A stretch of DNA of 64,000 bases from positions 65,595-129,594 of the forward strand of contig JAJZXY010000004.1 of assembly GCA_021806165.1 (NCBI GenBank), read 5' to 3'. The DNA is from Thermoplasmata archaeon (GTDB taxonomy: Archaea; Thermoplasmatota; Thermoplasmata; Sysuiplasmatales; Sysuiplasmataceae). Position numbers and translations under genes: made by a program. The notes beneath the pieces were generated by a model. That model was not told where the DNA came from. It made no database searches and saw only the letters and a program-made list of their open reading frames with translations. Shown piece after piece: positions 1-64,000 of this stretch; within the stretch, counting starts at the first letter, position 1, and the number at the start of each line of letters is the position of its first letter.

Positions 1-141
1 GCAGGCTGTTCTTGATTACAAAGTAATTTCCCGCCCAGAAGGAGCACATTACTATTATCAGTGCCACGTTCCGTGCCCTGGATGCTGCCACAGGCCGCGA
101 GCTATGCATCCGACATTATTAATCTGATGACTGCAGAAGCG

Positions 142-795
142 CTACTGTGGTGGCGCAGAACGCTGTGCCGCGCTCTCCGTGTCCAGCCGGCGCATCTCTT
201 CCCTTGCAACGATTAGCAGTATCCCTGTAACTACTCCGTCGAATATTATGGCTATGACACCGAATGCGAGGCTGTTCCTTGAAAGTGCGGACCTGGTGTC
301 GCCCCTCTCCAGCGCTTCCCTTATGTTGTTTATCTCGACTGTCAGGTAGATATCAATCAGGCCGAATGCAATCAGGACAACGCCCAGTATGATCCTGCCG
401 GCGCCGCCCAGTGCGTTGTAATACAGAGTGAAAATCCCCCCAGCCAGGTTGCTGATGCCGGATGATATGAAAATTATGACGACTATAATGGAAACTATCA
501 GTGCGGCCAGCATCAATATGCCTGCCGTACCCCGCGGGCTCGGCACGTATCCTGGCAAATTGAACGGCCTGAATCTTTCACTATAGCCGGTTACGGAGCC
601 CGAAGATGCATCGACTGCAACACTGTAATACTTCCTGTACCCCGAAATCACAAACTGGGCATCGACCAGCCACGCGCCCTGGTCCAGGCGCACCGATTCA
701 AAGTACACACCCTCTCCGGCAGTTCCGAATTTCCTGAGTATCCATTCCCTCACCGAGCCCTCAGCAGACTCGGCATCTCCTACTGCCATAATCAA
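142..795 (-). CDS. Hypothetical integral membrane protein (217 aa, several predicted TM helices)
   Basis: ORF-track protein has long hydrophobic stretches (LMLAALIVSIIVVIIFI; ILGVVLIAFGLIDIYL) and no recognisable catalytic motif. It is co-oriented with the downstream ABC transporter genes. Confidence 0.4.
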   Translation of the reverse strand: MIMAVGDAESAEGSVREWILRKFGTAGEGVYFESVRLDQGAWLVDAQFVISGYRKYYSVAVDASSGSVTGYSERFRPFNLPGYVPSPRGTAGILMLAALIVSIIVVIIFISSGISNLAGGIFTLYYNALGGAGRIILGVVLIAFGLIDIYLTVEINNIREALERGDTRSALSRNSLAFGVIAIIFDGVVTGILLIVAREEMRRLDTESAAQRSAPPQ

Positions 796-882
796 CTCCC
801 GTATACTTCGATCGCCGTCACGTTATATCAAGTACCGCACACCCAAACCTCGAACAGGTCCCACGAAAGGTGCAGTCTACGT

Positions 883-1428
883 TCAGAACGCGCGCGACAT
901 GACGCCCTCATCTATTGTGTAATGATGGTCGGCAATACTGGAATCCTCTGCATCCTGCGATACGCAGACTATGTCGAACCTGTATTCTTCAGACATCTTC
1001 TTCAGTTCAGACAATACTGCCAGCCTGTCGCTGATGTTTGAGAGCGCTTCGTCGATAAGGATGACACTTGGACTGGAGAGGACGGCTGTCGCTACAGCAA
1101 CCCTCATCTTCTGTCCCTGGCTGAGTCTGTCAACCTTGCCCGAGAATCCTATGCCCAGGCCCTCAGTCACCCTGCCTGCCTTTGCGTCTGAAGAATTCGT
1201 CCCTCCCGATCCCCAGTGAATGTGGGTGCCAACGTCCATATGGCCAAAGAAGCTGGACTGATTTACAAAGGCGGCCCGCCTCTTCTCAACAGGCAGCCCG
1301 GTAACGTCCTCCCCGTTGAATCTGATGTAGCCGCTGTCTACTGGGTACCTCCCGAGCAGGCAGAGGAGGAACGTTGACTTTCCAGCTCCGTTTCTTCCGG
1401 TCAGCAGAATCAGACCGGCATCGTCCAT
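883..1428 (-). CDS. ABC transporter ATP-binding protein (WtpC/ModC-like). The N-terminus is probably longer, using a non-ATG start between 1429 and 1476.
   Basis: Walker A 'GRNGAGKST' and ABC signature 'LSQGQKMRV' followed by Walker B 'ILIDEAL'. Walker A lies only 12 residues from the annotated Met, which is too close. The gene sits immediately downstream of the permease. Confidence 0.7.
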   Translation of the reverse strand: MDDAGLILLTGRNGAGKSTFLLCLLGRYPVDSGYIRFNGEDVTGLPVEKRRAAFVNQSSFFGHMDVGTHIHWGSGGTNSSDAKAGRVTEGLGIGFSGKVDRLSQGQKMRVAVATAVLSSPSVILIDEALSNISDRLAVLSELKKMSEEYRFDIVCVSQDAEDSSIADHHYTIDEGVMSRAF

Positions 1429-1478
1429 CCGGGCACTGAGTGAGAAGCTGCCTCTGCGAATGGAAAAGCCGGCGCTGA

Positions 1479-2363
1479 TCAGAGGGGGTCACCCCTTATC
1501 CCTGCCCGTGAGGTGAGGAGACCCCTCCTCCTGGCAATCCTTACAGCAAGCATGATGGCGATGCTGAAGACAATCATGAACGACGCCGCCGAAACTGCAA
1601 CCTGGAGGCCATAATACCCGAAGTACTCGTAGACAAGGACGGAGGCGGGACTGACACCGCTGAATGGAGGCTGCAGAACGTAGTATGCAACGATTGCAAC
1701 AGACCCGAATTCGCTCATGGCCCTCCCCATCGAGGTGAGTGATGCGGACAGTAGGTCCCTGGCTGCGGAGGGTATCACCACCGAATACAGTATCCTGCCC
1801 CGGCCTGCCCCGAGGGAGGAGGCAAAAAGCTCAATGTCGCCGCTCCTTGATGCAAACGACGATTGAGCTGACCGGATGTATATGGGCGCGGAAACAATCA
1901 CGAGCGCTGCCACCAGGCCTGTGATGGAGTAAAAGAAGTTAATACCCAGTGACTGAAGGAACGCGCCAACAGGTGTTGTCCTGCTGTCCAGCAGAAGAAG
2001 CGAAATGCCCACTATAGGATGAGGTATCGAGGCAGGTATATCTGCCGCCGTTTCAAGAGTTTCGTTTCCGATCCTCGCCATATGATATGCCAGCGGAGTG
2101 AATAGAATGAAAACGATTACGGCTGCAGCCGCTGAAGCAAACAGGGTGAGAGCAATGGACTTGAGGACTACCATGCTGAAACCCTGTGGACTCCTGAACA
2201 CCACCAGTCCGTAGAAGAGAAGTAGAACGGTCGGCACTGAGAGCAGTATAATCGAGACGAGAGACCAGATGCCGACTGCATCCAGCCACCGCCTAGCGTT
2301 TACGGAAGGCAATCTCAGCACCCCCTGCTTTCCCTGCGCCAGGGATACCACGGCACAAATCAA
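1479..2363 (-). CDS. ABC transporter permease (molybdate/tungstate WtpB/ModB-like)
   Basis: 294-aa protein with 6 predicted TM helices and a permease EAA-like loop 'SLGAGRGRILYSVVIPSAARDLL'. It lies between the binding-protein and ATPase genes. Confidence 0.7.
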   Translation of the reverse strand: MICAVVSLAQGKQGVLRLPSVNARRWLDAVGIWSLVSIILLSVPTVLLLFYGLVVFRSPQGFSMVVLKSIALTLFASAAAAVIVFILFTPLAYHMARIGNETLETAADIPASIPHPIVGISLLLLDSRTTPVGAFLQSLGINFFYSITGLVAALVIVSAPIYIRSAQSSFASRSGDIELFASSLGAGRGRILYSVVIPSAARDLLSASLTSMGRAMSEFGSVAIVAYYVLQPPFSGVSPASVLVYEYFGYYGLQVAVSAASFMIVFSIAIMLAVRIARRRGLLTSRAGIRGDPL

Positions 2364-2384
2364 GGCTGCGTCGGAGCTGGACTG

Positions 2385-3419
2385 TCAGAGACTTCCCCCC
2401 TGCACGACTCTGCCTGTGGAAACCAGCCTGGAGATTTCAAGTGGCAGCGGCAGGGAGGAGAAGAGCACGGAGGTTGACAGGGGTGCCATACCGAAGGAGG
2501 AGAGGACGGCAGAGTTGTTTACAACAAAATCCAGGAATGCATATGCTGCCCTGGCTTCCGTGCTGTTAGCCAGCACTGTAACAAACAGGTATATGGGTGA
2601 GCCGCTGACAGGACCATCCGGCAGATTGTAGGTGAACATCCCGTAGAAGGAGGACATGCTCGAATTGCCCTGATTGACGGCTGGAGGCAGCGGCAAATAG
2701 CGGAGGCCCTTGGCAACCGCTGCGGATTTGTAGATGAAAAGGAACTGTATATTCCCAGTTTCGAGGGGAGCTACGAGTGCAGAAGCGCTGGGAGCGCTGA
2801 CGTTTGCGTTGTTATGGACTGCGCGGTCTGTGAAATAGCTTGTGTTTCCACCTGCGTACAGGTAGCCCGCAATTTCAAGCGCAAGCCATCCCCGTAGTCC
2901 AGCCGGATCGTCCAGTGGATTTGCAATGCCAATCTTCACCTTTCCGTTCGTAAGGTTTGTAAAGGCAGATAGTTCAACAGAAGAACTGTTGTCTGGCAGG
3001 GAATTCTGAAACTGGCTGATGAAGCTCTTTGCCGATGGCGAGAGCAGTGTGGAATTGGAATATGCGATCACCAGCTGATCTGATGCGATAGCAAGTGCCC
3101 AGCCGCTGAACCTGCTCTTCAGGTATGATTGCGCATAGGAGCCGAGAGAGACGGAGATGAAAACGTCTGCCGGCGCTCCCTGGCCTATGGTCCTGGCGTC
3201 GGAATAGGAGCCGCCCCCGATTGCTGGGGCAGTCCGGTAGCCCGTATAGCTTGAGAATGAGGTCAGCAGGGTATTGCTCTCCCGGACGTAGGCGTCGGCG
3301 GAATAGGTGATCATGGGGGGGGTTCCAGCTCGATTCCCCGCTGCGAGAAGAGCGTAGGATGCTCCAGCTATCAGCAGCACAGCTGCCACAGCACCGATGA
3401 TTTTCCACCTGCCATTCAT
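2385..3419 (-). CDS. Extracellular solute-binding protein, tungstate/molybdate-binding WtpA/ModA-like
   Basis: 344-aa protein with an N-terminal signal/anchor 'WKIIGAVAAVLLIAGASYALLAA', first gene of an ABC operon. It has the size and architecture of solute-binding family 1. The WtpA/ModA assignment rests on the neighbouring Tfx and operon context plus weak similarity. Confidence 0.55.
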   Translation of the reverse strand: MNGRWKIIGAVAAVLLIAGASYALLAAGNRAGTPPMITYSADAYVRESNTLLTSFSSYTGYRTAPAIGGGSYSDARTIGQGAPADVFISVSLGSYAQSYLKSRFSGWALAIASDQLVIAYSNSTLLSPSAKSFISQFQNSLPDNSSSVELSAFTNLTNGKVKIGIANPLDDPAGLRGWLALEIAGYLYAGGNTSYFTDRAVHNNANVSAPSASALVAPLETGNIQFLFIYKSAAVAKGLRYLPLPPAVNQGNSSMSSFYGMFTYNLPDGPVSGSPIYLFVTVLANSTEARAAYAFLDFVVNNSAVLSSFGMAPLSTSVLFSSLPLPLEISRLVSTGRVVQGGSL

Positions 3420-3516
3420 GGGACCAGCAGAGCAGCGGGATGGGTTACTGTCAAATAAGTGTTTTCATTTACCTAAAATCAAACAGTTTTGGTTGACATT
3501 ACAAGCCGGGTGTCAC

Positions 3517-3927
3517 ATGACAGGAGAAAGAACGTATCTGACAGAGAGGCAGCTCGAGATACTGTCTCTGCGTAGAGATGGTCACAGCCGTTCCCAGATA
3601 TCGGAGAAGCTGGGCATTTCAAGGCAGAATGTTGCTGTGCTCGAGAAGCGTGCAATCAGGAATATAGAGCGAGCGGCGGCGACCATAGAACTTGCCGGTA
3701 GCAGGGGAATAGTCAGGAGGATAACGCTCAACAGGGGGCTTCACATTCTGGATGCCGCGAAGATCATACTCAGCAAGGCTGACGGGTTCGGCATAAGGCT
3801 GACAGACAACGTTGTTACAGTGCTCTCTGCCATCAGATCAGCTTCAGGCGACTCTGTAAAGGCTGGCATACTGGAAAAGGAACTCAGTGCGTATGTGCTG
3901 CAGGATGGGAGACTTCTCTTCAGGTAG
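3517..3927 (+). CDS. tfx: Tfx-family DNA-binding transcriptional regulator
   Basis: The internal Met at 3517 gives a 136-aa protein beginning 'MTGERTYLTERQLEILSLRRDGHSRSQISEKLGISRQNVAVLEKRAIRNIE'. This is the sigma70-region-4-like HTH characteristic of Tfx. It is divergent from the wtp operon. Confidence 0.6.
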   Translation: MTGERTYLTERQLEILSLRRDGHSRSQISEKLGISRQNVAVLEKRAIRNIERAAATIELAGSRGIVRRITLNRGLHILDAAKIILSKADGFGIRLTDNVVTVLSAIRSASGDSVKAGILEKELSAYVLQDGRLLFR

Positions 3928-4399
3928 AGGATGGAGCACGGCTGGGTGTCTCCGACATATCCCTTATCAGGCCTTCTTTAATCCTGTCATAATGTTTCTC
4001 AATCTCGTCACTTATGAAATTGGGCCGGAGAAAAAGATAGATGCGGACTGCATAGGATGTTATGTCCAGATCAAGCGACATCAGAAGTTCGCAGCCCCCG
4101 GTTACGTTGCTGAGGATCCATTTCTGTGTGTATTCTGCAACCCTGAACCTGCCGTAGTAAAGAGTTCCTGCACCCTCCCAGCTGTCTGGGGGATGCAGGA
4201 TTACTTCCGTTTCCTCGCTCAGACGGGAGCCGGGATATCTGTTCCTGAGCCGCAGCCTGCCGTCTCCAAGCCTTTCGACTTCCCGCCCTCCGGGAGGATC
4301 GCCGAATATGGCACTGTCGTCAGGTGTGTAGTCGGTGAACCATGCAAAGGCGACCGCGGTTTCAACTGGGAGCGTCCTCCTTAAGGTGATATGGCGCAT
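3920..4399 (-). CDS. Hypothetical protein, possibly SRPBCC/START-like fold
   Basis: 159-aa ORF convergent with tfx. It is more protein-like than the overlapping plus-strand ORF, but no diagnostic motif is present. Confidence 0.3.
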   Translation of the reverse strand: MRHITLRRTLPVETAVAFAWFTDYTPDDSAIFGDPPGGREVERLGDGRLRLRNRYPGSRLSEETEVILHPPDSWEGAGTLYYGRFRVAEYTQKWILSNVTGGCELLMSLDLDITSYAVRIYLFLRPNFISDEIEKHYDRIKEGLIRDMSETPSRAPSST

Positions 4400-4530
4400 G
4401 CCATCGGATTGGGGAGCTGATATATACTGTAATGTACAATCTGTTAGGCGGGGAGGGGGTGGAAAAAAATTCCATCTCGATTTCCGCCCGCTGGCGTGCG
4501 GAGAAGTGCTACGCTGCAGCCGGAAAAAAT

Positions 4531-4541
4531 CTAATAAATGA
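4531..4541 (+). promoter_or_regulatory. TATA-box-like element (taataaat) with purine-rich BRE upstream of lrp
   Basis: AT-rich octamer lies 27-34 nt upstream of the GTG start at 4567, the typical archaeal spacing for a leaderless transcript. Confidence 0.35.
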
Positions 4542-4566
4542 AAGACATATAAGGATAAAATTAGAA

Positions 4567-5061
4567 GTGGAGGGGAATCTTCTGGACATATATGACATAC
4601 GCATTTTGAAAGTTTTGGAGGAAAATGCCGAACTGCCCCTTAGTGACATAGGGAAAAAGGTAGGACTGATGTCTCCTTCGGCTGTGAGCAAGAGGATAAG
4701 CAAACTAAAGGAAAACGGGTATATTGAGAGGATAACGGCGAAACTGAACTACGAAAAACTGGGATTCGGGTTCTCAACGGTCACTATCATAGAGGGGAAG
4801 CACACCAAGAAGGCTGATGCTGCCCTGGCTGAAAGACTGTGCTCCGTGCAGGGCGTCATTTCTGTCCACAATACACTTGGAGGCTCCGATTTTGTTGTGA
4901 GGACTGTTAACAGGAACATGGCGGATTATTCAAAGGCGCTGGAGCTCCTGCTTGACTACGGGATGGTAGAAAGGTCAATCACAAGAGCCATAACGAGGAC
5001 ATACAAGGAGATGGACTACAGCAATGTCAAGCTGACAGAAGGAGACGGGCGGAAGGAGTGA
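4567..5061 (+). CDS. Lrp/AsnC family transcriptional regulator
   Basis: HTH 'LLDIYDIRILKVLEENAELPLSDIGKKVGLMSPSAVSKRISKLKENGYI' followed by a RAM/AsnC-C domain. An in-frame GTG at 4567 gives the canonical ~164-aa length and lies ~30 nt downstream of a BRE/TATA-like 'cggaaaaaatctaataaatg', consistent with a leaderless start. Confidence 0.7.
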   Translation: MEGNLLDIYDIRILKVLEENAELPLSDIGKKVGLMSPSAVSKRISKLKENGYIERITAKLNYEKLGFGFSTVTIIEGKHTKKADAALAERLCSVQGVISVHNTLGGSDFVVRTVNRNMADYSKALELLLDYGMVERSITRAITRTYKEMDYSNVKLTEGDGRKE

Positions 5062-5140
5062 TTCCTTCAATCGCCCCTTACATTCTCTTTTCCGGAAAAA
5101 TTGGAATAAGTGGTTTTAAAAAAAGTTTTCAGCCTCCATT

Positions 5141-6667
5141 TCAGTCTGAAGGAACAGCGGCGGACCTCGGCATGGCTATCCTCGCTATTGCTGACCCAGC
5201 ATAGGCGACAACCAGATTGATGACAAGAGATGTTGCGGCTATGTAGAGAAGACCGAAGGGAGTCTTCATCAGGCTGGTGCTCAGTGTCTTGAAGTTGTTG
5301 GCAACAAGCGTGAACCATATCCCGGATGACATGCCTACAAGCCATCCGGCAAACAGAGCCCACCTGTTGAGGAACTTCTTGTCATAGAGACCGAGCATCA
5401 TGGCAGGCAGCGTCTGTGCAATGAAGACCCCTCCCAGAAGCTGCAGCTCTATCGCGTACGTCTGGGAAACGACGAAGACGAATGCAAGTGCCAGGAATTT
5501 GAAGAACACTGAGCTCCACTTGACGATTGTTGTTTCAGTCTTAGGGCGCAGATTCGGGACGAACTCCTTTATGACGTTCCTCGTGAGCAGGTTCGCCTGG
5601 GATATCGCCATCACTGCAGCGGGAACAAGGCCGCCGATAAATATGCCAAGGAAGGCCACTCCGGTGAACCAGTCTGGCATAGTTGTGCTGATCAGCGCAG
5701 GCACGACAAGCGTTCCATTGGCGGTTCCCCCTGCAGGCGCGACAATTGCCAGCGCTTTGGGCACTGCAAACACAAGTACGCCAAAGAGTGTCAGCAGGAA
5801 CAGACCCATTCCATAGAGCGGGAGCAGCGCTGTGCTGAGCCTGACTGTCCTGGAGCTCTTGGAACTGAGGACGCCGTTGATGGCGTGCGGGTAGAAGTAG
5901 AGTGTCAGCGCACTGAGTATAAACAGGCTGATGTACGCGTTTGCGAGCTTCGGGGACAGGGTTGCATAGTTCACCGTCGACTTTGCAGTGTGTGCGAGCT
6001 GGAATGCATGGGCAAAGCCTCCGTAGGTGTATGGTATGTAGATGACCACGACGAGCACCGTTATCAGTATTATTAGGTCCTTCATCACAGCAGTAAGCGC
6101 AGCCCCTCTCAGTCCGCTCACAAATGTGAACACGGCAAGGACAATGAACGAGATTATCAGCGCAATCTCGCTTGTGCCCGCTATAGAGTTGGGGAAGTAT
6201 GGTGAAAGCATGACTATCAGGACGGCCCTCATGCCTACAATCTGCAGTGCGATGTATGGCAATTCTGCGACTATTCCCGTAAGGGCAATGGCTATTGCCA
6301 GCGTCCTGCTTTTGAACCTGTCCTTGACAAAGTCTACGCCAGTGATGTAATTCTTCTCCCTGGACATCTTCCATAGCGTCACCATTGTGACCATAGCCAC
6401 GGCGAACGTGACCATGACATATGGCGTGGCAAACGCGTAGATGCTGCCCTTTCCGAAGGCAGCGGAAGGAACGGCGATGAATGTATATGCGGTGTACAGA
6501 TCGCCTCCAACCAGGAACCATGCAAGATACGGGCCGAGCTTTCTGCCTGCAAGAGCCCACTGACCGAGATCAGACAGGTCCCCCTTTCTCCAGTAGGCAG
6601 CACCGAAGCCGAGGAAGGTAAAAACAGCGAACAGGGCCATGAAGACTATGACAGTTACTAGCGCCAT
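5141..6667 (-). CDS. Sodium:solute symporter family (SSS) transporter
   Basis: 508 aa, ~13 TM helices, with the architecture of SSS/PutP/ActP-type permeases. Its start overlaps the stop of a small DUF3311-like membrane protein gene, the typical pairing. Confidence 0.75.
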   Translation of the reverse strand: MALVTVIVFMALFAVFTFLGFGAAYWRKGDLSDLGQWALAGRKLGPYLAWFLVGGDLYTAYTFIAVPSAAFGKGSIYAFATPYVMVTFAVAMVTMVTLWKMSREKNYITGVDFVKDRFKSRTLAIAIALTGIVAELPYIALQIVGMRAVLIVMLSPYFPNSIAGTSEIALIISFIVLAVFTFVSGLRGAALTAVMKDLIILITVLVVVIYIPYTYGGFAHAFQLAHTAKSTVNYATLSPKLANAYISLFILSALTLYFYPHAINGVLSSKSSRTVRLSTALLPLYGMGLFLLTLFGVLVFAVPKALAIVAPAGGTANGTLVVPALISTTMPDWFTGVAFLGIFIGGLVPAAVMAISQANLLTRNVIKEFVPNLRPKTETTIVKWSSVFFKFLALAFVFVVSQTYAIELQLLGGVFIAQTLPAMMLGLYDKKFLNRWALFAGWLVGMSSGIWFTLVANNFKTLSTSLMKTPFGLLYIAATSLVINLVVAYAGSAIARIAMPRSAAVPSD

Positions 6668-6939
6668 CAGGCCTCCCCCCTGTCGGTGTCGCCATGTTCA
6701 AGTATCAATGCGGCGCCAATGTACATCACGGCCGCGATTATCAGCCACAGGCCCTGGAACCACCAGAAGAATGGCAACCCGAAAAGCTGCGGATTCAGTC
6801 GATTATACAGAGGCACAGCAAGCAATACAGCGGTTGGTATTATCAGCAGCAGGGCTGCCGGTACATATCCTCTCCCCATTTGCAAATAGACCCCTTTGGT
6901 CCCTTCGTAAAGAGGTGATCGGTCATAAAGCTTCTTCAC
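6667..6939 (-). CDS. Small two-TM membrane protein (DUF3311-like) associated with the SSS transporter
   Basis: 90 aa with 'FGLPFFWWFQGLWLII'. Its stop overlaps the start of the SSS gene. Confidence 0.5.
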   Translation of the reverse strand: MKKLYDRSPLYEGTKGVYLQMGRGYVPAALLLIIPTAVLLAVPLYNRLNPQLFGLPFFWWFQGLWLIIAAVMYIGAALILEHGDTDRGEA

Positions 6940-7020
6940 GTTTGGACAATATAACGGCGTTATTATTGAAGAGCCTTAGCATGCTATCCTTCCAGGCCGA
7001 GGCGGGCAGCAGGCCTGGTG

Positions 7021-7419
7021 CTACAGAAGCCTTGTGCCGGCGGGCACATCTCTCTCAGGTTCAGCCAGTATGACTTTGCCACCCTCGCACGGAAAGCCGA
7101 GGACAAGGACCTCGGACATGAATCCGCCAATCTGCTTCGGCGGAAAGTTGGTGACAGCCATGATGCTCCGCCCTACCAGCGACTCGGGTGTGTACGCCAC
7201 AGTCAGCTGCGCACTGCTCTTCTTAATTCCCAGAGGGCCGAAATCAATCCTGAGCCTGTATGAGGGCTTGCGCACCCCTTCAAGCGGGGCGGCTTCCAGG
7301 ATGCGCCCGGAGTGTATCTCAACCCGTAAGAAGTCAGCATAGCTTATGGTATCGCCCATGGCACCCGAATGGTGGAAGCGGGTATTAACCCAGCGGAGGC
7401 GACGAGTGCCTCGTGCCAA
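7021..7419 (-). CDS. tRNA-binding protein (CsaA/Trbp111-like, EMAP/OB-fold domain)
   Basis: 132 aa. 'KPSYRLRIDFGPLGIKKSSAQLTVAYTPESLVGRSIMAVTNFPPKQIGGFMSEVLVLGF' matches the tRNA-binding OB-fold pattern. Confidence 0.6.
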   Translation of the reverse strand: MARGTRRLRWVNTRFHHSGAMGDTISYADFLRVEIHSGRILEAAPLEGVRKPSYRLRIDFGPLGIKKSSAQLTVAYTPESLVGRSIMAVTNFPPKQIGGFMSEVLVLGFPCEGGKVILAEPERDVPAGTRLL

Positions 7420-7483
7420 TGAAGTAATGGAGAAAGAAAAACCGGCGTTTAATGCATTTGGCTTAAAAGGTTTGGAACACAGT

Positions 7484-7840
7484 TCAAGCGCCGCATCCGC
7501 AGCCGCATCCGCCGCCGCCGCATCCGCAGCCGGCGCCGTTGTTTACCTTCAGGTTTGGGTTGTTGATTGTGAAGCCGCCTCCGTCCAGGGACTCCACGTA
7601 ATCAATCCTTGTCCCGTCCAGATAGCTGGCACTTTCCTTGTCGACGACAATCTTGATTCCGTCCTGCGCCAACTCTATGTCCTGTTCAGGGTCAGAATTC
7701 TCGTCGAACGCCATACCGTACCTGAAGCCGTGATCGGCTGCAGTAAGGTAAACCCTGAGCAGCACTTCACTGGAGTCCTGCTGTGACAGCAGATTCTTGA
7801 CCTTGTCGCACGCTTTATCACTCAGTAGGAGATCGACCAT
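7484..7840 (-). CDS. A-type Fe-S cluster carrier (HesB/IscA/SufA family) with an extended Gly/Cys-rich C-terminal tail
   Basis: 'ELAQDGIKIVVDKESASYLDGTRIDYVE...GGGFTINNPN' is the IscA fold. The C-terminus 'GAGCGCGGGGCGCGCGA' extends the usual CGCG ligand motif and is encoded by a simple GC repeat at 7484-7545. Confidence 0.8.
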   Translation of the reverse strand: MVDLLLSDKACDKVKNLLSQQDSSEVLLRVYLTAADHGFRYGMAFDENSDPEQDIELAQDGIKIVVDKESASYLDGTRIDYVESLDGGGFTINNPNLKVNNGAGCGCGGGGCGCGCGA

Positions 7841-7942
7841 TTGAACCGACCTTGGTTTCGATTGAGGTCGAGGTATTTAAAGATTCAGAAGCAGTTACGG
7901 CTACTGAGCTCCCGCAGTGAGGATGCAGATCCGCCCGACGTG

Positions 7943-8581
7943 TCACTTCTTGACAAATACCACGGAACAGCCATGGACGAACATTGCGGAATGGCGGGTG
8001 CGTCGTTTCCTTATCTCGTCGGACCACAGCAGTGGTTCAAGCGAGCCGAGAAGCCTTATGAACTCCGGGCTTCCGAGTATTCTGCCTGTCCGGGGGGGAG
8101 GGAGTCCGGTCCTGTCCAGGGGCCCCCTCTCATCCAGGGCGAGGATTCCCCCGGTTTTAAGGACCCTCGCAATCTCGATTCCGTAAGCTTCTATGGATGA
8201 ATCGGAATAGCCATGCAGCGCATTCCTTGAATATACAAGACTGAAGAGTCCTGTGCTGAATGGCAGAGAGAATGCGTCACCGCGAAGGGCATCCAGCCCC
8301 TTCCTGGCCGATGCGGCTGACAGTGCGGAAGGGCTCAGGTCGACGGCGGCGTAAAGCGGCCATGGCGCGCCTCTTCCCCTGTACAGAGCGGAGATGTGTG
8401 AATAGGTCCTGCCGGTGCCACAGCCAACTTCCAGCACTGGGAAGTCTGTGGGGAGCCATCCGGAGAGGAAATCCTCCACCAGGGAGGAAACGGGATAGCC
8501 CCCGGTCCTGTAGCCCCGGCTGTATCGCCGCTCCCAGATTGAGCCGATTGATGCAGCTTCCTCTCCTGGGCCAGGTGACAT
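7943..8581 (-). CDS. Class I SAM-dependent methyltransferase
   Basis: Motif I 'VLEVGCGTGR' and a Rossmann-fold pattern. 212 aa. Confidence 0.6.
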   Translation of the reverse strand: MSPGPGEEAASIGSIWERRYSRGYRTGGYPVSSLVEDFLSGWLPTDFPVLEVGCGTGRTYSHISALYRGRGAPWPLYAAVDLSPSALSAASARKGLDALRGDAFSLPFSTGLFSLVYSRNALHGYSDSSIEAYGIEIARVLKTGGILALDERGPLDRTGLPPPRTGRILGSPEFIRLLGSLEPLLWSDEIRKRRTRHSAMFVHGCSVVFVKK

Positions 8582-8582
8582 C

Positions 8583-11183
8583 TCAGCTTCGTTTCACCAG
8601 GAGCAGAATCTCTCCTGCCTGAAGCGCCTCCGCCGCCCGTCCCTCCGCATAGTAGGTGTACTGCACCTCGAATGCCTCCTTCTCTATGGTATGCCTGCCC
8701 CCGGCTGAATTAATGACGAGGCTGCCGTCTTCATCCACCTCAAAACCTCTTTCAGGTGCAGACTTCAGCATGTCCGTGATCTCCCTGGCCCTCCCCCTGT
8801 ACTTTGGCCCAATGTACTGGTAGTTTGGCCTGATGGAGGTGACTTTCTTCTGAAAATCCATCGAAGCCGAGAAGGTGACGCTTGAACTTCTTGCAGCGCT
8901 TCCTATCTCTTCCGCGCATGACTTCAGACCGGTGTCCGCGGAATATACCGTTATGCTTTCCAGCTGTCCCCTGAAATCATTGTCTGCCCTCCATTTCCTC
9001 ACCGCATTCACAATTCCGACGGCTGCCGCACCGGATTCCTCACCTGCCATGGTGACGTCCACATGCTCTGGCCAGGGCAGCAGATGGACGCTGGCGCTCC
9101 CCTGCTCCTTCCTGAAGAACTCCTGGTAGACTGCCTCCGTCACATGAGGCAGGAAGGGGGCGAAAAGTGTGTTTATGCCTTCTGCTATCTTTCGGAGAAC
9201 CCATACAGCGCTGCCATCCCCCTTCCTGACCCTCGACTTGACCATCTCGATATAGTCGTCGGCAAACTGATGCCATGCAAACTGCTCAATCAGGCGCATG
9301 GCCCTGTCAAACTCATACATGTCCATGCACGCCGTCGCCTCATCCAGCGTTGAGTTGAAGCGCGCCAATATCCAGCTGTCCGCGGGTCCAAGCGATGCGG
9401 GGATATCACCTGCATCTCCGCAGGACGAAACGAAATTCGCAATGTTCCAGAGCTTGTTGCAGAGGCGCTGCCCGTGTACAACATCCCTCTCCCTGAAGGC
9501 CTGGTCCGTACCCAGGCTGCAGGTGGACGCATAATATCTCAGCGCATCCGCTCCGTACTTCTCAATCAGCGGCACAGGATCTATGACATTTCCAAGATGG
9601 GTGTGCATAGGCGTCTTGTCGGGCGCCATTATGAAGCCCGTAATCATGATGTCCTTCCACGGTATGCTGTTGACCAGCAGCTTGCTCCTGAGCACGCTGT
9701 AGTATGCCCATGTCCGTATGATTTCGTGAGCCTGCCCCCTCATCGACATCGGATACATGCGATCGAAGAGTTTTTCATCCCTCAGCCAGAAGCAGTTGTA
9801 GAGTGCGCTGATGCTGGAATCCATCCACGTGTCAAACACATCCCTGCTGCCTGAAAGCTGTGAACCGTCTTGAGGGCAGGTGCGGGGTGCGGGGGTCTCC
9901 ACAGGGTCAATGTAGCATGCCTCCTCCTCCGCAGGGAGTATATAATCGCATTTCGGGCATTCCCATACTGGGATGGGAGTTGCAAAGAGCCTCTGGCGGG
10001 ATATCACCCAGTCCCAGTCCAGGGAATCTGTCCACTCGGCGAGCCTGTGTTTCATGAATCCTGGATACCAGTTTATCCTATCGGAGGAGCTGAGCACCTC
10101 TCCCGAGAAGCTGACGCTTTTCAGGAACCACTGCATCTTCTCGATAATTTCGACGGGTGTTGCACAGCGCCAGCAGACTCCTACATTCTGGCGTATGCCC
10201 TCCTTCCTCTGATAGTTGCCTGACTTGACCAGAAGTCCGACAATCTTCTCCCTGGCTGCGACGGTGTCGAGTCCACTGAGAGGGCCTGAAAGCTCGTTAA
10301 GTCTGCCGAATTCGTCAACCACCACCGTTACCGGCAGCCTGTGCTTCAGAATCCAGTTGGCATCCTCCTTGTCGCCATATGAACATATCATCACCGCACC
10401 CGAGCCGAATTCCATTTCCACCCCGTCATCCTCTATAACTGGTACCTCCTTCCCGTATACAGGAAGGAGTGCATGCCTGCCGGCATAGCCCGCATACCGG
10501 GGATCGGACGGATGCACAAGCACCGCATGGCATGCGCCGATAAGCTCAGGCCTGGTCGTGGCTATTGTCAGCGTGCCACCCTCCTTCAGTTCAAATCCGA
10601 CATAATGGAGACTGGTGTCCCTCTCCTCCCTCTCAACCTCGGCATCGGCAAGGGATGTATTGCAGCGTGGACACCAGTTTACCGGGAATGTGCCCCTGTA
10701 CGCCAGGCCCTTCTTCAGAAGGCGCAGGAAGCTAATCTGTGTGAAACGCCTGTAGTACGGGGCGTGGGTCTCATAATAGATGGAGGGGTCAAGGCTCATA
10801 CCCAGCATCTCAAACTGCCGCGTCATTGTATCTATGAACTGGTTGGCATAGTCATTGCAGAGCTTGAGGTATGTCTGCCTGTCCACTGTGAACTTTGTTA
10901 TGCCATGCTTCTTCTCAGTGGCAGTTTCCACCGGCATCCCGTTGCCGTCGAAACAGAGGGGGAAGAAGACGTTGTATCCCTTCATGCGCCTGTACCTGGC
11001 TGCAAAATCAAGGATCGGGTAGCCTGTTGCATGGCCCAGGTGCAGTGCCCCGGATGTATACCTTGGGGGGGTATCGATGCTGTATATCTCATTTTCAGAG
11101 GCCGGATCGAATCTGTAGACTGCCCCCTCCCTCCACATCTTCTGCCACCTGGACTCCTGCTCCCTGTGGTCGTACGCGGTCAT
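8583..11183 (-). CDS. valS: Class I aminoacyl-tRNA synthetase of the Val/Ile/Leu group, most likely valine--tRNA ligase
   Basis: 866 aa. HIGH region 'IDTPPRYTSGALHLGHATGY', 'RMKGYNVFFPLCFDGNGMPVE', editing-domain 'GVCWRCATPVE...QWF'. The size fits archaeal ValRS. The KMSKS-equivalent reads 'PMHTHLGNVIDP' (see findings). Confidence 0.7.
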   Translation of the reverse strand: MTAYDHREQESRWQKMWREGAVYRFDPASENEIYSIDTPPRYTSGALHLGHATGYPILDFAARYRRMKGYNVFFPLCFDGNGMPVETATEKKHGITKFTVDRQTYLKLCNDYANQFIDTMTRQFEMLGMSLDPSIYYETHAPYYRRFTQISFLRLLKKGLAYRGTFPVNWCPRCNTSLADAEVEREERDTSLHYVGFELKEGGTLTIATTRPELIGACHAVLVHPSDPRYAGYAGRHALLPVYGKEVPVIEDDGVEMEFGSGAVMICSYGDKEDANWILKHRLPVTVVVDEFGRLNELSGPLSGLDTVAAREKIVGLLVKSGNYQRKEGIRQNVGVCWRCATPVEIIEKMQWFLKSVSFSGEVLSSSDRINWYPGFMKHRLAEWTDSLDWDWVISRQRLFATPIPVWECPKCDYILPAEEEACYIDPVETPAPRTCPQDGSQLSGSRDVFDTWMDSSISALYNCFWLRDEKLFDRMYPMSMRGQAHEIIRTWAYYSVLRSKLLVNSIPWKDIMITGFIMAPDKTPMHTHLGNVIDPVPLIEKYGADALRYYASTCSLGTDQAFRERDVVHGQRLCNKLWNIANFVSSCGDAGDIPASLGPADSWILARFNSTLDEATACMDMYEFDRAMRLIEQFAWHQFADDYIEMVKSRVRKGDGSAVWVLRKIAEGINTLFAPFLPHVTEAVYQEFFRKEQGSASVHLLPWPEHVDVTMAGEESGAAAVGIVNAVRKWRADNDFRGQLESITVYSADTGLKSCAEEIGSAARSSSVTFSASMDFQKKVTSIRPNYQYIGPKYRGRAREITDMLKSAPERGFEVDEDGSLVINSAGGRHTIEKEAFEVQYTYYAEGRAAEALQAGEILLLVKRS

Positions 11184-11270
11184 CGGTTTGTGGAGAACCT
11201 GCGTAAATTAAAATAAGTTCCTCAAACGCAGGGGCAGGCGGCTGCAATAACGCCGCCATAACGCCGTCAT

Positions 11271-11281
11271 ATTATTATAAG
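11271..11281 (+). promoter_or_regulatory. TATA-box-like element (attattataag) upstream of the FTR1-like gene
   Basis: AT-rich box ~27-30 nt upstream of the GTG at 11306, consistent with a leaderless transcript. Confidence 0.35.
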
Positions 11282-11305
11282 AGGGCATATCTGCTTCTTT
11301 CACCG

Positions 11306-12170
11306 GTGATCTGTCCTGATAGGCAACGAGCTCACTTCACTCATTGCAGCCCTGGTAATCAGCTTCAGGGAGGGGCTGGAAGCATCACTGGTCGTCATAG
11401 TGGTGATGGGCTACCTGAGGGCAACCGATTCCAGGCACACCGCATACGTCTATTACGGCATAGCCTCCGCTCTCGGGCTGTCGGTTGCCATCGCGGTGAC
11501 AGTGGGTTTTGCATACGCTTCCTACGGAGACTATTTCGAGGCAGTGATGGGCATTTTCGCTGTTGCTGTCCTGATTTCAATGATAGTGTTCATGAAGAGA
11601 CACGCCGGCTCCATCAGCAGGACACTGCGTGACAGGCTGGAGCGCGGAATAGGGAGCTATGGATCGTCGGCAATCTTCATGATAAGTTTTACAACGGTTC
11701 TAAGGGAGGGTGTGGAGGCCGTGATCTTCATCTCACCTTTCATATTCCTCTCCGAGGCAGGCAGCATTATCGGAGCCATGTCGGGATTGGTGCTCGTCGT
11801 AGTTGTCTACATGGTGCTGACGAGCGCCTCGAAGAAGATGAACGTGGGCACTCTCTTCAGGTACACCTCCCTTGCACTAATTGTATTCGCATCGGCAATA
11901 CTGGCGATTGTGATGCACAACCTCCAGAGTGTTCATCTGCTGCCGACTGCGGGAGTGGTTGTAACCTACCAGGACACGGGGTACCTGGCTTCCATTGCAC
12001 ACTCCCTGCTCGTCCTCCTGATAGGATTTGATGGTCCTTCCTACACCGTACTGCAGGGCATTGCGTATCTGGTGCTCCTCTCCTCCCTGCTTGTCTACTT
12101 CTTCAGGAAGGGTGGCAGCGTGCACGAGCATTCAAGGAACGGTTCTCCAGAGGCGCTGTCGGAAGAATAA
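11306..12170 (+). CDS. High-affinity iron permease FTR1 family. As sequenced, the 5' end is frameshifted or uses a non-canonical start.
   Basis: The ORF from 11400 contains the second RExxE motif ('VLREGVEAVIFIS') and 6-7 TM helices. The first FTR1 motif ('SFREGLEASLVV') is encoded in the same frame immediately upstream (about 11315-11398). No ATG, GTG or TTG precedes it, and the GTG at 11306 is in a different frame. Confidence 0.6.
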
Positions 12171-12836
12171 TCATTCATAAACCGGGTGGCCGAGGTGGCC
12201 GGTATTCCTGAGTTCGACCAGATCGTCAAAGAGTTCGGGAGCCACTGCCATCACGGCATCGAATGCCTGCCTGGCAAGCTCGCGAATCTCCCACTGGGCG
12301 CTCCGGTCCAGGCGCATGACAAAGAAGTGCCTGAGCGATCGTGCGTTTGTGGTCCAGTAGAGTCTGGTTTCAGCGGCATTTGTCAGAACGAATCTTGCAT
12401 CCTCCTTCTTGACGCCGAGGGCAATGAGTTCCGAATAGGTTGAATAGCTCCCCTTTATGAATTCTTCCATCTTGGAAAGAGCTTCCTCCCTCTTCCCGCC
12501 CTCTATGTACTGGAGCTGTGGCATGACATAGAGGCTCTCCTTCTCGGAAACGTACCGCTGGCTCCTCTGGCTGAACGAGCTGTGCCTGTGCCTTACGAGC
12601 TGGTGCGAGCACGCCCTGCTGATGCCCTCTATCCTGAAAGTGAAATTGGCATGCTCAATGACGTCCATATGGCCATATCCGATAATCCTCTTTATGAAGG
12701 AGCCGTAATCCTCCTTCTTCTCCCTGTCGTAACAGACTCCCGCCGCCCGGCCGCAGGCCCCGACAGGATTCGGGGTGCTGGTTACAAGCTCCACTTTAAG
12801 TGCGGCCCGTCTTGATAGAACTTCGTCCGCAGCCAT
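12171..12836 (-). CDS. thyX: Flavin-dependent thymidylate synthase ThyX
   Basis: ThyX signature 'RHRHSSFSQRSQRY' (RHRxxSxxxxSxRY). 221 aa. Confidence 0.85.
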   Translation of the reverse strand: MAADEVLSRRAALKVELVTSTPNPVGACGRAAGVCYDREKKEDYGSFIKRIIGYGHMDVIEHANFTFRIEGISRACSHQLVRHRHSSFSQRSQRYVSEKESLYVMPQLQYIEGGKREEALSKMEEFIKGSYSTYSELIALGVKKEDARFVLTNAAETRLYWTTNARSLRHFFVMRLDRSAQWEIRELARQAFDAVMAVAPELFDDLVELRNTGHLGHPVYE

Positions 12837-12981
12837 GTCGGGTTGAGGAGAGGCATTCTAACATAAATTACTTGGCTACTGCTGGGCGAATGGCGGTGAA
12901 CGGGCGGCACACCCTCACTCCAGTCGCGAGAGGAACAATGGGCCCTTCCCGGGAATCATTTAAGATGGATGCACATATCAG

Positions 12982-14229
12982 GTGGGTGACCGTGGGAGGC
13001 TCAATCTGTCGGAGGAAGGTGAAGATAAGAGGGTAGGCTATGCTGAGGTCCTGGCCCACAGGAATTTCCTTGCCCTGTGGACCGGCTCCCTTGTTGGCCG
13101 CACTGGCGACTATCTCCTTTCAGTGGCCATGATAGCCTTCGTCGTTGCCAGGACAGACAACGGGTTTGACGCAGGCCTCATGGCCGCGGTCTTCTACATA
13201 CCCATATTCCTCTTCGCCCCACTTTTTGGAAGGATAGTTGACAACAATGACAGGAGGAGGCTGCTGGTTGTCTCCACGCTAATGGAGGTATTCTTCGGGA
13301 TACTGCTCTACCTGGCGGTTAAGGAGAATTTCCTTGTGCTGCCCCTGTCATTCGCGCTTGTATTCGTGATATCTGCCTTCGGCCTGATGGTTTCAATATG
13401 CAGGAGCAGCAGCATTCCCCTCACAGTATCCAGGGACGAACTTACGGCTGCCAACTCCCTCCAGCAGACCACATCTCAGTTCAGCAGGATCTTTGGATAT
13501 GCCGCAGGGGGAGTCCTTTTCATCGTGCTGGGCGAAACCTCCGGCCTGGTGCTGCTGGTGGTGATATCGTTCATCATCAGCGCCTCCGTATTCTCCCTGA
13601 TGCGGTTCGAGTCTCCTGTCGCGGAGGGAAGGGGAAGGAGGAGTGCGGACGGGCTGAAATATATCAAGGGCAACAGGCTCTTCCTCCAGATTACAGTCTT
13701 TCTTACCATTGTCAACTTCACGGGAGCCGGAATGCTCTTTCTCCCTGCGATAATGTCGAGCCGCATCTTCCTCACGGGCGAAACGGGCTATGCCAGCATC
13801 CTTCTTGTCCTTGCAGTGGGGTCTATTGCAGGGAATTACCTTGTGACGGTATTCAGGGTGAGGGACAGGGTTGGGAGCATTATGATTCTCTCGGTCATGG
13901 CAAATGGGATTCTCTACATAATGTTTGCATACTCTCCAGGCATCATTGCGGCGCTGGCTGTGACGCTCGTCATAGGTGTCGTCGAGGGCATATCTGCCGT
14001 CCCGTTCGTCGCGCTCCTGCAGGCCAGGACACCCCCTGAAAGGATGGGCAGCGTCCTGGCCGGCATATCGATGCTGCTGCTAGGGGGTGCCTCCCTTTCA
14101 ATGGTCCTGAGCGGGGAACTTGTTGTTCTTATGGGCGTCCAGAGGGTTTATGTCCTCTTCGCAGCCCTGCTGCTCGCAGTGTCCCTCCTGGGGGCAAACA
14201 TGAAAGAATTAAGACAGGCGTCGTATTAA
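12982..14229 (+). CDS. MFS transporter
   Basis: 415 aa with 12 predicted TM helices and an MFS-like loop 'GRIVDNNDRRRLL' after TM2. Confidence 0.7.
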   Translation: MGDRGRLNLSEEGEDKRVGYAEVLAHRNFLALWTGSLVGRTGDYLLSVAMIAFVVARTDNGFDAGLMAAVFYIPIFLFAPLFGRIVDNNDRRRLLVVSTLMEVFFGILLYLAVKENFLVLPLSFALVFVISAFGLMVSICRSSSIPLTVSRDELTAANSLQQTTSQFSRIFGYAAGGVLFIVLGETSGLVLLVVISFIISASVFSLMRFESPVAEGRGRRSADGLKYIKGNRLFLQITVFLTIVNFTGAGMLFLPAIMSSRIFLTGETGYASILLVLAVGSIAGNYLVTVFRVRDRVGSIMILSVMANGILYIMFAYSPGIIAALAVTLVIGVVEGISAVPFVALLQARTPPERMGSVLAGISMLLLGGASLSMVLSGELVVLMGVQRVYVLFAALLLAVSLLGANMKELRQASY

Positions 14230-14343
14230 CATGTAGGGCGAGGGGGTACACTGACGGCCAGAAGGAAGAGGAAATTCCCGATAGGAATTGCCGACACCCT
14301 CCTTAGCGAGGAGAGGCTCAGGATACTGGATCCAAGGGATGTC

Positions 14344-14847
14344 ATGGATGCATTCTACGTCGACGAGGGATGCACAGTGCTGGACGTGGGCTGCGGTCCG
14401 GGAGCCTTCCTTGAGAGCGCATCCGAAAGGGTGGGGAGTGCAGGGAAGGTTATTGGAATTGACATCCAGGAGCCTTTCATCAGGATGGCTTTGCACCTTG
14501 TATCCGAGAAGGGGCTGGCGAACGTAACGCTCATGACATCGCGTGAGGATGGAATTCCGCTCGAGGGGCAGTGTGTGGACATCGCACTTCTGGTGACGAC
14601 TATGCACGAGCTTGAAGGCAGGGACACTCTCGACGAGATAAACCGGGTAATGAAGAAGGGGGGTGTGATTGGAGTGATTGAATGGGAGAAGCAGAAGACG
14701 CCCATAGGACCGCCGGTCTCGGAGAGGATGGGGCAGGACGAGGCGGAGGAGCTGCTCGGCAGGTGCGGATTCGACATAGAGAAGGTCTTCTCAATCGGGA
14801 GATACCACTATGGCATCTCTGCCAGGAAGTCAAAGATGGCTGACTGA
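14344..14847 (+). CDS. Class I SAM-dependent methyltransferase (Methyltransf_11-like). The true N-terminus is probably upstream of the first ATG.
   Basis: Motif I 'VLDVGCGPGAF' lies only 12 aa from the ATG. The in-frame upstream sequence (14281-14343) reads like the missing N-terminal helix but contains no canonical start codon. Confidence 0.55.
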   Translation: MDAFYVDEGCTVLDVGCGPGAFLESASERVGSAGKVIGIDIQEPFIRMALHLVSEKGLANVTLMTSREDGIPLEGQCVDIALLVTTMHELEGRDTLDEINRVMKKGGVIGVIEWEKQKTPIGPPVSERMGQDEAEELLGRCGFDIEKVFSIGRYHYGISARKSKMAD

Positions 14848-14883
14848 AAAGTGTTAATAGGGACGGGCCTAGTGGATGGAAAG

Positions 14884-15051
14884 ATGAACCAGAGAAGAAT
14901 CTGGCCAGTGGCAGGGGCCGGGGCCCTGCTGACGCCCCTGAACGTGACAGTCGCGACTATAATAATACTCGGAGCGGTCCTGATATTCATCATATGGAGG
15001 AGGAGAAACAGGAGGAAGAACAGGGGGAATTCTGTCTACCTGTTCCACTGA
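14884..15051 (+). CDS. Possible small membrane protein (TM helix followed by an Arg-rich tail)
   Basis: 'MNQRRIWPVAGAGALLTPLNVTVATIIILGAVLIFIIWRRRNRRKNRGNS' has a single TM plus a basic tail. It sits in an otherwise empty 200-nt intergenic gap. It could be a real small protein or a remnant of a surface-protein C-terminus. Confidence 0.2.
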   Translation: MNQRRIWPVAGAGALLTPLNVTVATIIILGAVLIFIIWRRRNRRKNRGNSVYLFH

Positions 15052-15055
15052 AAGC

Positions 15056-15856
15056 TCACAGGCTTCCCAGGTAGATTTCGGTAGTCATCTCCATAAGCAC
15101 CTTCCCATCCTTCTGGTGTCTTTCAAACACGTCCGAGATTGCCTCCATCAGCTCCCCGTATGCATGTTCACCTTCAGCCGGCATGTAGGAGGCGGAGAGA
15201 AGGCGGCCCCTGAGACCGTCGAGAGTCAGCCATCTGTTATTTGGAAGCGTGAATCTCCTGTATGAGGAGAAGAAGAGGCGAAGCCCCTCGTCTCCCGGAC
15301 CCATGACAGGTGAGAAGTTCCTTCCGAACCTGCTGACAAGCTCCCGGTAGTCGGTGTTCAGCCCTCCAGTCCTGTCGCGTGTGTTGTATATGACAGCAGC
15401 CTTGCCGTTCCTTGATATGCGCCTGAGCTCCAGGGAGGCAGTTGAGGGGTTGAACCAGTGGAATGACTGCCCGGCGGTGACCATATCGACCGATTTATCC
15501 GGAAGGGTTGTCTCCTCGGCTGAGCCGGCGACGCTCCTGAACCCGCTGAACGATGAGAGAGCCTCCTCGGCGGCTGATCGCATGTCCGCATTAGGCTCAA
15601 CGCAGTAGACTGTGTTCCCGTTTTCCAGGAATAGGCTGCTGAGAATGCCCGTTCCGCTGCCTATGTCCGCTACGACGCTGCCGCTTCCGAAGGATGCCTC
15701 CCTTGCAAGTATCTCAAGAATGCCCCTGGGGTAGGGGGGCCTGTATTTCGCGTATGCTCCGGCCCTTCCGGTGAACCTGCTCTTTGCATCGGATGCGACC
15801 TTCCACTCAGACAATGCGCATCTCCTCCCTGAAGAACCGGCCGCCGGCATCGTCAA
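15056..15856 (-). CDS. Class I SAM-dependent methyltransferase
   Basis: Motif I 'VVADIGSGTGILS'. 266 aa. Confidence 0.6.
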   Translation of the reverse strand: MTMPAAGSSGRRCALSEWKVASDAKSRFTGRAGAYAKYRPPYPRGILEILAREASFGSGSVVADIGSGTGILSSLFLENGNTVYCVEPNADMRSAAEEALSSFSGFRSVAGSAEETTLPDKSVDMVTAGQSFHWFNPSTASLELRRISRNGKAAVIYNTRDRTGGLNTDYRELVSRFGRNFSPVMGPGDEGLRLFFSSYRRFTLPNNRWLTLDGLRGRLLSASYMPAEGEHAYGELMEAISDVFERHQKDGKVLMEMTTEIYLGSL

Positions 15857-16226
15857 GGCGCCACGATCTCGAGGAATCGGGGCTGCCCATCCTGATGCTC
15901 ATTATGAGGTAGGAGTAGGACGGCCATGCATGTGCCCGATCAAATTCGGAGGGAACAGAAGGATGGTCGGGGTGGGAGTGGTAGTAGCCAAGGACTACCA
16001 TGCCGGAGGCTGCTGCCCTCTTTTCCGCCTCCATTATCGACTGTGCATCAATGCTGTACCTCGTGCGCCTGGAATCGGGGGCGGAGTTGCGCGCCTTCCT
16101 GATTTCCTCAACCAGGTGATCGCGGCCGGCCCTGCCGATGAGGAAACCGCAGCATTCCTCCGGGTAGGTGGATACTGCATGCCGCCTGATCTCATCCAGC
16201 AGTGACAGAGGGAGAACAAGAGTCAT
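15807..16226 (-). CDS. JAMM/MPN+ zinc metalloprotease (Mec+/deSAMPylase-like)
   Basis: Catalytic motif E-x(n)-'HSHPDHPSVPSEFD' (HxHx7Sx2D) and 'EECCGFLIG'. The probable start is the internal Met 'MTLVLPLSLLDEI' at 16226, which avoids overlap with sufS. It is the last gene of the suf/cysO operon. Confidence 0.75.
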   Translation of the reverse strand: MTLVLPLSLLDEIRRHAVSTYPEECCGFLIGRAGRDHLVEEIRKARNSAPDSRRTRYSIDAQSIMEAEKRAAASGMVVLGYYHSHPDHPSVPSEFDRAHAWPSYSYLIMSIRMGSPDSSRSWRLDDAGGRFFREEMRIV

Positions 16227-16269
16227 CGCCTTGATATGAAAAGATGGTGGTAAAAAAAACTTGGCTGAA

Positions 16270-17508
16270 TCAGGCAAACACCTTTCTCACCCTGTCGATG
16301 GCCCGCATAAGTGCGTCGACATCATCCCTCCCGTTGTAGAGGTAGAAGGATGCCCTCGTTGTGGAGGGCTGTTCCAGCCAGTTCATCAGGGGCTGTGCGC
16401 AATGGTGCCCGGACCTTGTGGCGACCCCCTCTCTTCCGAGGATCTCGGCAACATCGTGTCCATGGACACCCTTCAGGTTGAATGAGATGAGGCCACTCCT
16501 CTCCTCCGGATCCCGGGGGCCGTATATCTCAATGTCTGGATGCTCCGACATCCTCTCCATTGCGTACGAGACAAGTGACCTGTCATACGCCTCGATCTTC
16601 TCCATTCCGATGCCACGCAGGTAGTCCACAGCAGCACCAAGGCCTATTGCACCTGAAATGTTCTGTGTTCCTGCCTCGAACTTGTAAGGCAGCTCGGCCC
16701 AGCTGGAGCCCGACTGTTTCACCTCACTTATCATTTCACCGCCGCCGAAAACAGGTTCCATCCTGCCCAGCAGTTCAGCCTTGCCATAAAGGACTCCTAT
16801 TCCAGTGGGTGCACACATCTTGTGACCCGAAACTGCCATCAGATCGCAGTCAATCTGCCTGACATCGACGGGCATATGCGGAACGGATTGAGCCGCATCG
16901 ACTATGAAAAGTGAGCCATTGTCGTGTGCAATCCTGCCTATCTCCCTTATGTTGTTTACCGTACCAAGAACATTGGAGACGTGGCTGACAGACACCACCC
17001 TTGTCCTCCCGCTGAGCTTCTCCATGAAATCGTCCATATCAAGCCTGCCGGAGGAGTCGAGCCCCGCAAACTTCACTTTCACACCCTTCCAGGAGAGCAT
17101 CTGCCACGGAACGATGTTTGAATGGTGCTCCATTACAGTGGTTAGCACCTCATCCCCCTCCTTCAGTGAATGTAAGCCGAGGCTGAGGGAGATTATGTTG
17201 AGCGCTTCCGTTGCACCGCGCACGAAAACGATCTCCTCCGGGCTCGCCGCATTTACAAATGACCTGAATTTCTCGCGTGATGCCTCGAATGCGTCGGTTG
17301 CCTTCTGGCTTAGCGGGTATATCCCACGGTGGACGTTGGAGTTGAACTCCTCTTCGAATGAGGAAACAGCACTTATCACAGAGGCAGGCTTCTGGCTGGT
17401 GGCTGCGCTGTCCAGATAGACGAGATTCTCGTTGCCTGGCGAGCTGAAGATTGGAAAATCTTCCCTGTACGGGGATTTTGCCGGCGGGATCTCTGTCAGA
17501 TGCATCAC
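16270..17508 (-). CDS. sufS: Cysteine desulfurase SufS (class V aminotransferase, group II)
   Basis: PLP-lysine 'SGHKMCAPTGIGVLY' and active-site 'RSGHHCAQPL'. 412 aa. Confidence 0.85.
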   Translation of the reverse strand: MMHLTEIPPAKSPYREDFPIFSSPGNENLVYLDSAATSQKPASVISAVSSFEEEFNSNVHRGIYPLSQKATDAFEASREKFRSFVNAASPEEIVFVRGATEALNIISLSLGLHSLKEGDEVLTTVMEHHSNIVPWQMLSWKGVKVKFAGLDSSGRLDMDDFMEKLSGRTRVVSVSHVSNVLGTVNNIREIGRIAHDNGSLFIVDAAQSVPHMPVDVRQIDCDLMAVSGHKMCAPTGIGVLYGKAELLGRMEPVFGGGEMISEVKQSGSSWAELPYKFEAGTQNISGAIGLGAAVDYLRGIGMEKIEAYDRSLVSYAMERMSEHPDIEIYGPRDPEERSGLISFNLKGVHGHDVAEILGREGVATRSGHHCAQPLMNWLEQPSTTRASFYLYNGRDDVDALMRAIDRVRKVFA

Positions 17509-17509
17509 C

Positions 17510-17815
17510 TCACAAGTCCACGAATATATCGCCGTCTACTATCTTAAGCTCGTACTTGCGCAGCGGTTCCTCGGCGGGCGGGTTATCCACTTCGCCTGTC
17601 CTTATGCTGAAACGTGAAAGATGGAGCGGACAGGTGATATTCTCCCCCATTATGATGCCTCGTGACAAGTCCGTATCTTCGTGTGTGCAGATTGCATCCA
17701 GCGCGTGGTATTCATCGCCCAGTTTTATGACCATTATGCTCACCCCGTCTGCGTCGACCCTTTTCACCCGGGCTGTCCCGAAGTCTGAAACAGAGGCGAC
17801 CTTCCTGAAGGTCAT
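17510..17815 (-). CDS. Rieske [2Fe-2S] domain protein
   Basis: Rieske boxes 'CTHEDTDLSRG' (CxH) and 'CPLH' (CxxH). 101 aa. Sits between sufD and sufS. Confidence 0.7.
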   Translation of the reverse strand: MTFRKVASVSDFGTARVKRVDADGVSIMVIKLGDEYHALDAICTHEDTDLSRGIIMGENITCPLHLSRFSIRTGEVDNPPAEEPLRKYELKIVDGDIFVDL

Positions 17816-17821
17816 CCTTCC

Positions 17822-19252
17822 TCACCTGTACTTGTAGTGACCCTCGAATATGTTCTCAGTGGTCTTTATCTGGTCCTTGACGTATTTCTCGAACTCAAGT
17901 TCGTCCAGATGCCTGTTGGACTCGAGGGAAATGACATTGTTCCACTTGTCCTCTATGAGGAAGCGCATCTTGTCCCTTACCGCCTCGGTGGGGATGCGGG
18001 AAATCACAGGATCAAAAAAGCCCATGACCATGAGCTTCTCCGCCTCATCACGCGAAAGTCCCCTCGTTTCCAGGTAGTAGAGCTGCCCCTCGTCCATTTG
18101 TGAAACAGACGCCGAATGTGTTGCCTTTACACCGTTTGTCAGTATCTCCAGTCCTGGAATAGCGTCACATTTGGCGTCCTTGCTGAGAAGCATACCGTGC
18201 TCGGCAAGGTAGGAGCTTGTGTTCGCTCCCCCTTCGCCTATGCGTATCATACCCCTGAGCAGGGACCTGCTCTTCTCCCTGAGAACGCTCCTGACAGTTA
18301 TCCTGCCGCTGGTGTCCGGAACTTCGTGGTGCAGATCAGTTACCACATCGAACCTCTGGCTGCCGTTTCCGAACAGTATTTCGTAATCCTCAGTGGTTGC
18401 CCCGCGGCCGGTGAACTTCGTGTCCGCCCTTGCCCTGGTCAGGTCCGAACCAATATAGCTGGAAACCCACCTGACGTTGCTTTCCTTCCCAGATAGTGAG
18501 CGCCTGTTGGATATGTAGACCGACTTCTGGGAAAGGTTCTCCAGGGATGCGTAACTCACCGACGAGCCGTCACCGGCGAAGATGTCGGTAACCTCGCTGA
18601 ACAGTGTTGGCTGTGAGCCGTTCTCGCGCGAAAGCACCTCCGAAAGTATCTCCACGGACGCGCCTTCCTCCAGATGAACTATGTTCTGGTGGAAGTGAGC
18701 GCTGCCGGGGGCATCGTCCACGAATACAGTATGGATAGGCTTTTTGAGGGTGGTGTTCCGCGGCACGTGGATGTAAGTACCTCCGGTCATCATTGCGTTG
18801 TTGAGCGCGACGTACATGTCATCCGAGGGTCTGAGCCCCTTTGACCCGAACAGTTCCTTCATCTTCTCCCCGTGGAGGGAGGAAGCAGTGCCCAGCTCCT
18901 CGATGATGACGCCATCTGGCAGGGATTTCCATTCGCTGTACAGTCCCGCACTGGACTGCACGCTGAAAATGCTGTCATCCCTGAGGCCGGCGAATTCGGC
19001 AGGGATCCTGTCCAGCGTTTCTGCAACAGGGGCTATCCTGAAGCCGCTGTCCTCGAATTTCGACAGATTCACGTACTTCTTGTAAAGCGGATTGGGCTCA
19101 GGTCTGGATGCGGCATAGACCGCAAGGGCCGCCTTCCTGTAATCGGTCAGCCAGGACTGTTCTCCCCTGAACCTGGGCAGCTGTTCCTCTTCCGGCTGTA
19201 GCAGACTCTGGGTAGCTGCTGTCAAAGGCACACACTCTCCTGTTTTCCTCAC
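17822..19252 (-). CDS. sufD: Fe-S cluster assembly protein SufD (SufB/SufD family paralog)
   Basis: 476 aa with a SufBD beta-helix domain. Its start overlaps the stop of sufB by 4 nt. Confidence 0.75.
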
Positions 19253-20664
19253 CCGACTGATCCAGTCATTTCGAGCTGAATCAGCCTGTTGAGCTCCACT
19301 GCATATTCCATCGGCAGCTCCTTGGAGAATACATCAAGGAAACCCATCACAATCATGTTCAGCGCATCGGCCTCTGAAAGACCCCTGGACATCAGATAGA
19401 AAAGCTGCTCTTCGCTTATTTTGCCCACAGTAGCCTCATGCGTCGTCGACGCGCTCTCCTCGTTGATTGTGTTGTAAGGGTAGGTGTCTGTCCTGGACTT
19501 CTCATCCACAAGTAGCGCGTCGCACCGCACGCTGCTCTTTGAGTTGAGGGCACCACGCTCAATATGAAGCTGCCCGCGATAGGTGGTTCTGCCACCGTCT
19601 TTGCTGACACTCTTGGAGGTGATCCTCGAGGTTGTGTCCTCGGCAAAGTGGAATATCTTGGCTCCGGCGTCCTGATGCTGTCCCTTTCCAGCAAACGCAA
19701 TTGAGATGACCTCGCCCTTTGCTCCCTTGCCTAGCAGGTAGACTGACGGGTATTTCATTGTGAGCTTCGAGCCTATGTTGCCGTCCACCCATTCCACGGT
19801 GGCGCCCTCGTATGCATAGGCGCGCTTGGTGACGAGGTTGTACACATTGTTGGACCAGTTCTGGATGGTTGTGTATCTCACATATGCGCCCTTCTTGGCG
19901 ATAATCTCCACTACCGCGGAGTGCAGAGAGTCGGAGGAGTATATTGGTGCGGTGCATCCTTCGATATAGTGCACCTTGCTGCCTTCGTCCGCAATAATAA
20001 GCGTGCGTTCGAACTGGCCGGCGTTCTTTGCGTTTATCCTGAAGTATGCCTGCAGCGGTATGTCTACCTCCACGCCCTTTGGGACATAGATGAAGCTGCC
20101 GCCGCTCCACACAGCGCTGTTCAGCGCAGCGAGCTTGTTGTCCTCGGGAGGAATTACAGTCCCGAAGTACTCCTTGAATATCTCTGGATGCTCCTGAAGA
20201 CCCTGATCGGTGCCCAGAAAGATTACGCCTTTCTTCTGCAGATCGTCCCTGATCTTGTGGTAGACGACTTCGCTGTCATACTGCGCTCCGACTCCACCCA
20301 GGAATTTTTTTTCCGCCTCAGGTATTCCCAGCTTGTCGAACGTATCCTTGATGTATGCGGGCACATCCTCCCACTTGTCAGACCCCCTCTCTGTGGGTGC
20401 CATGTAGTAGAATATGTCGTTGAAGTCCACATCCCCGAGCATGGGGCTGCCCCAGTCGGGCATCGGCTTCTTCAGGAATATGTCCAGGGACCTGAGCCTG
20501 AAGTCTGTCATCCACTGTGGCTCCTTCTTGAACTTCGAGATTGCCTGAACGACATCCCTGCTGAGTCCCTTCTGCGTCTGAAAGACGTACTTCGCGTCGG
20601 CATCGTGGAAGCCGTATCTGCTGTAGTCACGATCTATGATTTCATTCGTAGACATTTTCAACAC
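19249..20664 (-). CDS. sufB: Fe-S cluster assembly protein SufB
   Basis: 471 aa with the conserved SufB N-terminal region '[32 protein letters not shown]' and the SufBD core. Confidence 0.85.
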
Positions 20665-20679
20665 TCCTTTACTTGATTT

Positions 20680-22104
20680 TCAGTATCTGGCCATTGAAGG
20701 GTCCACCTTCAACGCCCATTCCACTATCCCTCCGGTCAGATTCCTGACCTTCTTGAATCCTATATCCCTCATGAAGCGGACTGCATAGCTGCTGCGCTGC
20801 CCGCCCTTGCAGTAGACAACAATCTCGTCGGCGGTGCTCAGTTCGCTCACCCTCGAGGGCAGATCGTTGACAGGTATGAACAGCGATCCATCGATCCTGT
20901 TGATTTCCCATTCCTGTGGTTCCCTCACGTCCAAGACCACCACCGGCTCCTTCGCCTTCAGCTTCCTGTCAAGCTCCTCTGCGCTTATGGAGAGGTCGTC
21001 TGAAAGTTCATTTCCCCTGCCCAGGCCGCAGAACTCCTCATAATCTATCAGTTCATGCACCGTGGGATTTTCACCGCACACAGGGCACCGGGGGTTCTTG
21101 CGGAGCGTCAGCTCCTTGAACTTCATCTTCATGGCGTCAAAAAGGACGAGTCTCCCGATCAGCGGCTCCCCTTCTCCCAGTATCAGCTTGATGGTTTCCA
21201 TCGCCTGTATAGTGCCTATTATGCCGGGCAGGACGCCCACAACCCCGCCCTCAGCGCATGAGGGGACGAGCCCCGGGGGAGGGGGGTTTTCATAGAGGCA
21301 CCTGTAGCATGGCCCCTTCCTGGCATCAAAGACGGAAACCTGGCCCTCGAACCTGTATATTGACCCGTAAACGTTCGTCTTTCCAAGCAGAACGCATGCG
21401 TCATTGACCAGATACCTGGTCGGGAAATTGTCGGTGCCGTCTATTACTATGTCGAAGTTCTTTATTATGTCGAGTGCATTTTCAGAGGTTATCCTCTCCT
21501 CGAACTTGATTATCTTGACAGTGGGGTTGATTCCCTTAATGCGCTCCTCAGCGGAATCAATCTTCTTGCGCCCTACATCCTTCTCCGAATGTATCACCTG
21601 CCGCTGGAGATTGCTGAAATCCACAACATCAAAGTCCACTATGCCAATTGTCCCGACGCCTGCCGCGGCAAGATAGAGGAGAAGGGGGGAGCCAAGGCCG
21701 CCCGCACCTATGACGAGGACCTTTGCCCTCTTCAGCTTCAGCTGTCCGCTGAGCCCGACCTCTGGGAGGAGCAGATGGCGGCTGTAGCGCTGTATGTCGT
21801 CGTAGGTGAAGTCGCTGCCTGCACCTGAGGAACCGCCTGCTATTGAGGGTATGAGGAAAATGGTGTCGCCTTCATGCACAGGAGTGGTCCCGCGCTGCAG
21901 GTACCGTATATCCTCGTCGTTCAGGTATACATTCACGAAATTCCTGAGCTGCCCGCTGTCATCAAACAGGTGTCTCTTCAGCTGCTGGTTTGCAGCCGTG
22001 ACATTGCTCAGGACCTCATCCACTGTCGCACCGTCGGCCGTGACAGCATCCCTGTTGCCCACGTAGGGCCTCAGGGGCGTTGGTATCATTACTTTCACAC
22101 TCAT
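20680..22104 (-). CDS. Fusion protein of a CysO-like ThiS/MoaD sulfur carrier (ends ..IAGG), a MoeB/ThiF E1-like adenylyltransferase and a rhodanese domain (MoeZ-like)
   Basis: Residues 1-91 'MSVKVMIPTPLRPYVGNRDAV...FVNVYLNDEDIRY...DTIFLIPSIAGG' form a beta-grasp carrier with a C-terminal diglycine. The linker 'SSGAGSDF' leads into E1 'YSRHLLLPEVGLSGQLKLKRAKVLVIGAGGLGS', which includes two CxxC pairs. The C-terminal rhodanese carries 'VVYCKGGQRS'. The start overlaps the cysM stop. Confidence 0.75.
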   Translation of the reverse strand: MSVKVMIPTPLRPYVGNRDAVTADGATVDEVLSNVTAANQQLKRHLFDDSGQLRNFVNVYLNDEDIRYLQRGTTPVHEGDTIFLIPSIAGGSSGAGSDFTYDDIQRYSRHLLLPEVGLSGQLKLKRAKVLVIGAGGLGSPLLLYLAAAGVGTIGIVDFDVVDFSNLQRQVIHSEKDVGRKKIDSAEERIKGINPTVKIIKFEERITSENALDIIKNFDIVIDGTDNFPTRYLVNDACVLLGKTNVYGSIYRFEGQVSVFDARKGPCYRCLYENPPPPGLVPSCAEGGVVGVLPGIIGTIQAMETIKLILGEGEPLIGRLVLFDAMKMKFKELTLRKNPRCPVCGENPTVHELIDYEEFCGLGRGNELSDDLSISAEELDRKLKAKEPVVVLDVREPQEWEINRIDGSLFIPVNDLPSRVSELSTADEIVVYCKGGQRSSYAVRFMRDIGFKKVRNLTGGIVEWALKVDPSMARY

Positions 22105-23033
22105 TCCTTGACCTCCCAGAACTTTTCACCCAGGTATTTCTGCCCACCGTCGGGGAAGACTGTCACAAAGGAGCCTCCGCCGTGCTCCCTTGCAATCTTC
22201 AGGCAGGCAACGACCGCCGCACCCGAGCTGGGTCCAACGAGCAGGCCCTCCTGTCTTGCAAGGCGCCTTACAGCACCCTGCGCTTCTTCGGTGGTCACGT
22301 CGACATGCATGTCTGCCAGGGTATCGTCGTATATCCCCGGCCTTATAGAGGCATCCATCCTCTTGAGTCCCTCAAGACCGTGAAATGGCCCGTCCGGCTC
22401 AACTGAAACTCTCTTAATCTCCGGAAAGACCTCCCTGAGATACCGGCTCACCCCTGTGAAAGTGCCTCCCGTGCCCACGCCTGCAACAAAGTAGTCGAAA
22501 TGCCCCCTTGTCTGTGAGACAATCTCGACTGCGGTGCCTTCATAGTGGGCCCGCCAGTTGGAATCGTTGTTGTACTGGTCAGCGTAGAAATACAGTTCAG
22601 GTTCCTCTTCGGACATCTTCCTGGCCAACCGCTGCGCACCGTCTGTACCTTCCAGCGGATCTGAAAGGACGAGATCCGCACCGTACGCGGTAAGCATCTC
22701 GATCTTCTCCCTTGCCACATTCCTCGGGATCACGAGCCTGCACCTGTACCCCTTGACAGCGCAAATCATGGCGTATGCAATGGCAGTGTTCCCTGACGAG
22801 GCGTCCAGAAGTATCCTGCCGTTGCCGAGTAATCCCTGTTTCTCAGCATCCTCAATGATCTTGCTGGCAGCGCGGTCCTTTACACTTCCTCCCGGATTGA
22901 AACACTCTGCCTTGGCATAAATCCGTGTGCCTGGCATGTCTGAAGTCATCTTCCTGAGAGCCAGAAGCGGAGTGTTGCCTATCCTGCTAAGAAGTGACCA
23001 TCCTGCATCATAGGCGAGGTTGTTACGCATCAA
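22101..23033 (-). CDS. cysM: Cysteine synthase family PLP enzyme (CysM/CysK-like; candidate sulfur-carrier-thiocarboxylate-dependent sulfhydrylase)
   Basis: PLP-binding 'GGSVKDRAA' and 'DASSGNTAIAYAM'. 310 aa. Translationally coupled (ATGA overlap) to the CysO::MoeZ gene. Confidence 0.8.
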   Translation of the reverse strand: MMRNNLAYDAGWSLLSRIGNTPLLALRKMTSDMPGTRIYAKAECFNPGGSVKDRAASKIIEDAEKQGLLGNGRILLDASSGNTAIAYAMICAVKGYRCRLVIPRNVAREKIEMLTAYGADLVLSDPLEGTDGAQRLARKMSEEEPELYFYADQYNNDSNWRAHYEGTAVEIVSQTRGHFDYFVAGVGTGGTFTGVSRYLREVFPEIKRVSVEPDGPFHGLEGLKRMDASIRPGIYDDTLADMHVDVTTEEAQGAVRRLARQEGLLVGPSSGAAVVACLKIAREHGGGSFVTVFPDGGQKYLGEKFWEVKE

Positions 23034-23401
23034 CGGGTCTCACCCGCTGCTTCCTGAAATACCTTCAGTCCCAGTGTCGCACACTTGAGACGAACTGCGC
23101 TGAGCGGTATGTGAAGCATCTCCTTTACACCGTCTATATCCATCTTCCTTGCCTCTTCAAGGCTCATGCCCTTCAGTTTGTCTGTCAGCATGGAGACTGA
23201 AGCCTGGCTGATGGCGCAGCCACGGCCATCAAATGAGACGGCCGAAATCTTGCCATCCGATATTTTGACATATATGCTTATGTCATCGCCGCAGACCGGA
23301 TTGTTTCCGTGGCCGAAGAGATCAGGATGCTCAATGCTTCCCTTGTTGTGCGGATTCTTGTAGTGTTCAAGAATCTCCTCCTGGTAGATGTCGTAGGCCA
23401 T
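23030..23401 (-). CDS. sufU: SufU/IscU-like (NifU N-terminal domain) Fe-S scaffold or sulfurtransferase
   Basis: 'NPVCGDDISIYVKI', 'GRGCAISQASVSML' and 'KCATL' give the three conserved Cys. 123 aa. Confidence 0.75.
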   Translation of the reverse strand: MAYDIYQEEILEHYKNPHNKGSIEHPDLFGHGNNPVCGDDISIYVKISDGKISAVSFDGRGCAISQASVSMLTDKLKGMSLEEARKMDIDGVKEMLHIPLSAVRLKCATLGLKVFQEAAGETR

Positions 23402-23412
23402 TTCTTTTATCC

Positions 23413-24186
23413 TCAGTTTGTTATGGCGGGCTCCCTGAGCCAGTCGTATCCCTTCTCCTCAAGCTCCTTTGCGAGCTCCTTTCCGCCGCTCTTCACGATT
23501 CTGCCATCGACGACTACGTGAACAAACTGCGGCGTTATGTACTGCAGTAGGCGCTGGTAGTGTGTGACAAGGATAAGGCCAACGTCCGGGCCGGCCATGG
23601 TGTTTATTGCATTTGCAACAACTTTCAGCGAATCAATGTCGAGCCCGCTGTCTGTCTCATCGAGTATTGCAAACCTTGGCTGCAGGACGGCCATCTGGAG
23701 GACCTCTGCCCTCTTCTTTTCGCCGCCGGAGAATCCCTCATTCAGGGACCTGCCTATGAAATTCTCGTCAATGCCGAGAGCGTTGACCTTCTCCTTGAGC
23801 AGCCTGAAGAATTTCGTCGGGCTGAGCTGATTGTCACTGTGGACTGCATTGTATGCAATCCTCAGGAAGTTCCCTAGCCTTACTCCCGGTATCTCAACCG
23901 GGTACTGGAATCCAAGGAAGAGGCCTAGTTTGGCCCTCTTGTCGGGAGTCAGCGACAGAACGTCCGTTCCGTCCACCTTCACCTCTCCCCCGGTAATCTG
24001 GTATTTTGGATGGCCCATGAGCGAATAGCTCAGCGTGCTCTTTCCAGATCCGTTGGGGCCCATTATCGCATGTATCTCACCCTGCTTCACGTCGAGGTTG
24101 ATTCCTTTTAGAATCTGCTTGCCTTCAATATTGACTTTCAGGTCCTTAATAGAGAGTTCCGATGACATTTCCTGTACCTCTGACAC
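23413..24186 (-). CDS. sufC: Fe-S cluster assembly ATPase SufC
   Basis: Walker A 'GPNGSGKST', signature 'FSGGEKKR', Walker B 'AILDETDSGLD'. 257 aa. First gene of the operon. Confidence 0.9.
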   Translation of the reverse strand: MSEVQEMSSELSIKDLKVNIEGKQILKGINLDVKQGEIHAIMGPNGSGKSTLSYSLMGHPKYQITGGEVKVDGTDVLSLTPDKRAKLGLFLGFQYPVEIPGVRLGNFLRIAYNAVHSDNQLSPTKFFRLLKEKVNALGIDENFIGRSLNEGFSGGEKKRAEVLQMAVLQPRFAILDETDSGLDIDSLKVVANAINTMAGPDVGLILVTHYQRLLQYITPQFVHVVVDGRIVKSGGKELAKELEEKGYDWLREPAITN

Positions 24187-24303
24187 CCAGTGGGCACTGT
24201 TTCAATTTCATCAATAAAGGCAAATCATATTTAAACATATCTTACTGTGTAAACTGCACAATGTTAATATACACACTACGGAGTAACTGGTGCAGGTAAG
24301 ACT
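24187..24303. promoter_or_regulatory. Divergent promoter and operator region between sufC and the Cys-rich HTH regulator
   Basis: AT-rich 117-nt gap with TATA-like boxes for both strands ('ttaatatac' ~30 nt upstream of the regulator ATG; 'ctttattgatg'/'tttaaatatg' on the sufC side). Contains a short palindrome 'cagtgggcactg' and an imperfect inverted repeat 'tgtgtaaa...tatacaca'. Confidence 0.35.
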
Positions 24304-24936
24304 GTGGACGCTGACATTTCAATGCTTGGCGAGTCAAAAGCCCGCATCATAAACTACCTTGGCGAAGGCGAGAAGTCGGGTAGCGAGCTTTCCTCCATGC
24401 TGAGCATCAACCAGACCGCCGTGAGAGAGCACGCCCAGGCGCTGGAGCGGATGGGGATAGTACAGGCAAGGTTCATAAGAACAGGCATAGGCCGCCCCAA
24501 GAAGCGCTATTCACTTACCCCCTTTGGTGTTGAACTGCTTCCAAAGCATTACGATGTCATGCTCAACGTGCTGATAAAGAAAATATGGGAGAGGGGTGGC
24601 GATGTTCTTCTCAGCCAGCTCATGTCGGACGTGGTGAAGGAGCTAGCCGACAGCTCGGCTAGCGAGGAGGGACTGACGCTCGAGCAGAGGGTGAACAGGG
24701 TAGTGGACTTCCTGAACCGCATGGGGTTCATGGCAACGGTCGAAAAGAGCGGCGAACAGCTGTCTGTTGTGAGACACAACTGCATCTTCAACAAGACTGC
24801 CAAGCTTTATTCAGGCGTCCTCTGCAGCGAGTGTGACACAGTGCTTATCAAAGAACCCATTGGCAGTAGGGAGATAGAGCTTGTCGAATGCATAGGCAAG
24901 GGCGACACTTCCTGCAGGAACGTAATCAAGGCGTGA
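24304..24936 (+). CDS. Winged-helix (ArsR-like) transcriptional regulator with a C-terminal Cys-rich, possibly Fe-S or metal-sensing, domain. It is the putative suf operon regulator.
   Basis: N-terminal HTH 'SKARIINYLGEGEKSGSELSSMLSINQTAVREHAQALERMGIV'. The C-terminal region carries C-x13-C-x2-C-x19-C-x8-C. It is divergently transcribed from sufC. Confidence 0.5.
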   Translation: MDADISMLGESKARIINYLGEGEKSGSELSSMLSINQTAVREHAQALERMGIVQARFIRTGIGRPKKRYSLTPFGVELLPKHYDVMLNVLIKKIWERGGDVLLSQLMSDVVKELADSSASEEGLTLEQRVNRVVDFLNRMGFMATVEKSGEQLSVVRHNCIFNKTAKLYSGVLCSECDTVLIKEPIGSREIELVECIGKGDTSCRNVIKA

Positions 24937-25008
24937 AATCCGATTATACTCCATTCGATAGGTGTTAAATAACTGCTTTATACCTTCACACCCATTTTTC
25001 GAACTGGT

Positions 25009-25977
25009 ATGAAGAGAAGACTCCTGTTCCAGGCCGCTGTCATAGGGCTTGCGGCGCTACTTCTGATGCCGCTCCTTTTCAGCGGAGCCGCAAGGGCGGA
25101 TGACGGAGGAGACAGGGAGACTTCGGTTAACGTCCAGGGACACGGCGGGTACTTTACAATCGACTCGCAGTCAACCAACCAGGTGGGACCCAGGAACGAG
25201 TACAGCATGGTTTTTGCAGCCAACTCATTCTTAATGCAATTCAAGAATGATTCCCAGAAGGCGGGGTATACTCTGCAGTTCAACATCCAGCTTCTGGATC
25301 TCCTGCTGGTTGGTCCCGGCAACATTACCGTCCTGCTGAACTTCTCACAGCAGGAGTTCAGCGTCTACCAGATACCATCCACAGTCAACGGGCTCAGCAC
25401 CTTTGCACTGAGCACAGAATCGGACAGTGCGACGTTCATGATGACCGTGCAGGTATCCAATACGCCCACATCAGTGCTTCCGCAGAACTCCTCAACCGCA
25501 ATCCAGCTTACTCCAAATGAAGTGAAAATCTCATTTATGATACAGCTTGGGAAGGTGAACGACGGCGGCTTCCGTAACCAGAGGGGCGGCCAGCCGCCCA
25601 ACGGCAGCATCGTGCTTCAGCTGGGCGTCAGTTCGGTCAATTCCACGATATCCCAGGTGGAGAATATGAGTGCTTACTCGCAAATCGGTTTCACCCAGGG
25701 TATGAATAGCGGTTACTTCTCCTGGGAAAACAGCGCGCTAGCCGATGGCAGGAATGTAACCGTCAATTCCTCATTCTCACCTGCTGTCGGAACACTTTCG
25801 CTTGCCTACCCCGCTGCATCGACCATCATCCATGACCCGTACATAGGCATCTCCCCGGGGACAATTGTGAATGCTCTGGTGTCCAGTCCCGGGAACATTG
25901 TAATATACGCGGTGACACTAGCGATTTCAGCAGCGCTTATCGGCGGGGCTGTGACTGCAAGGCGCAGGCGCGGATAG
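25009..25977 (+). CDS. Secreted or cell-surface protein with an N-terminal signal peptide and a C-terminal TM anchor plus Arg tail
   Basis: N-terminus 'MKRRLLFQAAVIGLAALLLMPLLFSGAARA' and a Ser/Thr/Asn-rich body with many N-x-S/T sequons. C-terminus 'IYAVTLAISAALIGGAVTARRRRG'. Confidence 0.5.
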   Translation: MKRRLLFQAAVIGLAALLLMPLLFSGAARADDGGDRETSVNVQGHGGYFTIDSQSTNQVGPRNEYSMVFAANSFLMQFKNDSQKAGYTLQFNIQLLDLLLVGPGNITVLLNFSQQEFSVYQIPSTVNGLSTFALSTESDSATFMMTVQVSNTPTSVLPQNSSTAIQLTPNEVKISFMIQLGKVNDGGFRNQRGGQPPNGSIVLQLGVSSVNSTISQVENMSAYSQIGFTQGMNSGYFSWENSALADGRNVTVNSSFSPAVGTLSLAYPAASTIIHDPYIGISPGTIVNALVSSPGNIVIYAVTLAISAALIGGAVTARRRRG

Positions 25978-26000
25978 GCGTGTGCGGGTTCAGTGCTTGA

Positions 26001-26282
26001 ATGACTCTCCTGAGCATAGGGACTGCGGAAAATGTGGTCGCAGCTGTTCTTGCAGTCCTCTCATTCACGCTTCTCCTGATTTCGATTGCTTCGTACAGGA
26101 GAAGCAGAAATCCAAGACTCGCGCTGATTTCGTCATCCTTCCTCCTGTTTTTCTTTGAAGGCGCTCTGTTCACATACCAGCTGTTCTATGGTTCTTTCAC
26201 ATCCCAGATGTTTTTCACAATCACTGGAATCATCAATGTGGCAATACTCCTGCTTATATTCACGGCCACTTTCAAGAGGTAG
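26001..26282 (+). CDS. Small membrane protein (3 predicted TM helices)
   Basis: 93 aa, entirely hydrophobic helices. Sits between the surface protein and the wHTH regulator. Confidence 0.35.
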   Translation: MTLLSIGTAENVVAAVLAVLSFTLLLISIASYRRSRNPRLALISSSFLLFFFEGALFTYQLFYGSFTSQMFFTITGIINVAILLLIFTATFKR

Positions 26283-26299
26283 CACGGGGGATTGCATCC

Positions 26300-26851
26300 T
26301 TGGGGGATGAGACTCTCGAACTTGAAACCAGAAGGAGGATCTACGAGGCAGTCAGGAAATTTCCCGGCATCCACCTGAGGGAGCTGTCGAGACAGCTGGG
26401 ACTGAGCGTACCGCTTGTGGATTACCACCTGAACTTCCTGGACAAGTACGGAATGGTTTCAGGTATTGCGGATGAGCAGTACAGGAGATTCTACCCAAGG
26501 GATCCGATTGGTGCGGAGAACAAGACGGACGTTCTTTCAGCCGACGAGAAGAGAGTTGTTGCGCTGCTGCGGCAGCGCATACCACTGCAGATAGTCCTGT
26601 TCCTGTTGAAAAACGGGACAGCTCAGCATAAGCAAATGGTCCCGCTGATGGGCATTTCACCCTCTACTCTCTCCCACCACCTCAACAAGCTCCACAGGAG
26701 GGGAATTCTTGTCAAGACCGTTTCCGGGGAGGAAAGGGGTTACAGGCTTGCGAACGAGGGACAGATCGCGAGGCTGTTGCTGACTTATGAGCCTCCGCCC
26801 GGGACTCTGGTGGACAGTTTCATAGAGATTTGGGAAGAATTCCACCAGTAG
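26300..26851 (+). CDS. Transcriptional regulator with two winged-HTH domains
   Basis: 'RRRIYEAVRKFPGIHLRELSRQLGLSVPLVDYHLNFLDKYGMV' and a second wHTH 'MVPLMGISPSTLSHHLNKLHRRGILVK'. Confidence 0.5.
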   Translation: MGDETLELETRRRIYEAVRKFPGIHLRELSRQLGLSVPLVDYHLNFLDKYGMVSGIADEQYRRFYPRDPIGAENKTDVLSADEKRVVALLRQRIPLQIVLFLLKNGTAQHKQMVPLMGISPSTLSHHLNKLHRRGILVKTVSGEERGYRLANEGQIARLLLTYEPPPGTLVDSFIEIWEEFHQ

Positions 26852-26913
26852 GCTGCTGGAAACTTAATATAATACCGCGAACTGGATTCCTTCCTGTCCG
26901 GCGTGGTGCACTT

Positions 26914-27390
26914 ATGCGTATAATGCTTAACGGCTGGGAAACCGGTATACGGTTCGTAGCAGGCCATTTTCTGCCTTCTATCGAGAAGTGCAGCAGACTG
27001 CATGGTCACAACTATGCTGTCCTCATAGAGATTGAGGGTGAGCCCGGACCTGATGGGATAATCATTGATTTCATCAGTGTCAAGGAGGCTGCCCATGCCA
27101 TCGTCCAGAGAATTGATCACAGGATGATACTGCCCTCCTCTGGCGCCTCAATGGAGGTTGCTCTGAAGGAAGGACACTACGCCGTTTCATTCAACGGCAA
27201 AAATTACCTCTTCCCGTCGGGTGACGTTGCGGTCATTCCGGTGGATAATGTCAGTGCCGAAAATCTGTCAAGGTATTTTCTTGCCGAAATAGTCCGCAGC
27301 GGCATCTTCGGTGATAACGTGACGAGGGTGGCCGTGGGTGTAGCCGAAGGAAGGGGGCAGGAAGCATGGTCGGAGGAGATGCTCAAATGA
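26914..27390 (+). CDS. queD: 6-carboxy-5,6,7,8-tetrahydropterin synthase QueD
   Basis: '[11 protein letters not shown]' (Zn-binding CxxHGH) and '[18 protein letters not shown]'. The internal Met at 26914 gives the canonical size. Confidence 0.75.
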
Positions 27391-28055
27391 GCGGGTCTGT
27401 GCTGCTGCTATCCGGCGGCCTTGACTCAGCGACCGTGGCTGCCGTCCTCAGAAGCAGGGCAGAACACTTCAGGGCAATTACTGTGAATTACGGACAGAGG
27501 CATGCCAGGGAACTGGTTGCGGCGCGTAACATAGCTGCGGAAACTGGTGCGCTTGAACACCTTGTGGTTTCGCTTGACATGTCCGGCATAGGCGGGAGCG
27601 CCCTGACTGACAGGAAAGTCGAGGTTCCGGACGCGGGGGGAGAGGGAATACCTGTCACTTATGTCCCTGCCAGAAACACGGTTTTCCTGTCACTTGCCCT
27701 TGCGTTCGCGGAAGCGAGGGACTGCGACTCCGTCTACATTGGAGCGAATGCTGTAGACTACAGCGGCTATCCCGACTGCAGACCCGAGTATATCGAGGCG
27801 TTCAACACCATGGCCTCGCTGGCGCTGAAGAGGGGAGTGGAGGGTAGACCGGTAGTGATCCGTGCCCCTCTGATAAGGCTGAGCAAGGCCGATATCATTA
27901 GAATGGGAACTGAGGCTGGAGCACCCTATGCACTCAGCTGGAGCTGTTACCGCGGCGGAAAGAAGGCATGCGGCAGGTGCGACTCCTGCAGGCTCAGGCT
28001 AAAGGGGTTCAGTGAGGCTGGACTGGAGGACCCTGTTGAATATGAGAATAAATGA
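27387..28055 (+). CDS. queC: 7-cyano-7-deazaguanine synthase QueC
   Basis: PP-loop '[14 protein letters not shown]' and C-terminal Zn motif '[10 protein letters not shown]'. ATGA overlap with the queD stop. Confidence 0.85.
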
Positions 28056-28680
28056 GATTTTCACATCCATACAGGGGGAGGGCGTGTTTATCGGCCTGCC
28101 AACGCTCTTCATAAGGGCCGCCGGTTGCGACCTGAGATGCAGGTGGTGCGATACCCCCTATGCCCTGCTTGACTCGCAGGGGACTGACTGGCCGCTTGAT
28201 GACATAATGGCAGAGGTGCGGAAGAGCGGTGTTGCCAACATTTGCCTGACTGGAGGCGACCCCCTCAGGCAGCCTGATGATTCGGTTGAGCTGATGAAAA
28301 GGCTTACAGCGGCTGGATATTCTGTTGTGCTTGAAACCAGCGGCGCATACGGGCTCGCCGGCGTTCCCAGGAACGAGAGGCTGTTCATAAGCATGGATGT
28401 GAAGATGCCCGGTTCAGGTATGGCTGACAGGAACAAACCTGAGAACCTTGAACTGCTCAGGAGCGGAGACCAGGTAAAATTCATCCTTGCAGGAAGGGAT
28501 GACTATAATTTCGCAAAGGAGTTCCTCAGGGAGCACGCGGTTCCATGCGAAGTCGTATTCACGCCTGCCGGAGGGAGGGACCTTGCGTGGCTTGCTGAAG
28601 CGGTCCTTGCCGATGGTGTGAGAGCGAGGGTTCTGCCGCAGCTGCACAAGTACATCTGGGGCGACGAAAGGGGCAGGTAG
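28042..28680 (+). CDS. queE: 7-carboxy-7-deazaguanine synthase QueE (radical SAM)
   Basis: '[12 protein letters not shown]' and the radical-SAM cluster motif '[12 protein letters not shown]'. Overlaps the queC stop. Confidence 0.8.
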
Positions 28681-28694
28681 CCGCCTGTAATGCA

Positions 28695-29789
28695 TCACTG
28701 TTCCGCGAGAATCTGGTCAAATGTGAAGGCAGAGAATGGTTTCAGACCTATGGCAATCTCGGCCTCCACAGGGGTCAGGAGCGGTTTCTGATACCTGTGA
28801 AAGTCGTCTATCGCTATCCTGGGGCATGCAGTTGAGACAAAGGCATCGAAGGAGTAATAGGAAATCAGGTCCGGCGAGACAAGGTTTGTATGGATGAGGG
28901 TTGCCTTACGCCCGGTTCCTGATATCTCGCTGACAAGAGTGTCGGCCACAGCGCGGCGCCTTTGACCAGGCTTTGAATTCAATATGACGCCGAATGTCCT
29001 GGCATGCATGGCTCTCTCGATGGCCGAAAGCCGCTGCTTGGTTATCCTGTCACGCAGCTCATCAAGCGACCTGACTGTCATGTCGGACGGATTTGCCGCA
29101 ACAAGCTTCCGATCGCTGAGCATCGTCAGCCCCACGGGATGAAAGTCACCGTCACCCACATAGAGAAATGTGTCAACGCTGTCCTCCATCCAGAGCGCCG
29201 ATGTGTAGTCGCATCCAAGGAGCTGTGCGTAATTCCCGAGCCTGCTGTCCCCGCGCGAGGTGCTGACCTCCAGCCCCCTGGCCTTGAGGAATGAAACAAC
29301 ATCTTCGAGTCTGTGAATGTGCTGGGCGGTGGTGACAACGCCAATCTTCCCGTCCAGGATGGGAATTGCCTTTTCAACTACAGGTAGGGGGTCTATATCC
29401 AGGAAAAGATTGGCAAAGTGCATCTTCGGTATGGCACCAATGCTGGGCATTTCAGTATGGCCAAACTGGACAACAAGGTCAGAGAGGGCGAAGAGATGGG
29501 TGGGAATGTCGCATGCGCCAAAGCAGGGTTCGGAGTCTATCATTATCGAAGCGCCAGTAACGGACGCCACCTTTTCCGACACCTCCTTTGCAAATGCACG
29601 CAGCCCTTCAGGAAGCTGGAGAGAAATCCTTGATGCCTTTCTGGCCCTGGCGGACTCGGCAATAGCCCCGAAATCGACCAGGAATTTCGAGCCGTCAACT
29701 ACAGGCTGCAGAACCATCGGATGCCTCCACTTTCGATCGCCCCCTGTTATTAATCTTTTGCGATCTGGTCGCCATGGAAGCGCAAACAA
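28695..29789 (-). CDS. dph2: Diphthamide biosynthesis enzyme Dph2 (2-(3-amino-3-carboxypropyl)histidine synthase)
   Basis: Colinear with archaeal Dph2: 'RISLQLPEGLRAFAKEV', 'EPCFGACD', 'GVVTTAQHIHRLEDVVSFLKARGLEVSTSRGDSRLG', 'LGCDYTSA', 'VSTACPRIAIDD...KPLLTPVEAEIAIG'. The start is probably the internal Met 'MVLQP' (~29717). Confidence 0.85.
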   Translation of the reverse strand: MFALPWRPDRKRLITGGDRKWRHPMVLQPVVDGSKFLVDFGAIAESARARKASRISLQLPEGLRAFAKEVSEKVASVTGASIMIDSEPCFGACDIPTHLFALSDLVVQFGHTEMPSIGAIPKMHFANLFLDIDPLPVVEKAIPILDGKIGVVTTAQHIHRLEDVVSFLKARGLEVSTSRGDSRLGNYAQLLGCDYTSALWMEDSVDTFLYVGDGDFHPVGLTMLSDRKLVAANPSDMTVRSLDELRDRITKQRLSAIERAMHARTFGVILNSKPGQRRRAVADTLVSEISGTGRKATLIHTNLVSPDLISYYSFDAFVSTACPRIAIDDFHRYQKPLLTPVEAEIAIGLKPFSAFTFDQILAEQ

Positions 29790-29845
29790 TAAGAGGGGAT
29801 ATGATATACATCATGTATATCAGAGGGAAAATGCGGGGGCTTAAT

Positions 29846-30214
29846 ATGCTGATCAGAATATCAGAATCCTCAGGGAAACCAATTTACCAGCAGATAAGGG
29901 ACGAAATAGTGGCTGCGATAGCTGCGGGAAGGCTGGAGGAGGGGGCAGTACTCCTCTCCGCAAGAAAGCTGGGGAAGGAGCTTGGAGTAAACTACCATAC
30001 AGTCAACAATGCATATAACCTGCTGTCCAGCGAGGGATTTGTGGTTCTTGACTCGAAGAAGAGGGTCGTTGTCGAACCGCACGAGCTCGTAACGGACGAA
30101 TTCAAGCAGAAGTGGAGGCAGAGTGAAACCATGAAAATAAGGGAGGGACTGGCGCATGGACTGTCCAAGGGGGAACTCAAGCGCCTGTTTGCGAAATTCC
30201 TGGAGGAAGCATAG
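29846..30214 (+). CDS. GntR-family (YtrA-like, short) transcriptional regulator
   Basis: 'MLIRISESSGKPIYQQIRDEIVAAIAAGRLEEGAVLLSARKLGKELGVNYHTVNNAYNLLSSEGFV' is the GntR HTH. The long ORF from 29774 has an implausible N-terminus, so the internal Met was chosen. Confidence 0.65.
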   Translation: MLIRISESSGKPIYQQIRDEIVAAIAAGRLEEGAVLLSARKLGKELGVNYHTVNNAYNLLSSEGFVVLDSKKRVVVEPHELVTDEFKQKWRQSETMKIREGLAHGLSKGELKRLFAKFLEEA

Positions 30215-30241
30215 GAGCACACCGTTACAAGGGGGAGAGGC

Positions 30242-31342
30242 GTGGTATTCAACATTGTCTTCTGGGACAGCCTGATAGTCTGGCTCTTTATCAGTGTTGC
30301 AGAGGCAGTCATGCCGTGGCTGACCCCGAAATCCATACAGTTCGGGGTCAGGATACCACCTGACAAGATAGGCAGCAGCGAGGTTCTTGAACCAAGACGC
30401 TCCTTCGTTATGGTCCAGCTGCTCATTGCGGCCGGTGCGTTCCTTGGCCTGGTACTGCTGCCCCTGATCGAGGGCGTATCCTGGCTGATGACTGCTGCGC
30501 CCGTTGCTGTGCTGGCAGCATCATTCCCAAACTATCTGCGCGTCAGGCGCGGTTTGATCAGGCTGAAGAACAGTGAGGGATGGTTCAGCGGGGTGAGCCA
30601 GCAGACATTTGTGGAGGTGCAGGATGGCGCGGAGCCGAGGGTGAACTTCCTTTACATGCTTCCTGCTGTGGCGGTTCTTCTGCTGACGGTTGTGGTTGGC
30701 GTCGATGTATACCCCTCCCTCCCTTCGATCATACCGGTGCATTTCACTGCTTCCGGGCAGGCAAACGGCTTTGCATCGAAGTCGTCTCCGGAGGCTTTCA
30801 CAGGCATCATAATGCAGGCGGTTCTTCTGGTAATGTTCACAGGCATAGCCGCTGCAGTTGTACGCACGAGAAGATCCATAGAGTCGCACGCACCGTCGAC
30901 TTCACTCTGGCAGCAGAACAGATTCAAGTCAATAGCTGCAAGGATGATGCTCCTCATGTCCTTCTTCATCGGCCTGACGCTTATGCTTTCCCAGTTTTCC
31001 ATCTGGGGTGTCATCCCCAGGGCGGATGCTGCACTGACGGTTATCCCGTCCCTTGTTGGTGTCATCGGCCTTACCATTCCGATGATGCGCGCAGGGCAAT
31101 ACGGCAGCAGGCTGAAACCTTCCGCAAACGAGCAGGGCACCGGCATAGCGAATGTTGATGACGACAGGGTGTGGAAGGCGGGAGCGGTATATTTCAACCG
31201 TGGCGACAGGGCAATACTGGTTCCAAAGCGGTTCGGCGTCGGCTGGACATTCAACTTCGCCAACCCGCTATCCTGGCTCATCCTGGCCGTCATAATTGCA
31301 CTGCCCGTTGTGCTTGTCCTGATTATAAGATTCGTGCACTGA
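30242..31342 (+). CDS. Integral membrane protein (DUF1648/SdpI-like partner of the GntR regulator)
   Basis: 366 aa with ~8 TM helices. Immediately downstream of the GntR gene. Confidence 0.45.
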   Translation: MVFNIVFWDSLIVWLFISVAEAVMPWLTPKSIQFGVRIPPDKIGSSEVLEPRRSFVMVQLLIAAGAFLGLVLLPLIEGVSWLMTAAPVAVLAASFPNYLRVRRGLIRLKNSEGWFSGVSQQTFVEVQDGAEPRVNFLYMLPAVAVLLLTVVVGVDVYPSLPSIIPVHFTASGQANGFASKSSPEAFTGIIMQAVLLVMFTGIAAAVVRTRRSIESHAPSTSLWQQNRFKSIAARMMLLMSFFIGLTLMLSQFSIWGVIPRADAALTVIPSLVGVIGLTIPMMRAGQYGSRLKPSANEQGTGIANVDDDRVWKAGAVYFNRGDRAILVPKRFGVGWTFNFANPLSWLILAVIIALPVVLVLIIRFVH

Positions 31343-31373
31343 ATGCGTCGGTCATGATGCGTGGAACTGGAGG

Positions 31374-32237
31374 TCAGTTCAACTTCCTCCTGGCTACCAC
31401 CAGCAAATAGTCTCCCAGCCTGTTAAGGATGGGGAGACCATTGACACGTTCATCCAGCCTGAGCAGCAACGGGAGCAGGCCGCCCCACCTCTCGAGTCTG
31501 CGGGCAAAGTCGGGGGGAGGAGACAGGACAGGCAGCCCTTTCACCATGACGGTTGAAAACATACCATCGGTAAGCCTGCGGAAGTCATGGACGGAATAGG
31601 ATCTTGTTTCAAGCGAAAACCTGCAGTTACCGCGCGTTGAAAGGCCACGCATCCTCTCCGACAGCCTTCTGCGCCGAAGCTCCATGCCGTACAGCAGCAT
31701 TTCAAACAGGCAGAACCTGTTCCAGAAACCTGCAACCAGCAGTCCTCCAGGCTTCAGAATTGCATGCGCCCCGGAAATGAAATCGCCGATATGCGGTTCC
31801 GAACTGAATGCTCCAAAGGTTGTCACCACCCCGTCAAACAGGCCGCGGTCTTTGCCGATGGAGGCTATTCCTGATGCCCGCCCCCTTGAAACAGAAAGCA
31901 TATACCCCAGGCCTGCCTCTTCCGCCTTGCGGCTGAGCCTTTCAATCATCCTGGATGAAATGTCAACGGCATGAACATGGACGCCACGCTTGAGCATTTC
32001 AATAGTCTCGATGCCCGTCCCGCAGCCCACTTCCAGAACGCGATCACCTTCCCTGAAGAGTGACTCCAGCGTCTTGGTTGAGACGCTTCGAAGGTAACCC
32101 TCAATGATATTCCCTGCGATGGATGCGTCGTATTCCGCGGAGTACCAGTCGAAATTCGCTTCGAGCCTCCTGTAATAACCATCACCCGTGTGTCCGTCAG
32201 GCCATCCGTGCTTTCTCAGCGAATCATGTCCCGGCAT
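31374..32237 (-). CDS. Class I SAM-dependent methyltransferase
   Basis: Motif I 'VLEVGCGTGIETIEM', followed by 'DAVDISS'. 287 aa. Overlaps the GT2 stop by 14 nt. Confidence 0.65.
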   Translation of the reverse strand: MPGHDSLRKHGWPDGHTGDGYYRRLEANFDWYSAEYDASIAGNIIEGYLRSVSTKTLESLFREGDRVLEVGCGTGIETIEMLKRGVHVHAVDISSRMIERLSRKAEEAGLGYMLSVSRGRASGIASIGKDRGLFDGVVTTFGAFSSEPHIGDFISGAHAILKPGGLLVAGFWNRFCLFEMLLYGMELRRRRLSERMRGLSTRGNCRFSLETRSYSVHDFRRLTDGMFSTVMVKGLPVLSPPPDFARRLERWGGLLPLLLRLDERVNGLPILNRLGDYLLVVARRKLN

Positions 32238-33186
32238 CGCCCTTCCCGCCTTGGGGACCGGGGACAGGCCGTCCTGTCCTCTTCAGACCGTAAAGTGTCC
32301 CGGCTATCATGTTGAGCATCAGTAATCGCCGCCTATCTCCTCCGTTGGCAAGATAGGCGGCCGAGTTTGGAAGCACAAACTTCATTGAGCGCAGGAATGC
32401 CTCGGGCCTGAAGAAACGCGCGCCTGGGTGCAGCCTGCGCATCAGCAGATACCAGTCTCCTATTTCCCTTTTCACACGGAACGGATCCTGCATCCCGTGG
32501 CTTGCCCAGAAAGCCTTGCCTCCAGGAAGCTGGACGTCATGGTAGATGAACGAGCCCGTGTCAGCAAGCACATCCCAGCCTGATCTGCGGAAGGTTGCGC
32601 ACAAATAGGCGCTGCTGTTAATGCTGAGAGCCTCGTCAAAGCCTCCTGTTTCCAGAAGTGCGGAACGGCGTACAAGGGAGGCATTAGGAAGGGCGTCAGT
32701 TTGAAGCAGCTTTCCCTCAAGGGAAGGCTGGCGTTTCTTGTTCCTGCCAACGAGTTCATGCGACCACTGTCCTTTCGAGAAAGGAGTAGCGTAGACCCAT
32801 ACAAGCGAGGGATCCCCCTTGTACAGGACGGCTGGCATTATGGCGGCTGCACCAGGGTGGAGAATCATATTCCTGGTCAGGGGGTCGAATGTTTCCCTGC
32901 CAACTATGTTGTCATCATCAATGAAGTAGATGAATTCAGTCGATGCCATCCTCCATCCCAGGTTTTTTGCCCTGGAAATGTAAACACGCCTGTCCAGTTT
33001 CAGGTGCCTCACAGGCGATGAAGACAGGTGCGGCCCAATATCCTGCTTCACCGCTGAATCGTCTACAACTATGACCTCTGACAGGTTTTCCGGAGAGCAC
33101 CTGTCAATGCTGTCAAGCAGCGCGGATAACCGGCCGTAGCGGCTGTGTGTGGGAACAACGATCGTGAACTTGTCAGGTGCAGGCAT
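32224..33186 (-). CDS. Family 2 glycosyltransferase
   Basis: 'FTIVVPTHSRYGRLSALLDSI' (GT-A N-terminus) and the 'DDDN' DxD motif. The internal Met 'MPAPDKF' at 33186 is the likely start. Confidence 0.7.
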   Translation of the reverse strand: MPAPDKFTIVVPTHSRYGRLSALLDSIDRCSPENLSEVIVVDDSAVKQDIGPHLSSSPVRHLKLDRRVYISRAKNLGWRMASTEFIYFIDDDNIVGRETFDPLTRNMILHPGAAAIMPAVLYKGDPSLVWVYATPFSKGQWSHELVGRNKKRQPSLEGKLLQTDALPNASLVRRSALLETGGFDEALSINSSAYLCATFRRSGWDVLADTGSFIYHDVQLPGGKAFWASHGMQDPFRVKREIGDWYLLMRRLHPGARFFRPEAFLRSMKFVLPNSAAYLANGGDRRRLLMLNMIAGTLYGLKRTGRPVPGPQGGKGDAGT

Positions 33187-33622
33187 AGGCAGCCGTCCCT
33201 CTAGGGCGTTCGGTGTAGATAAAGAAATTTTACACCAGCGCAGTTGAGCCTCATGAACCGGCAGGGAATGGACAAGGTTAATACGCATTGCACCCCTTTT
33301 CCTCCCTGAAAGCACCGGAGATGCTGGCATTGCCGCTGAAATTCATCTCGGAGAGGCATACGCTGAAGCTCCTCTTGCACGAGAAGGGAGCCATATTATC
33401 ACTGACAACCAGAACGTACTCCTACCTGTTCTTCTTCTCTAGACGGTTCGTCGGGATGAAGAAGGTTGTAACAGCGGACAGGATAGTTGCGAAGGCGGGG
33501 TATGATGTATACGGGACCCTTGATCTTATCAGCAGCACTTACGGGGCATGAGCGACGGTGCCTAACGCTTTACCAGCAGAATAGGTTAAATCAGGAAACC
33601 TCTTCGGAAGCATGGCGATTGA

Positions 33623-34846
33623 ATGGCAGCAGCGCAGCAGTCGGTGCCGCAGGAGCTATTGTTTGCAGCAAGGCAGTTTGCCAGCTACTACGGTTCACAT
33701 CCGGTCGCTGAAGTCCCTGGATTCAGTTCAAGGGAATTTGGATTCATGTTCTTCGACAGGGGATACGTGCACAGGCATGTGGGCTTCAATGACCGTGCGG
33801 ATTTGCAGAAATACCTTGCAGGCAAAGCTCCCTCGCATGCATACTACTCCACCGCCTATTATGAAATGCCCGCTGCTCACACAATGGCTGAAAAAGGATG
33901 GCTGGGTGCTGACCTGATATTCGACCTGGACGCGGACCATGTGAAAGGGTCCGAAGGCCTTCCCTATGAAAAGATGCTGGCCAGGGTCAAGGAGGAGATG
34001 ATAAGGCTATACGATGATTTCGTCTGCTCGGATCTGGGCTTTAGCGAAAAGGAGACTGAAATCGTGTTCTCCGGCGGCCGCGGATACCACATCCATGTGT
34101 ATGCAGACAGCGTGAGGAAACTGGGCAGCCATGAAAGGAGGGAAATTGTGGACTACATAACAGCCACAGAGCTCGATCTGGGCATCCTCTTCTCATCTAC
34201 AGTTGTGGACGAGGCACGCAGCGGAAGACCGCTGAAGATGACAAAGCTTCCGGAGATTTCCGAGGGTGGCTGGTACGGGAGGGCGAGAAGGGCGATGGAT
34301 TCCCTTCTCCTCGAATTGCAGTCCGTGCCGAAGGAGGAGGCTCTGGCCATGCTGGTGAGCAGCGGAGTGAAGAAGCAGCAGGCTGCGCGCCTGTACTCAG
34401 CACTCTTCGAGGAGGGGAGGAAGGACAGGATTCAGACTGAGAGTGTGCTTGAAGTCCTCACTGACAGGGAGGAGGATATCAGGGCATTCACGGCGCTTGT
34501 CCAGAAGAGGACTGTTCTGACCATGGCAGGGCAGACAGATGAGCCTGTCACAAGCGATACGCACAGGCTTATACGCCTGCCCGGCAGCCTCCACGGGAAG
34601 AGTTCGCTCAAGGTTGTGACTCTGAAGCGTGATGAGCTGACGGATTTTGAACCGCTCAGGGATGCCGTTGCGGACTTTCCCGACCATCCGGTTACAGTCT
34701 ATTCCGAAAAGGCGTTCCTTTCAGAGCCCGTGGGAGGCGAATCAGTGCCTGTGAAAGAGGGTGCCAATGAAATCCCCCTGAGGACTGCGATCTTCCTTAT
34801 TCTGAGGAGGAAGGTAAGGCTTCAGCCTCCAGGGGGGACAGGGTAG
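33623..34846 (+). CDS. priS: DNA primase small (catalytic) subunit PriS
   Basis: Catalytic motifs 'LIFDLDADH' and 'GGRGYHIHV'. 407 aa. Confidence 0.8.
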   Translation: MAAAQQSVPQELLFAARQFASYYGSHPVAEVPGFSSREFGFMFFDRGYVHRHVGFNDRADLQKYLAGKAPSHAYYSTAYYEMPAAHTMAEKGWLGADLIFDLDADHVKGSEGLPYEKMLARVKEEMIRLYDDFVCSDLGFSEKETEIVFSGGRGYHIHVYADSVRKLGSHERREIVDYITATELDLGILFSSTVVDEARSGRPLKMTKLPEISEGGWYGRARRAMDSLLLELQSVPKEEALAMLVSSGVKKQQAARLYSALFEEGRKDRIQTESVLEVLTDREEDIRAFTALVQKRTVLTMAGQTDEPVTSDTHRLIRLPGSLHGKSSLKVVTLKRDELTDFEPLRDAVADFPDHPVTVYSEKAFLSEPVGGESVPVKEGANEIPLRTAIFLILRRKVRLQPPGGTG

Positions 34847-34919
34847 AAGGGCCCTCTTCCCCATGATAATCGTCGGCAAACGTATTTAAAAACCGCAATC
34901 AAATCACGACCCGTATCGA

Positions 34920-35747
34920 ATGAAAGCGATGGAAATTGAAAACGATCCACGCCTGGCGAGAATACTTACCACCAGGGGTCTACTCTTCGGCTTGCAGGGT
35001 GCAGCCATTGCTCTCTTTGCTTTCTACGTGGTTGTATTGAACGGGCTGTCGCTCAGACCGGTTTATTTTCCCATATACAACGCGGTTTTCCTGGGTTCAA
35101 TACTGCTTCTCATAGTCTCAATAGAGAGGATATTCTTCTTCCGGCTGTGCATAGTGTACGGAAAGAGAAGCGGTGCGAAGTTCCTGATAGCAAGGAAGCG
35201 GTTCAGGGGATCTGTCGCACTGATAGCGGTTGCAGCTGTGCTCGCTGCCGTACTGATAGTATTCACATTTACACCCGTGCTTAACATGTCTGGAAACGTC
35301 CACGGCCAGCTGGGCACTGTCGAATTCCAGAGCAGCAACTTACTGGCCCTGAACTCCGTCAGCAGTATTACAATAACCAACACAGGTGCGGGGAACCTGA
35401 CCTTCGCGATTGTTCCCGCCGGGGATTACAATGCCGCGGGGGCCACTAACCAGGAGGCAAATGAGAGCGCGCTGATGCAGGCCAGCATAAACCCCGGGAC
35501 CAACCATGTGACACCGGGCAACAGCGTGACTGTTGACATCTTCCCTACCCTGAACTCCAGGTACTTTGTTGTCATGTTTCCAAGCGGTGGGACGGTAAGC
35601 GCGAGCTACACGCTTGGAATGAAGGCAATGCCATCGCTGATGTATGCGCTTTTCATGGCGGCTGCAGCTGTGCCAGTTTCTGGGTACATGGCGGCATATT
35701 CAAGGTCAAAGATGAAGGAGCTCAGGCCGGCTACGATATTTGCATAG
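34920..35747 (+). CDS. Membrane-anchored protein with a predicted extracytoplasmic domain
   Basis: 3 N-terminal TM helices, a Ser/Thr/Asn-rich domain, then a C-terminal hydrophobic segment. Confidence 0.4.
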   Translation: MKAMEIENDPRLARILTTRGLLFGLQGAAIALFAFYVVVLNGLSLRPVYFPIYNAVFLGSILLLIVSIERIFFFRLCIVYGKRSGAKFLIARKRFRGSVALIAVAAVLAAVLIVFTFTPVLNMSGNVHGQLGTVEFQSSNLLALNSVSSITITNTGAGNLTFAIVPAGDYNAAGATNQEANESALMQASINPGTNHVTPGNSVTVDIFPTLNSRYFVVMFPSGGTVSASYTLGMKAMPSLMYALFMAAAAVPVSGYMAAYSRSKMKELRPATIFA

Positions 35748-35813
35748 ACGGCCCCCTTTGGCTAGAAAACGTTTAATTACAGTTACAGTTAGTCAATGTG
35801 CACCGTGATCACG

Positions 35814-36047
35814 ATGAAAGCGTTCGAAGTAAAGGGTACATTCAAGGTAGGTGACAGAACCTGGCAGAAATTCTCATTGCAGGTTGCCTCTGAGGATGCA
35901 GAGGGAGCGGAGGAAAAGGTCATGACCATTCTGGGCAGCAGACACAGGACGCCCAGGAGATCCATAAACATTGAAGCCGTTGGAGAGATAAGCGGCAAGC
36001 AGATAACGGATGTGGTGGTCAGGCACCAGGTGGGTGCGAAACTTTGA
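35814..36047 (+). CDS. rplX: 50S ribosomal protein LX (L18Ae family)
   Basis: 'MKAFEVKGTFKVGDRTWQKFSLQVASEDAEGAEEKVMTILGSRHR...INIEAVGEI' is 77 aa and sits upstream of prefoldin alpha and ftsY, the conserved archaeal gene order. Confidence 0.6.
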   Translation: MKAFEVKGTFKVGDRTWQKFSLQVASEDAEGAEEKVMTILGSRHRTPRRSINIEAVGEISGKQITDVVVRHQVGAKL

Positions 36048-36469
36048 ATGAGAATGAGCTCAGGCAGACTCTGTCTGTCATGGACAACCTGAAGGAGCAG
36101 ATAGAGAGCCTGTCTGGGCAGCTGCAGCTCATTCAGGATTCGGTAAATGATTTCTCAAGGGCAAAGGAAACAGCAAGGCAGTACACCTCTTCCGCAACCG
36201 ATACTGAGATGATGGTGTCCGTTGGCGGCGGCGTATACCTCCCTGCCAGAATTGTGAATACCGGAAGAGGGCTGGTCTACACCGCGGCAGGATATACTTT
36301 CGAGGAGCCCGTGGACAGAATAGTGGAGATTGTGGACGGCAGGATCAAGGAACTCGTTGACGCCTCCCAGAAAGTCTACCAGCGGATGTCTGAAATGCAG
36401 AACCAGCTTAACACGCTTCAGGCAATGGTGGAGGAAGAGGCAAGGAAGGAGCAGGGACGAGTGGGTTGA
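36044..36469 (+). CDS. pfdA: Prefoldin alpha subunit
   Basis: 141 aa: coiled coil, beta-hairpin, coiled coil ('MMVSVGGGVYLPARIVNTGRGLVYTAAGYTFEE'). Confidence 0.7.
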   Translation: MNENELRQTLSVMDNLKEQIESLSGQLQLIQDSVNDFSRAKETARQYTSSATDTEMMVSVGGGVYLPARIVNTGRGLVYTAAGYTFEEPVDRIVEIVDGRIKELVDASQKVYQRMSEMQNQLNTLQAMVEEEARKEQGRVG

Positions 36470-36472
36470 CAA

Positions 36473-37402
36473 ATGTTTACAGCCCTAAAGAAGAAGCTCG
36501 GACTCCTCAGGAAGAGCGAAGACGGCGAAGCGACCGGACCTATTGGAGAACAGGGAAAGAGGATCAGGGAGGAGAAGCTTGAGGAGATATGCTGGGACCT
36601 TGAGATGGCACTCCTTGAATCTGATGTCGCAGAGCCTGTCGCAGAAACAATCATAGGAGAATTGCGCGAAAACCTCAGGGGGAAGAAGATTGCCAAGGGG
36701 TTCGACCTGGAGGATGAGATCGAAAAATCCCTGAGGGCATCCGTGAAATCCATTCTGTCTGCCAACACAATGGACTTTTACAGTACAGTGACCGCTCCCG
36801 AAAAGCCGGTTGTTATCATGTTCGTTGGAATCAACGGGACGGGCAAGACAACAGTCATTGCCAAACTTGCATCCATGCTGAAGGAGAGGGGCAACACCGT
36901 GGTGATAGCGGCAGGCGATACCTTCAGGGCGGGGGCGATAGAACAGCTCAAGATACATGGCGATGCCCTGGACATCAGGGTTGTTTCACATGAGCACGGG
37001 GGGGATGCTGCCGCTGTGGCCTTCGATGCCGTTGAACACGCGAGGGCAAGGCACAGGGACTTCGTCCTGATTGACACTGCGGGGAGGATGCAGACCAACA
37101 GCAATCTCATGGACGAGATGAAGAAGATCAGGCGCGTTGCGGACCCGCGTTTTGTTGTTTTTGTAGGCGACTCGCTCGCAGGGAACGACATGGTGGAGCA
37201 GGCGAAATCGTTTGATCAGGCAGTTGGCATAGACATGGTTGTCCTGACAAAGATCGATGCGGATGCGAAGGGGGGAAGCGCACTTTCAATCGCCAAGACC
37301 GTGGGGAAGCCGATAGTATTCCTTGGAACGGGCCAGAAGTACGGCGATCTGGTGCCCTTTGATCCCGACTGGATGGCTCAGAGGCTCATTTCGGCGGCCT
37401 GA
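36473..37402 (+). CDS. ftsY: Signal recognition particle receptor FtsY
   Basis: NG domain: 'VIMFVGINGTGKTTVIAKLA', 'DTFRAGAIEQL', 'LIDTAGR', 'TKIDADAKGG'. Confidence 0.85.
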   Translation: MFTALKKKLGLLRKSEDGEATGPIGEQGKRIREEKLEEICWDLEMALLESDVAEPVAETIIGELRENLRGKKIAKGFDLEDEIEKSLRASVKSILSANTMDFYSTVTAPEKPVVIMFVGINGTGKTTVIAKLASMLKERGNTVVIAAGDTFRAGAIEQLKIHGDALDIRVVSHEHGGDAAAVAFDAVEHARARHRDFVLIDTAGRMQTNSNLMDEMKKIRRVADPRFVVFVGDSLAGNDMVEQAKSFDQAVGIDMVVLTKIDADAKGGSALSIAKTVGKPIVFLGTGQKYGDLVPFDPDWMAQRLISAA

Positions 37403-37419
37403 ACGGGCTCTGCATGGCA

Positions 37420-38688
37420 TCAGGCGGCGAACATTGCAGCCATGACGCCGGCATCGCCCACCATATTCCTGATGATGGAATATTCGTTCGGCTGATGGGC
37501 CATTCCGTCCTCGGTGCTCCAGACAGCGGCCTGGAATCCACGGGCCCTTACTATGTTCGCGCAGGTGCCACCGCCTATGCCGACAAACCTGGGCTCAATT
37601 CCCCTCACCTTCCTGACGGCTTCCGCGACCTTCACGGAAATCACGCTGTCTCTCGATGTGGGCTTTGCGGCTATGCTCTTCCTGAACGCCTCTACCGTAA
37701 TGGTGGCTCCTGTCTGCCTTGAGAACACCTCGGCTATGCCGCGTATGTCGGCAAGGATTGCTGGAAGGCTGTAGGACGGAAGTATCCTGCAGTCAATGTA
37801 AAACTCGTCTGTACCAGGAATGGTGTTCACATTATCCACATTCGCCTGCTGTTTCGTCGGTTCAAAGGTTGAATAGGGCACGGGCTGGAAGAGGTCATCC
37901 CTCCTGCCGTATCTGGAATAGAGATAATCCCTTACGAACACCAGAAACCTCGAGGAGGCGACCTTGGCGTTTATTCCTGTGTTGGGGGTGCTGGCATGTG
38001 TCTGGGCGCCCTTGGTGCGCACCCTTGCCCACAGGGAGTGCTTTTCCGCAATCTCGATCTCGTCTCCTGTCCTGCTTCCGGCATCGGGAACCAGGAATTC
38101 GTCCCCCTTCGAGAACTTGTTTCTTGAGGCGACATACGTTATTCCCTTCGCGCTCCCGAGTTCCTCATCTGCGACAATAGCAAGCTTTACGGATGCGACC
38201 TCTCCGGACTCGAGTGCGGCCCGGGCTGCGAAAATGGATGCTATCAGCGACTGGCCGTTGTCCTCCGACCCGCGGCCGTATATCTTCCCTCCCTTCACAA
38301 CGGGCTTGAACGGATCTGTCTTCCAGAGGCCGCGATCGCCGGCAGGGACGGTATCCATGTGGGAAATAACCCAGAGTGCCTTGCCGCCGCTGCCTATTGT
38401 GGCAATAACGTTTGGCCTCCTGCCCTTCTTTGCCGCCCTGTCGGGTGCATCGCACCTTTCAATTGAAGTTATGCCGTTTTCCTTCAGCAGCGACTCCAGG
38501 AATTCCGCCCTGTCCCACTCGCCTTCTCCGCCAGACTCGGGACTTATGGCAGGAATTGAAATCATATCCCCAAGTGCTACTGTCATCTCCTTTTCGTATG
38601 ACTCCACGCTTGCCTTCAGCTTGCCGCCGCCGCTCATACAAACAACATCTGCAGGATGTGTGAAGGGACAATAAGCTTTACTCTCCAC
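37420..38688 (-). CDS. M20 family metallopeptidase (ArgE/DapE/LysK-like deacylase)
   Basis: 'ISHMDTVP', 'IVADEELGS' and a dimerisation domain. 422 aa. Confidence 0.65.
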   Translation of the reverse strand: MESKAYCPFTHPADVVCMSGGGKLKASVESYEKEMTVALGDMISIPAISPESGGEGEWDRAEFLESLLKENGITSIERCDAPDRAAKKGRRPNVIATIGSGGKALWVISHMDTVPAGDRGLWKTDPFKPVVKGGKIYGRGSEDNGQSLIASIFAARAALESGEVASVKLAIVADEELGSAKGITYVASRNKFSKGDEFLVPDAGSRTGDEIEIAEKHSLWARVRTKGAQTHASTPNTGINAKVASSRFLVFVRDYLYSRYGRRDDLFQPVPYSTFEPTKQQANVDNVNTIPGTDEFYIDCRILPSYSLPAILADIRGIAEVFSRQTGATITVEAFRKSIAAKPTSRDSVISVKVAEAVRKVRGIEPRFVGIGGGTCANIVRARGFQAAVWSTEDGMAHQPNEYSIIRNMVGDAGVMAAMFAA

Positions 38689-38702
38689 ACGGGGGGGGGC
38701 GG

Positions 38703-39197
38703 TCAGGTGATCCTGGGCGGTTTCTCGACTTCCACCCTCTCCACGGTCACCCCGAGCTCACGCATGAGTTCTATACCCATATGCTCCGGATAGTCCTCGC
38801 AGTAGACCACCCGCCTGATTCCCGCATTAACAATCATCTTCGCGCAGGTGTTGCAGGGCAGGATCGTGGAGTAAATTGTGGCATCAAGAGCACCAGGCCC
38901 CGCCTGTATTATCGCATTCTGCTCGGCATGGACGGCGGTGCATATTTCCATCTTTGTTCCAGAGGGAATCTGCAGTATGTCCCTGATGCAGCCTATCTCC
39001 TCACAATGGCGCATGCTGCGCGGATTCCCGTTGTAACCACTGCTTACAATGTGGTTCATGTCGTTCACTATGACAGCGCCTATCTGTCTTCCATTTCTGA
39101 TGCAGGTGCTTCTTTCAGAAATGACGTACGCCAGCTTCATGTAATAGATATCCCTGGGCGTCCTGTACTTCTTCTGTCCGGGATCTTGATCTGCCAT
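38703..39197 (-). CDS. dCMP (deoxycytidylate) deaminase
   Basis: Zinc motifs 'HAEQNAI' (HAE) and 'PCNTCAKMI' (PCxxC). 164 aa. Confidence 0.8.
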   Translation of the reverse strand: MADQDPGQKKYRTPRDIYYMKLAYVISERSTCIRNGRQIGAVIVNDMNHIVSSGYNGNPRSMRHCEEIGCIRDILQIPSGTKMEICTAVHAEQNAIIQAGPGALDATIYSTILPCNTCAKMIVNAGIRRVVYCEDYPEHMGIELMRELGVTVERVEVEKPPRIT

Positions 39198-39307
39198 TCG
39201 GATACGCTATCCGCGTGAATGTTAAATAACTTGCAGGCAGACCGGCGCTATCACCGCCGGCAGCCGGCAGGTGCAGTGTAATATACTGCAACCTGTTTTT
39301 TAGCCCG

Positions 39308-40159
39308 ATGAGTGGAGACGAGGTGAGTGTCTGGGAGTGGGTCAAGCCCGTTGCCGCAGCCCTTCTGGCTGTAGGCATCATACTCTCTGGCCTCTACCTC
39401 TATACCGGGAACTGGCCTCCAATGGTGGTTGTGGAGTCAGGGAGCATGCAGCATAGTTCCACATACGCATACCTCGGAGACCTGAACATAGGTGATGTAG
39501 TGATGGTGAAGAAGGTGACTTCGCCTTCCCAGGTACAGACATATGTTTCGGCCAGCGTGTCAGGTGTTTCCACTTATGGAGAGTTTGGCAACGTCATAAT
39601 CTACAGGCCATATGGCAGCTACAGCGTGACCCCCATAATACACAGGGCCATAGTATACCTGGAATACAATGCCTCTGGCGGAGGGTATGATGTGCCGTCC
39701 CTGGCCAATCTGCCGCAATCTGACTGGTATGTGATGGCCCCTTCCGGACATACCCACGGCCTGTACAACATCAGGTACGACATATACATACAGGATGTCG
39801 GATATCCGCATACCCCTGTCATCATTCCGGTCAGCACGTTCATCGGCACAGCACACTACAGCGGCTTCATAACAATGGGAGACCACAACCACGCGGCGTA
39901 CGGCATCAACTCCACCGACCAGTCTCTGGGCATCTTTCCACTTCCTGTCAAAATGTCATGGATAGACGGCATTGCGGTTGGAGATCTCCCCTACGTCGGG
40001 CTGATAAAACTCTTCTTCGACGGCGGCATCCCTGCGGGCACGCCCGCGAACAGCATCGACGCGCTGATAGCAATAGTCAGCGCTGTGGTTGCCGCCCCGG
40101 TCGGACTTGAACTGCTGTTCTGGTACATGGGCGAGAGAAAGGAGAGGAATGGTGGTTAG
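39308..40159 (+). CDS. Archaeal-type signal peptidase I (S26B/Sec11-like) with a large insertion
   Basis: N-terminal TM, catalytic Ser box 'VVVESGSMQHS' and His box 'ITMGDHNHAAYG', plus a C-terminal TM. 283 aa is longer than typical. Confidence 0.55.
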   Translation: MSGDEVSVWEWVKPVAAALLAVGIILSGLYLYTGNWPPMVVVESGSMQHSSTYAYLGDLNIGDVVMVKKVTSPSQVQTYVSASVSGVSTYGEFGNVIIYRPYGSYSVTPIIHRAIVYLEYNASGGGYDVPSLANLPQSDWYVMAPSGHTHGLYNIRYDIYIQDVGYPHTPVIIPVSTFIGTAHYSGFITMGDHNHAAYGINSTDQSLGIFPLPVKMSWIDGIAVGDLPYVGLIKLFFDGGIPAGTPANSIDALIAIVSAVVAAPVGLELLFWYMGERKERNGG

Positions 40160-40162
40160 CGC

Positions 40163-41428
40163 TCAGATGAGCGTAGTCTGGAATTTCGCCCTGGCATTCT
40201 TGTATGAGCTGAGGAGTTCGTCATCAACGAGAAGCTCCCTGGTCTCGTTCAGCGGCACCGAAAGCTCAATCTCCTTTGTTCTTCCGCCCCTTCCGAACGA
40301 CCTGACGCGGGCACGAACTATTCCAAGCATATCAAGTTCAGAAATCAGGTCTCCAATGCGCCTCTGCGTAAGGGGTTGGACGCCAATAGAATTGCACAGG
40401 TTCCTGTAGGTGCCGTATATGTCGCCTGTAGTCATGATACGCCTCTTCTCAGCATAGATTATCATGGAAAGCAGCAGCATCTTCGACTGGGACGGCAGTG
40501 TCTTCACTGTCTCTGTCACCGTGTCAAGCTCAATCTTGTTCTTTGCCTGCAGCACGTCCCCGGCAGAGACAATGCTTCTGCCTTCCCTTTCTGCTGACTC
40601 GGCGGCCACCCTGAGCAGTTCCAGTGCCCTTCTGGCATCCCCATGCTCCTGAGCTGCAAGTGCTGCACAAAGCGGAATGACGTCATCAGACAGAGCCCCC
40701 TGGGCAAATACCATGTCCGCCCTTATTTTCAGGATGTCAGAAAGTTCCTTTGCGTCATACGGTGAGAACACAATCCTCTCTTCACCAAGTCTGCTCTTCA
40801 CCCTTGCGTCAAGAAAGTCTGTGAACTTCAGGTCGTTGGCAATTCCAACCAGGGAGACCTTTGAGTTTACCAGATCATCGTTTATCCTCGAGAGATTGTA
40901 GAGCAGATCGTCTCCTGTCTTGTATACTAGCCTGTCAAGCTCATCCAGAACTACAATCAGGAGTCTCTTCTGCTTATCCACCATCTCCTTGAAGAGGGAG
41001 TATACACGCTCTATGCTCCACCCGTTGTATGGAGCACGTTCCTCAGGATTCTCGATGAACTTGTTTGCCATGTGCTGCAGGACACTGTAATTTGTATCCA
41101 CCTCGCAGCAATTGACGTATATGAAATCTATTCCTGACCCGGCAGAGTTGACGCGGGCAGCTTCGTTTGCGATGAACTTGACTGTAGCCGTCTTGCCCGT
41201 TCCCGTCTTTCCGAAGATGAGTACATTCGACGGCCTGTCACCCCTGAGGCCGGTAGAAACAATACCTGCCAGCTGATCTATTTCCCTCTCCCTGTGTGGA
41301 AGAATCTTCGGTATGTAAGATGGGCGGAGCATTTCCCTGTTGCTTTTGAATATGGTCTCCGAGGAAATGTACTTGTCAAAGACGTTCGCTCTTGCAACCG
41401 TCTCGTGGACAACCTTCTGCTCACTCAT
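40163..41428 (-). CDS. cdc6: Orc1/Cdc6 replication initiator
   Basis: AAA+ Walker A 'GKTGTGKTATVKF', Walker B 'IVVLDELD', and a C-terminal winged helix. 421 aa. Confidence 0.9.
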   Translation of the reverse strand: MSEQKVVHETVARANVFDKYISSETIFKSNREMLRPSYIPKILPHREREIDQLAGIVSTGLRGDRPSNVLIFGKTGTGKTATVKFIANEAARVNSAGSGIDFIYVNCCEVDTNYSVLQHMANKFIENPEERAPYNGWSIERVYSLFKEMVDKQKRLLIVVLDELDRLVYKTGDDLLYNLSRINDDLVNSKVSLVGIANDLKFTDFLDARVKSRLGEERIVFSPYDAKELSDILKIRADMVFAQGALSDDVIPLCAALAAQEHGDARRALELLRVAAESAEREGRSIVSAGDVLQAKNKIELDTVTETVKTLPSQSKMLLLSMIIYAEKRRIMTTGDIYGTYRNLCNSIGVQPLTQRRIGDLISELDMLGIVRARVRSFGRGGRTKEIELSVPLNETRELLVDDELLSSYKNARAKFQTTLI

Positions 41429-41439
41429 CCAAACTCAAT

Positions 41440-41768
41440 GCTCCTGTGTAGAATTAGAGGGTAAAGGGAGGGTAGAAGCTGAGTAATACTAAAACGTTTT
41501 TTTTATCCATTAACGTGACTAATATTTTATCCCGCTGTGGTGGCAGCGAAGGGATTTCCTGTGAAACATTTTGAAACCCGCCGTCGGGAGAAATAGGTTA
41601 GAGAGTCCATTGTTTCCACTGGAGAAATAGTCGGGGTGTAATTTCCAGAACGCGGCGACTTCACTTCAAAACCGTGAAAACTGCTGGGAACATGACATGT
41701 TATTTTTTATCTTACTTATCATTTACAGTTCACCGGCAGTTGACTCTTTCCACAGGAAATGAAGGACT
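41440..41768. other. Candidate chromosomal replication origin (oriC): AT-rich non-coding region with ORB/mini-ORB-like inverted repeats adjacent to orc1/cdc6
   Basis: The core 'gtttccactggag' (41612-41624) is the reverse complement of the ORB core CTCCAGTGGAAAC. Related copies are 'tttcctgtgaaac' (41555-41567) and, inverted, 'tttccacaggaaa' (41747-41759), with partial copies 'atttccagaa' and 'ccgtgaaaac'. Two AT-rich tracts (41489-41533 and 41691-41728) share 'ttttttatc'. Confidence 0.5.
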
Positions 41769-42149
41769 CTACATCTTGAACTGTCTCTTCTTCTCCAGCA
41801 CCTGCTCTTCATACTTTCGTGGCAGCACCCATGCCAGATATTCAATATCATCCAGACTCTTTACAAATTTCGCCTTGCTGTCTATCTTCAGGTATTTTCT
41901 GAGGGAGAATATCTTTCTCATGGAGTCGTACAACCACCAGCCGCCCGCCAGCAGAAGTAACGGTCCCAGGACAAGGTACCAGTAAATCCAGTTGCCTGAG
42001 CCGCTTATCGCGGGTTCAAATGCAAGCAACCAGTCCGGCAGCCTGGGCAGGAAGACACCTATAGATCCTATAAATGTCACCACAATGCCGGCGGCAAGCA
42101 TCACAGTTGATAGTTCAAACCTGTACTCTCTGGTGAAGGATTTGGCCAT
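41769..42149 (-). CDS. Hypothetical small membrane protein (2-3 TM)
   Basis: 126 aa with hydrophobic helices and no diagnostic motif. Confidence 0.35.
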   Translation of the reverse strand: MAKSFTREYRFELSTVMLAAGIVVTFIGSIGVFLPRLPDWLLAFEPAISGSGNWIYWYLVLGPLLLLAGGWWLYDSMRKIFSLRKYLKIDSKAKFVKSLDDIEYLAWVLPRKYEEQVLEKKRQFKM

Positions 42150-42310
42150 TCTGACATCTCTTCCTTGTGTTCGGACCGTTTCTGGCGAGGAATATCAGCC
42201 TACTAGCTGCATAGTGTATATAAATGATTCACCGGATGATGAGCGTCAGCCAGCTGCATGCCTGCGTAACACAATATCACTTGCTGCTGCGCCCGAACGG
42301 AGATGAATCC

Positions 42311-43642
42311 ATGGCACTTTTCATCGGAGTTGATGACACGGATTCTGCAACAGGAATGTGCACCACTTACCTGCTTACAGAATTGATCAGGGAACTTGAT
42401 TTCCCCGTGCTGCTTGGTTTCCCGCGCCTGGTGAGACTGAATCCCAACATCCCATGGAAGACTCGTGGCAATGGAGCCCTTTCAATGGCCATAATAGGTG
42501 AGCGGTCAGATGCAGTCCCAATAGGGATGATCGGAGGCAGGCGTGTGATGTCTTCAGAAACCCCTTCCTCCGAGGCACCTTGCCAGGAGGAGGTACTGGA
42601 GGCAGCATCGCGCGTTGTTGAGCGGCTGGCCGCCTTCCATGACGCCAATACCAACCCGGCAGTGGTTGTAAGCAAACTCAGGCCAGACGGGCAGATCTAC
42701 TGGAAGGCGGTACGCGAATTGGTTAGCGATGATATGGCGCTTCATTTCCTTTCAGAGGCAGGGGGCATTTACAGGAAGTGGAAGAGCGGGCGCGGCATTA
42801 TCGGGGCCACCGCATCCATTTCATGGGTTCCGCGTGACAGGAGCTATGAGATTATAAGTTACAGGCAGAGGGAAAGGTGGGGCACCGCCAGAGAGGTCAA
42901 TGCAGCAGACAGTGCAAAGCTAAGCGCGCTCTTCCCTTCCACCTTCAGCAACTACGACCCTGTAAACAGGCACTCCTGCATAGCGCCCGCCTCACCATGC
43001 CCTGTGCTGTTCGGCATACGTGGCAACGATCCGTCCGTGCTGGAAAGCGCAATGGAATCTGTTGGGAGTGAACCGCGCGACAGGTGGCTTATTTTCGAGA
43101 CTAACCAGGGAACAGACGACCATATAACCACTCCCGATGGAGGTCTTGAGCTCTTCAAGTCCTATTTCATTCGAGGCACCGTGGCGGGCATGCCAAGAAC
43201 AACCGAGGGAGGGCATGTATTCCTTGAACTGACTACGAGCCACGGCGCTATCACCTGTGCGGCATTCGAGGAGACGAAGGAATTCAGGAACACAGTCAAA
43301 CAGCTGATACCAGGCGACATCATCGATGTCTGGGGCAGTATGAAACAGGGAAAGATCGGCATAACCTTCAACCTTGAGAAGATGGCAGTCAGGGCACTGG
43401 CCAAGAAGCTTGTCAAGGAGTCCAATCCCTCCTGCCCCGAGTGCGGAAGGCGCATGCATTCAGCCGGCAGCGGAGCCTGGTACAGGTGCAGAGCCTGTGG
43501 AACGCGTTCGACGGAATCGGTATTCAGGGAGGAGGAGCGGACAGTATCGCCCGGGCTCTATTCCGTAGCAGCCTCCTCCAGGAGGCATCTTTCGAGACCT
43601 CCTGAGAGGGAAGCGGTGTATGTGGCCGGCGGCAGCAGATGA
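42311..43642 (+). CDS. tiaS: tRNA(Ile2) 2-agmatinylcytidine synthetase TiaS
   Basis: N-terminus 'MALFIGVDDTDSATGMCTTYL' is the TiaS kinase-domain signature. There is a C-terminal zinc ribbon 'CPECGRRMHSAGSGAWYRCRACG'. The internal Met at 42311 is used. Confidence 0.75.
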   Translation: MALFIGVDDTDSATGMCTTYLLTELIRELDFPVLLGFPRLVRLNPNIPWKTRGNGALSMAIIGERSDAVPIGMIGGRRVMSSETPSSEAPCQEEVLEAASRVVERLAAFHDANTNPAVVVSKLRPDGQIYWKAVRELVSDDMALHFLSEAGGIYRKWKSGRGIIGATASISWVPRDRSYEIISYRQRERWGTAREVNAADSAKLSALFPSTFSNYDPVNRHSCIAPASPCPVLFGIRGNDPSVLESAMESVGSEPRDRWLIFETNQGTDDHITTPDGGLELFKSYFIRGTVAGMPRTTEGGHVFLELTTSHGAITCAAFEETKEFRNTVKQLIPGDIIDVWGSMKQGKIGITFNLEKMAVRALAKKLVKESNPSCPECGRRMHSAGSGAWYRCRACGTRSTESVFREEERTVSPGLYSVAASSRRHLSRPPEREAVYVAGGSR

Positions 43643-43663
43643 ACCGCTGCCCCTCTCCCTTCC

Positions 43664-44902
43664 ATGGAAATGCTATTAAAGGGGGATTGCCAGAGTCATG
43701 TCAGGTGGTCAACGACGCAGGAACCTAACCAAGCAGTCATCGTATCTGCCGCCAGAACTCCCATAGGCAAGTTCGGTGGCGCTTTCAGGGAGACATCCGC
43801 TGTCGAACTTGGCATTGCAGCAGTCAGAGCCGCCATTGAACGTGCGGGGATATCCCCGTCAGATGTTCAGGAGACAATCATTGGCAATGTCCTGTCTGCA
43901 GGTCTGGGGCAATCGCCTGCCAGGCAGTGTGCCATAGGGGCTGGCATACCCTACGCATCAGGTGCCTTTTCAGTCAACAAGGTATGTGGTTCGGGCCTGA
44001 AGGCCGTTATGCTGGCAGCAAACTCCGTCAGGCTGGGGGAGCATGATGTGGTGGTTGCGGGCGGCATCGAAAACATGAGCATGGCACCTTACCTCTCCAT
44101 TAAAACACGTTGGGGAAACAAATACGGCGATGTCCCGCTTGTGGACTCCATGATACACGACGGGCTCTGGGATTCCTATAACAAAATGCACATGATTATC
44201 ACGGGGGAGATCGTGGCAGAACGGTTCGGCATAACCAGGGAGGAAGCCGACAGGTTTGCCTACAGGAGCCACAAGAAAGCCTCTGATGCAACCAGCGAGG
44301 GCCTCTTCAGCGATGAGATAGTTCCAGTGGACGCAGGAGGAGGCAGGGAGAAGGTGGCAGTCTCCAGGGATGAGGGGCCAAGGCCTGACACCACCCTTGC
44401 AAAACTGGCAAGACTGGAGTCCCGGTTCAAGCAGGGGGGTATTTGCACCGCCGGAAACTCGTCACAGCTCAGCGACGGCGCCTCCGCGCTTGTCGTCATG
44501 TCTCTGAGCAGGGCTGAGAAGCTGGGAATAAAGCCAATGGCCCGGATAGTCGACTACAATACAGGAGGCACCAGGCCGGAGTGGGTCATGGAGGCACCGA
44601 TAGAAACAACGAGAGAGCTGCTTCGCCGCAACAGTCTTGATATGGGCGAAATTGACCTGGTGGAGCACAACGAAGCGTACGCAACAGCCTCTTCAGCTGT
44701 AATGCGGGAGCTGGGTGTAGCGGAGGACAGATTCAATGTGAACGGCGGGGCGGTTGCCCTAGGTCATCCACTTGGCGCCAGCGGTGCGCGCATCCTTACA
44801 ACACTCCTTTATGCCATGAAGAAGAGGGGAAAGAAGCGCGGCGTATCGACGCTCTGTCTAGGCGGCGGAAATGCGGTTTCCATGCTGGTGGAGATGTACT
44901 GA
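43664..44902 (+). CDS. Acetyl-CoA C-acetyltransferase (thiolase II)
   Basis: 'VIVSAARTPIGKFGG', the active-site 'NKVCGSGLKA', and the C-terminal 'NVNGGAVALGHPLGASGARI' plus 'CLGGGNAVSM'. Confidence 0.85.
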   Translation: MEMLLKGDCQSHVRWSTTQEPNQAVIVSAARTPIGKFGGAFRETSAVELGIAAVRAAIERAGISPSDVQETIIGNVLSAGLGQSPARQCAIGAGIPYASGAFSVNKVCGSGLKAVMLAANSVRLGEHDVVVAGGIENMSMAPYLSIKTRWGNKYGDVPLVDSMIHDGLWDSYNKMHMIITGEIVAERFGITREEADRFAYRSHKKASDATSEGLFSDEIVPVDAGGGREKVAVSRDEGPRPDTTLAKLARLESRFKQGGICTAGNSSQLSDGASALVVMSLSRAEKLGIKPMARIVDYNTGGTRPEWVMEAPIETTRELLRRNSLDMGEIDLVEHNEAYATASSAVMRELGVAEDRFNVNGGAVALGHPLGASGARILTTLLYAMKKRGKKRGVSTLCLGGGNAVSMLVEMY

Positions 44903-45744
44903 TGAAGAGAATGGGGGTTCTGGGTCTGGGGACAATGGGCAGCGGCATCGCTCAGGCAGCCGCCGAGTCTGGCTTTGAAGTAGTTGGTGTGGAGGTCAGC
45001 GGAGCCCTTCTGGAGAAGGGAAGGAAGAGGGTGGAGGCAGGTATTGAAAGGAGGGTGAATTCAGGCAGGATGGACAGCGACGGTGCGGCAGCCGTCCTCT
45101 CCAGGATAGTTTACTCCACGTCCACCTCTGACTTTTCAGACTGCGGAGTTGTGGTAGAGGCTGTATTCGAGGAGGAAAGTGTGAAGTCCGAAGCGCTGAA
45201 GAGCATCAGTGCGGCGGTCAGCGAGTCGGCTGTTGTAGCCAGCAATACATCATCCATCTCCATAACACGCCTCTCAGGCAGCGTGTCTCATCCAGAGAGA
45301 TTCATCGGCATGCACTTCTTCAACCCCGTCCCTGTGATGAAACTTCTGGAGGTGGTACGCGGATACCTCACCAGCGATGAGACTGCGAGCAAGGCCATGG
45401 AGACGGGCAGGAGGATGGGAAAGGAGGTTGTCAGCGTAGCCGACTACCCCGGATTTGTTTCCAACCGCGTGCTGATGCCTATGATCAACGAGGCGGCATT
45501 TGCCCTGATGGAGGGTGTCGCCTCGCGCGACGACATAGACAGGGTAATGAAGCTTGGAATGAACCATCCAATGGGTCCGCTGGAACTGGCTGATTTCATA
45601 GGAGTGGATGTCTGCCTGGACATACTCAAAGTGCTTTATGAGGGATTCAGGGATCCCAAGTACAGGCCATGCCCGCTCCTTGTGAATATGGTCAACGCCG
45701 GCAGGATCGGCAGGAAGTCAGGCGAAGGATTCTATACGTACTGA
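44902..45744 (+). CDS. 3-hydroxyacyl-CoA (3-hydroxybutyryl-CoA) dehydrogenase
   Basis: NAD motif 'VLGLGTMGSGIAQ', 'HFFNPVPVMKLLEV', 'GFVSNRVLMPMINEA'. Confidence 0.85.
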   Translation: MKRMGVLGLGTMGSGIAQAAAESGFEVVGVEVSGALLEKGRKRVEAGIERRVNSGRMDSDGAAAVLSRIVYSTSTSDFSDCGVVVEAVFEEESVKSEALKSISAAVSESAVVASNTSSISITRLSGSVSHPERFIGMHFFNPVPVMKLLEVVRGYLTSDETASKAMETGRRMGKEVVSVADYPGFVSNRVLMPMINEAAFALMEGVASRDDIDRVMKLGMNHPMGPLELADFIGVDVCLDILKVLYEGFRDPKYRPCPLLVNMVNAGRIGRKSGEGFYTY

Positions 45745-45756
45745 GGGCAGCTTGCA

Positions 45757-46992
45757 ATGAAGACAGAGCAGGCCCGCGTACTCGTCCTGACCTCTGTTTC
45801 ACATTTCGTGAATGACGGCCTGTCTGCAGTCCTCCCTCTCTTTTTTCCGCTGCTTACATTCCTTGTAACTTCGAGCATACTGTACGGTGCCATAGCCGCT
45901 GCATTCTATGCTCTTTCTTCCCTGTCATCGCCACTTGTTTCGGCCAGGGCATACAGAAGCGGCAATACCGGCAGGTGGATGGGATACGGTCTGATCATAC
46001 TGTCTCTTGGTACGATGGGAATGGGCGCCGCACTCATCCCGTCCGGAGTGCTCCCGTCAATTTCATATGAGCTGCTGCTGCTTTCCGCATCGGCAGCTGG
46101 TTTTGGCTCAAGCTTCTTCCACCCCATGGGCGCCAGCATAATACAGGATTCCTTCGACGAGGAGGTGCATGGAATGGCCCTGGGAATCAATGGCACCGCA
46201 GGCAGCCTGGGTAGGGCACTCTTCTCGGTAATCTCGACATCCATATTCTTCTACCTGGCCATCGCATATGGCCGCCACTACTCTGCGGTTCTGGGAATGC
46301 TTGTGATGGGCATTGCGGGCCTGGCAGTGGCCGCCGTGGTCCTGTCCTTTTTCGGGCAGACGGTCGTTGGCCGCTCTCCGGCATCCACTGGCAGGGGGAG
46401 GATTCCCTTTGGTCCAATCCTGAGGAAGATCTGGGTGCTGGTGGCCATAACGGTGGTCAGAAACATCTCCGGCACCGGGATTCTGATATTCCTGCCCACA
46501 TACCTCATTGGGAGAGGGTTCGCCTCATACGGAATTCAGCTTGGGATAATCATGACGCTCGTCCTCTCCGGTCCCGTAGTCGGGCAGCCTCTGTTTGGCA
46601 GGATGTCGGACCGCCTGGGAAGGAGGGCGAGCCTGTTCATAACTACCGCCGGTTCGGGGGTGTTCATGCTGGCATTTCTTTCAACATCTTCACTCTACCC
46701 CTACTCCCTTGCATTCCTTGTCCTCTTCGGAGCATTTGCATACAGCGGCTTCCCAATACTGCTTCCGATAGCCTTCAACCTGCTACAGCCGGAAGAGCGG
46801 GCTGCCGGCAATGGAGTCATCTGGGCGGCCATAGGCCTGGGCTCGGCCGCGGGACCCCTTGCCTCCGGGCTGCTTGCAGAACCAGCCTTCGCAGGAAGCT
46901 ATTCAACCGCATTCGCCATACTGTCCGCGTTAACCCTTGCAGCTTCCTCGGCTGCCTTTGCGGTAAGGGCCGAAGGTGCCAGGAGGCACTAA
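45757..46992 (+). CDS. MFS transporter
   Basis: 411 aa with 12 TM helices and 'GRMSDRLGRR' between TM8 and TM9. Confidence 0.7.
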   Translation: MKTEQARVLVLTSVSHFVNDGLSAVLPLFFPLLTFLVTSSILYGAIAAAFYALSSLSSPLVSARAYRSGNTGRWMGYGLIILSLGTMGMGAALIPSGVLPSISYELLLLSASAAGFGSSFFHPMGASIIQDSFDEEVHGMALGINGTAGSLGRALFSVISTSIFFYLAIAYGRHYSAVLGMLVMGIAGLAVAAVVLSFFGQTVVGRSPASTGRGRIPFGPILRKIWVLVAITVVRNISGTGILIFLPTYLIGRGFASYGIQLGIIMTLVLSGPVVGQPLFGRMSDRLGRRASLFITTAGSGVFMLAFLSTSSLYPYSLAFLVLFGAFAYSGFPILLPIAFNLLQPEERAAGNGVIWAAIGLGSAAGPLASGLLAEPAFAGSYSTAFAILSALTLAASSAAFAVRAEGARRH

Positions 46993-47015
46993 TCGTTATT
47001 GGCCGCCCTTTCACC

Positions 47016-47696
47016 TCACACGCCTATCTGTTCGGCAAGTATTCCTGCCATCTTCTTTTCTATCATTCTCACGTGATAGCTCAGAGTGCTCTTTGACATG
47101 CTCAGCTTCCTGCTGAGTTTCGTCAGCGATGTATGTCTCGGCCAGTCAAAAAATCCTCCGTCAGAGGCCGCCTTGAACAGCTCAATATCCTTCTCCGACA
47201 GGTTGCCTAGCAGCTTCAGCGCATGCAGTTCATAGAACACAGACGGGTATTCAAGAATGAATTCCTCCTGTGTGATGTTCTTGAGCGATACCACCTTGGT
47301 GAACCTGTCGTTGACCTGTTCGGCTGTCGGCCCGTCGGGGCTGTTGCTAATGAAAAACCATTTCTCTATCCCCTTGTGGACAACCACGGGATGTATCCTG
47401 AATCCTGCCGTGCCAAGCTTCAGGAACATGGATGTGGCCTTGGTCTCATAGAAGGCGGTGGCAATCCCGTTCTTCCTGGAAAGGAGCGTGAATTCACCCA
47501 CCCTCCTGTGGGACGAGAAGAATGAAAGTGCGCCATCCAGCTCTTCGGTGTCTGAGGAGTAGAAGATGGAGAACATCTTCTGCCTGTCCCCGCTGAGCTG
47601 GGTGTTCATTATCAGTATGTATGTATTGGAAAATCTCCTGCTGGTTTCCACATGGGGGCAGTCAGACTGCCGCACCGCTATCTCTGTCAGAACCAT
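47016..47696 (-). CDS. Transcriptional regulator with a C-terminal HTH_10 (bacterio-opsin-activator-type) domain
   Basis: C-terminus 'GGFFDWPRHTSLTKLSRKLSMSKSTLSYHVRMIEKKM' matches the HTH_10 family. It is divergent from the por operon. Confidence 0.6.
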   Translation of the reverse strand: MVLTEIAVRQSDCPHVETSRRFSNTYILIMNTQLSGDRQKMFSIFYSSDTEELDGALSFFSSHRRVGEFTLLSRKNGIATAFYETKATSMFLKLGTAGFRIHPVVVHKGIEKWFFISNSPDGPTAEQVNDRFTKVVSLKNITQEEFILEYPSVFYELHALKLLGNLSEKDIELFKAASDGGFFDWPRHTSLTKLSRKLSMSKSTLSYHVRMIEKKMAGILAEQIGV

Positions 47697-47820
47697 GACT
47701 TCCCAACTCAGCGAGAGGTATTAACTTTTTAGGTAAACTTGTACAGGTTCAAACCAATGTAGTTAGTGATGCTCAACCATCCTGGTCACGGGTGTTTGTC
47801 GCAATCAAGGGGAAATACCA

Positions 47821-49032
47821 ATGACGCAGAACGTTGCAGAAAATGAAGCGCGCAAATCCGGTAAAGAGGGCATGGACGTCTATCGTGTGGAAATCAATTA
47901 CAGGGGCATATTCCAGAAGAGGCTCGGGTACAACATCTCACATGGCATTGTCTACGCCGCGCACTCTGAGGGGAAGACCGCCTTTTCCAACGGGAGGTAC
48001 AGTGATGATCCTCAGAGGAATGGTATACCTTGCGCAAACTTTGCCATCGTTTCGGGCAGCCTGGGAGAGGAGGAGCTTGAAGCGATCGCAAGTGCGAAGA
48101 TGGACGTCGATGAGGCAGACGTAGTGCTTGTCCTTGACGACACAATGGCAAAAGGACTGGAGCCATGGGGACACTACGGCATCAGGCCGATAAACCAGAA
48201 GGTGGTTGAGGGCGGCACCATACTGTTCGTGTCAAGAAGAAAGCCGGCGGAACTGGCGAAGCTCATGGAAAGAAGGCCATTCACTTACAGGCTGGCGGTT
48301 CTTCCCGGAGACCGGAGTTTTGCCGGGCTCTGGTACCAGAGGGATGACAATACAGACATCCGCGTCCTGGCCGCAGTAGCCAGGGTGGCGCCTCATATCG
48401 TGGACATGGAGAGCGTGGTGAGGTACATCAGGGGGAAATTCAATGACGAGAAGAGAGTGGAAGCAGCAAGGGAGGCATACGACTCCGTGGCTGTCAGCGA
48501 GGTTTCTCCGGATGACGGGATGGTATGGCCATATGAGAAGCCCGCACTTCCGGCATGGCAGGATTTTGACGAGGGCATGGCCGTCAAGAGCGTAAAACGC
48601 GGCTTCAAGATGGGTCCCAGGGGGCAGAACAGGAATCCCGATTTCAGGAGGGGAACCAGCAGATCACAGAGGCCAGTGATTCGTTTTGACACATGCATCA
48701 AGTGCACACTGTGCTGGTACGACTGCCCTGACGAATGCTTCGATCCAACAACTGACGGCCTGTTTGATGTCAATTACGAGTACTGCACAGGCTGCGGCAG
48801 GTGTGCGCAGGTCTGCCCGGTTGACGACTGCATAGTGATGGTTGATGAACTGAAGTTCGACAGCAACAGCAGTCCCTGGGAGGATTACACCGTGGATCCC
48901 GAGGAATATGTGAGGAGAATGGAGGAAATAAAGGGACTGTCAAGGGAGGTGCCCTCGCCTGTGACAGGCATGGGTGAGCGCATACTGGAGCGGAAGGAAA
49001 GCGTGCCTTTCAAGCCGAAGGGGGGAAAGTAA
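47821..49032 (+). CDS. porGD: Pyruvate/2-oxoacid:ferredoxin oxidoreductase, fused gamma-delta subunit (gamma domain plus 2x[4Fe-4S] ferredoxin)
   Basis: The N-terminal gamma-like domain is followed by 'CIKCTLCWYDCPDECF' and 'CTGCGRCAQVCP'. It is the first gene of the por cluster. Confidence 0.7.
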   Translation: MTQNVAENEARKSGKEGMDVYRVEINYRGIFQKRLGYNISHGIVYAAHSEGKTAFSNGRYSDDPQRNGIPCANFAIVSGSLGEEELEAIASAKMDVDEADVVLVLDDTMAKGLEPWGHYGIRPINQKVVEGGTILFVSRRKPAELAKLMERRPFTYRLAVLPGDRSFAGLWYQRDDNTDIRVLAAVARVAPHIVDMESVVRYIRGKFNDEKRVEAAREAYDSVAVSEVSPDDGMVWPYEKPALPAWQDFDEGMAVKSVKRGFKMGPRGQNRNPDFRRGTSRSQRPVIRFDTCIKCTLCWYDCPDECFDPTTDGLFDVNYEYCTGCGRCAQVCPVDDCIVMVDELKFDSNSSPWEDYTVDPEEYVRRMEEIKGLSREVPSPVTGMGERILERKESVPFKPKGGK

Positions 49033-50280
49033 ATGGCCGCCGGTCTGAAAGAGGAGAAGGTATACGAACGGGAGGAGCTGGCTTCAGGGACGGACGGGGT
49101 GGCCCAGGCGGTCCGCCTTGCGGACGTTGACGTATTCGCCGCGTATCCAATCCGCCCGTATACAGGAGTGATGGACCGCCTGGCGAAGTTCATTGCTGAC
49201 GGCAAGTTTGACGCGGAGTACATCATTGCCGACGGAGAACATTCCCAGTTTGAGATAGGGAAGCACGCTTCCTCTGTAGGGGCCCGTTCATTCGTGGGCA
49301 GCAGCGGAACCGGGTGGCTGTATGCGATGGAGGCTCTGGCGACCACTGCAACCGACAGGCTGCCCGTGGTTGCACTCGTCGGCAACAGGGCGCTGGACGA
49401 TCCAGGCGCTTTCGGAGTCGAACATAATGACGCGATGCTTGTCAGGGACCTGGGATGGCTTGTCGTCTGGGCCTCGACCGCGCAGGAAGCGCTTGACACC
49501 ACACTGGTGGCTTACCGTGTCGCTGAAGACCCGTCTGTAATGATGCCATGCGCAGTTGCAATGGACGGCGGGTATCTGACGCATTCTGAACACATCATAA
49601 AGGTTCCGACAAAGGAGGCAGTTTCCAGATTCCTCCCCAGGTACAGCCTTGGCAGGAGGGTGATGCATCCGGACAACCCCGTTTCAATAGCCCCCCAGAT
49701 CAACGAGGACTGGTGCATGGAGATCAGGAGGCAGAACTGGGAGGCGGCGAAGAGGGCGAAGCAGGTCATCTACCAGGCATACAGGGAGTTCAACAGCGTC
49801 TTTGGCTCAAAGTACACAAACCCCTTCTTTGACGAGTACATGACCTCCGACGCCGATACAGTCGTGATAGGCATGGGCACTGTGTCTTCGGCAGCCAAGG
49901 TGGCTGTGAGCCGGCTCAGGGAGAAGGGCGAGAAGGTGGGTTTCATCAAGCTCAGATGGTTCAGGCCATTCCCTACGGAGGAGCTCAGGAAGACACTTTC
50001 GGCAGCGAAAAGGGTCACAGTGATAGACAGGGATTTCGCTCACGGTGGACCGGATGATGGCGGCGTCCTCTACAATGAGGTCAGGGCAGCTCTCTACGAC
50101 TCTGCCAACAGGCCAAAGGTCGTGGACTTCATAGCCGGGCTTGGCGGGCGCGAGATATCCATAGAGGATGTGACAAAGATGGTGGAACTGACCTCGAGCA
50201 GCACTATGGATGAGAAGATCCACTGGATAGGCCTCAGAGAGGGTACGAAGGGAGCAGCAGTCGAAAACAGGAGGCAGTAA
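49033..50280 (+). CDS. porA: Pyruvate/2-oxoacid:ferredoxin oxidoreductase alpha subunit
   Basis: 415 aa. 'AAYPIRPYTGVMDRLAKFIADGK' (transketolase-like pyrimidine-binding domain), then domain II. Confidence 0.85.
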   Translation: MAAGLKEEKVYEREELASGTDGVAQAVRLADVDVFAAYPIRPYTGVMDRLAKFIADGKFDAEYIIADGEHSQFEIGKHASSVGARSFVGSSGTGWLYAMEALATTATDRLPVVALVGNRALDDPGAFGVEHNDAMLVRDLGWLVVWASTAQEALDTTLVAYRVAEDPSVMMPCAVAMDGGYLTHSEHIIKVPTKEAVSRFLPRYSLGRRVMHPDNPVSIAPQINEDWCMEIRRQNWEAAKRAKQVIYQAYREFNSVFGSKYTNPFFDEYMTSDADTVVIGMGTVSSAAKVAVSRLREKGEKVGFIKLRWFRPFPTEELRKTLSAAKRVTVIDRDFAHGGPDDGGVLYNEVRAALYDSANRPKVVDFIAGLGGREISIEDVTKMVELTSSSTMDEKIHWIGLREGTKGAAVENRRQ

Positions 50281-50281
50281 T

Positions 50282-51286
50282 ATGTCAGAATCAAATGAAG
50301 GCGGGAAGGAATTTGGCAATGCAAAACTCTACACAAGTGTTCACGGCATAGACCTGGAGGAATTCTATTCTTCGGGCCACAGGACATGCCAGGGGTGCGA
50401 GTCAGCGCTTGTCATGCGTGACTTCATCAAGGCAGCTGGGCCCAGGACTGTTGTGACCGGGGCTACCGGATGCATGTACGTAGCCAATACCAGCTACATG
50501 ACAACGCCGTGGGTTGTCCCGTGGATGCACACCCAGCTCGGCGCCGGCGGGGCCTCGGCGGTTGGAATGGCCGCGGGACTTCGCGCGCTGATGAGAAAAG
50601 GCAAGATCAGGGATGAGAAGATAAACGTGATCAACTTCTCCGGGGACCTTGGCGGTGGAGACATGGGGCTGGGCGGTATTTCCGGTGCCCTGAACTCAGA
50701 CTATGACCTGCTTGTCATAATCTACGACAACGAGTCTGCGGCAAACACGGATATCCAGGCCACCAACCTGACACCCTACGGTGCCCAGACGACATTCAGC
50801 CCTACTGGGTCGGCGAGGAGGATTATGCACACGAAGTGGAAGAAGAACGTTGCGGCGATGATGGCTGTGGGCCATCCCAACTGCAGATACGTTGCCACCG
50901 CCTGCGCCACCTGGCCGCCCATGGATTACATGAACAAGGTGAAGAAGGCGCTGAGCTCCGGAGGCCCGACGCTCATACACACGCTGGACCCCTGCCCGAA
51001 GGGATGGGACTACCACCCGCGCTATTCGGGGGAACTGGGGCAGCTTGCCATAAAGACGGGCATATTCCCGCTGTATGAGATCGTCAGGGGGGAGGTCAGG
51101 TACACCTATGACGCAAGGAAGCAGAAGCGCACGCCTGTCAGGGAATACATCGAGAAGCAGGGGCGGTTCACCCATTTCATCGAGGAGGACTTTGAGCTTG
51201 TCCAGGCGAGGGTTGATGAGATGTGGAATGACTGGGAGATACCGGGAGTGGCGCCCGTGAAGGGCATACTGAAGCTGGCAGACTAG
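50282..51286 (+). CDS. porB: Pyruvate/2-oxoacid:ferredoxin oxidoreductase beta subunit (TPP-binding)
   Basis: 'CQGCESALV' (proximal cluster Cys) and the TPP motif 'GDLGGGDMGLGGISGALNSDYDLLVIIYDNESAANT'. Confidence 0.85.
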   Translation: MSESNEGGKEFGNAKLYTSVHGIDLEEFYSSGHRTCQGCESALVMRDFIKAAGPRTVVTGATGCMYVANTSYMTTPWVVPWMHTQLGAGGASAVGMAAGLRALMRKGKIRDEKINVINFSGDLGGGDMGLGGISGALNSDYDLLVIIYDNESAANTDIQATNLTPYGAQTTFSPTGSARRIMHTKWKKNVAAMMAVGHPNCRYVATACATWPPMDYMNKVKKALSSGGPTLIHTLDPCPKGWDYHPRYSGELGQLAIKTGIFPLYEIVRGEVRYTYDARKQKRTPVREYIEKQGRFTHFIEEDFELVQARVDEMWNDWEIPGVAPVKGILKLAD

Positions 51287-51349
51287 GCCAGCTTCAGTCT
51301 TCTGCTCACCGCTCCAAACCACTTACCTGTTTTTCAGGGCCTGGATGAT

Positions 51350-53344
51350 TCATTCATTCCCCGGGCCGTTGCCCTCAAGATCGAACTGTTTCACAGTATA
51401 GTTGCGGGGGCTTGAAAATGGCCTGAAATACTTCCCGTTTCCCTTGTAGAACTTGGAGAAGAACTCCACATAGATCAGCCTTGCGCCCTGTATTCCCGGC
51501 TCAAACACAGCGATTATCAGGTTGAACAGCTGCCCGACGACAAGAATGACGACCCCGACCACTGCCAGGAGGGGGGACTTGGCCACACCCTTGAGGAATA
51601 TGATGTCAATGACCTCTGCCAGGATCACTGAAGCAAGCAATATTCCGACTATCCTTGTGTATGACAGAATGTGGCTGATGATCGAGGGGAGTTCCATTGC
51701 GCCCATCGTCCCCTCCGAGGCGAATATAGTAACCACCCCGGCCACCAGCATGGCTATGGAGGCAAGGCCCGAGACGGAGCCTGTTATTGAAGCGTGATGT
51801 ATCAGCCCAAGGCCGAGCATGGATATTCCCCAGGCAAAGAGGAGCCAGCCTATCTTGCCCGCTATTCCCCTCCTGTGCCCCTTCGTGTACTCGTTGTATG
51901 CACCCAGCACAAGTCCCAGGGAGACAAGCGAGAGGCCGAAGTAACCCGTAAAGAGGAGCAGCTTCCCGACACCGGCATCGAAGACCGTGGAGGAGGTTAC
52001 CAGCGAGAGGGAGGAGCCTGCAAGCCCCATGTCAAGGACTGTGACAGGCAGCACCGAGAAGCCGAAGAACTCGTTGAAAAGCAGTCCTGCAACTATGGCT
52101 ATTATGGAGGAAGGTATCAGGGCCTTTGCGAGCGTCCTCAGCGCACTGGGTCCCATGATCATCAGGACAAACCCCGACAGCATCTTCGGTATGTGGCTCT
52201 TCCTCACGGGATGGTCTATGCGATGGATTATGAACAGTGATATGAGCAGAATGGCAAGCCCGTAGCCCCAGTCACCTACCATTATGCCGAAGAAGAACGG
52301 GAAGACAAGTGCGAACACCAGTGTGGGGTCAACCTCGTATTCCTGTGGCAGTGAATAGAACCTGATGAAGAACTCAAAGAGCTTCACCCCTCTGGGATTC
52401 TTCAGAAGCGTCGGAGGCTGCTCCTCGGTCTTGACCACCGATACAATGACATTGCCTCCTGTTATGTTTTCCAGCATGTCCACAAGCATCTTGTGGTACC
52501 TCGCCGGCAGCCAACCCTCAAGTGCAAAACTGTCCCTTGTTGAAGCCAGCTTCTCAGATACCTCGAACTTCCTGGACTCGATCTCAAGCTGCTCCCTTAT
52601 CTGGGCAACAGGCGCAAACCACTTTTCAGAGAGTTCGACAAGCCTGGTCCGTATGTCCGCGAGCTCTCCCTGCAGCTTCGTTATGCTCGAGCGCGATTCC
52701 TCGATGAATGCGTCCGGCCTCCCCGACATCTGGGGGACAGCCACTATCAGGAATCCGCGCTCGTTTGAAAGCCTTGCCAGATCGGAGTCCTTTCCAGCAG
52801 GCACGGATACAAGGAAATAATTGTTGTGCAGATCTGCGCATACCGCATCCGGAATGCTGCCAATCACGGAAGAGCGTATGTCAGAGCCTTCCTGCTTTTT
52901 CGCAAGGAAGGAGAGTATAAGCCTCCCGGAGTAAATTGAAAGGTCCTGCCCCGCGGGCGCCAGTGCTTCGGCAATCCTGATCTTCTCCCCTATCTCCCTC
53001 AGCTCGGTCGAAATTGCAGCATCCCTCTCCTTCAGCTGCTTGAGCTCCGGCTCTATGTTGACCTGCGAAGCCGCCTCAAGAAGTTCCTCAAGCGACTTGA
53101 AATACTTTCTTTCAGCCTGCCTCCTGGGCAGTATTGCCTCCATGCCCCTGAACCTGAGCAGCTCGGAGCTGAGCTTCTCGTAGCTGCGTGAAGCTGTCCC
53201 CTTTTCCATCAGGCCTGCTATGTCACCGCTTACATCTTCCAGCTGCATGACTCCCGCATCATGAAGGGCGGAAACCACAAGGCTGCGCTTCGAGTTGGCC
53301 CCTATTATGCGTATCCTAACGATCTTCTCAGGTTTGAGCGCCAT
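51350..53344 (-). CDS. atpI: A-type (A1Ao) ATP synthase subunit I (a-subunit homologue)
   Basis: 664 aa: N-terminal soluble coiled-coil domain plus C-terminal ~7 TM helices. It is the last gene of the ATPase operon. Confidence 0.85.
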   Translation of the reverse strand: MALKPEKIVRIRIIGANSKRSLVVSALHDAGVMQLEDVSGDIAGLMEKGTASRSYEKLSSELLRFRGMEAILPRRQAERKYFKSLEELLEAASQVNIEPELKQLKERDAAISTELREIGEKIRIAEALAPAGQDLSIYSGRLILSFLAKKQEGSDIRSSVIGSIPDAVCADLHNNYFLVSVPAGKDSDLARLSNERGFLIVAVPQMSGRPDAFIEESRSSITKLQGELADIRTRLVELSEKWFAPVAQIREQLEIESRKFEVSEKLASTRDSFALEGWLPARYHKMLVDMLENITGGNVIVSVVKTEEQPPTLLKNPRGVKLFEFFIRFYSLPQEYEVDPTLVFALVFPFFFGIMVGDWGYGLAILLISLFIIHRIDHPVRKSHIPKMLSGFVLMIMGPSALRTLAKALIPSSIIAIVAGLLFNEFFGFSVLPVTVLDMGLAGSSLSLVTSSTVFDAGVGKLLLFTGYFGLSLVSLGLVLGAYNEYTKGHRRGIAGKIGWLLFAWGISMLGLGLIHHASITGSVSGLASIAMLVAGVVTIFASEGTMGAMELPSIISHILSYTRIVGILLASVILAEVIDIIFLKGVAKSPLLAVVGVVILVVGQLFNLIIAVFEPGIQGARLIYVEFFSKFYKGNGKYFRPFSSPRNYTVKQFDLEGNGPGNE

Positions 53345-53348
53345 CCCA

Positions 53349-53672
53349 CTATTCCTCTAGGTATTCGCGTATGAGCCTGTTCACCATCTCTTCCAGCTGT
53401 GCTGCGGTTATCTTCAGTTTCATTCCGGAAGCTTCCTTCCGGGCGCTTTCCACAATCTCGTCACATTTGACCCTGACATCCCCGCGCACCTTCTCCAGAG
53501 CATCCAGGTAATTGCGCTGGGCCTCTTCCCTGGCAGCTTCCAGGGAGGCCGAGAGCTCACTCTTCCTCTGTTCAAGCATCTCCTCCTGCTTCTGGGCGAA
53601 ATCCCTGATTTCTGCCTCTACAGACTCTTCCTTCTCCTTGATTGCTCTAAGCGCATCTATATCGCCGGTCAT
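53349..53672 (-). CDS. atpH: A-type ATP synthase subunit H (peripheral-stalk coiled coil)
   Basis: 107-aa charged coiled-coil protein directly upstream of atpI. Confidence 0.5.
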   Translation of the reverse strand: MTGDIDALRAIKEKEESVEAEIRDFAQKQEEMLEQRKSELSASLEAAREEAQRNYLDALEKVRGDVRVKCDEIVESARKEASGMKLKITAAQLEEMVNRLIREYLEE

Positions 53673-53841
53673 TCAGATCACTCCGGAAATGAAGAGAGCC
53701 AGCACAACCACAACAACAGCAATGTTGAGCGTGTATACAAGCCTCCGTACAAGCATGAACCTGCGCAGGGGGCGGTTTCCCCTGATCATGTCGGGTGTGA
53801 TGGCAACCTCCTTCACGAAATGCTTTGCCTTGTACCTGTGC

Positions 53842-54513
53842 CTAGGCTGATACATCTGCCGCCTCCTGGCTGTCACGCTGTACCATCTTCCTCTTGATTA
53901 CCTTCAGCGTGGTGAAAGTATCTCTCTCAATCTCGTCCAGGCGCATCCTGATCTGCTTTGCGGAATATGTCAGCTGCGGGATGAGAATGTTCTCAATCGC
54001 ATTCGACCTTCTCTTCGTCTTGTCGATTTCCTGCAGCAGCCTTCTCATAGAATTCTCCTTTTCGGCAATTTCCAGCATCGAGGAGAGCACCTTTTCAAAC
54101 TTCCTTATGGCGTCGTTTACGGGTGCGCTGACTGCTGTGGCGCGATACTCGGGGCTCAGCACCGACCGCCCCTCGCTGATGCTCAGCTCGGGGACCCTCA
54201 CACCCATCACGTTCTTTGCACCTACGCCGACATTGGAGCTGGATGACATCTGCGCGACCCTCTCAAGCTCCATCGCCCCGCTCATTACCTCGGCAAGCTT
54301 CAGCGTCCCTATGGCCCTGCCGATGTCCTCCCTCAGGTTCTCCCTCAGTCCCCTTATCTTCCTGCTGATGTTGAAAAACTCCATGACGAGGGCGTTGCGC
54401 TTCATCTTCAACAGATCAAGTCCCCTCTTTGCGAGCTTTATTCGTCTGTTGGTCCTGATCAGTTCGATCCTTGTGGGCTTGATCTGCTGTGCAGGCACTA
54501 CTCCTTCCTCCAC
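53842..54513 (-). CDS. atpD: A-type ATP synthase subunit D
   Basis: 223-aa coiled-coil central-stalk protein '[34 protein letters not shown]'. Confidence 0.85.
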
Positions 54514-55886
54514 TTCCCGTACTTGTCGATGAATTCCTTCTTGACCCTCTTCATTTCCGACTGAGGCAGAATGCTTAGCAGCTCCCAGCCAAGGTCGAGC
54601 GTTGTCTCGATGCTCCTGTCCTCGTAGACCCCCTGCTTGACAAACCTGCTTTCAAACTCATCCGCGAACTTGAGGTAAAGCCTGTCGCTGGCACCGAGGG
54701 CCTCCTCGCCGACGATTGCACTCAGCGACCTGAGGTCCTTGCCGTTTGCGTATGCGGAATACAACTGGTCGGCTGTTCCCCTGTGGTCTTCCCTGGTCCT
54801 GCCCTTGCCTATTCCCTGGTTCATGAGCCTGGAGAGTGAAGGGAGCACATCTATGCCGGGATAGATGCCCTTCCTCTGCAGGTCACGGCTCAGGACAGTC
54901 TGCCCCTCGGTTATGTAGCCCGTGAGGTCAGGTATCGGGTGTGTGATGTCGTCTCCCGGCATGGTAAGAATAGGTATCTGGGTTATGGAACCGTTCTTTC
55001 CCCTGATCTTCCCGGCCCTCTCGTATATCGTGCTGAGGTCGGTGTACATGTATCCCGGATATCCCCTTCTGCCCGGAACCTCCTCCCTGGCCGAGGATAT
55101 CTCCCTGAGCGCCTCGCAGTAGTTTGTCATGTCCGACAGAATGACAAGTATGTGCATCTCCCTTTCATAAGCGAGGTACTCGGCCGTAGTTAGCGCGACC
55201 TTTGGAAGCATTATCCTTTCCATCGAAGGGTCTGATGAAAGATTCAGGAACAGGACGGCCCTTGAGAGTGCGCCCGTATTCCTGAATTCATTAATGAAGA
55301 AATTCGCCTCCTCGCTCGTAATGCCCATCGCGCCGAATATGACGGCGAAGTTCTCCCCCTTGCCAAGCACCTTTGCCTGTCTTGCAATCTGTGCGGCAAG
55401 CATGTTGTGTGCCAGACCAGAGCCTGAGAATATCGGAAGTTTCTGTCCCCTGACGAGTGTGTTCATTCCGTCTATCGTCGATATGCCTGTCTCTATGAAT
55501 TCGGAAGGTTCCTCCCTGGAGTAGGGGTTTATCGCGTTGCCCACGATCTCCACCCTTTCCTTGCTTATCAGCGAAGGGCCGCCGTCGGAAGGCTCGCCAA
55601 GACCGTTGAATATCCTTCCGAGCATCTCGTCCGATACTGTGATCCTTGCCGTGCTCCCCGAGAACTTCACCCTGGTCTTGCCGATATCCATCCCGGAAGT
55701 GGGACCGAACACCTGTACTACGGCAAGACCCTTGCTTGTGTCAAGGACCTGGCCTGTCCTTGTAGTGCCGTCGGGAGTGCTGATCTCCACAAGCTCGTTG
55801 TAAGCGGCATTTCCAACCTTTTCGACAAACAGAAGAGGGCCCGTTATCTGTGAAATAGACTTGTAGCTTATTCCAGGCATGTTCAA
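54498..55886 (-). CDS. atpB: A-type ATP synthase subunit B (regulatory)
   Basis: 462 aa. '[13 protein letters not shown]', with a degenerate P-loop '[19 protein letters not shown]'. Confidence 0.9.
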
Positions 55887-57646
55887 GCACCTACCATTTC
55901 CGCACCGGCAGTCTTCAGCTGCTCCCTTATCTCCTCAAGAAGGCCCGAAAAGAATTTCTCCACGTCCTCCTCCTTTGTCTCCTTCATCCTTGATATTTTC
56001 TCCCTGACAGGAAGTGATGAGAGCTGTTCCATCGTGGCTCCCCTCTCCAGCGCGTCGTTCTGCAGCCTCCCCATCTCCATGATGGCGTTAAGCATACCGA
56101 ACTGCTTTGCCGGGGAGCAGTATGAGTCGACTTCATCGAAGGCGCTCTGCTGCAGGAAATCCTCCCTTATCATCCTCGCTATGTCCAGCACCGCCTTCTC
56201 CTTCTCTGGAAGGGCGTCATATCCGACAAGCTGGACAACCTCCTGAAGCTCGGCCTCCTTCTGCAGTATCGCCATTGCCTCCGAATAGGCAGCCCCCCAC
56301 CCCTTGGACACATTGTCCTCGAACCATTTTTCCAGCTCGCCCTGGTAGAGGGAATAGCTGTTCAGCCAGTTTATCGATGGGAAGTGCCTCCTGGAGGCAA
56401 GGGAGGAATCCAGTGCCCAGAAGACCCTTGTGACCCTCAGTGTGTTTTGCGATACAGGCTCGGACACATCGCCGCCCGGCGGGGAAACAGCTCCCACAAT
56501 TGTGACTGAACCGTACCTCTCCTCGTTCGACACAACCTTTGCGTTGCCTGAGCGCTCGTAGAATTCGGAAACCCTCCTGCCGAGATATGCGGGATAACCC
56601 TCTTCACCGGGCATTTCCTCAAGCCTGCCCGATATCTCCCTGAGAGCCTCGGCCCAGCGGGACGTGCTGTCCGCCATCAGTGCAACGTCGTAGCCCATGT
56701 CCCTGTAGTACTCCGCTATGGTGATTCCGGTGTAAATGCTCGCCTCACGGGCGGCAACAGGCATATTCGATGTATTGGCAATGAGGACCGTCCTCTCCAT
56801 AAGAGGCTTGCCGCTCTTCGGGTCCAGTAGTTCAGGGAACGTGGTAAGTATTTCAGTCATTTCATTTCCACGCTCGCCGCATCCGACGTAGACCACAATG
56901 TCGCTGTCCGCCCATTTGGAAAGCTGGTGCTGGACAACCGTCTTGCCTGAACCGAATGGACCGGGCACCGCGACCGTCCCCCCCTTTGCAACGGGGAAGA
57001 ACGTGTCGATAACCCTCTGCCCTGTTATCAGTGGAATGGTCGGGGGCAGCTTGCCCATGACCCTCCTTGCGACCCTGACAGGCCACTCCTGCTTGAGCTT
57101 CACATCCGCTGTCCCTGAAGCGGTCTTTATAACAGCGACCACGTCGTTGACCGTGAATTCGCCGTTCTTTATGCTCTCGATCTTGCCTGAAACGCCGTAT
57201 GGGACCATTACCTTGTGGGTAATCAGGGATGTCTCCTGCACTTCCCCTATTATCTGCCCCTCGGACACCTGGTCCCCCTTCGCAGCCACAGTCTTGAATT
57301 CCCATTTTGCCGACTCGTTCAGCGGGGTGGCGGAAAACCCTCTTCGAATGAAATCGCCACTCTTCTCCCTTATGATGTCCAGGGGTCTCTGGATACCGTC
57401 ATAGATGGACTTGAGCAGCCCCGGGCCAAGCTCCACCGAGAGCGGTTTGCCCACGTTCTCGACCGCCTCCCCGGGTCTTATCCCGCTTGTGTCCTCATAA
57501 ACCTGGATTGTGACGTTTTTGCCCGCAATCCTAATCACTTCACCGACGAGTCCAAGTTCACCGACCCTGACGACATCGTACATTCTGACGCCTTCCAGGT
57601 CTTCGGCTATGACCACCGGACCGGATACTCTGGCAACCTTTCCCAT
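55883..57646 (-). CDS. atpA: A-type ATP synthase subunit A (catalytic), no intein
   Basis: 587 aa. P-loop '[14 protein letters not shown]'. Confidence 0.9.
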
Positions 57647-57650
57647 TTGT

Positions 57651-57977
57651 TCACCTGCCTATATCGACGCCAAGGACGCGCTTGGCAAACTTCTCAATCG
57701 ACTCTTCATCCCCTCCCCCAGGGAGCGGAACAAAAACAACCAGCGGCACAGTGGACGTTTCAATCAATTCAAGCGCCCTCCTGTCCAGATGTTTTTTCAG
57801 ATTTTCAGAAACCATGATGAATGTGAAGCTTCCGGATCTGAAGAGTTCGTTGAACTTCTCCGCCCCCTTGGCTCCCTCTCCTATGAATGTGTTTGTAACC
57901 CCCAGCAGCCTGAAGCCCAGCGTGATCTCCCGTTCTCCTATAACCGCAATGCCGCCGAAGTTCTGTCCCCCCTTCAT
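57651..57977 (-). CDS. atpF: A-type ATP synthase subunit F
   Basis: 108 aa. '[19 protein letters not shown]'. Confidence 0.8.
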
Positions 57978-59041
57978 ACAGCACCCCCGAGAAGCATTTC
58001 TTCAGTCTTCCTCTGCTCTATACCGTATGAGGTGCCTATTACTATTGTCCTGAGGTTGTCCCTCTCCCTCTCCGCCCTGAGTATGTATGCGAAGGTTGAA
58101 CCCGCAGATAGCGCCTGCGACGACAGCACTTCCAGGTACCGCCTGAGAAGCGAGGATCTCATCTCGGACTCAAAAAGCTTCAGGTCCCCCTCGGACCTGT
58201 AGGACTCAACTGCCGCCTTGAGGTCATACCTGTCCTGGAGTTTCGCAGCAATGTCCTCCACTCCGCCCGAACCGTACATGGACTGGAGATCATCCATCGA
58301 CAGGTTCCCGTAGGGCAGGAGCTGCTCACGTATCCTGTCGAAGGGCACCGCCATGTCTTTTGCAGCCAGTATTACATTCAGGTTCTTGTTGTCAATCTCT
58401 TCCCTGAAGAACCTGGTGAGAGGTCCCTCGTCTCCATTGTAGAATTTGAGGCTCGATACGAGCCTGGCGTAGTAGTAACGGTCCAGCGCCTGCAGCATGG
58501 GTGCTATGTCATTTTCCTTCCTGTAGCTGTCGAGATACTGGAGCAGCTGCTGGCCGTAGCCGAAGCGTGTAAGATTTTCAGCAACCGCCTCAATGGTAGT
58601 CTGGTTGATCAGCACTCTGAAATCTTCGTTCTTCATTATGCCCCCGAATATGCCCATGGGAACATCCCTGAAGCTGACCAGGAATGTCTCAGTCTCCTTC
58701 ACGTCATAACCCAGGTATTTGGAGGTGATTACCGACTTGATGTTCTGGACGTCCCACTTGGACATGTAGGCACGCAAGAGATCAGAAGTCATCGGAGGCG
58801 CGGCAAAGAGTGCTGTCTTGTTCCTCTCGACAAGCCTTCGGTTTGCAGCCATCTCAAGAAGATCTGGATTTGTGTAAAGGGAATACAGTGCATTTATGTC
58901 ATCCTTGTATGCCGTTCCGGAAAGCGTTCTTGTCATGTCCTCGAGCGGCATGCCTATCAGTCCTCTGACAAAACTGTCGCTGAGGAACTCGGTCTGCGAG
59001 ACTTTGATCCTGCCATAGCTGCCGGAGTACGTGGAATCCAT
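57974..59041 (-). CDS. atpC: A-type ATP synthase subunit C
   Basis: 355-aa all-helical protein positioned between E and F. Confidence 0.8.
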   Translation of the reverse strand: MDSTYSGSYGRIKVSQTEFLSDSFVRGLIGMPLEDMTRTLSGTAYKDDINALYSLYTNPDLLEMAANRRLVERNKTALFAAPPMTSDLLRAYMSKWDVQNIKSVITSKYLGYDVKETETFLVSFRDVPMGIFGGIMKNEDFRVLINQTTIEAVAENLTRFGYGQQLLQYLDSYRKENDIAPMLQALDRYYYARLVSSLKFYNGDEGPLTRFFREEIDNKNLNVILAAKDMAVPFDRIREQLLPYGNLSMDDLQSMYGSGGVEDIAAKLQDRYDLKAAVESYRSEGDLKLFESEMRSSLLRRYLEVLSSQALSAGSTFAYILRAERERDNLRTIVIGTSYGIEQRKTEEMLLGGAV

Positions 59042-59610
59042 TACTTTGCACCAAGCTTGCCTGCAATCTCGAGCATCAGTTTTTCCCTGAGTTCCCTTTT
59101 CAGCGTTCCGATGGTGAGATCAAGTTCCAGGCTGCCATCAGAAGACTCTGCAACAATGCCACCGCTGGGGTCTACATCTGCGACTGCAACCTTCTTCCCC
59201 CTCGACTCCTTGATGAACCCGGCACCCTTCTCGCCCACCTTGACCACACAATCCTTGCCAAGGACACGCCTGGCGGTCGCAACCATGGCTGTGACTATGT
59301 CCTTGTATCCGTCCGAAGAGGAAAGTGCATCCATTATATCGTACGCCTTCGAAAGACTGCCTTCCACCAGCTCTGACTTCCTCTCCCTGACTATCCTCCG
59401 CGCCTCAATGTCGGCGTTGGAAAGCTCCCTGTTTTCCAGCGATTTGCAGTCTTCAGCTGTCTTCCTGCCGAACTCGTTCCTCAGCGCCTCGAGCCTTGCT
59501 TCAGTCTCCTTTGACAGAGAATCTGTCTTCTGCTGGAACTCCCTGGAGATGCGCTCCAGTTCACCGTTTCTGCGTTCCTCAATGGACTGAAGGATATTTT
59601 CCAGAGCCAT
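59041..59610 (-). CDS. atpE: A-type ATP synthase subunit E
   Basis: 189 aa: N-terminal coiled coil plus C-terminal globular domain. Confidence 0.8.
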   Translation of the reverse strand: MALENILQSIEERRNGELERISREFQQKTDSLSKETEARLEALRNEFGRKTAEDCKSLENRELSNADIEARRIVRERKSELVEGSLSKAYDIMDALSSSDGYKDIVTAMVATARRVLGKDCVVKVGEKGAGFIKESRGKKVAVADVDPSGGIVAESSDGSLELDLTIGTLKRELREKLMLEIAGKLGAK

Positions 59611-59619
59611 TGCAATCCA

Positions 59620-59850
59620 TCACAGGATGTGAAGCAGCAGGATCAATCCAAGGACAAAACCCAGAATCCACAAAGTCTCCGGAATGACGAAGAAGAAGAG
59701 CACCTGACCGAACTTCTCAGGCTTCTCGGCTATGATGCCCATTCCTGCAGCGCCGATTCCCTGCTGTGCCATACCAGTGCCTATCAGACCGCCTGCTATC
59801 GATATAGCTGCAGCTATCGCATACAGGGGTGCAGTGTAATCAACTGCCAT
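59620..59850 (-). CDS. atpK: A-type ATP synthase proteolipid subunit K (c-subunit, single hairpin)
   Basis: 76 aa with Gly-rich TM1 'IAGGLIGTGMAQQGIGAAGMGII' and the conserved carboxylate in 'FVIPETLWILG'. Confidence 0.85.
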   Translation of the reverse strand: MAVDYTAPLYAIAAAISIAGGLIGTGMAQQGIGAAGMGIIAEKPEKFGQVLFFFVIPETLWILGFVLGLILLLHIL

Positions 59851-59975
59851 TTGACAATCACCGCCTCACTATTTGCGGGTCTTATAAAAAACTTCCCGCC
59901 GGTTGAACTCGAACAATCCCTTCCCTCACTGGCGGGTGATGGGCAGGCTGGAGGGGGCTGGAAGCAGGCACCATG

Positions 59976-61460
59976 TCAGAGGACTCTGGTGGCAGAATGC
60001 TTCTGCCTGTTGTAGAACTCGCTGAAGTTGACCACGCTCAAATTGAGCGTTGAAAGATCGAATACGGGCATCTTGGCGGGAATGGGTGATATGTTCCTCA
60101 TCTTCTGGTAGGAAGTCTGAGACTGCCAGGTGGACCCGCTTATCAGTCTGACCCCCCTGTAATCGTCAAGCCCATACGAATGAACATGGCCTGTGATGAA
60201 GACGTCCGGTATCTCGTCAATGACCATGTAGTCCTTCTTCTCAGGTGCAAGGGGCGTCCTCTCGCCATAGACAGGCGCAAGATGCCTTCTCTTAAGCATC
60301 TCTTTCATTGCCTCAACTGGTCTCTCCCATGAGAGGCTGGGAATGCTGCTTATGATGTCATCGAAACTACGCCCGTGATAGGCAAGCACCTTTCTCCCCT
60401 CCAGCTCTACCGTCGCGGGGTTGCCCACGAATGTGACCCTGGAATCGAACATCTTCTGCAGCTCCTGCTGGAAGGTGGGTTGCGGCTCAGCCGGCCTGAC
60501 CGCATCATGGTTGCCAGGCATCACTATAACCCTCATCCAGTCCGGAAGCTGGGAAATGTATGATGCAACACGCTCATACTGTGCATAGACATCGTCTATC
60601 TCCAAATCCTCCTCCTGGTCCGGATAGACCCCGATTCCATCCGCTAGGTCGCCTGAAATCAGAATGTAGTTGATATCCCTCGCATCCGGCGAGCTCTTGA
60701 GCCACTCAATCATGAGGTCCCACTCCTCCCTCAGGAATGTCTTGCTCCCCACGTGGGTGTCGGAAAGGACTGCCACCCTCGAAGTGGAATCTGTCTTCTC
60801 CACCGGTCTGTTGTACGGGATATCGGGTCTTATCAGGGCGTCGGCGACAAGCATGCTCTTGTCCCTGTTCATCCTCCCCCTTACGCCTATTACCTCATCC
60901 TTCAGCACCGAGTCCTCTCCCTTCTCCGACATCACAAGGACCCTGCATCGATCCTCCTCGTCCTCTATCTCGAGTATCCTGTGGCCGTTCTTTGTGGTGT
61001 GGATGCTGTTGACTATGCCGATGACCTGGACCGTCCTGGTAAGCGCGACTGCGCGGGAAATGGGCATTGCCCCGGCCATGTCGCCTCTTCTGAGAAGGAT
61101 TCGCTTCAATGAGTGAAACCTGTCCGTGAAGTACTTTGCAAAGTCCTTCACATTCCCCCTGGATGTGCTGTTCCCCGTGACATCCTTTACAACCCTGGGC
61201 GGCGGCGGCGTCGAGGAAATGTGTCCAACTGTCCGGACTGGCTCAGCCTCCGCGCTCCCTACGTTCTCAGTCTGCCTCAACTCCCAGGCAAGCATATCCG
61301 GGGTTATCACAAGCGGCGGCTCATTGAATGAATGGAGCAGCTGCTCCAGCCTGAGCAGCGGATCTTCCCTGTCCTCCAGCTTCCTGCAGGCATCCGGGTC
61401 AATCAGAACTCCCCTGGAAGCCGCGAGCTTAAGTATCTCTTCGTGGACGGAAGATCCCAT
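59976..61460 (-). CDS. polB: DNA polymerase II (PolD) small subunit DP1
   Basis: Calcineurin-like phosphoesterase motifs 'VAVLSDTHVGS', 'ISGDLADG', 'MPGNHDA', 'FITGHVHS', plus an N-terminal OB domain. 494 aa. Confidence 0.85.
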   Translation of the reverse strand: MGSSVHEEILKLAASRGVLIDPDACRKLEDREDPLLRLEQLLHSFNEPPLVITPDMLAWELRQTENVGSAEAEPVRTVGHISSTPPPPRVVKDVTGNSTSRGNVKDFAKYFTDRFHSLKRILLRRGDMAGAMPISRAVALTRTVQVIGIVNSIHTTKNGHRILEIEDEEDRCRVLVMSEKGEDSVLKDEVIGVRGRMNRDKSMLVADALIRPDIPYNRPVEKTDSTSRVAVLSDTHVGSKTFLREEWDLMIEWLKSSPDARDINYILISGDLADGIGVYPDQEEDLEIDDVYAQYERVASYISQLPDWMRVIVMPGNHDAVRPAEPQPTFQQELQKMFDSRVTFVGNPATVELEGRKVLAYHGRSFDDIISSIPSLSWERPVEAMKEMLKRRHLAPVYGERTPLAPEKKDYMVIDEIPDVFITGHVHSYGLDDYRGVRLISGSTWQSQTSYQKMRNISPIPAKMPVFDLSTLNLSVVNFSEFYNRQKHSATRVL

Positions 61461-61538
61461 ACTTCGTTCTTAAGGTCAAAGTCGCTATTAAAGGTAGCTG
61501 ACCCGCGGCCGGGACGGTTGCCCGCAACCCCTATGACA

Positions 61539-62045
61539 TCATATCACCGCAGTGCCCTTTTCAACCGGCAGATTCTCCTCAACCCACTCCGCATACCCGT
61601 CTCTCAGGTTCAGAAGCTCCTTCCCCCTGACCCTCCGTATCGCCATCCTTGATCTCCTCCCACGGCCTGACACGAATACGGTCTTTTCCGTCACCGCCTG
61701 ACCCTTCGATACTCTTGAGAGGGGCATGTTCTGTGAGCCCGGGAGGTGTCCCCGCTCAAATTCGCCCGCACCCCTGACATCCAGTATAACCACCCTCTCC
61801 CCCTTTTCCATCAATGCATACAGATCCGTAGGAGCGATATCAACAAATGTGCTCTTATCGGCATATGGCCAGCCATAGTATCTGTAGGTGAAAACCGAAA
61901 CAGCCACACCTCCAATGGACAGTGCCGCGAGCATAAGCGTGGCGGCGGTAAAACCGAAGGTCAGGTACAGTGCCGCGACGAATATGAGCCATATCGCCAG
62001 CATAGTGACTATGAACGGGAAAGTCCTCATGGTTAATTCCGCCAA
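61539..62045 (-). CDS. Membrane-anchored rhodanese-homology-domain protein, likely catalytically inactive (Ser in place of the active Cys)
   Basis: 2 N-terminal TM helices followed by the rhodanese fold 'VVILDVRGAGEFERGHLPGSQNMP'. The active-site loop reads 'VFVSGRGRRS' instead of the usual C(R/K)xGxR. Confidence 0.55.
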   Translation of the reverse strand: MAELTMRTFPFIVTMLAIWLIFVAALYLTFGFTAATLMLAALSIGGVAVSVFTYRYYGWPYADKSTFVDIAPTDLYALMEKGERVVILDVRGAGEFERGHLPGSQNMPLSRVSKGQAVTEKTVFVSGRGRRSRMAIRRVRGKELLNLRDGYAEWVEENLPVEKGTAVI

Positions 62046-62216
62046 TGCTGATTCGTTATCGTGACTTATTTATTCGTTACCTGCATATAGCCAGATTGCC
62101 GGCAGCCTCGGAGCCTCTCACGCAGGCAATTCGCCAATCGTAGGTGCCATTGACCAAGCCATATATAGTTGGACTAGGCATAATAACCAGTTTATTCATA
62201 TACGGAAGAGGGCCGA

Positions 62217-62660
62217 ATGAGCGAGGAAAGCGAAGAAATCGGGCAGGATGGACAGGTGCGGTTCTTCAGCATCGATGAGGCAAATGACCTCATCCCCGCC
62301 CTCGAGGAAAAACTCAGGGCATGCGATCAGATTTTAATCGAGATACGCTCGGTATCGGAGCTGACGGAGGACATGGAATGGTACTGGGGGGAGTCAATCA
62401 ATGACGATTCAAACCCGGATCGTGTGGAATACCTCAAGCTAGAAGAGGAGAAGGGCGTCAGGATTGATAGGTGGAACAACGCAATCAGGGATATTGAAGA
62501 CACAGGTGTAATGATAAAGAACCCCGACCTCGGCCTTGTGGATTTCTACAGTATAAGAGATGGCCAGGTTGTATTCCTGTGCTGGCAGCGTGGAGAGCCT
62601 GAAGTCCGCTACTGGCATACTCTGGACGGTGGATACGGAGGGAGACGGCCGCTTGAATAG
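62217..62660 (+). CDS. Hypothetical protein (DUF2203-like)
   Basis: 147-aa soluble acidic protein. 'GLVDFYSIRDGQVVFLCWQRGEPEVRYWHTLDGGYGGRRPL' resembles the DUF2203 pattern. The assignment is from memory of that family. Confidence 0.4.
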   Translation: MSEESEEIGQDGQVRFFSIDEANDLIPALEEKLRACDQILIEIRSVSELTEDMEWYWGESINDDSNPDRVEYLKLEEEKGVRIDRWNNAIRDIEDTGVMIKNPDLGLVDFYSIRDGQVVFLCWQRGEPEVRYWHTLDGGYGGRRPLE

Positions 62661-62784
62661 GCGCGCGGGCTGTCCGGGCAGCCAGCCGCGCAGTAGCCCC
62701 TTCTCTACAGCCTGTCACATTTAAAGCATCTGTATCACATTTAAGGTACCAAGGCTAATAGCCAAAACTTCCTCTCAGCAACAA

Positions 62785-63396
62785 GTGGTTCAGGTGGCAT
62801 CGTTCATAGATTTTCTCACAGGCGTAATGACGCTGCTTATTGTTGTCGACGTTGTGATTTGTGAGCTTATCTTCTACACCCTGGGCAAAAACTTCTCCAA
62901 ACTGGAGGGTGACGAATCCACCCTGAGCCGCATCAAGTCGTTCGGCCTGATGTTCCTTGGCCTCTCCGTACCTCTTCTAGTGTTCGGCCTGGTGCTTGAC
63001 GCACACTGGCCGCTTCCGAGCAGCTATAATTTCATATTCGGCGACATGGTGGTTTACATCGGGACCATGCTCCTCGTGGCCGGCATGGTGATGGTCTGGA
63101 AGCCGGAGGATGTACGCTTGTTATATCCAGTCATCGCCGTCTTCAGCCTGTTTGTATTTGTGTATGGTGCTGATATACTGTACTACAGCATGGGGCAGAA
63201 CCCTCTGGCCGCCAGCGGGATGGTTGTGGCTGAGGGGGCGGGCGGACTGGCAACTGCTTTCTACCTCCTCAGCTCGAAGAGGTTCGTCGGTTATGCCGCC
63301 TTGGCTTTCCTAGCAATTGCCATAGTGATTATCGCTGTGACAAACGTTGAGTCGATATTCGCCCACACAGTATCGTTCAAGTCATACTTCCCCTGA
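62785..63396 (+). CDS. Hypothetical integral membrane protein (5-6 TM)
   Basis: 203 aa, hydrophobic throughout. Confidence 0.4.
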   Translation: MVQVASFIDFLTGVMTLLIVVDVVICELIFYTLGKNFSKLEGDESTLSRIKSFGLMFLGLSVPLLVFGLVLDAHWPLPSSYNFIFGDMVVYIGTMLLVAGMVMVWKPEDVRLLYPVIAVFSLFVFVYGADILYYSMGQNPLAASGMVVAEGAGGLATAFYLLSSKRFVGYAALAFLAIAIVIIAVTNVESIFAHTVSFKSYFP

Positions 63397-63486
63397 GGTC
63401 TCCAAGGACCTTTCACTGTTCATCCGGCGCCCGTGTCCGGGCGTCCTGTTCGTGGGCCAAACCCCTTTCGGTTTGAGAAGGTAGTC

Positions 63487-64000
63487 ATGATGGATTCTGG
63501 TCGGGGAAAGACACTGGGTTCTGATGTCAGGATGTGGTACAAGGCACTGAAGGTCATACCCCATCTGGACCGCAGCGAGTGGGACGTGCTAGACCCCGTG
63601 TCAAAATGGCTCGTTGCAGCCCGGGGTGCAGTTCTTGTAATGACATTCTTTTCAGCTCTAATAGGGGGCCTCCTTGCATTCTCAGTGGGCTCGGCGAATC
63701 CACTGCTTCTGGTGCTTGCAATGGTCGGCCTGGTGCTTGCCCATGGTGCATCTAACCTGCTCAATGACTACTGGGATACAAGGCTTGGCGTCGATGAGGG
63801 CAATTATTTCAGGGCTCAGTACGGTCCACATCCGCTTGTAGGGGGCCTGATGACCAGCAGGCAGCTCATCATGTGGGTGCTTGCCACCCTTGCAGCTGCA
63901 CTACTTGCCGGCCTCTACCTCACAATCGTGAGAGGTCCTTCGGTTCTGCTCTTCATGGCGGCAGGGCTGCTGCTCATGATGTCATATTCCGGAAAACCCT
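63487..64000 (+). CDS. UbiA-family prenyltransferase (MenA-like 1,4-dihydroxy-2-naphthoate prenyltransferase), 3'-partial at the window edge
   Basis: 'AHGASNLLNDYWDTRLGVDEG' matches the UbiA/MenA Asp-rich motif NDxxDxxxGxD, with multiple TM helices. The ORF runs off the end of the window. Confidence 0.6.
   Translation, partial: MMDSGRGKTLGSDVRMWYKALKVIPHLDRSEWDVLDPVSKWLVAARGAVLVMTFFSALIGGLLAFSVGSANPLLLVLAMVGLVLAHGASNLLNDYWDTRLGVDEGNYFRAQYGPHPLVGGLMTSRQLIMWVLATLAAALLAGLYLTIVRGPSVLLFMAAGLLLMMSYSGKP

What the first reader, a model, noticed from the sequence alone, without database searches (positions are those of the whole stretch)
15807..24186. Fe-S assembly operon with an embedded sulfur-carrier module: sufC-sufU-cysM-CysO::MoeZ-sufB-sufD-Rieske-sufS-JAMM
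All nine genes are co-oriented on the minus strand with short gaps or overlaps, so they are probably one transcript. The cysM and CysO::MoeZ pair is inserted between sufCU and sufBD. A JAMM/Mec+ type protease (HxHx7Sx2D) follows sufS as the last gene. In Mycobacterium the JAMM protease Mec+ trims the carrier to expose or regenerate Gly-Gly. Its presence here fits processing of the fused carrier. Embedding the sulfur-carrier system inside the suf operon suggests coupling with Fe-S biogenesis, for example an alternative sulfur route or coordinated cysteine supply. A small Rieske 2Fe-2S protein between sufD and sufS is also not a standard suf component.
Basis: partly seen in the sequence, partly recalled or inferred. 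Interest (0 to 1): 0.7.

Follow-up and report, generated by a model that had tools for sequence, protein, structure and literature searches.

The report
Archaeal suf operon with cysteine-synthesis module
An archaeon's operon for building iron-sulfur clusters also carries a bacterial-type module that makes cysteine from a protein-bound sulfur carrier, so the machine and its sulfur substrate are probably made together; every part is a known kind, and only the combination is unusual.

Summary
Nine co-oriented minus-strand genes sit at 15807-24186: sufC, a U-type protein, cysM, a CysO::E1::rhodanese fusion, sufB, sufD, a Rieske ferredoxin, sufS and a JAMM peptidase. Gaps run from -8 to +15 nt. The order is identical in five further Thermoplasmata/Methanomassiliicoccales-like loci (fusion 72-87% identical).

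- The triple fusion hit the 8000-protein listing cap.
- cysM-JAMM-carrier/E1 is a common bacterial cassette, catalogued in 2006.
- A Rieske gene accompanies 31 of 42 related suf operons and sits at the same position in a Bathyarchaeia operon.

What seems undescribed is this cassette split and embedded in an archaeal suf operon, under a conserved SufR-like bidirectional promoter. The cassette also sits next to ISC, SUF and encapsulin cysteine-desulfurase operons in bacteria.

JAMM processing is well supported. AGG is invariant. About 40 of 80 bacterial carriers are unfused, and every one still has a 1-37 residue tail after GG.

Most likely function: oxidation-tolerant, thiocarboxylate-dependent cysteine synthesis co-expressed with SufS/SufU/SufBCD. 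This rests on inference, with no experiment. I rate it a new variant of known kinds, of moderate interest.

The parts
24304..24936 (+). Divergently transcribed ArsR-type winged-helix regulator (210 aa) with a Cys-rich C-terminal half; a distant SufR-like protein.
   Evidence: Pfam HTH_5. The best NCBIfam hit is SufR_cyano TIGR02702, E 9e-13, covering 12-203 of 210 residues, but 48 bits is below the 179-bit cut-off. It sits at the same position in all clade loci. Homologues at 25-31% identity lie next to many bacterial-type suf operons.
24211..24271 (.). Conserved bidirectional promoter/operator block. TTTAAATA (minus strand, 24228-24235) faces sufC. TTAATATA (plus strand, 24264-24271) faces the regulator. 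The conserved TTGTGCA(A/G)TTTA(C/G)ACAGTAAGATATG lies between them.
   Evidence: Alignment A2 of six loci: positions 40-100 are almost invariant while the flanks are not. Assignment as TATA boxes and operator is inference.
23413..24168 (-). sufC, Fe-S assembly ATPase. The ORF can extend to the GTG at 24186; the ATG at 24168 matches relatives.
   Evidence: TIGR01978 348.5 bits against a cut-off of 212.8; start comparison.
23030..23401 (-). U-type sulfur-transfer/scaffold protein (SufU/IscU-like, 123 aa; Cys37, Cys62, Cys107, with Lys before the third Cys).
   Evidence: NifU_N. SufU TIGR01994 109.3 against 92.5, but only model positions 3-95 of 137 are aligned. The best solved relatives are archaeal IscU proteins (4eb5_C, 7c8n), then Bacillus SufU. 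Cysteine positions.
22101..23033 (-). CysM-like PLP-dependent cysteine synthase (310 aa; PLP lysine in SVKDR at K52; SSGNT loop). It overlaps both neighbouring genes by 4 nt.
   Evidence: PALP 239 bits. cysM TIGR01138 335.5 against 394.2, below the cut-off. The best solved relatives are Salmonella and E. coli CysM, E about 1e-65. It is 50-56% identical to the CysM of bacterial cassettes.
21832..22104 (-). CysO-like beta-grasp sulfur-carrier domain (residues 1-91) ending PSIAGG. Cleavage is predicted after Gly91, between nt 21832 and 21831.
   Evidence: It aligns end to end with M. tuberculosis CysO (3dwg_C residues 1-93, E 1.6e-16). AGG was found in 117 of the 120 homologues examined, and G90/G91 are invariant in alignment A1.
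21811..21831 (-). Linker SSGAGSD between the carrier and the E1 domain.
   Evidence: Its length and sequence vary among homologues (11-35 residues from GG to the RYxR motif). AlphaFold2 pLDDT is below 50 over most of residues 88-115 (segments 88-97, 103-105 and 107-115).
20680..21810 (-). MoeB/MoeZ-type E1 adenylyltransferase with a C-terminal rhodanese domain. Features: GAGGLG 133-138, Zn motifs CYRC 266-269 and CPVC 340-343, crossover-loop Cys283, rhodanese loop CKGGQRS 432-438.
   Evidence: ThiF 291 bits and Rhodanese 74 bits. PRK08762 477.7 against 449; MoeZ PRK07878 490 against 647. All of these residues are invariant in A1.
19249..20655 (-). sufB.
   Evidence: TIGR01980 704 bits. It is 86-94% identical within the clade. 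The next relatives are at 72-76%: Bathyarchaeia, Nitrososphaerales and others.
17822..19252 (-). sufD.
   Evidence: TIGR01981 230.5 against 222.
17510..17815 (-). Rieske-type [2Fe-2S] ferredoxin (101 aa; CTH at 43-45, CPLH at 62-65).
   Evidence: Pfam Rieske. The best solved relatives are BphF-type dioxygenase ferredoxins. The gene sits at the same position in Bathyarchaeia locus L173. Of 42 related suf loci that contain sufS, 31 also have a Rieske homologue.
16270..17508 (-). sufS, group II cysteine desulfurase (SGHK PLP lysine, RSGHHCA catalytic Cys370).
   Evidence: TIGR01979 563.6 against 475.1; motifs.
16252..16259 (-). T8 run on the transcribed strand between the sufS stop codon and the JAMM ATG. 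It could be a partial archaeal terminator or a T/A-rich promoter element.
   Evidence: It is shared only with the closest relative, L082 (T6). It is absent in L086, and in L084 and L088 the two genes abut or overlap.
15807..16226 (-). JAMM/MPN+ zinc peptidase (139 aa from the ATG). It is predicted to cut after Gly91 of the fusion and to release cysteine from the carrier-Gly-Gly-Cys intermediate.
   Evidence: Prok-JAB 90 bits. The HxHx7Sx2D motif and the glutamate are present. The best solved relative is 2kcq_A, E 1.7e-26, much better than archaeal JAMM1 5ld9 at 9e-8. It is 30-48% identical to JAMMs of bacterial cassettes, and 84 of 85 JAMM homologues in the fetched loci keep the motif.
15056..15814 (-). 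Class I SAM-dependent methyltransferase (about 252 aa from the TTG at 15814, preceded by GGGAGGAG). It overlaps the JAMM stop codon. It is a variable tenth gene of unknown role.
   Evidence: Methyltransf_11/25. Start analysis. It is present after the JAMM in L082 and L170 and absent in L084, L086 and L088.

Best explanation
This is a composite operon in a Thermoplasmata-type archaeon. A SUF Fe-S assembly system (SufC, SufB, SufD, SufS, a U-type protein and a Rieske ferredoxin) has absorbed a bacterial-type, protein-thiocarboxylate-dependent cysteine synthesis cassette (CysM, CysO-like carrier fused to an E1-rhodanese enzyme, and a JAMM peptidase).

Proposed mechanism. Steps 1 and 6 rest on sequence evidence; the others are inferred.
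1. One conserved bidirectional promoter, probably controlled by the divergent SufR-like Fe-S-sensing regulator, drives sufC through JAMM.
2. The 474-residue fusion is made as a pro-protein. The JAMM cuts after Gly91 and releases a 91-residue carrier with a free Gly-Gly carboxylate. Adenylation requires that free carboxylate.
3. The E1 domain adenylates the carrier. Sulfur then converts it to a thiocarboxylate. The sulfur comes either from sulfide or from a persulfide on Cys432 of the rhodanese domain.
4. CysM condenses the thiocarboxylate with the aminoacrylate formed from O-acetyl- or O-phospho-serine. After the S-to-N acyl shift the product is carrier-Gly-Gly-Cys.
5. The same JAMM hydrolyses that bond, which is chemically the same task as removing a one-residue tail. 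This releases cysteine and recycles the carrier.
6. SufS takes sulfur from the cysteine and passes it through the U-type protein to SufBCD. The Rieske ferredoxin supplies electrons.

The net effect is that an oxidation-tolerant cysteine supply is switched on together with the stress-tolerant Fe-S assembly machine that consumes cysteine.
For: - Gene identities and catalytic residues are all confirmed.
- Tight junctions with internal SD-like motifs. The nine-gene order is identical in five further loci despite 46-75% identity for the faster-evolving proteins. A single nearly invariant promoter block with TATA boxes lies upstream. Intrinsic-terminator-like hairpins are no more frequent than in shuffles, 8 against 7.8.
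- The cassette origin is clear. The best matches outside the clade for the fusion (63-66%), CysM (50-56%) and JAMM (30-48%) are all in bacterial cysM-JAMM-carrier/E1-Rhd cassettes. This arrangement was seen in about 75 of 80 species genomes. It is the operon type listed by Iyer et al. 2006 (PMC1779556).
- A reference suf order without the module exists: Bathyarchaeia L173 is sufC-B-D-Rieske-S-U, with SufB 74% identical.
- Processing by the JAMM is supported on several counts. PS[IV]AGG was found in 117 of 120 fusions and is followed by a variable linker. AlphaFold2 predicts that junction to be disordered. No free-standing carrier gene lies in the operon. About half of the 80 bacterial cassettes have an unfused carrier, and every one of about 40 has a tail of 1-37 residues after GG; none ends at GG. 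L096 (AGGKS*) and L104 (AGGR*) show the same. The JAMM motif is kept in 84 of 85 JAMM homologues. A fused MoaD-MoaE of M. tuberculosis is known to be cut after Gly-Gly and to need that cut for activity (PMC4326299).
- The carrier domain is CysO-like, aligning end to end with 3dwg_C.
- Functional coupling to Fe-S and sulfur mobilisation is supported by independent arrangements elsewhere. In Vicinamibacteria the cassette lies directly upstream of IscR-IscS-IscU-IscA-HscB-HscA-Fdx (L017; the same tblastn pattern in L002, L005, L008, L010, L018 and L067). It lies directly downstream of, or beside, suf operons in L096, L099 and L104. It is convergent with a family 2A encapsulin and its cysteine-desulfurase cargo, plus cysE and a rhodanese, in L071.
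- The M. tuberculosis cysM/cysO/mec/moeZ genes are induced by oxidative stress (PMC11361707).
Against: - Nothing here is experimental.
- A T8 run follows sufS in this window, so the JAMM may be partly uncoupled transcriptionally.
- CysM, the E1 and the JAMM all score below the curated equivalog cut-offs for cysM, MoeZ and desampylase, so exact substrates are not established. O-acetylserine versus O-phosphoserine could not be decided.
- The sulfur source of the thiocarboxylate is unknown even in M. tuberculosis (PMC3227635). In every characterised rhodanese-E1 system I know of, the donor is a cysteine desulfurase. With a CysM acceptor that would make a futile cycle, so the direction of sulfur flow between SufS and the module is not settled.
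- Only 64 kb of the genome is visible. Other cysteine pathways, carriers or E1 enzymes cannot be excluded.
- The linked bacterial loci are partly related to one another, so they are fewer independent events than loci.
Confidence: 0.6

Rival explanations
1. Sulfur flows the other way. SufS persulfide loads the rhodanese domain of the E1. The carrier thiocarboxylate then serves other thiolations (molybdopterin, tRNA), or it returns surplus or damaged-cluster sulfane sulfur to cysteine through CysM. In this reading the module consumes or recycles SufS sulfur and is not an upstream cysteine supply.
For: The cassette repeatedly neighbours cysteine desulfurases of three kinds: IscS, SufS and an encapsulin cargo. 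L096 places a two-domain rhodanese (3-mercaptopyruvate sulfurtransferase-like) and a second U-type protein directly before cysM. The E1 passes the MoeB PRK08762 cut-off. M. tuberculosis MoeZR serves both CysO and MoaD, and the sulfur source for CysO is stated to be unknown (PMC3227635). Cysteine desulfurase to rhodanese to Ubl is the usual route in E. coli, Thermus and humans (reviews listed; details are from my own knowledge).
Against: cysM is translationally coupled to the carrier gene (4-nt overlap) here and is part of about 75 of 80 bacterial cassettes. Cysteine to persulfide to thiocarboxylate to cysteine gives no net product and costs ATP. No MoaE, MoaA, NcsA or ThiG-type acceptor lies in the operon.
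Confidence: 0.2
2. The adjacency has no functional meaning. A transferred bacterial cassette landed in, and was then rearranged within, a highly expressed operon. It is carried along in one archaeal clade.
For: The embedded arrangement was seen only in one clade, 17 protein clusters at 72-100% identity. The cassette's nearest relatives are bacterial. Most bacterial cassettes (about 65 of 80) have no Fe-S genes within 10 kb.
Against: The split arrangement is kept intact across relatives whose SufD, Rieske and JAMM proteins are only 46-62% identical. Linkage to Fe-S or cysteine-desulfurase operons recurs in at least four different architectures in unrelated lineages. The overlapping start and stop codons imply translational coupling.
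Confidence: 0.1
3. The carrier, E1 and JAMM form an archaeal SAMP-like protein-conjugation system (SAMP/UbaA/JAMM1 type) that modifies proteins, possibly the Suf proteins, and does not make cysteine.
For: The organism is an archaeon. There are sub-threshold NCBIfam hits to SAMP1 (50.8 against 60), UbaA (347 against 450) and desampylase (85 against 130). Iyer et al. proposed conjugation roles for JAB-linked E1 systems.
Against: All three scores are below the curated cut-offs. The carrier domain matches CysO end to end. The JAMM is far closer to a bacterial MPN protein (2kcq, 1.7e-26) than to archaeal JAMM1 (9e-8). The E1 carries a rhodanese domain, and a CysM gene overlaps the carrier gene. The same three genes are a bacterial cassette.
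Confidence: 0.06
4. The N-terminal beta-grasp domain is never cleaved. It is a regulatory or docking domain of the E1, as proposed for some Ubl-ThiF fusions, and the real carrier is encoded elsewhere.
For: Iyer et al. note ThiF proteins with a fused N-terminal Ubl that co-occur with free-standing ThiS, which suggests a different role for the fused domain.
Against: No free-standing carrier lies in the operon or in the fused bacterial cassettes. Fused and unfused forms alternate among close relatives at the same position. The AGG end is invariant and the linker is variable and predicted to be disordered. A JAMM gene always accompanies the fusion.
Confidence: 0.04

Closest known systems
M. tuberculosis CysO / CysM / Mec+ / MoeZ(R) cysteine biosynthesis pathway
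   Same: It has the same four activities: a beta-grasp carrier ending AGG (end-to-end match to CysO, 3dwg_C), a PLP cysteine synthase of the CysK/CysM family, a JAMM zinc hydrolase, and an E1 with a C-terminal rhodanese. The chemistry is expected to be the same: adenylation, thiocarboxylate formation, carrier-Cys adduct, hydrolysis.
   Different: Here the carrier is translated as one polypeptide with the E1-rhodanese, so a maturation cut is needed. The CysM is closer to enterobacterial CysM than to the top-ranked mycobacterial entries in PDB, and its acceptor substrate is unknown. The genes are embedded in a suf operon and the JAMM is four genes away from the carrier. The host is an archaeon.
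Operon type 4c of Iyer, Burroughs and Aravind 2006 (ThiS/MoaD-like + E1-rhodanese + JAB + cysteine synthase), PMC1779556
   Same: All four components are present and homologous (50-66% for CysM and the fusion). Those authors also predicted that the JAB frees a fused Ubl.
   Different: That type is a contiguous cassette reported in bacteria. Here it is split in two (cysM-fusion and JAMM), interleaved with sufB-sufD-Rieske-sufS, and found in archaea.
Bacterial/archaeal SUF operons of the sufC-B-D-(Rieske)-S-U type (for example Bathyarchaeia L173; the Streptomyces suf cluster with Rieske ferredoxin Fdx4, PMC12979805)
   Same: SufC, SufB, SufD and SufS score above the curated cut-offs. The Rieske gene lies between sufD and sufS exactly as in L173. 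A SufR-like regulator lies upstream.
   Different: The U-type gene has moved to follow sufC, three cysteine-synthesis genes have been added, and the U-type protein is a short form without the long SufU insertion.
Precursor sulfur carriers trimmed by JAMM peptidases (QbsE/QbsD in thioquinolobactin synthesis, HcyS/HcyD in Wolinella methionine synthesis), and the M. tuberculosis MoaX (MoaD-MoaE) fusion that is cut after Gly-Gly (PMC4326299)
   Same: The carrier is made with residues after Gly-Gly that must be removed before adenylation. A JAMM is encoded alongside it.
   Different: Here the extension is a whole 383-residue enzyme that is itself the carrier's activating partner. QbsD and HcyD are cited from my own knowledge. 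The MoaX protease is unidentified.
Haloferax SAMP / UbaA / HvJAMM1 system
   Same: It is also an archaeal system with a beta-grasp Gly-Gly carrier, a MoeB-type E1 and a JAMM.
   Different: All three NCBIfam equivalog scores are below their cut-offs. The E1 here has a rhodanese domain. A cysM gene is coupled to the carrier. The nearest relatives are bacterial cassettes.

Membership tests
SUF Fe-S cluster assembly system | SufB, SufC and SufD scaffold/ATPase proteins | tested here: met
   TIGR01980 704.4 against 346.4; TIGR01978 348.5 against 212.8; TIGR01981 230.5 against 222.
SUF Fe-S cluster assembly system | Group II cysteine desulfurase SufS with a PLP lysine and a catalytic cysteine | tested here: met
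   TIGR01979 563.6 against 475.1. SGHK at residue 227 and RSGHHCA with Cys370.
SUF Fe-S cluster assembly system | SufU-type zinc sulfur-transfer partner of SufS, as opposed to an IscU-type scaffold | tested here: inconclusive
   TIGR01994 scores 109.3 against 92.5, but only model positions 3-95 of 137 are aligned. The three Cys are present and Lys replaces the IscU His before Cys107. The best solved matches are archaeal IscU proteins over the full length, and the protein has no long SufU insertion.
CysO/CysM/Mec+/MoeZ thiocarboxylate-dependent cysteine synthesis | Small beta-grasp carrier ending in Gly-Gly | tested here: met
   Residues 1-91 align to CysO 3dwg_C residues 1-93, E 1.6e-16. AGG is invariant. 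It is fused, so a free C-terminus requires cleavage, and that cleavage has not been shown.
CysO/CysM/Mec+/MoeZ thiocarboxylate-dependent cysteine synthesis | MoeZ-type E1 with a C-terminal rhodanese and an active-site cysteine | tested here: inconclusive
   The architecture and all catalytic residues are present. MoeZ equivalog NF005902 scores 490 against 647, below the cut-off. MoeB PRK08762 scores 477.7 against 449, above it.
CysO/CysM/Mec+/MoeZ thiocarboxylate-dependent cysteine synthesis | CysM that accepts the carrier thiocarboxylate and O-phosphoserine | not testable with these tools
   It belongs to the CysK/CysM family, with the PLP lysine and SSGNT loop present. TIGR01138 scores 335.5 against 394.2. 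Substrate choice cannot be read from the sequence here.
CysO/CysM/Mec+/MoeZ thiocarboxylate-dependent cysteine synthesis | JAMM/MPN+ zinc hydrolase with E...HxHx7Sx2D | tested here: met
   PEECCG at residue 39 and HSHPDHPSVPSEFD at 100-113. Prok-JAB 90.4 bits.
Iyer et al. 2006 operon type 4c | Co-occurrence of a ThiS/MoaD-like carrier, E1-rhodanese, JAB and cysteine synthase in one predicted operon | tested here: met
   All four are in the same co-oriented block. They are not contiguous, because sufB-sufD-Rieske-sufS separates the JAB from the rest.
Archaeal SAMP/UbaA/JAMM1 sampylation system | Equivalog-level match to SAMP, UbaA and desampylase | tested here: not met
   NF041918 50.8 against 60; NF047750 346.9 against 450; NF041370 85 against 130. 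The JAMM is closer to bacterial 2kcq than to JAMM1 5ld9.
SufR regulators | Winged-helix protein with a C-terminal Fe-S-binding cysteine motif, encoded next to suf | tested here: inconclusive
   TIGR02702 gives a full-length alignment at E 9e-13, but 48.4 bits against 178.8. The position next to suf is conserved. Cluster binding was not tested.

The most novel reading that the evidence does not exclude
The recurrent fusion of this cassette with SUF, ISC and encapsulin cysteine-desulfurase operons may reflect a direct protein-to-protein sulfur circuit rather than plain co-regulation. In one version, the carrier thiocarboxylate is an alternative, oxidation-protected sulfur donor to the U-type protein or to SufBCD. 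In another, the rhodanese-E1 captures persulfide or sulfane sulfur from SufS, SufU or damaged clusters, and CysM and the JAMM return it to cysteine. The second version would be a sulfur-salvage loop attached to Fe-S assembly. It would also answer the open question of where CysO sulfur comes from.
Probability: 0.12. Interest if true: 0.8.

Novelty: new variant of a known kind. Interest (0 to 1): 0.42.

Why it matters
- It extends the protein-thiocarboxylate route to cysteine to archaea. [quoted passage not shown]
- It shows that the cysteine-synthesis module has been joined repeatedly to the machines that consume cysteine sulfur (SUF, ISC, encapsulated desulfurase). That gives a concrete, testable hypothesis about how cells secure sulfur for Fe-S clusters under stress. 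It also bears on the unresolved question of the sulfur source for CysO (PMC3227635).
- It offers a general explanation for the obligatory JAMM. The carrier is always made with something after Gly-Gly, and the catalytic intermediate is itself Gly-Gly plus one residue, so stop-codon loss and fusion to the E1 cost nothing.
- None of the individual proteins is new, and the fusion is commonly annotated simply as MoeB.

Tried and rejected
- Sigma-70 promoter scan. It is not applicable to an archaeon and only picked out the AT-rich upstream region.
- Hairpin-terminator scan. It found 8 sites against 7.8 in shuffles, so it is uninformative. I used oligo-T runs instead.
- tRNA and Rfam scans of the window found nothing.
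- P0073, a 'Thermoplasmata archaeon' fusion at 61% identity, sits on a 2.8-kb contig with no informative neighbours. I could not tell whether other archaea carry the contiguous cassette.
- I tried to decide O-phosphoserine versus O-acetylserine from the alignment to solved CysM structures and from a review. I could not align the determinant residue of the mycobacterial enzyme, so I dropped this.
- The AlphaFold2 monomer model of the fusion gave confident domains and a disordered junction. It cannot show whether the carrier docks in cis. I ran no fold search because the domains were already identified by sequence.
- I considered the U-type gene as part of the imported module, because L096 and L099 have a second U-type gene directly before cysM. 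The window's protein is closer to the canonical SufU of L096 (50%) than to that second copy (31%), so I left this open.
- Literature searches combining CysO with sufB, and carrier terms with Fe-S terms, found no description of this linkage in the held library. That is not proof that none exists.

Full report
**1. What is there**

ORF listing and Pfam/NCBIfam scans confirm nine co-oriented minus-strand genes between 15807 and 24186.

| Gene | Coordinates | Main evidence |
|---|---|---|
| sufC | 23413-24186 | TIGR01978 348 against 213 |
| U-type protein | 23030-23401 | NifU_N; SufU TIGR01994 109 against 92.5 |
| cysM-like PLP enzyme | 22101-23033 | PALP 239 bits |
| ThiS + ThiF + Rhodanese fusion (474 aa) | 20680-22104 | three Pfam domains |
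| sufB | 19249-20664 | TIGR01980 704 |
| sufD | 17822-19252 | TIGR01981 230.5 against 222 |
| Rieske ferredoxin (101 aa) | 17510-17815 | Pfam Rieske |
| sufS | 16270-17508 | TIGR01979 564 |
| Prok-JAB peptidase | 15807-16277 | Prok-JAB 90 bits |

The catalytic signatures are all present:
- JAMM: PEECCG and HSHPDHPSVPSEFD.
- E1: GAGGLG, CYRC, CPVC and Cys283.
- Rhodanese: CKGGQRS.
- Rieske: CTH and CPLH.
- SufS: SGHK and RSGHHCA.
- CysM: SVKDR and SSGNT.

Junction gaps are +11, -4, -4, +15, -4, +6, +1 and -8 nt, and most carry GGAGG/GAGG-like motifs before the internal starts.

The rest of the window is plainly archaeal: Orc1/Cdc6, the primase small subunit, TiaS, Dph2, the PolD small subunit and A-type ATPase. 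Sources name the closest relatives of the fusion as Thermoplasmata or Methanomassiliicoccales MAGs.

**2. Refinements to the anatomy**

- By comparison with relatives, sufC starts at the ATG at 24168.
- The JAMM most likely starts at the ATG at 16226 (139 aa; relatives have 137-146 aa). That leaves about 44 nt after the sufS stop codon, and this stretch holds a T8 run on the transcribed strand (16252-16259). Only the closest relative, L082, shares a T-run. L086 has none, and in L084 and L088 sufS and the JAMM gene abut or overlap. So JAMM co-transcription is the rule in the clade but is slightly uncertain in this window.
- A class I methyltransferase (15056-15814) overlaps the JAMM stop codon and is preceded by GGGAGGAG. 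It occurs in 3 of the 6 clade loci.
- Upstream, an ArsR-type regulator (24304-24936, + strand) is transcribed divergently. Its best NCBIfam match is cyanobacterial SufR over the full length, though far below the cut-off.
- The 117-nt intergenic region holds a block of about 50 bp that is almost invariant in six loci, while its flanks vary (A2). The block contains TTTAAATA facing sufC (24228-24235), TTAATATA facing the regulator (24264-24271), and a conserved stretch between them that I take to be an operator. That last point is inference.

**3. Conservation**

The fusion's exact sequence occurs on other contigs. Relatives with fusion proteins 72-87% identical (L082, L084, L086/L087, L088, L170) have the same nine genes in the same order and the same flanking synteny. 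This holds even though Rieske, JAMM and SufD identity falls to 46-62%. The arrangement is therefore maintained by selection and is not a recent accident.

**4. The sulfur-carrier module is a known, common bacterial cassette**

- A scan of one genome per species found at least 595 relatives of the full-length fusion. The best 80 are mostly Acidobacteriota and Gemmatimonadota at 51-66% identity.
- In about 75 of those 80 genomes the neighbours are cysM-JAMM-carrier/E1-Rhd, in that order.
[quoted passage not shown] Those authors also predicted that a JAB would free a fused Ubl.
- The window's CysM (50-56%), JAMM (30-48%) and fusion (63-66%) all find their best matches outside the clade in these cassettes. 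This fits acquisition of the cassette from bacteria, followed by a split.
- The carrier domain aligns end to end with M. tuberculosis CysO (3dwg_C, E 1.6e-16).
- The JAMM is much closer to a bacterial MPN protein (2kcq, 1.7e-26) than to archaeal JAMM1 (9e-8).

**5. Evidence that the JAMM matures the carrier**

Adenylation needs a free carboxylate, so a fused carrier must be cut.

- PS[IV]AGG was found in 117 of the 120 homologues examined. It is followed by a linker of variable length and sequence (invariants G90 and G91 in A1).
- AlphaFold2 (mean pLDDT 82.8) gives confident carrier, E1 and rhodanese domains. Most of residues 88-115, which hold the AGG end and the linker, fall below pLDDT 50.
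- Among the 80 bacterial loci about half have an unfused carrier. All of these roughly 40 carriers have a tail after GG: one residue in 15 cases and up to 37 residues in others. None ends at GG. The carriers next to suf in L096 (AGGKS*) and L104 (AGGR*) do the same.
- The JAMM motif is kept in 84 of 85 JAMM homologues in the fetched loci.

The product of the CysM reaction, after the acyl shift, is carrier-Gly-Gly-Cys (pathway as described in PMC3227635 and PMC11361707). That is itself 'GG plus one residue'. One hydrolase can therefore do both the maturation and the turnover step. On this reading, tails and whole-enzyme fusions are tolerated because the hydrolase is needed anyway. The M. tuberculosis MoaD-MoaE fusion MoaX is an experimental precedent. 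It is cut after Gly-Gly, and the cut is required for activity (PMC4326299).

**6. The suf part and the Rieske gene**

- A metagenome scan with SufB returned 80 suf loci at 63-71% identity. Of the 42 that also contain sufS, 31 have a Rieske homologue.
- The closest SufB proteins outside the clade (72-76%) come from Bathyarchaeia, Nitrososphaerales and others. Bathyarchaeia locus L173 reads sufC-sufB-sufD-Rieske-sufS-sufU.
- Streptomyces also has a Rieske-type ferredoxin in its suf cluster (PMC12979805).
- The Rieske gene is therefore an ordinary accessory of this suf type, presumably the electron donor. That role is inference.
- Measured against L173, the window's clade differs in three ways. 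The U-type gene has moved to follow sufC. The cysM-fusion pair sits between it and sufB. The JAMM occupies the place after sufS.
- The U-type protein is a short form. It passes the SufU cut-off on a partial alignment, has Lys before the third Cys, and aligns over its full length to archaeal IscU structures.

**7. Is the linkage meaningful?**

The same cassette is joined to sulfur-mobilising or Fe-S systems in at least four different ways.

1. Embedded in suf, in this clade.
2. Directly after or beside suf operons in L096, L099 and L104. L096 reads SufR-sufC-D-S-U-B-Rieske-(two-domain rhodanese)-(second U-type)-cysM-JAMM-CysO-E1Rhd.
3. Directly upstream of a complete Rrf2/IscR-IscS-IscU-IscA-HscB-HscA-Fdx operon in Vicinamibacteria L017. 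The same tblastn pattern appears in L002, L005, L008, L010, L018 and L067.
4. Convergent with a family 2A encapsulin shell, its cysteine-desulfurase cargo, cysE and a rhodanese in L071, and by tblastn in L044 and L080.

These loci are partly related, and most cassettes (about 65 of 80) have no such neighbour. The association is therefore recurrent but not universal. I found no paper in the held library that describes it.

**8. Most likely mechanism**

A SufR-like regulator controls a single promoter. The operon makes the SUF machine together with a sulfide-sparing, oxidation-tolerant cysteine route. The steps are:

1. The JAMM cuts the fusion after Gly91.
2. The E1 adenylates the carrier, and sulfur from sulfide or from a rhodanese persulfide gives the thiocarboxylate.
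3. CysM forms the carrier-Cys adduct.
4. The JAMM releases cysteine.
5. SufS, the U-type protein, SufBCD and the Rieske ferredoxin build clusters.

Sequence evidence shows the gene identities, catalytic residues, conserved order, promoter block and the invariant Gly-Gly with obligatory tails. Co-transcription, the cleavage itself, the sulfur source, the CysM acceptor substrate and the physiological coupling are all inferred.

The main rival reverses the flow, with SufS loading the rhodanese. That is the usual route for Ubl thiocarboxylates. Combined with CysM it would be futile unless the loop serves sulfur salvage. I cannot exclude it, and the sulfur source for CysO is an acknowledged open question (PMC3227635).

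**9. Verdict**

It is overstated on the Rieske gene and on the rarity of the fusion. Every protein belongs to a known family. The new element is the composite architecture in an archaeal lineage, together with the broader recurrent link between this cysteine route and Fe-S assembly operons. I rate it a new variant of known kinds, of moderate interest.

Noticed in passing
L011 (about 5529), L014 (about 8726), L045, L052, L057, L058, L061, L062, L063, L076 (carrier ORF ends near locus position 10250 in the 10-kb-flank loci): In many unfused acidobacterial carriers the tail after AGG is cysteine-rich. Examples are CCPCGCCCCPR, SCACCCPCRMNA, CCCCCQLLALSSWL, and a recurring ...RCICS/RCICR ending. 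I cannot explain these. They could bind metal or sulfur before removal.
   Followed up: partly
L017:157-8799 (also L002, L005, L008, L010, L018, L067): In Vicinamibacteria the cysM-JAMM-fusion cassette lies directly upstream, on the same strand, of a complete Rrf2/IscR-IscS-IscU-IscA-HscB-HscA-Fdx operon.
   Followed up: yes
L071:11574-17091 (also L044, L080): The cassette is convergent with a family 2A encapsulin shell gene, its 919-aa cysteine-desulfurase cargo, a serine O-acetyltransferase (cysE) and a single-domain rhodanese.
   Followed up: yes
L096:5251-16357; L104:195-9340; L099: These are bacterial-type suf operons directly followed by the cassette. In L096 a two-domain rhodanese (3-mercaptopyruvate sulfurtransferase-like) and a second U-type protein precede cysM. 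In L104 the E1 has its rhodanese at the N-terminus, and cysM follows the E1.
   Followed up: partly
window 41450-41900: This is a probable replication origin beside the orc1/cdc6 gene (40163-41428). GC falls to 0.38-0.47 against 0.54 elsewhere. Three ORB-like elements related to TTCCACAGGAAA lie at 41555-41566 (-), 41614-41625 (+) and 41748-41759 (+). The outer two form a 13-nt inverted repeat.
   Followed up: partly
window 16252-16259: A T8 run on the transcribed strand lies between the sufS stop codon and the JAMM ATG. Only the closest relative shares it (T6 in L082). It may be a partial terminator or a T/A-rich promoter element for a near-leaderless JAMM-methyltransferase transcript.
   Followed up: partly
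window 15056-15814: A class I SAM methyltransferase overlaps the JAMM stop codon. It is present after the JAMM in 3 of 6 clade loci (window, L082, L170). Its link to the pathway is unknown.
   Followed up: partly
window 11400-12170: An FTR1-family iron permease gene lies about 3.6 kb beyond the JAMM end of the suf operon. It is also present near the operon in L082 and L170, but not in L084, L086 or L088.
   Followed up: no
window 25009-28680: A block next to the regulator is syntenic in all clade loci. It holds a 322-aa protein with no Pfam match, a 93-aa hydrophobic protein, an HVO_0163-like double-HTH regulator, and then PTPS/QueD-like, QueC and radical-SAM (QueE-like) genes for 7-deazaguanine (archaeosine) synthesis.
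   Followed up: no
P0123, P0124 (relatives of SufB): Two SufB homologues (650 and 723 aa) among the highest-scoring hits in the search (identity to the query not reported) carry intein domains (PF14890). This recalls the SufB intein of mycobacteria.
   Followed up: no
window 43664-45744 and 47821-51286: Thiolase and 3-hydroxyacyl-CoA dehydrogenase genes, and a three-gene 2-oxoacid:ferredoxin oxidoreductase cluster, point to a heterotrophic, ferredoxin-dependent metabolism. No methanogenesis genes were among the 36 window proteins outside the finding that I scanned against Pfam.
   Followed up: no

Follow-up and report, generated by a model that had tools for sequence, protein, structure and literature searches.

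The window (the whole 64-kb stretch of DNA that was analysed) contains an operon of nine genes in the order sufC, sufU, cysM, a cysO::moeZ fusion gene, sufB, sufD, a Rieske gene, sufS and a JAMM metalloprotease gene (Table 1). The stop codon of sufU overlaps the cysM ATG as TGATG, the cysM stop overlaps the start of the fusion gene as ATGA (plus strand 'tcat' at 22101-22104), and sufB starts 15 nt past the fusion-gene stop. The fusion ORF starts with ATG; cysM more probably begins at the ATG at 23030, and the JAMM gene starts at either TTG 16277 or ATG 16226. The sufS translation contains the active-site motif RSGHHCAQP, and the metal motif of the JAMM protein is complete (EECCGF...HSH-x7-S-xx-D), with 2kcq as its best solved match (E 1e-26). 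The archaeal gene context was taken separately, from the contigs encoding archaeal relatives, and showed that the nine-gene suf/cysM/fusion/JAMM order, including the position of the Prok-JAB gene, is common to three archaeal relatives. The divergent ArsR-family HTH gene is a candidate regulator of the operon, and a divergent HTH_5 gene is found at the equivalent position in the archaeal relatives L082 and L086. In L084, the gene at this position has no recorded Pfam match.

Table 1. Features of the suf/cysM/fusion/JAMM operon (window coordinates)
Feature	Position	Strand	Basis or remark
ArsR-family HTH regulator (candidate), divergent, C-terminal half cysteine-rich	24304..24936	+	Pfam HTH_5
sufC, ABC ATPase, first operon gene	23413..24186	-	Pfam ABC_tran; same position in relatives
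sufU, NifU_N sulfur-transfer protein	23030..23401	-	NCBIfam SufU TIGR01994, 109 bits, above cut-off 92.5
cysM-like PLP-dependent sulfhydrylase	22101..23033	-	Pfam PALP, E 1e-70
cysO::moeZ fusion gene, 474 aa: CysO-like carrier, linker, MoeB/ThiF E1, rhodanese	20680..22104	-	ORF, Pfam
CysO-like beta-grasp domain, residues 1-91	21832..22104	-	Pfam ThiS, CysO match
Gly90-Gly91 codons	21832-21837		plus strand 'accgcc', coding GGC GGT; then Ser92
Linker SSGAGSDF, residues 92-99	21808..21831	-	predicted JAMM cleavage site Gly91/Ser92 at its start
E1 adenylation domain (ThiF/MoeB fold), about residues 100-345	21070..21807	-	Pfam ThiF, Foldseek
Rhodanese domain, residues 374-464	20713..20985	-	Pfam Rhodanese
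Active-site Cys432 codon of rhodanese domain	20809-20811	-	
sufB	19249..20664	-	Pfam SUFBD_core and SufBD_N
sufD	17822..19252	-	Pfam SUFBD_core
Rieske-type [2Fe-2S] protein gene in suf operon	17510..17815	-	Pfam Rieske, E 4e-16; position conserved in relatives
sufS cysteine desulfurase	16270..17508	-	Pfam Aminotran_5, E 1e-145
JAMM/MPN+ metalloprotease (Mec+-like), last operon gene	15807..16277	-	Pfam Prok-JAB, E 6.5e-26

The product of the fusion gene matches the Pfam families ThiS (residues 5-91, E 9.7e-11), ThiF (residues 107-342, E 9.2e-87) and Rhodanese (residues 374-464, E 2e-20). It scores 477.7 bits against the NCBIfam MoeB model PRK08762, above the cut-off of 449, which accounts for the name 'MoeB' given by the annotation pipeline; its scores against the MoeZ model NF005902 (490 bits) and the MoeB model PRK07411 (508) lie below the respective cut-offs of 647 and 633. 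Foldseek comparisons placed Uba4 (6yub) as the top structural match of the model (E 3e-37), and the E1 domain matched ThiF (1zud) and MoeB (1jw9) with a TM score of about 0.94 on the target. An earlier reading of this DNA from sequence only had described a complete E1 and a rhodanese domain with an intact cysteine, and both descriptions hold: in 67 fused homologues the GxGGxG motif, Asp225, Cys283 and the four zinc cysteines of the E1 (Cys266, Cys269, Cys340 and Cys343) are invariant, as are Cys432, Gly435, Arg437 and Ser438 of the rhodanese domain. The carrier and the E1 were also rightly placed in one frame. A frameshift or assembly artefact is excluded, because several contigs that were assembled independently (NCBI, ENA and Logan SRR7275282) encode the identical 474-aa protein and the frame stays open in relatives at 72-87% identity, whose linker sequences differ. 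The best 120 database relatives, hosted by Thermoplasmata archaea and several bacterial phyla, are likewise fused, all of them having ThiS, ThiF and Rhodanese domains.

The N-terminal 91 residues had been proposed to form a CysO-like beta-grasp domain ending in Gly-Gly, an assignment borne out by the ThiS match and by alignment with Mycobacterium tuberculosis CysO (3dwg_C), the best solved match of the domain (E 7e-18). The alignment runs from end to end, pairing residues 1-91 with residues 1-93 of CysO and Gly90-Gly91 with its C-terminal Gly-Gly; Pro86, Ala89, Gly90 and Gly91 are invariant in the 67 fused homologues. A confident beta-grasp fold was predicted by AF2 for residues 1-91, and the Gly-Gly junction is predicted to be disordered (pLDDT below 50 at residues 88-95). 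The linker is indeed as short as had been suggested (about eight residues, read from the sequence as residues 92-99). Among the homologues, the distance from the Gly-Gly to RYSRH ranges from 11 to 34 residues of variable sequence, and the Gly-Gly is followed by Ser in 52% and by Ala in 28%. As encoded, the Gly-Gly of the carrier is not free, since the reading frame continues past Gly91 with Ser92 and another 382 residues, and its internal position therefore calls for a processing step. No second carrier was found in the 64-kb window, either with a CysO-domain HMM against six-frame ORFs or in a list of Gly-Gly-ending ORFs; with no other ThiS/MoaD-like ORF in the window, the fused domain is the sole carrier available to the operon.

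Bacterial loci were counted from a scan of genome contigs, which yielded at least 80; the matches that it listed were all bacterial. The 80 bacterial cassettes among the matches listed have no suf context and are ordered cysM, JAMM gene, then cysO and moeZ, and immediately upstream, on the same strand, a JAMM gene is present in 78 of 80 loci and a cysM homologue in 73 of 80 (45-56% identity over the best segment). A search of related genomes for split and fused versions had been advised by the sequence-only reading, which contrasted the fusion with the separate carrier polypeptide of the characterised Mycobacterium pathway. The fusion is not unusual but common, accounting for half of the orthologous cassettes among the matches listed: when the window's own contig is counted with these 80 bacterial loci, 41 of 81 are fused and 40 of 81 have a separate cysO. 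The split cysO ends at the Gly-Gly in none of these 40 loci, but carries a tail of 1-32 residues (one extra residue in 15 of 40, 2-32 in the rest), so that C-terminal processing would be needed clade-wide; the carrier-E1 fusion is the extreme form of a masked carrier C-terminus. Among the matches listed, bacterial loci with a fused gene showed no solo carrier next to it. On the E1 tree, fused and split forms are intermixed, which indicates that they are functionally interchangeable. Readthrough or recoding of a stop codon was considered for the split relatives and rejected: the two genes are in frame in 14 of 40 loci, the level expected by chance, and in these relatives moeZ has a start of its own and is set off by a spacer. 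In several Vicinamibacteria loci, a cysteine desulfurase gene lies after the cassette.

Comparison with relatives also bears on the junction of cysM with the fusion gene, which had been read as a sign of a dedicated sulfhydrylase and carrier pair. The ATGA overlap is real, but it does not serve as an argument for such a pair, since relatives do not share it: gaps of 8-11 nt occur in two archaeal relatives, and in bacteria the JAMM gene separates cysM from the fusion. A dedicated pair is supported by the conserved neighbourhood rather than by the overlap. The sulfhydrylase itself scores 335 bits against the NCBIfam cysM model, below the equivalog cut-off of 394. Among solved structures it matches Salmonella CysM best (2jc3, E 2e-65), and the PLP lysine and SGNT loop are conserved in the alignment of the two; E. 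coli CysM and several CysK enzymes are also among the best solved matches, and M. tuberculosis CysM, an O-phosphoserine-specific enzyme that takes CysO-COSH, is absent from the best 60. Judged by these sequence matches, the enzyme is nearer to enterobacterial CysM and to CysK enzymes than to its M. tuberculosis counterpart. A Lys-Arg pair aligns with the basic Arg-Arg of Salmonella CysM (Arg210-Arg211, counted from the alignment), a hint that the substrate may be anionic. Both the putative substrate of the CysM-like enzyme and its presumed reaction with a protein thiocarboxylate are extrapolations.

The 474-aa protein is probably a precursor that is cut by the JAMM protease of the operon between Gly91 and Ser92 and then feeds cysteine synthesis of the CysO/MoeZ/CysM/Mec+ type. 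The beta-grasp domain would fold while flexibly joined to the E1-rhodanese body, and cleavage by the JAMM/MPN+ metalloprotease would release, in a 1:1 ratio, a 383-aa MoeZ and a CysO of about 10 kDa whose Gly-Gly carboxylate is free. MoeZ and ATP would adenylate Gly91, and a persulfide on Cys432 would turn the adenylate into CysO-COSH. The CysM-like enzyme would make aminoacrylate from O-phosphoserine or O-acetylserine and capture CysO-COSH, forming CysO-Cys via an S-to-N acyl shift, and the same JAMM protease would hydrolyse CysO-Cys to cysteine and recycled CysO. SufS, SufU and SufBCD of this archaeal lineage would probably use the cysteine on the spot for Fe-S assembly. If SufS were the source of the rhodanese persulfide, cysteine would be made from cysteine sulfur, which is circular; no sulfur donor has been assigned in the M. 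tuberculosis system either (PMC3227635).

The sequence-only reading had left a choice between proteolytic release of the carrier and action of the intact chain in cis. Enzymes of the E1/MoeB type adenylate a free C-terminal carboxylate, and cis action without cleavage is therefore not viable chemistry; comparison across genomes, by contrast, gives strong support to a putative proteolytic release. Several precedents exist for such a step: HvJAMM1 cuts a linear SAMP1-MoaE fusion exactly after the Gly-Gly, and the cut is needed for the activity of the fusion (PMC4443979); MoaX must be cut between Gly82 and Ser83, that is, at GG/S (PMC4326299); removal of the tails of QbsE and CxnE has been proposed for JAMM enzymes (PMC5925218); and JAB release of fused ThiS/MoaD domains was predicted in 2006 (PMC1779556).

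Three other explanations were weighed against a JAMM-cut precursor. The fusion might stay uncleaved, the beta-grasp domain being a structural, regulatory or autoinhibitory pseudo-substrate module and the real carriers (MoaD, ThiS or SAMP) being encoded elsewhere. A module of this kind has been proposed for Campylobacter-type Ubl-ThiF proteins. Iyer et al. described Ubl-ThiF fusions encoded along with a separate ThiS and inferred another role for the fused domain (PMC1779556), and the carrier search covered 64 kb of the genome, beyond which other carriers may exist. Such a module is nevertheless very unlikely, given that the domain is an orthologue of the stand-alone CysO of the same cassette type (45-61% identity) with an invariant Gly-Gly, that fused and split forms have swapped repeatedly on the tree, that a solo carrier occurs neither within the operon nor within the 64-kb window, and that a JAMM gene is nearby in 78 of the 80 bacterial loci among the matches listed. 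It is also conceivable, if unlikely, that the precursor is cut by another protease or autocatalytically and that the operon JAMM hydrolyses CysO-Cys only, as Mec+ does. Hydrolysis of CysO-Cys, described by Burns et al. in 2005, is reportedly the sole demonstrated activity of Mec+. Nor has the cleavage of MoaX in mycobacteria been assigned to a protease (PMC4326299). The operon JAMM is favoured, however, by the precise post-Gly-Gly cut that HvJAMM1 makes in a linear Ubl fusion, by the tail trimming of QbsE and CxnE proposed for JAMM enzymes, and by the linkage of JAMM genes to cassettes in which every carrier has a masked C-terminus (among the matches listed), and variation in the residue after the Gly-Gly is consistent with recognition of the Ubl and its Gly-Gly by the protease.

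The remaining alternative accepts release but assigns the freed carrier mainly to Fe-S assembly, tRNA thiolation, MoCo synthesis or ubiquitin-like protein conjugation, with the CysM-like protein as an ordinary sulfide-using cysteine synthase. Consistent with this are the location of the genes within a suf operon, the service of M. tuberculosis MoeZR to both CysO and MoaD (PMC3227635), the closest matches of the sulfhydrylase, which are not of the M. tuberculosis CysM type, and the cysteine desulfurase genes that follow several Vicinamibacteria cassettes. A role outside cysteine synthesis is nonetheless quite improbable: CysO is the most similar of all solved beta-grasp carriers, cysM accompanies the carrier, E1 and JAMM genes in 73 of 80 suf-free bacterial loci (among the matches listed), and the operon type with a cysteine synthase is a recognised class (PMC1779556, table row 4c).

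Read as a JAMM-cut precursor for cysteine synthesis, the fusion can be set beside several known systems. The M. tuberculosis proteins CysO, CysM, Mec+ and MoeZ(R) (Rv1335, Rv1336, Rv1334 and Rv3206c) provide the same four functions as are predicted for the operon, and both systems have an E1 with a C-terminal rhodanese domain and a PLP sulfhydrylase and JAMM protease encoded alongside. In M. tuberculosis, however, CysO is a separate protein that ends at Gly-Gly and moeZ is unlinked, whereas in the window the carrier is N-terminal on the E1 with an internal Gly-Gly, the sulfhydrylase is more like enterobacterial CysM, and the genes lie within an archaeal suf operon. The operons tabulated by Iyer, Burroughs and Aravind in 2006 (PMC1779556, row 4c) comprise the same gene set (cysM, JAB, ThiS/MoaD and E1-rhodanese), and the phyla named in that paper (Acidobacteria, Bacteroidetes/Chlorobi and others) overlap with those of the loci found here; as defined there, at least 80 bacterial loci belong to this operon type. 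The carrier and E1 are listed as separate proteins in the available part of that paper, which makes no mention of the fusion or of the archaeal suf-embedded arrangement. The Campylobacter-type Ubl-ThiF fusions of the same source have a fused Ubl distinct from ThiS and a solo ThiS in the operon; in contrast, the fused domain of the window is a CysO orthologue, and neither the operon nor the 64-kb window contains a solo carrier.

SAMP1-MoaE and MoaX resemble the fusion in having an N-terminal beta-grasp carrier whose internal Gly-Gly is followed by Ser; both are inactive until cut, by a JAMM enzyme in the archaeal case (PMC4443979, PMC4326299). Their partner is MoaE, a thiocarboxylate user, whereas the partner in the window is an E1, a thiocarboxylate maker, and cleavage of SAMP1-MoaE was shown on an engineered fusion. 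The QbsE/QbsD, CxnE/CxnF and HcyS/HcyD pairs combine a masked Gly-Gly with an adjacent JAMM, and the split orthologues found here have tails of that kind. The tails of QbsE, CxnE and HcyS are 1-10 residues long, whereas the 'tail' in the window is an entire 383-aa enzyme. Uba4/MOCS3, the eukaryotic E1-rhodanese for Urm1 and MOCS2A, shares the architecture and the predicted thiocarboxylation chemistry of the E1 in the window, but Urm1 is separate, with neither a fused carrier nor a JAMM partner. No explicit description of a CysO-MoeZ fusion was found in full-text searches of the literature, although Burroughs, Iyer and Aravind (2009) may list it.

The chemistry and the players (CysO, MoeZ, CysM and Mec+) are known, and no new principle is at stake. 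The very common annotation 'molybdopterin-synthase adenylyltransferase MoeB' nevertheless hides a probable carrier-E1 precursor of a cysteine pathway. Since no carrier of this large clade, among the matches listed, is encoded with a free Gly-Gly, JAMM processing is probably obligatory and possibly regulated, a step that would parallel ubiquitin precursor maturation. A more far-reaching and rather doubtful proposal is that masking of the Gly-Gly, by one residue, a cysteine-rich tail or a whole E1, is a deliberate clade-wide pro-protein switch, in which the JAMM protease gates the flux of sulfur into cysteine and the fusion hands the carrier co-translationally to its own E1. If true, gating could respond, for example, to redox or metal status, and the switch would place a metabolic pathway under the control of a prokaryotic equivalent of ubiquitin-precursor processing and, in this archaeon, would be wired directly into Fe-S cluster assembly. 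The pathway is inserted into the suf operon in one Thermoplasmata lineage, a location that points to a hard-wired supply of cysteine for Fe-S cluster assembly.

The fusion product reads as a CysO-like carrier running through a short linker into an E1-rhodanese body. In a comparison with all solved structures, residues 1–99 matched best CysO of M. tuberculosis (3dwg_C, E 7e-18), which aligned end to end with Gly90-Gly91 exactly on its C-terminal Gly-Gly; the second-best solved match of the carrier domain was CysO from the Amycolatopsis BexX complex. This alignment and the Pfam ThiS match bear out the CysO-like carrier ending in Gly-Gly that the sequence-only reading had proposed, and its in-frame continuation into E1 and rhodanese domains, as well as the ATGA overlap of the upstream cysM with the fusion start codon, likewise held. 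The NCBIfam MoeZ and MoeB models align to residues 97–474, and pipelines name such proteins 'MoeB' because one MoeB model alone exceeds its cut-off. An AlphaFold2 model built from 67 homologues (mean pLDDT 85) was confident in the beta-grasp and the E1-rhodanese body, with Uba4, ThiF and MoeB as top Foldseek matches; residues 88–95 fell below a pLDDT of 50, so that the carrier-E1 junction is predicted to be flexible. Across 67 aligned fused proteins, P86, A89, G90 and G91 of the carrier, the glycine-rich motif, D225, C283 and four zinc cysteines of the E1, and C432 of the rhodanese domain were invariant.

Features of the fusion, its operon and the compared loci (L-numbers; L082, L084 and L086 are archaeal relatives)
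Locus	Feature	Position	Strand	Remark
Window	Fusion ORF (operon gene 4)	20680-22104	minus	474 aa
Window	Pfam ThiS	residues 5-91		E 9.7e-11
Window	Pfam ThiF	residues 107-342		E 9.2e-87
Window	Pfam Rhodanese	residues 374-464		E 2e-20
Window	Gly90-Gly91 codons	21832-21837	minus	Ser92 and linker SSGAGSDF next, in frame
Window	sufC	23413-24186	minus	gene 1
Window	sufU	23030-23401	minus	gene 2
Window	cysM-like PALP gene	22101-23033	minus	gene 3, directly upstream of fusion
Window	sufB	19249-20664	minus	gene 5
Window	sufD	17822-19252	minus	gene 6
Window	Rieske protein gene	17510-17815	minus	gene 7
Window	sufS	16270-17508	minus	gene 8
Window	JAMM/MPN+ protease	15807-16277	minus	gene 9; Pfam Prok-JAB E 6.5e-26
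Window	Nine-gene operon	15807-24186	minus	
L082	Nine-gene operon	7898-16167		
L084	Nine-gene operon	7912-16330		
L086	Nine-gene operon	7955-16129		
Window	ArsR-family HTH gene	24304-24936	plus	divergent from operon
Window	322-aa and 93-aa ORFs	25009-26282	plus	
Window	Second HTH gene	26300-26851		
L012	cysO, cysteine-rich tail	5280-5580		just upstream of moeZ
L015	cysO, cysteine-rich tail	8474-8780		just upstream of moeZ
L046, L053, L058, L059, L060, L062, L063, L064, L077	cysO, cysteine-rich tail			just upstream of moeZ
L003	Class-V aminotransferase	11618-12811		also L006, L009, L011, L018, L019, L068
L069	E1-like paralogue	5353-6132		
L072	E1-like paralogue	5366-6181		

An assembly artefact was ruled out, as the identical 474-aa sequence occurs on several independently assembled contigs. 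All 120 best matches in a collection of 5.8 billion proteins combine ThiS, ThiF and Rhodanese domains in 466–493 aa; they come from Thermoplasmata and Methanomassiliicoccales MAGs at 72–87% identity and, at 61–65%, records named Thermoanaerobaculia, Vicinamibacteria, Blastocatellia, Bacteroidetes, Caldithrix and Nitrospinae. Residues 1–151 matched 56 clusters of 50%-identity representatives at E <= 1e-30, and by our count roughly 90 among the best 150 align in one stretch that spans the carrier-E1 junction. As a variant of a known system the fusion is widespread, and annotation pipelines label it MoeB; a literature search, whose reach did not extend to the Burroughs et al. 2009 survey, found no publication naming it.

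A scan with one genome per species gave at least 595 matches, of which 80 loci, mostly from Acidobacteriota with others from Gemmatimonadota, Chloroflexia, Dormibacterota and Eisenbacteria, were retained. By tblastn with the window proteins, the single-strand order cysM, JAMM, cysO plus moeZ is near-universal, with JAMM in 78 of 80 and cysM in 73 (three of the seven loci lacking it are cut by a contig end). These cassettes belong to the operon class 'ThiS/MoaD, E1-rhodanese, JAB and cysteine synthase' that Iyer, Burroughs and Aravind (2006; PMC1779556) list. Directly 3' of the cassette, seven Vicinamibacteria loci carry a class-V aminotransferase (cysteine-desulfurase-like), in some followed by a NifU_N-like gene. 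In two Acidobacteriota loci a second E1-like paralogue (52–53% tblastn identity to query residues 98–366) precedes the cassette by about 4 kb.

The comparison of fused and split forms in related genomes, which the sequence-only reading had called for, covered 81 loci including the window's own contig: the carrier is in frame with the E1 in 41, and a stop codon follows shortly after Gly-Gly in 40. The latter are true pairs of genes, with a spacer between them and a separate moeZ start, the two genes sharing a frame at the chance rate (14/40). Fused and split forms intermingle on a neighbour-joining tree built from the E1-rhodanese portions, with several sister pairs of opposite state, and the archaeal sequences form one clade, all fused. 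In fused proteins, 11–34 residues of variable sequence (14 in the window) separate Gly-Gly from RYSRH, the first motif conserved in the E1; the position right after Gly-Gly is occupied by Ser in 52% of them and by Ala in 28%. In the split loci, all 40 cysO genes extend beyond Gly-Gly: 15 add a single residue (R, K, L, W, F, A or C), and 25 add tails of 2–32 residues, several of which are notably rich in cysteine and conserved among members of the same E1-tree subclade. As far as checked, such universally masked carrier C-termini are undescribed. Many separate Acidobacteriota cysO carry cysteine-rich tails, among them GGCCPCGCCCCPR, GGSCACCCPCRMNA, GG[ST]xxRCICS and ...CCPPACGR, which could mimic the product of the JAMM, bind metal or persulfide, or be released as a peptide. 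A solved carrier with a masked Gly-Gly is the Thermus thermophilus 'MoaD related protein' (PDB 1v8c, 168 aa), which can be aligned with the carrier domain as far as an internal Gly-Gly near residue 87–88 and runs 80 residues further.

The group that E1, MoeB and ThiF enzymes adenylate is a free C-terminal carboxylate, and therefore the internal Gly-Gly of the fusion cannot be activated. The 64-kb window holds neither a second ThiS/MoaD-like ORF nor a small Gly-Gly-ending ORF with a beta-grasp signature, which leaves the fused domain as the sole carrier within it. Judging from their sequences, the stand-alone orthologues of this domain in the same cassette, which nearly always encodes a JAMM protease, would likewise need C-terminal trimming. 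Beyond the sequence anatomy, we infer JAMM cleavage and the subsequent pathway steps. JAMM would cut Gly91|Ser92 to yield CysO and MoeZ in equal amounts; CysO would then be adenylated and thiocarboxylated at the expense of a rhodanese persulfide, CysM would add the thiocarboxylate to aminoacrylate, an acyl shift would follow, and JAMM would finally hydrolyse CysO-Cys. The steps after cleavage are those reconstituted for M. tuberculosis. There are direct precedents: HvJAMM1 cuts a linear SAMP1-MoaE fusion exactly after the last Gly, the uncut fusion being inactive (PMC4443979); M. tuberculosis MoaX requires cleavage at the Gly82-Ser83 bond (PMC4326299); JAMM trimming was proposed for the tails of QbsE and CxnE (PMC5925218); and Iyer et al. 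(PMC1779556) predicted JAB-mediated release for any fusion of ThiS or MoaD with a further protein. A JAMM-matured precursor feeding a CysO/MoeZ/CysM/Mec+ cysteine pathway is the best-supported and probable overall reading.

The fusion gene is the fourth of a tightly packed nine-gene operon, whose genes and order are common to three archaeal relatives with fusion proteins 72–76% identical to that of the window. The window JAMM retains an intact E...HSH-x7-S-xx-D motif (best solved match, Salinibacter MPN protein 2kcq). The C-terminal half of the divergent ArsR-family protein is cysteine-rich (CIFNK...CSEC...C...C); an HTH_5 gene occupies the same position in two of the three relatives (L082 and L086), and the protein could be an Fe-S or redox-sensing operon regulator of SufR-like logic. 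Beyond it lie a 322-aa ORF, with N-terminal signal-like and C-terminal membrane-anchor-like segments, then a hydrophobic ORF of 93 aa and another HTH gene; ORFs of similar size (303–335 and 93 aa), without Pfam match, occur at corresponding positions in the relatives, and by size and position these may form a conserved module of cryptic role.

The window sulfhydrylase resembles CysM of enterobacteria and CysK enzymes more closely than it does CysM of M. tuberculosis, and its acceptor substrate and use of a protein thiocarboxylate are putative, resting on gene linkage. For the mycobacterial rhodanese, no sulfur donor has been established (PMC3227635). A cysteine desulfurase is encoded in the window operon and also immediately 3' of Vicinamibacteria cassettes, so the linkage of desulfurase and carrier-E1 recurs beyond the archaeal suf operon; this gene position suggests that the desulfurase supplies persulfide to the rhodanese domain, although as a means of making net cysteine this route would be circular. 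The system itself is of a known kind, the roles of CysO, MoeZ, CysM and JAMM having been described for M. tuberculosis. In one Thermoplasmata lineage, cysM, cysO::moeZ and JAMM are conserved inside a SufCBDSU operon with a Rieske gene, an archaeal arrangement that is undescribed as far as checked; we are not aware of any earlier account of a suf operon that houses genes for cysteine synthesis. From this embedding one may speculate that the cysteine made by the cassette is channelled to SufS.

Follow-up and report, generated by a model that had tools for sequence, protein, structure and literature searches.

The DNA analyzed here, a stretch of 64 kb referred to as the window, is housekeeping chromosome of a Thermoplasmata archaeon, with a Ca. 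Sysuiplasmataceae MAG among its nearest kin. It encodes a class I tRNA synthetase, ThyX, a SUF system, an oxoacid:ferredoxin oxidoreductase and an A-type ATPase. The sole Orc1 gene of the window, orc1/cdc6, lies at positions 40163-41428 on the minus strand. A gap of 41429-41768 separates it from a gene on the same strand for a 126-amino acid membrane protein (41769-42149), which forms the other boundary of the gap and has a weak match to DUF3198 (Pfam PF11433, E = 1.7e-5, under the curated cutoff). TiaS (42224-43642, minus strand) is the next gene away from orc1. The gene for the primase small subunit PriS (33623-34846, plus strand) is found about 7 kb from the gap, and that for a DP1-like small subunit of PolD with DNA_pol_E_B and Metallophos domains (59976-61460, minus strand) about 18 kb from it. 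PriS is also near orc1 in three relatives (L098-L100) of the clade described below. The A-type ATPase operon (51350-59610, minus strand) reads toward the gap. Elsewhere in the window, a 474-amino acid protein fuses ThiS, ThiF (E1-like) and rhodanese domains (20680-22104, minus strand); its gene adjoins SUF and cysteine-desulfurase genes, and a prokaryotic JAB protease (15807-16277, minus strand) is encoded a few kilobases away. The arrangement resembles a ubiquitin-like or sulfur-carrier system in which the carrier is fused to its activating enzyme.

The gap upstream of orc1/cdc6 had been described as free of coding capacity in the original prediction, and this was borne out: it holds only short open reading frames (45 and 42 amino acids, plus one of 103 amino acids running antisense into the neighboring gene). 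Using Rfam and tRNA searches, we found no known RNA families or tRNAs in the gap or in the rest of the window. The lone Rfam match in the window was rejected as a chance hit, since its E-value was 0.45 and the family is a vertebrate lncRNA. A scan for sigma-70 promoters and terminators returned nothing relevant; its models do not apply to archaea.

The identity of the orc1/cdc6 product (421 amino acids) was examined by domain content and by comparison with solved structures. The protein carries the Pfam domains AAA, Cdc6_lid and Cdc6_C. Its best solved relatives are Orc1-1 of Saccharolobus solfataricus (2qby_A, E = 5e-101), the closest of the solved structures, and ORC1 of Aeropyrum pernix (2v1u_A, E = 1e-93), both of which were crystallized on ORB DNA, i.e. 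on origin recognition boxes. The window protein shares with both the overall architecture, the two arginines (RR) in the recognition helix of the winged-helix domain, the wing with its arginines (GRGGRTKE) and the glycine of the initiator-specific motif (ISM). These domains and relatives confirm an Orc1-1-type initiator gene adjoining the boxes described next.

A repeat search detected an inverted repeat in which 41602-41623 and 41749-41770, each of 22 nt, are 77% complementary. From the aligned upstream regions of relatives we derived a 22-nt ORB consensus for the clade, TCCASWGGAAAYRRWGGACTCT, and both arms of the repeat match it exactly. The proximal ORB, TCCAGTGGAAACAATGGACTCT (41602-41623, minus strand), has its tail toward orc1, while the distal ORB, TCCACAGGAAATGAAGGACTCT (41749-41770, plus strand), has its tail away from orc1 and shares 2 nt with the stop codon of the upstream DUF3198 gene. 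The proximal ORB lies 173 nt from the orc1 ATG and about 80 nt upstream of a promoter-like block. The earlier reading of this locus was built on three boxes of 13 nt, quoted as GTTTCCACTGGAG (41612-41624), TTTCCTGTGAAAC (41555-41567) and TTTCCACAGGAAA (41747-41759), together with degenerate half-sites. All three strings are present at these positions, and the first and third are the cores of the two ORBs. Each box is actually 22 nt long, and the distal one reaches 41770, two bases past the end given for the origin. The claim of inverted boxes thus stands for two boxes and not for three plus half-sites.

To what extent would such boxes occur by chance? Allowing up to three mismatches, the degenerate 22-mer was found twice in 64 kb against 0.01 expected, none of 100 shuffles gave two or more matches, and at five mismatches no further match appeared in the window besides the two ORBs. 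The 11-mer core alone was not significantly enriched, with 5 occurrences in the window versus 2.55 expected; consequently, it is the extended box and its conservation that carry the evidence.

The proposed second copy at 41555-41567 was rejected as an ORB, being tail-less and absent from relatives. It contains TTCACAGGAAA (41555-41565, minus strand, in agreement with the orientation first given), which has one mismatch to the 11-nt core and could at most be a third, tail-less mini-ORB of doubtful standing. Additional core-like sites with up to two mismatches numbered 4 in the gaps of nine clade loci, compared with 4.2 expected, and because such extras occur at background rate the third box was not accepted. 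It may still be a weak accessory site in this one genome. The half-sites quoted earlier are unsupported; a TGGAAA half-site was present in 5 of 8 spacers, a frequency that shuffled spacers also reach.

We also compared the gap with the corresponding regions of relatives. The loci of four relatives were aligned first, one from a Ca. Sysuiplasmataceae MAG and three from Thermoplasmata MAGs, whose Orc1 proteins are 88-89% identical to that of the window. Four further contigs of the clade were then added, giving 8 other loci, or 9 with the window. By protein search, the clade consists of the window and 14 Orc1 clusters at 70-89% identity. The next Orc1 proteins, those of Methanomassiliicoccales and other Thermoplasmata, do not exceed 62% identity. 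A scan of metagenomes yielded only loci at or below 62% Orc1 identity, and these (80 loci) were used as an outgroup.

In the alignment, the gap is divergent and only weakly conserved among relatives except for two parts, a block next to the orc1 start and the copies of the 22-nt element. Each of the 8 other clade loci has exactly one inverted ORB pair, with tails outward and in a syntenic position. The distal box of the relatives is on the strand opposite to orc1, directly after the DUF3198 stop codon. The proximal box shares its strand with orc1 and is separated from the ATG by 160-197 nt, or by 330 nt in the case of L002 and L003. Seventeen distinct boxes were collected over the 9 loci, in which positions 1-11 and 16-21 are essentially invariant; GGACTC is present in 16 of them. 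The DUF3198 gene precedes the gap in every clade locus. In the four added members the order of genes is 3HCDH, thiolase, TiaS, DUF3198, gap, orc1 and a signal-peptidase-like gene, followed in most of them by dCMP deaminase and an M20 peptidase. In viral contigs the ORB variant gave six isolated single matches and no pairs, which we judge to be about the chance level for a collection of this size.

The spacer between the two ORBs (41624-41748) is 125 nt long with 59% AT and is a candidate DNA unwinding element (DUE). It includes a 40-nt stretch of 78% AT, compared with a window mean of 46%. The AT-rich tract that had been placed between the boxes was confirmed at about 41690-41728. Among the 50-mers of the 64 kb, the segment 41676-41726, also between the ORBs, ranks sixth in instability; the first rank is taken by 41481-41531, in the conserved block by orc1. 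Other gaps in the window are comparably AT-rich, and for this reason the tract is supportive only in context. Across the clade the spacers measure 125-226 nt with 57-68% AT, and their most AT-rich 40 nt reach 70-85%. No 6- to 8-mer was common to the spacers beyond shuffled controls, and no conserved ucm-like motif was detected by this comparison. Conserved boxes around a spacer constrained only in composition are what an ORB/DUE/ORB origin would be predicted to show.

The second conserved part of the gap is the promoter-like block (41457-41525, minus strand). It consists of TTAGTC, 13 nt, ATAAAAAAAACG, TTTTAGTAT and then CTTTACCCTC, and over the clade it follows the pattern TTTA[GC]TC, 13 nt, ATAAAAARAAC[GC]TTTTAGTAT and then CTTTACC. 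It is nearly invariant in the 9 clade loci, down to 70% Orc1 identity, and overlaps the least stable 50-mer. The block probably contains the BRE/TATA element and start region of the orc1 promoter. It has no counterpart among Rfam families. A hairpin in the 5′-UTR masking the orc1 ribosome-binding site was considered and rejected, as the consensus folds with only -1.25 kcal/mol and 4 pairs; possible anti-Shine-Dalgarno pairing in the orc1 leader is weak.

The boxes were compared with those of known origins. The archaeal ORB consensus is CTTCCAGTGGAAACGAAAGGGGT, and that of Methanomassiliicoccales is GTTCCAGTGGAAATGG-AGGGGTA (PMC4153887). The dyad core of the window ORBs matches both. According to the Ori-Finder-Arch preprint, an ORB is composed of a dyad, read by the winged helix, and an asymmetric G-rich element, read by the ISM, and 67% of the Cdc6-type origins predicted for complete or chromosome-level genomes have an ORB(-)/DUE/ORB(+) arrangement. 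The window ORBs have this layout, being inverted with outward tails around an AT-rich stretch. Sulfolobus oriC1, next to orc1-1, has an AT-rich region of about 130 bp between the inverted ORB2 and ORB3. One Orc1-1 monomer occupies each ORB in a defined polarity, and the origin loses its activity in vivo when either box is mutated (PMC12141716). The window resembles oriC1 of Sulfolobus and Saccharolobus in placing inverted boxes around an AT-rich region directly upstream of the initiator gene. It differs in having two supported boxes rather than three, in the lack of a conserved ucm-like motif in the clade spacers, and in an asymmetric tail of GGACTCT in place of a G-tract.

The nearest described lineage is Methanomassiliicoccales, with Orc1 proteins about 60-62% identical to that of the window. 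Their predicted oriC has ORBs mostly as inverted pairs beside orc1/cdc6.1 (Borrel et al. 2014, PMC4153887). They share with the window an identical ORB dyad and the neighbors orc1, signal-peptidase-like gene and dCMP deaminase. In two Methanomassiliicoccales-like loci (L005 and L022) opposite exact-core ORBs are about 1.5 kb apart, at 1247 (minus strand) and 2782 (plus strand) with orc1 at 3001, compared with spacers of 125-226 nt in the window clade. The surroundings of orc1 also differ. In three Methanomassiliicoccales loci of the outgroup followed over ±10 kb (L101-L103) the A-ATPase operon is found on the side of orc1 and is directed away from that gene, and in L102 and L103 RNA polymerase genes on the other side also read away from orc1. 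In contrast, the ATPase operon of the window is on the other side of the putative origin and is directed toward it, pointing to a rearrangement in the window clade that spans the origin.

The main departure from known boxes is in the tail. The canonical asymmetric G-rich element is absent, and a conserved GGACTCT, rather than the GGGGT G-tract, is found at the right position instead. In the outgroup, the exact core was followed by GGGG in 20 of 22 distinct boxes and by GGACTC in none, and the continuation was typically AGGGGT and then C5 or G5, as it is in Methanomassiliicoccales, whose boxes close with AGGGGT and a run of C or G. Between clade and outgroup the change is mainly at positions 18-19 (GG to AC), with loss of the second C/G run.

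The Orc1 proteins differ along the same division. The ISM turn reads RAPYNGWS in the window and in all 14 clade clusters, compared with RIPFTG[WL]S, the Methanomassiliicoccales form, in 106 of 106 outgroup Orc1 proteins (one KIPFTGWS). Both crystallized proteins have VPFTGLS, so that the residues up to the glycine are A-P-Y-N-G in the window and V-P-F-T-G in 2v1u and 2qby. At residues 132-135 IPFTG has become APYNG, with three residues of the ISM turn changed, and at residue 359, two residues past the RR of the recognition helix, the clade has changed T to G; both are DNA-contact regions that are invariant outside the clade. Diagnostic for the clade are 18 of 421 columns, three of them within a 4-residue stretch of the ISM and one in the recognition helix; by a rough estimate, the chance of such clustering in the ISM is about 0.1. 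In the structure from A. pernix, the dyad is read by the winged helix, and the G-tract is touched by the ISM through van der Waals contacts (PMC9738581). In the window, the DNA facing the ISM would read GGAC, unlike the GGGG of the A. pernix and S. solfataricus complexes. Mutating the Gly-Leu pair of the ISM alters the specificity of Orc1-1, and the only hints so far of a role of the ISM in origin discrimination come from mutants of Sulfolobus Orc1-1 and Orc1-3 (PMC3089459). We tentatively propose that initiator and origin of the clade could have co-evolved to a new specificity, the GGACTCT tail with the APYNG ISM, although we would put this at somewhat less than an even chance. Tail and ISM changed together just once, at the same node, and this single transition leaves co-evolution a reasonable hypothesis.

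Following the check proposed earlier, GC skew was measured over the window. Plain GC skew follows the coding strand and has no usable switch. Skew at third codon positions has almost no coding-strand component (coefficient about 0.005-0.016). Starting at 0, the cumulative third-position G-C climbs steadily to +390 near 39.2 kb and is down to +67 at 63.4 kb; the peak, a maximum over the 64 kb covered, is 2.4 kb from the ORBs. The best change point, at 38.0-39.7 kb (t = -4.7), was reached by 1 of 1000 permutations of gene order, and a step set at the orc1/DUF3198 boundary gave t = -3.85. The change point therefore places a polarity switch within 2-3 genes of the boxes. Relative L099 has the same skew polarity over ±10 kb (p = 3e-5), and L098 and L100 have no skew difference within ±10 kb. 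Two Methanomassiliicoccus-like loci have the same polarity as the window, confounded with gene strand. Over ±4 kb, third-position skew of 8 loci was dominated by gene-specific values, with DUF3198 positive in every locus, and gave no information on polarity. It had been anticipated that the skew would switch at the site and have its minimum there; a switch in third positions is indeed found nearby within the 64 kb, but the cumulative curve has a maximum, not a minimum.

Taken together, an Orc1-1-type gene lies adjacent to the gap, which contains two ORBs with the dyad core (T)TCCA-N2-GGAAA(C/T); these are inverted and flank an AT-rich element, and the boxes are conserved at the syntenic position. 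With a probability of roughly 80%, judged from sequence, we regard the gap as the Orc1/Cdc6-dependent chromosomal oriC of this uncultured Thermoplasmata archaeon. The consensus match, the conserved pair, the initiator and the layout all agree with the reading first proposed, that of an oriC with inverted ORBs flanking an unwinding element by orc1/cdc6. It is a well-supported but ordinary Orc1-dependent oriC of a known kind.

From what is known of Sulfolobus oriC1 and of the solved Orc1-ORB complexes we infer, by analogy, Orc1 binding, MCM loading and firing at this site. One ATP-bound Orc1 monomer would occupy each of the inverted 22-nt ORBs with fixed polarity, its winged-helix domain on the dyad core TCCASWGGAAA and its AAA+ ISM on the outward tail GGACTCT. 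The two bound initiators would bend and underwind the DNA and recruit the MCM helicase to the spacer (41624-41748). The duplex would then open at the AT-rich spacer, leading to bidirectional replication. Since orc1 and its conserved promoter adjoin the putative origin, initiator and replicator would be inherited as one unit.

The chief remaining alternative is a dormant or dispensable origin. Orc1 would truly bind the boxes, but they would be kept mainly as operators of orc1, while replication starts elsewhere or is driven by recombination. There are precedents, since in Thermococcus kodakarensis both Cdc6 and the presumed origin are dispensable (PMC5663688) and Orc1 paralogues can be transcription regulators (PMC9738581). 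The boxes are upstream of a strongly conserved orc1 promoter. Genes around the site also have no orientation bias, given that 23 of 45 left-arm genes and 10 of 20 right-arm genes are co-oriented with replication from it, and the ATPase operon would be transcribed head-on. However, the proximal box, about 80 nt above the promoter block and 173 nt from the ATG in the window (160-197 nt in relatives, 330 nt in L002 and L003), is poorly placed for a simple operator, and an operator would not need the distal box, the inverted geometry and the AT-rich spacer that are present in all loci. The protein is of the initiator type and not of the Orc1-2 regulator type, and the skew polarity switch is nearby. 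We consider a dormant or mainly regulatory site unlikely, though it deserves to be kept in mind.

In bacteria, a cumulative skew maximum marks the terminus. The third-position maximum seen here could on that rule mean that the site is a replication terminus or another polarity boundary, at which the boxes are bound by some other factor or are leftovers. The boxes nevertheless match the ORB consensus over the whole dyad, adjoin the initiator gene and have the architecture of validated origins. Furthermore, the verified Ori3 of Haloferax volcanii is located at local maxima of the third-position and non-coding cumulative skews (PMC12999951, 2026), so the sign of the skew is not decisive in archaea. 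The Methanomassiliicoccales loci with canonical ORBs at the orthologous orc1 have the same skew polarity too, although there it is confounded with gene strand. We consider a terminus very improbable. Hardly credible, finally, is the view that the repeats are palindromic by chance, or serve to bind an unrelated transcription factor, in a terminator/promoter gap that is AT-rich like many others: the 11-nt core is indeed not enriched, oligo-T and oligo-A runs in the spacers could be archaeal terminators for the upstream gene and other gaps are equally AT-rich, but the 22-mer was found twice against 0.01 expected, strict conservation of the inverted pair extends to relatives with 70% Orc1 identity while its flanks diverge, and the dyad core is identical to published ORBs.

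Reading the gap as an Orc1-dependent oriC places a likely replication origin for a Thermoplasmata lineage that is uncultured and known only from metagenome-assembled genomes. Its position aids genome closure, the orientation of replichores and estimates of growth rate from read depth. Apart from the pairing of tail and ISM, the locus is an expected feature of an archaeal chromosome; what is mildly new is that the tail reads GGACTCT in this lineage and goes together with a changed ISM. Programs that look for origins by the canonical G-rich motif may give GGACTCT boxes too low a score. The pairing is a small natural case bearing on the contacts of the Orc1 AAA+ domain and origin specificity; if the co-evolution is true, the clade would show that the ISM helps to discriminate between origins in nature.
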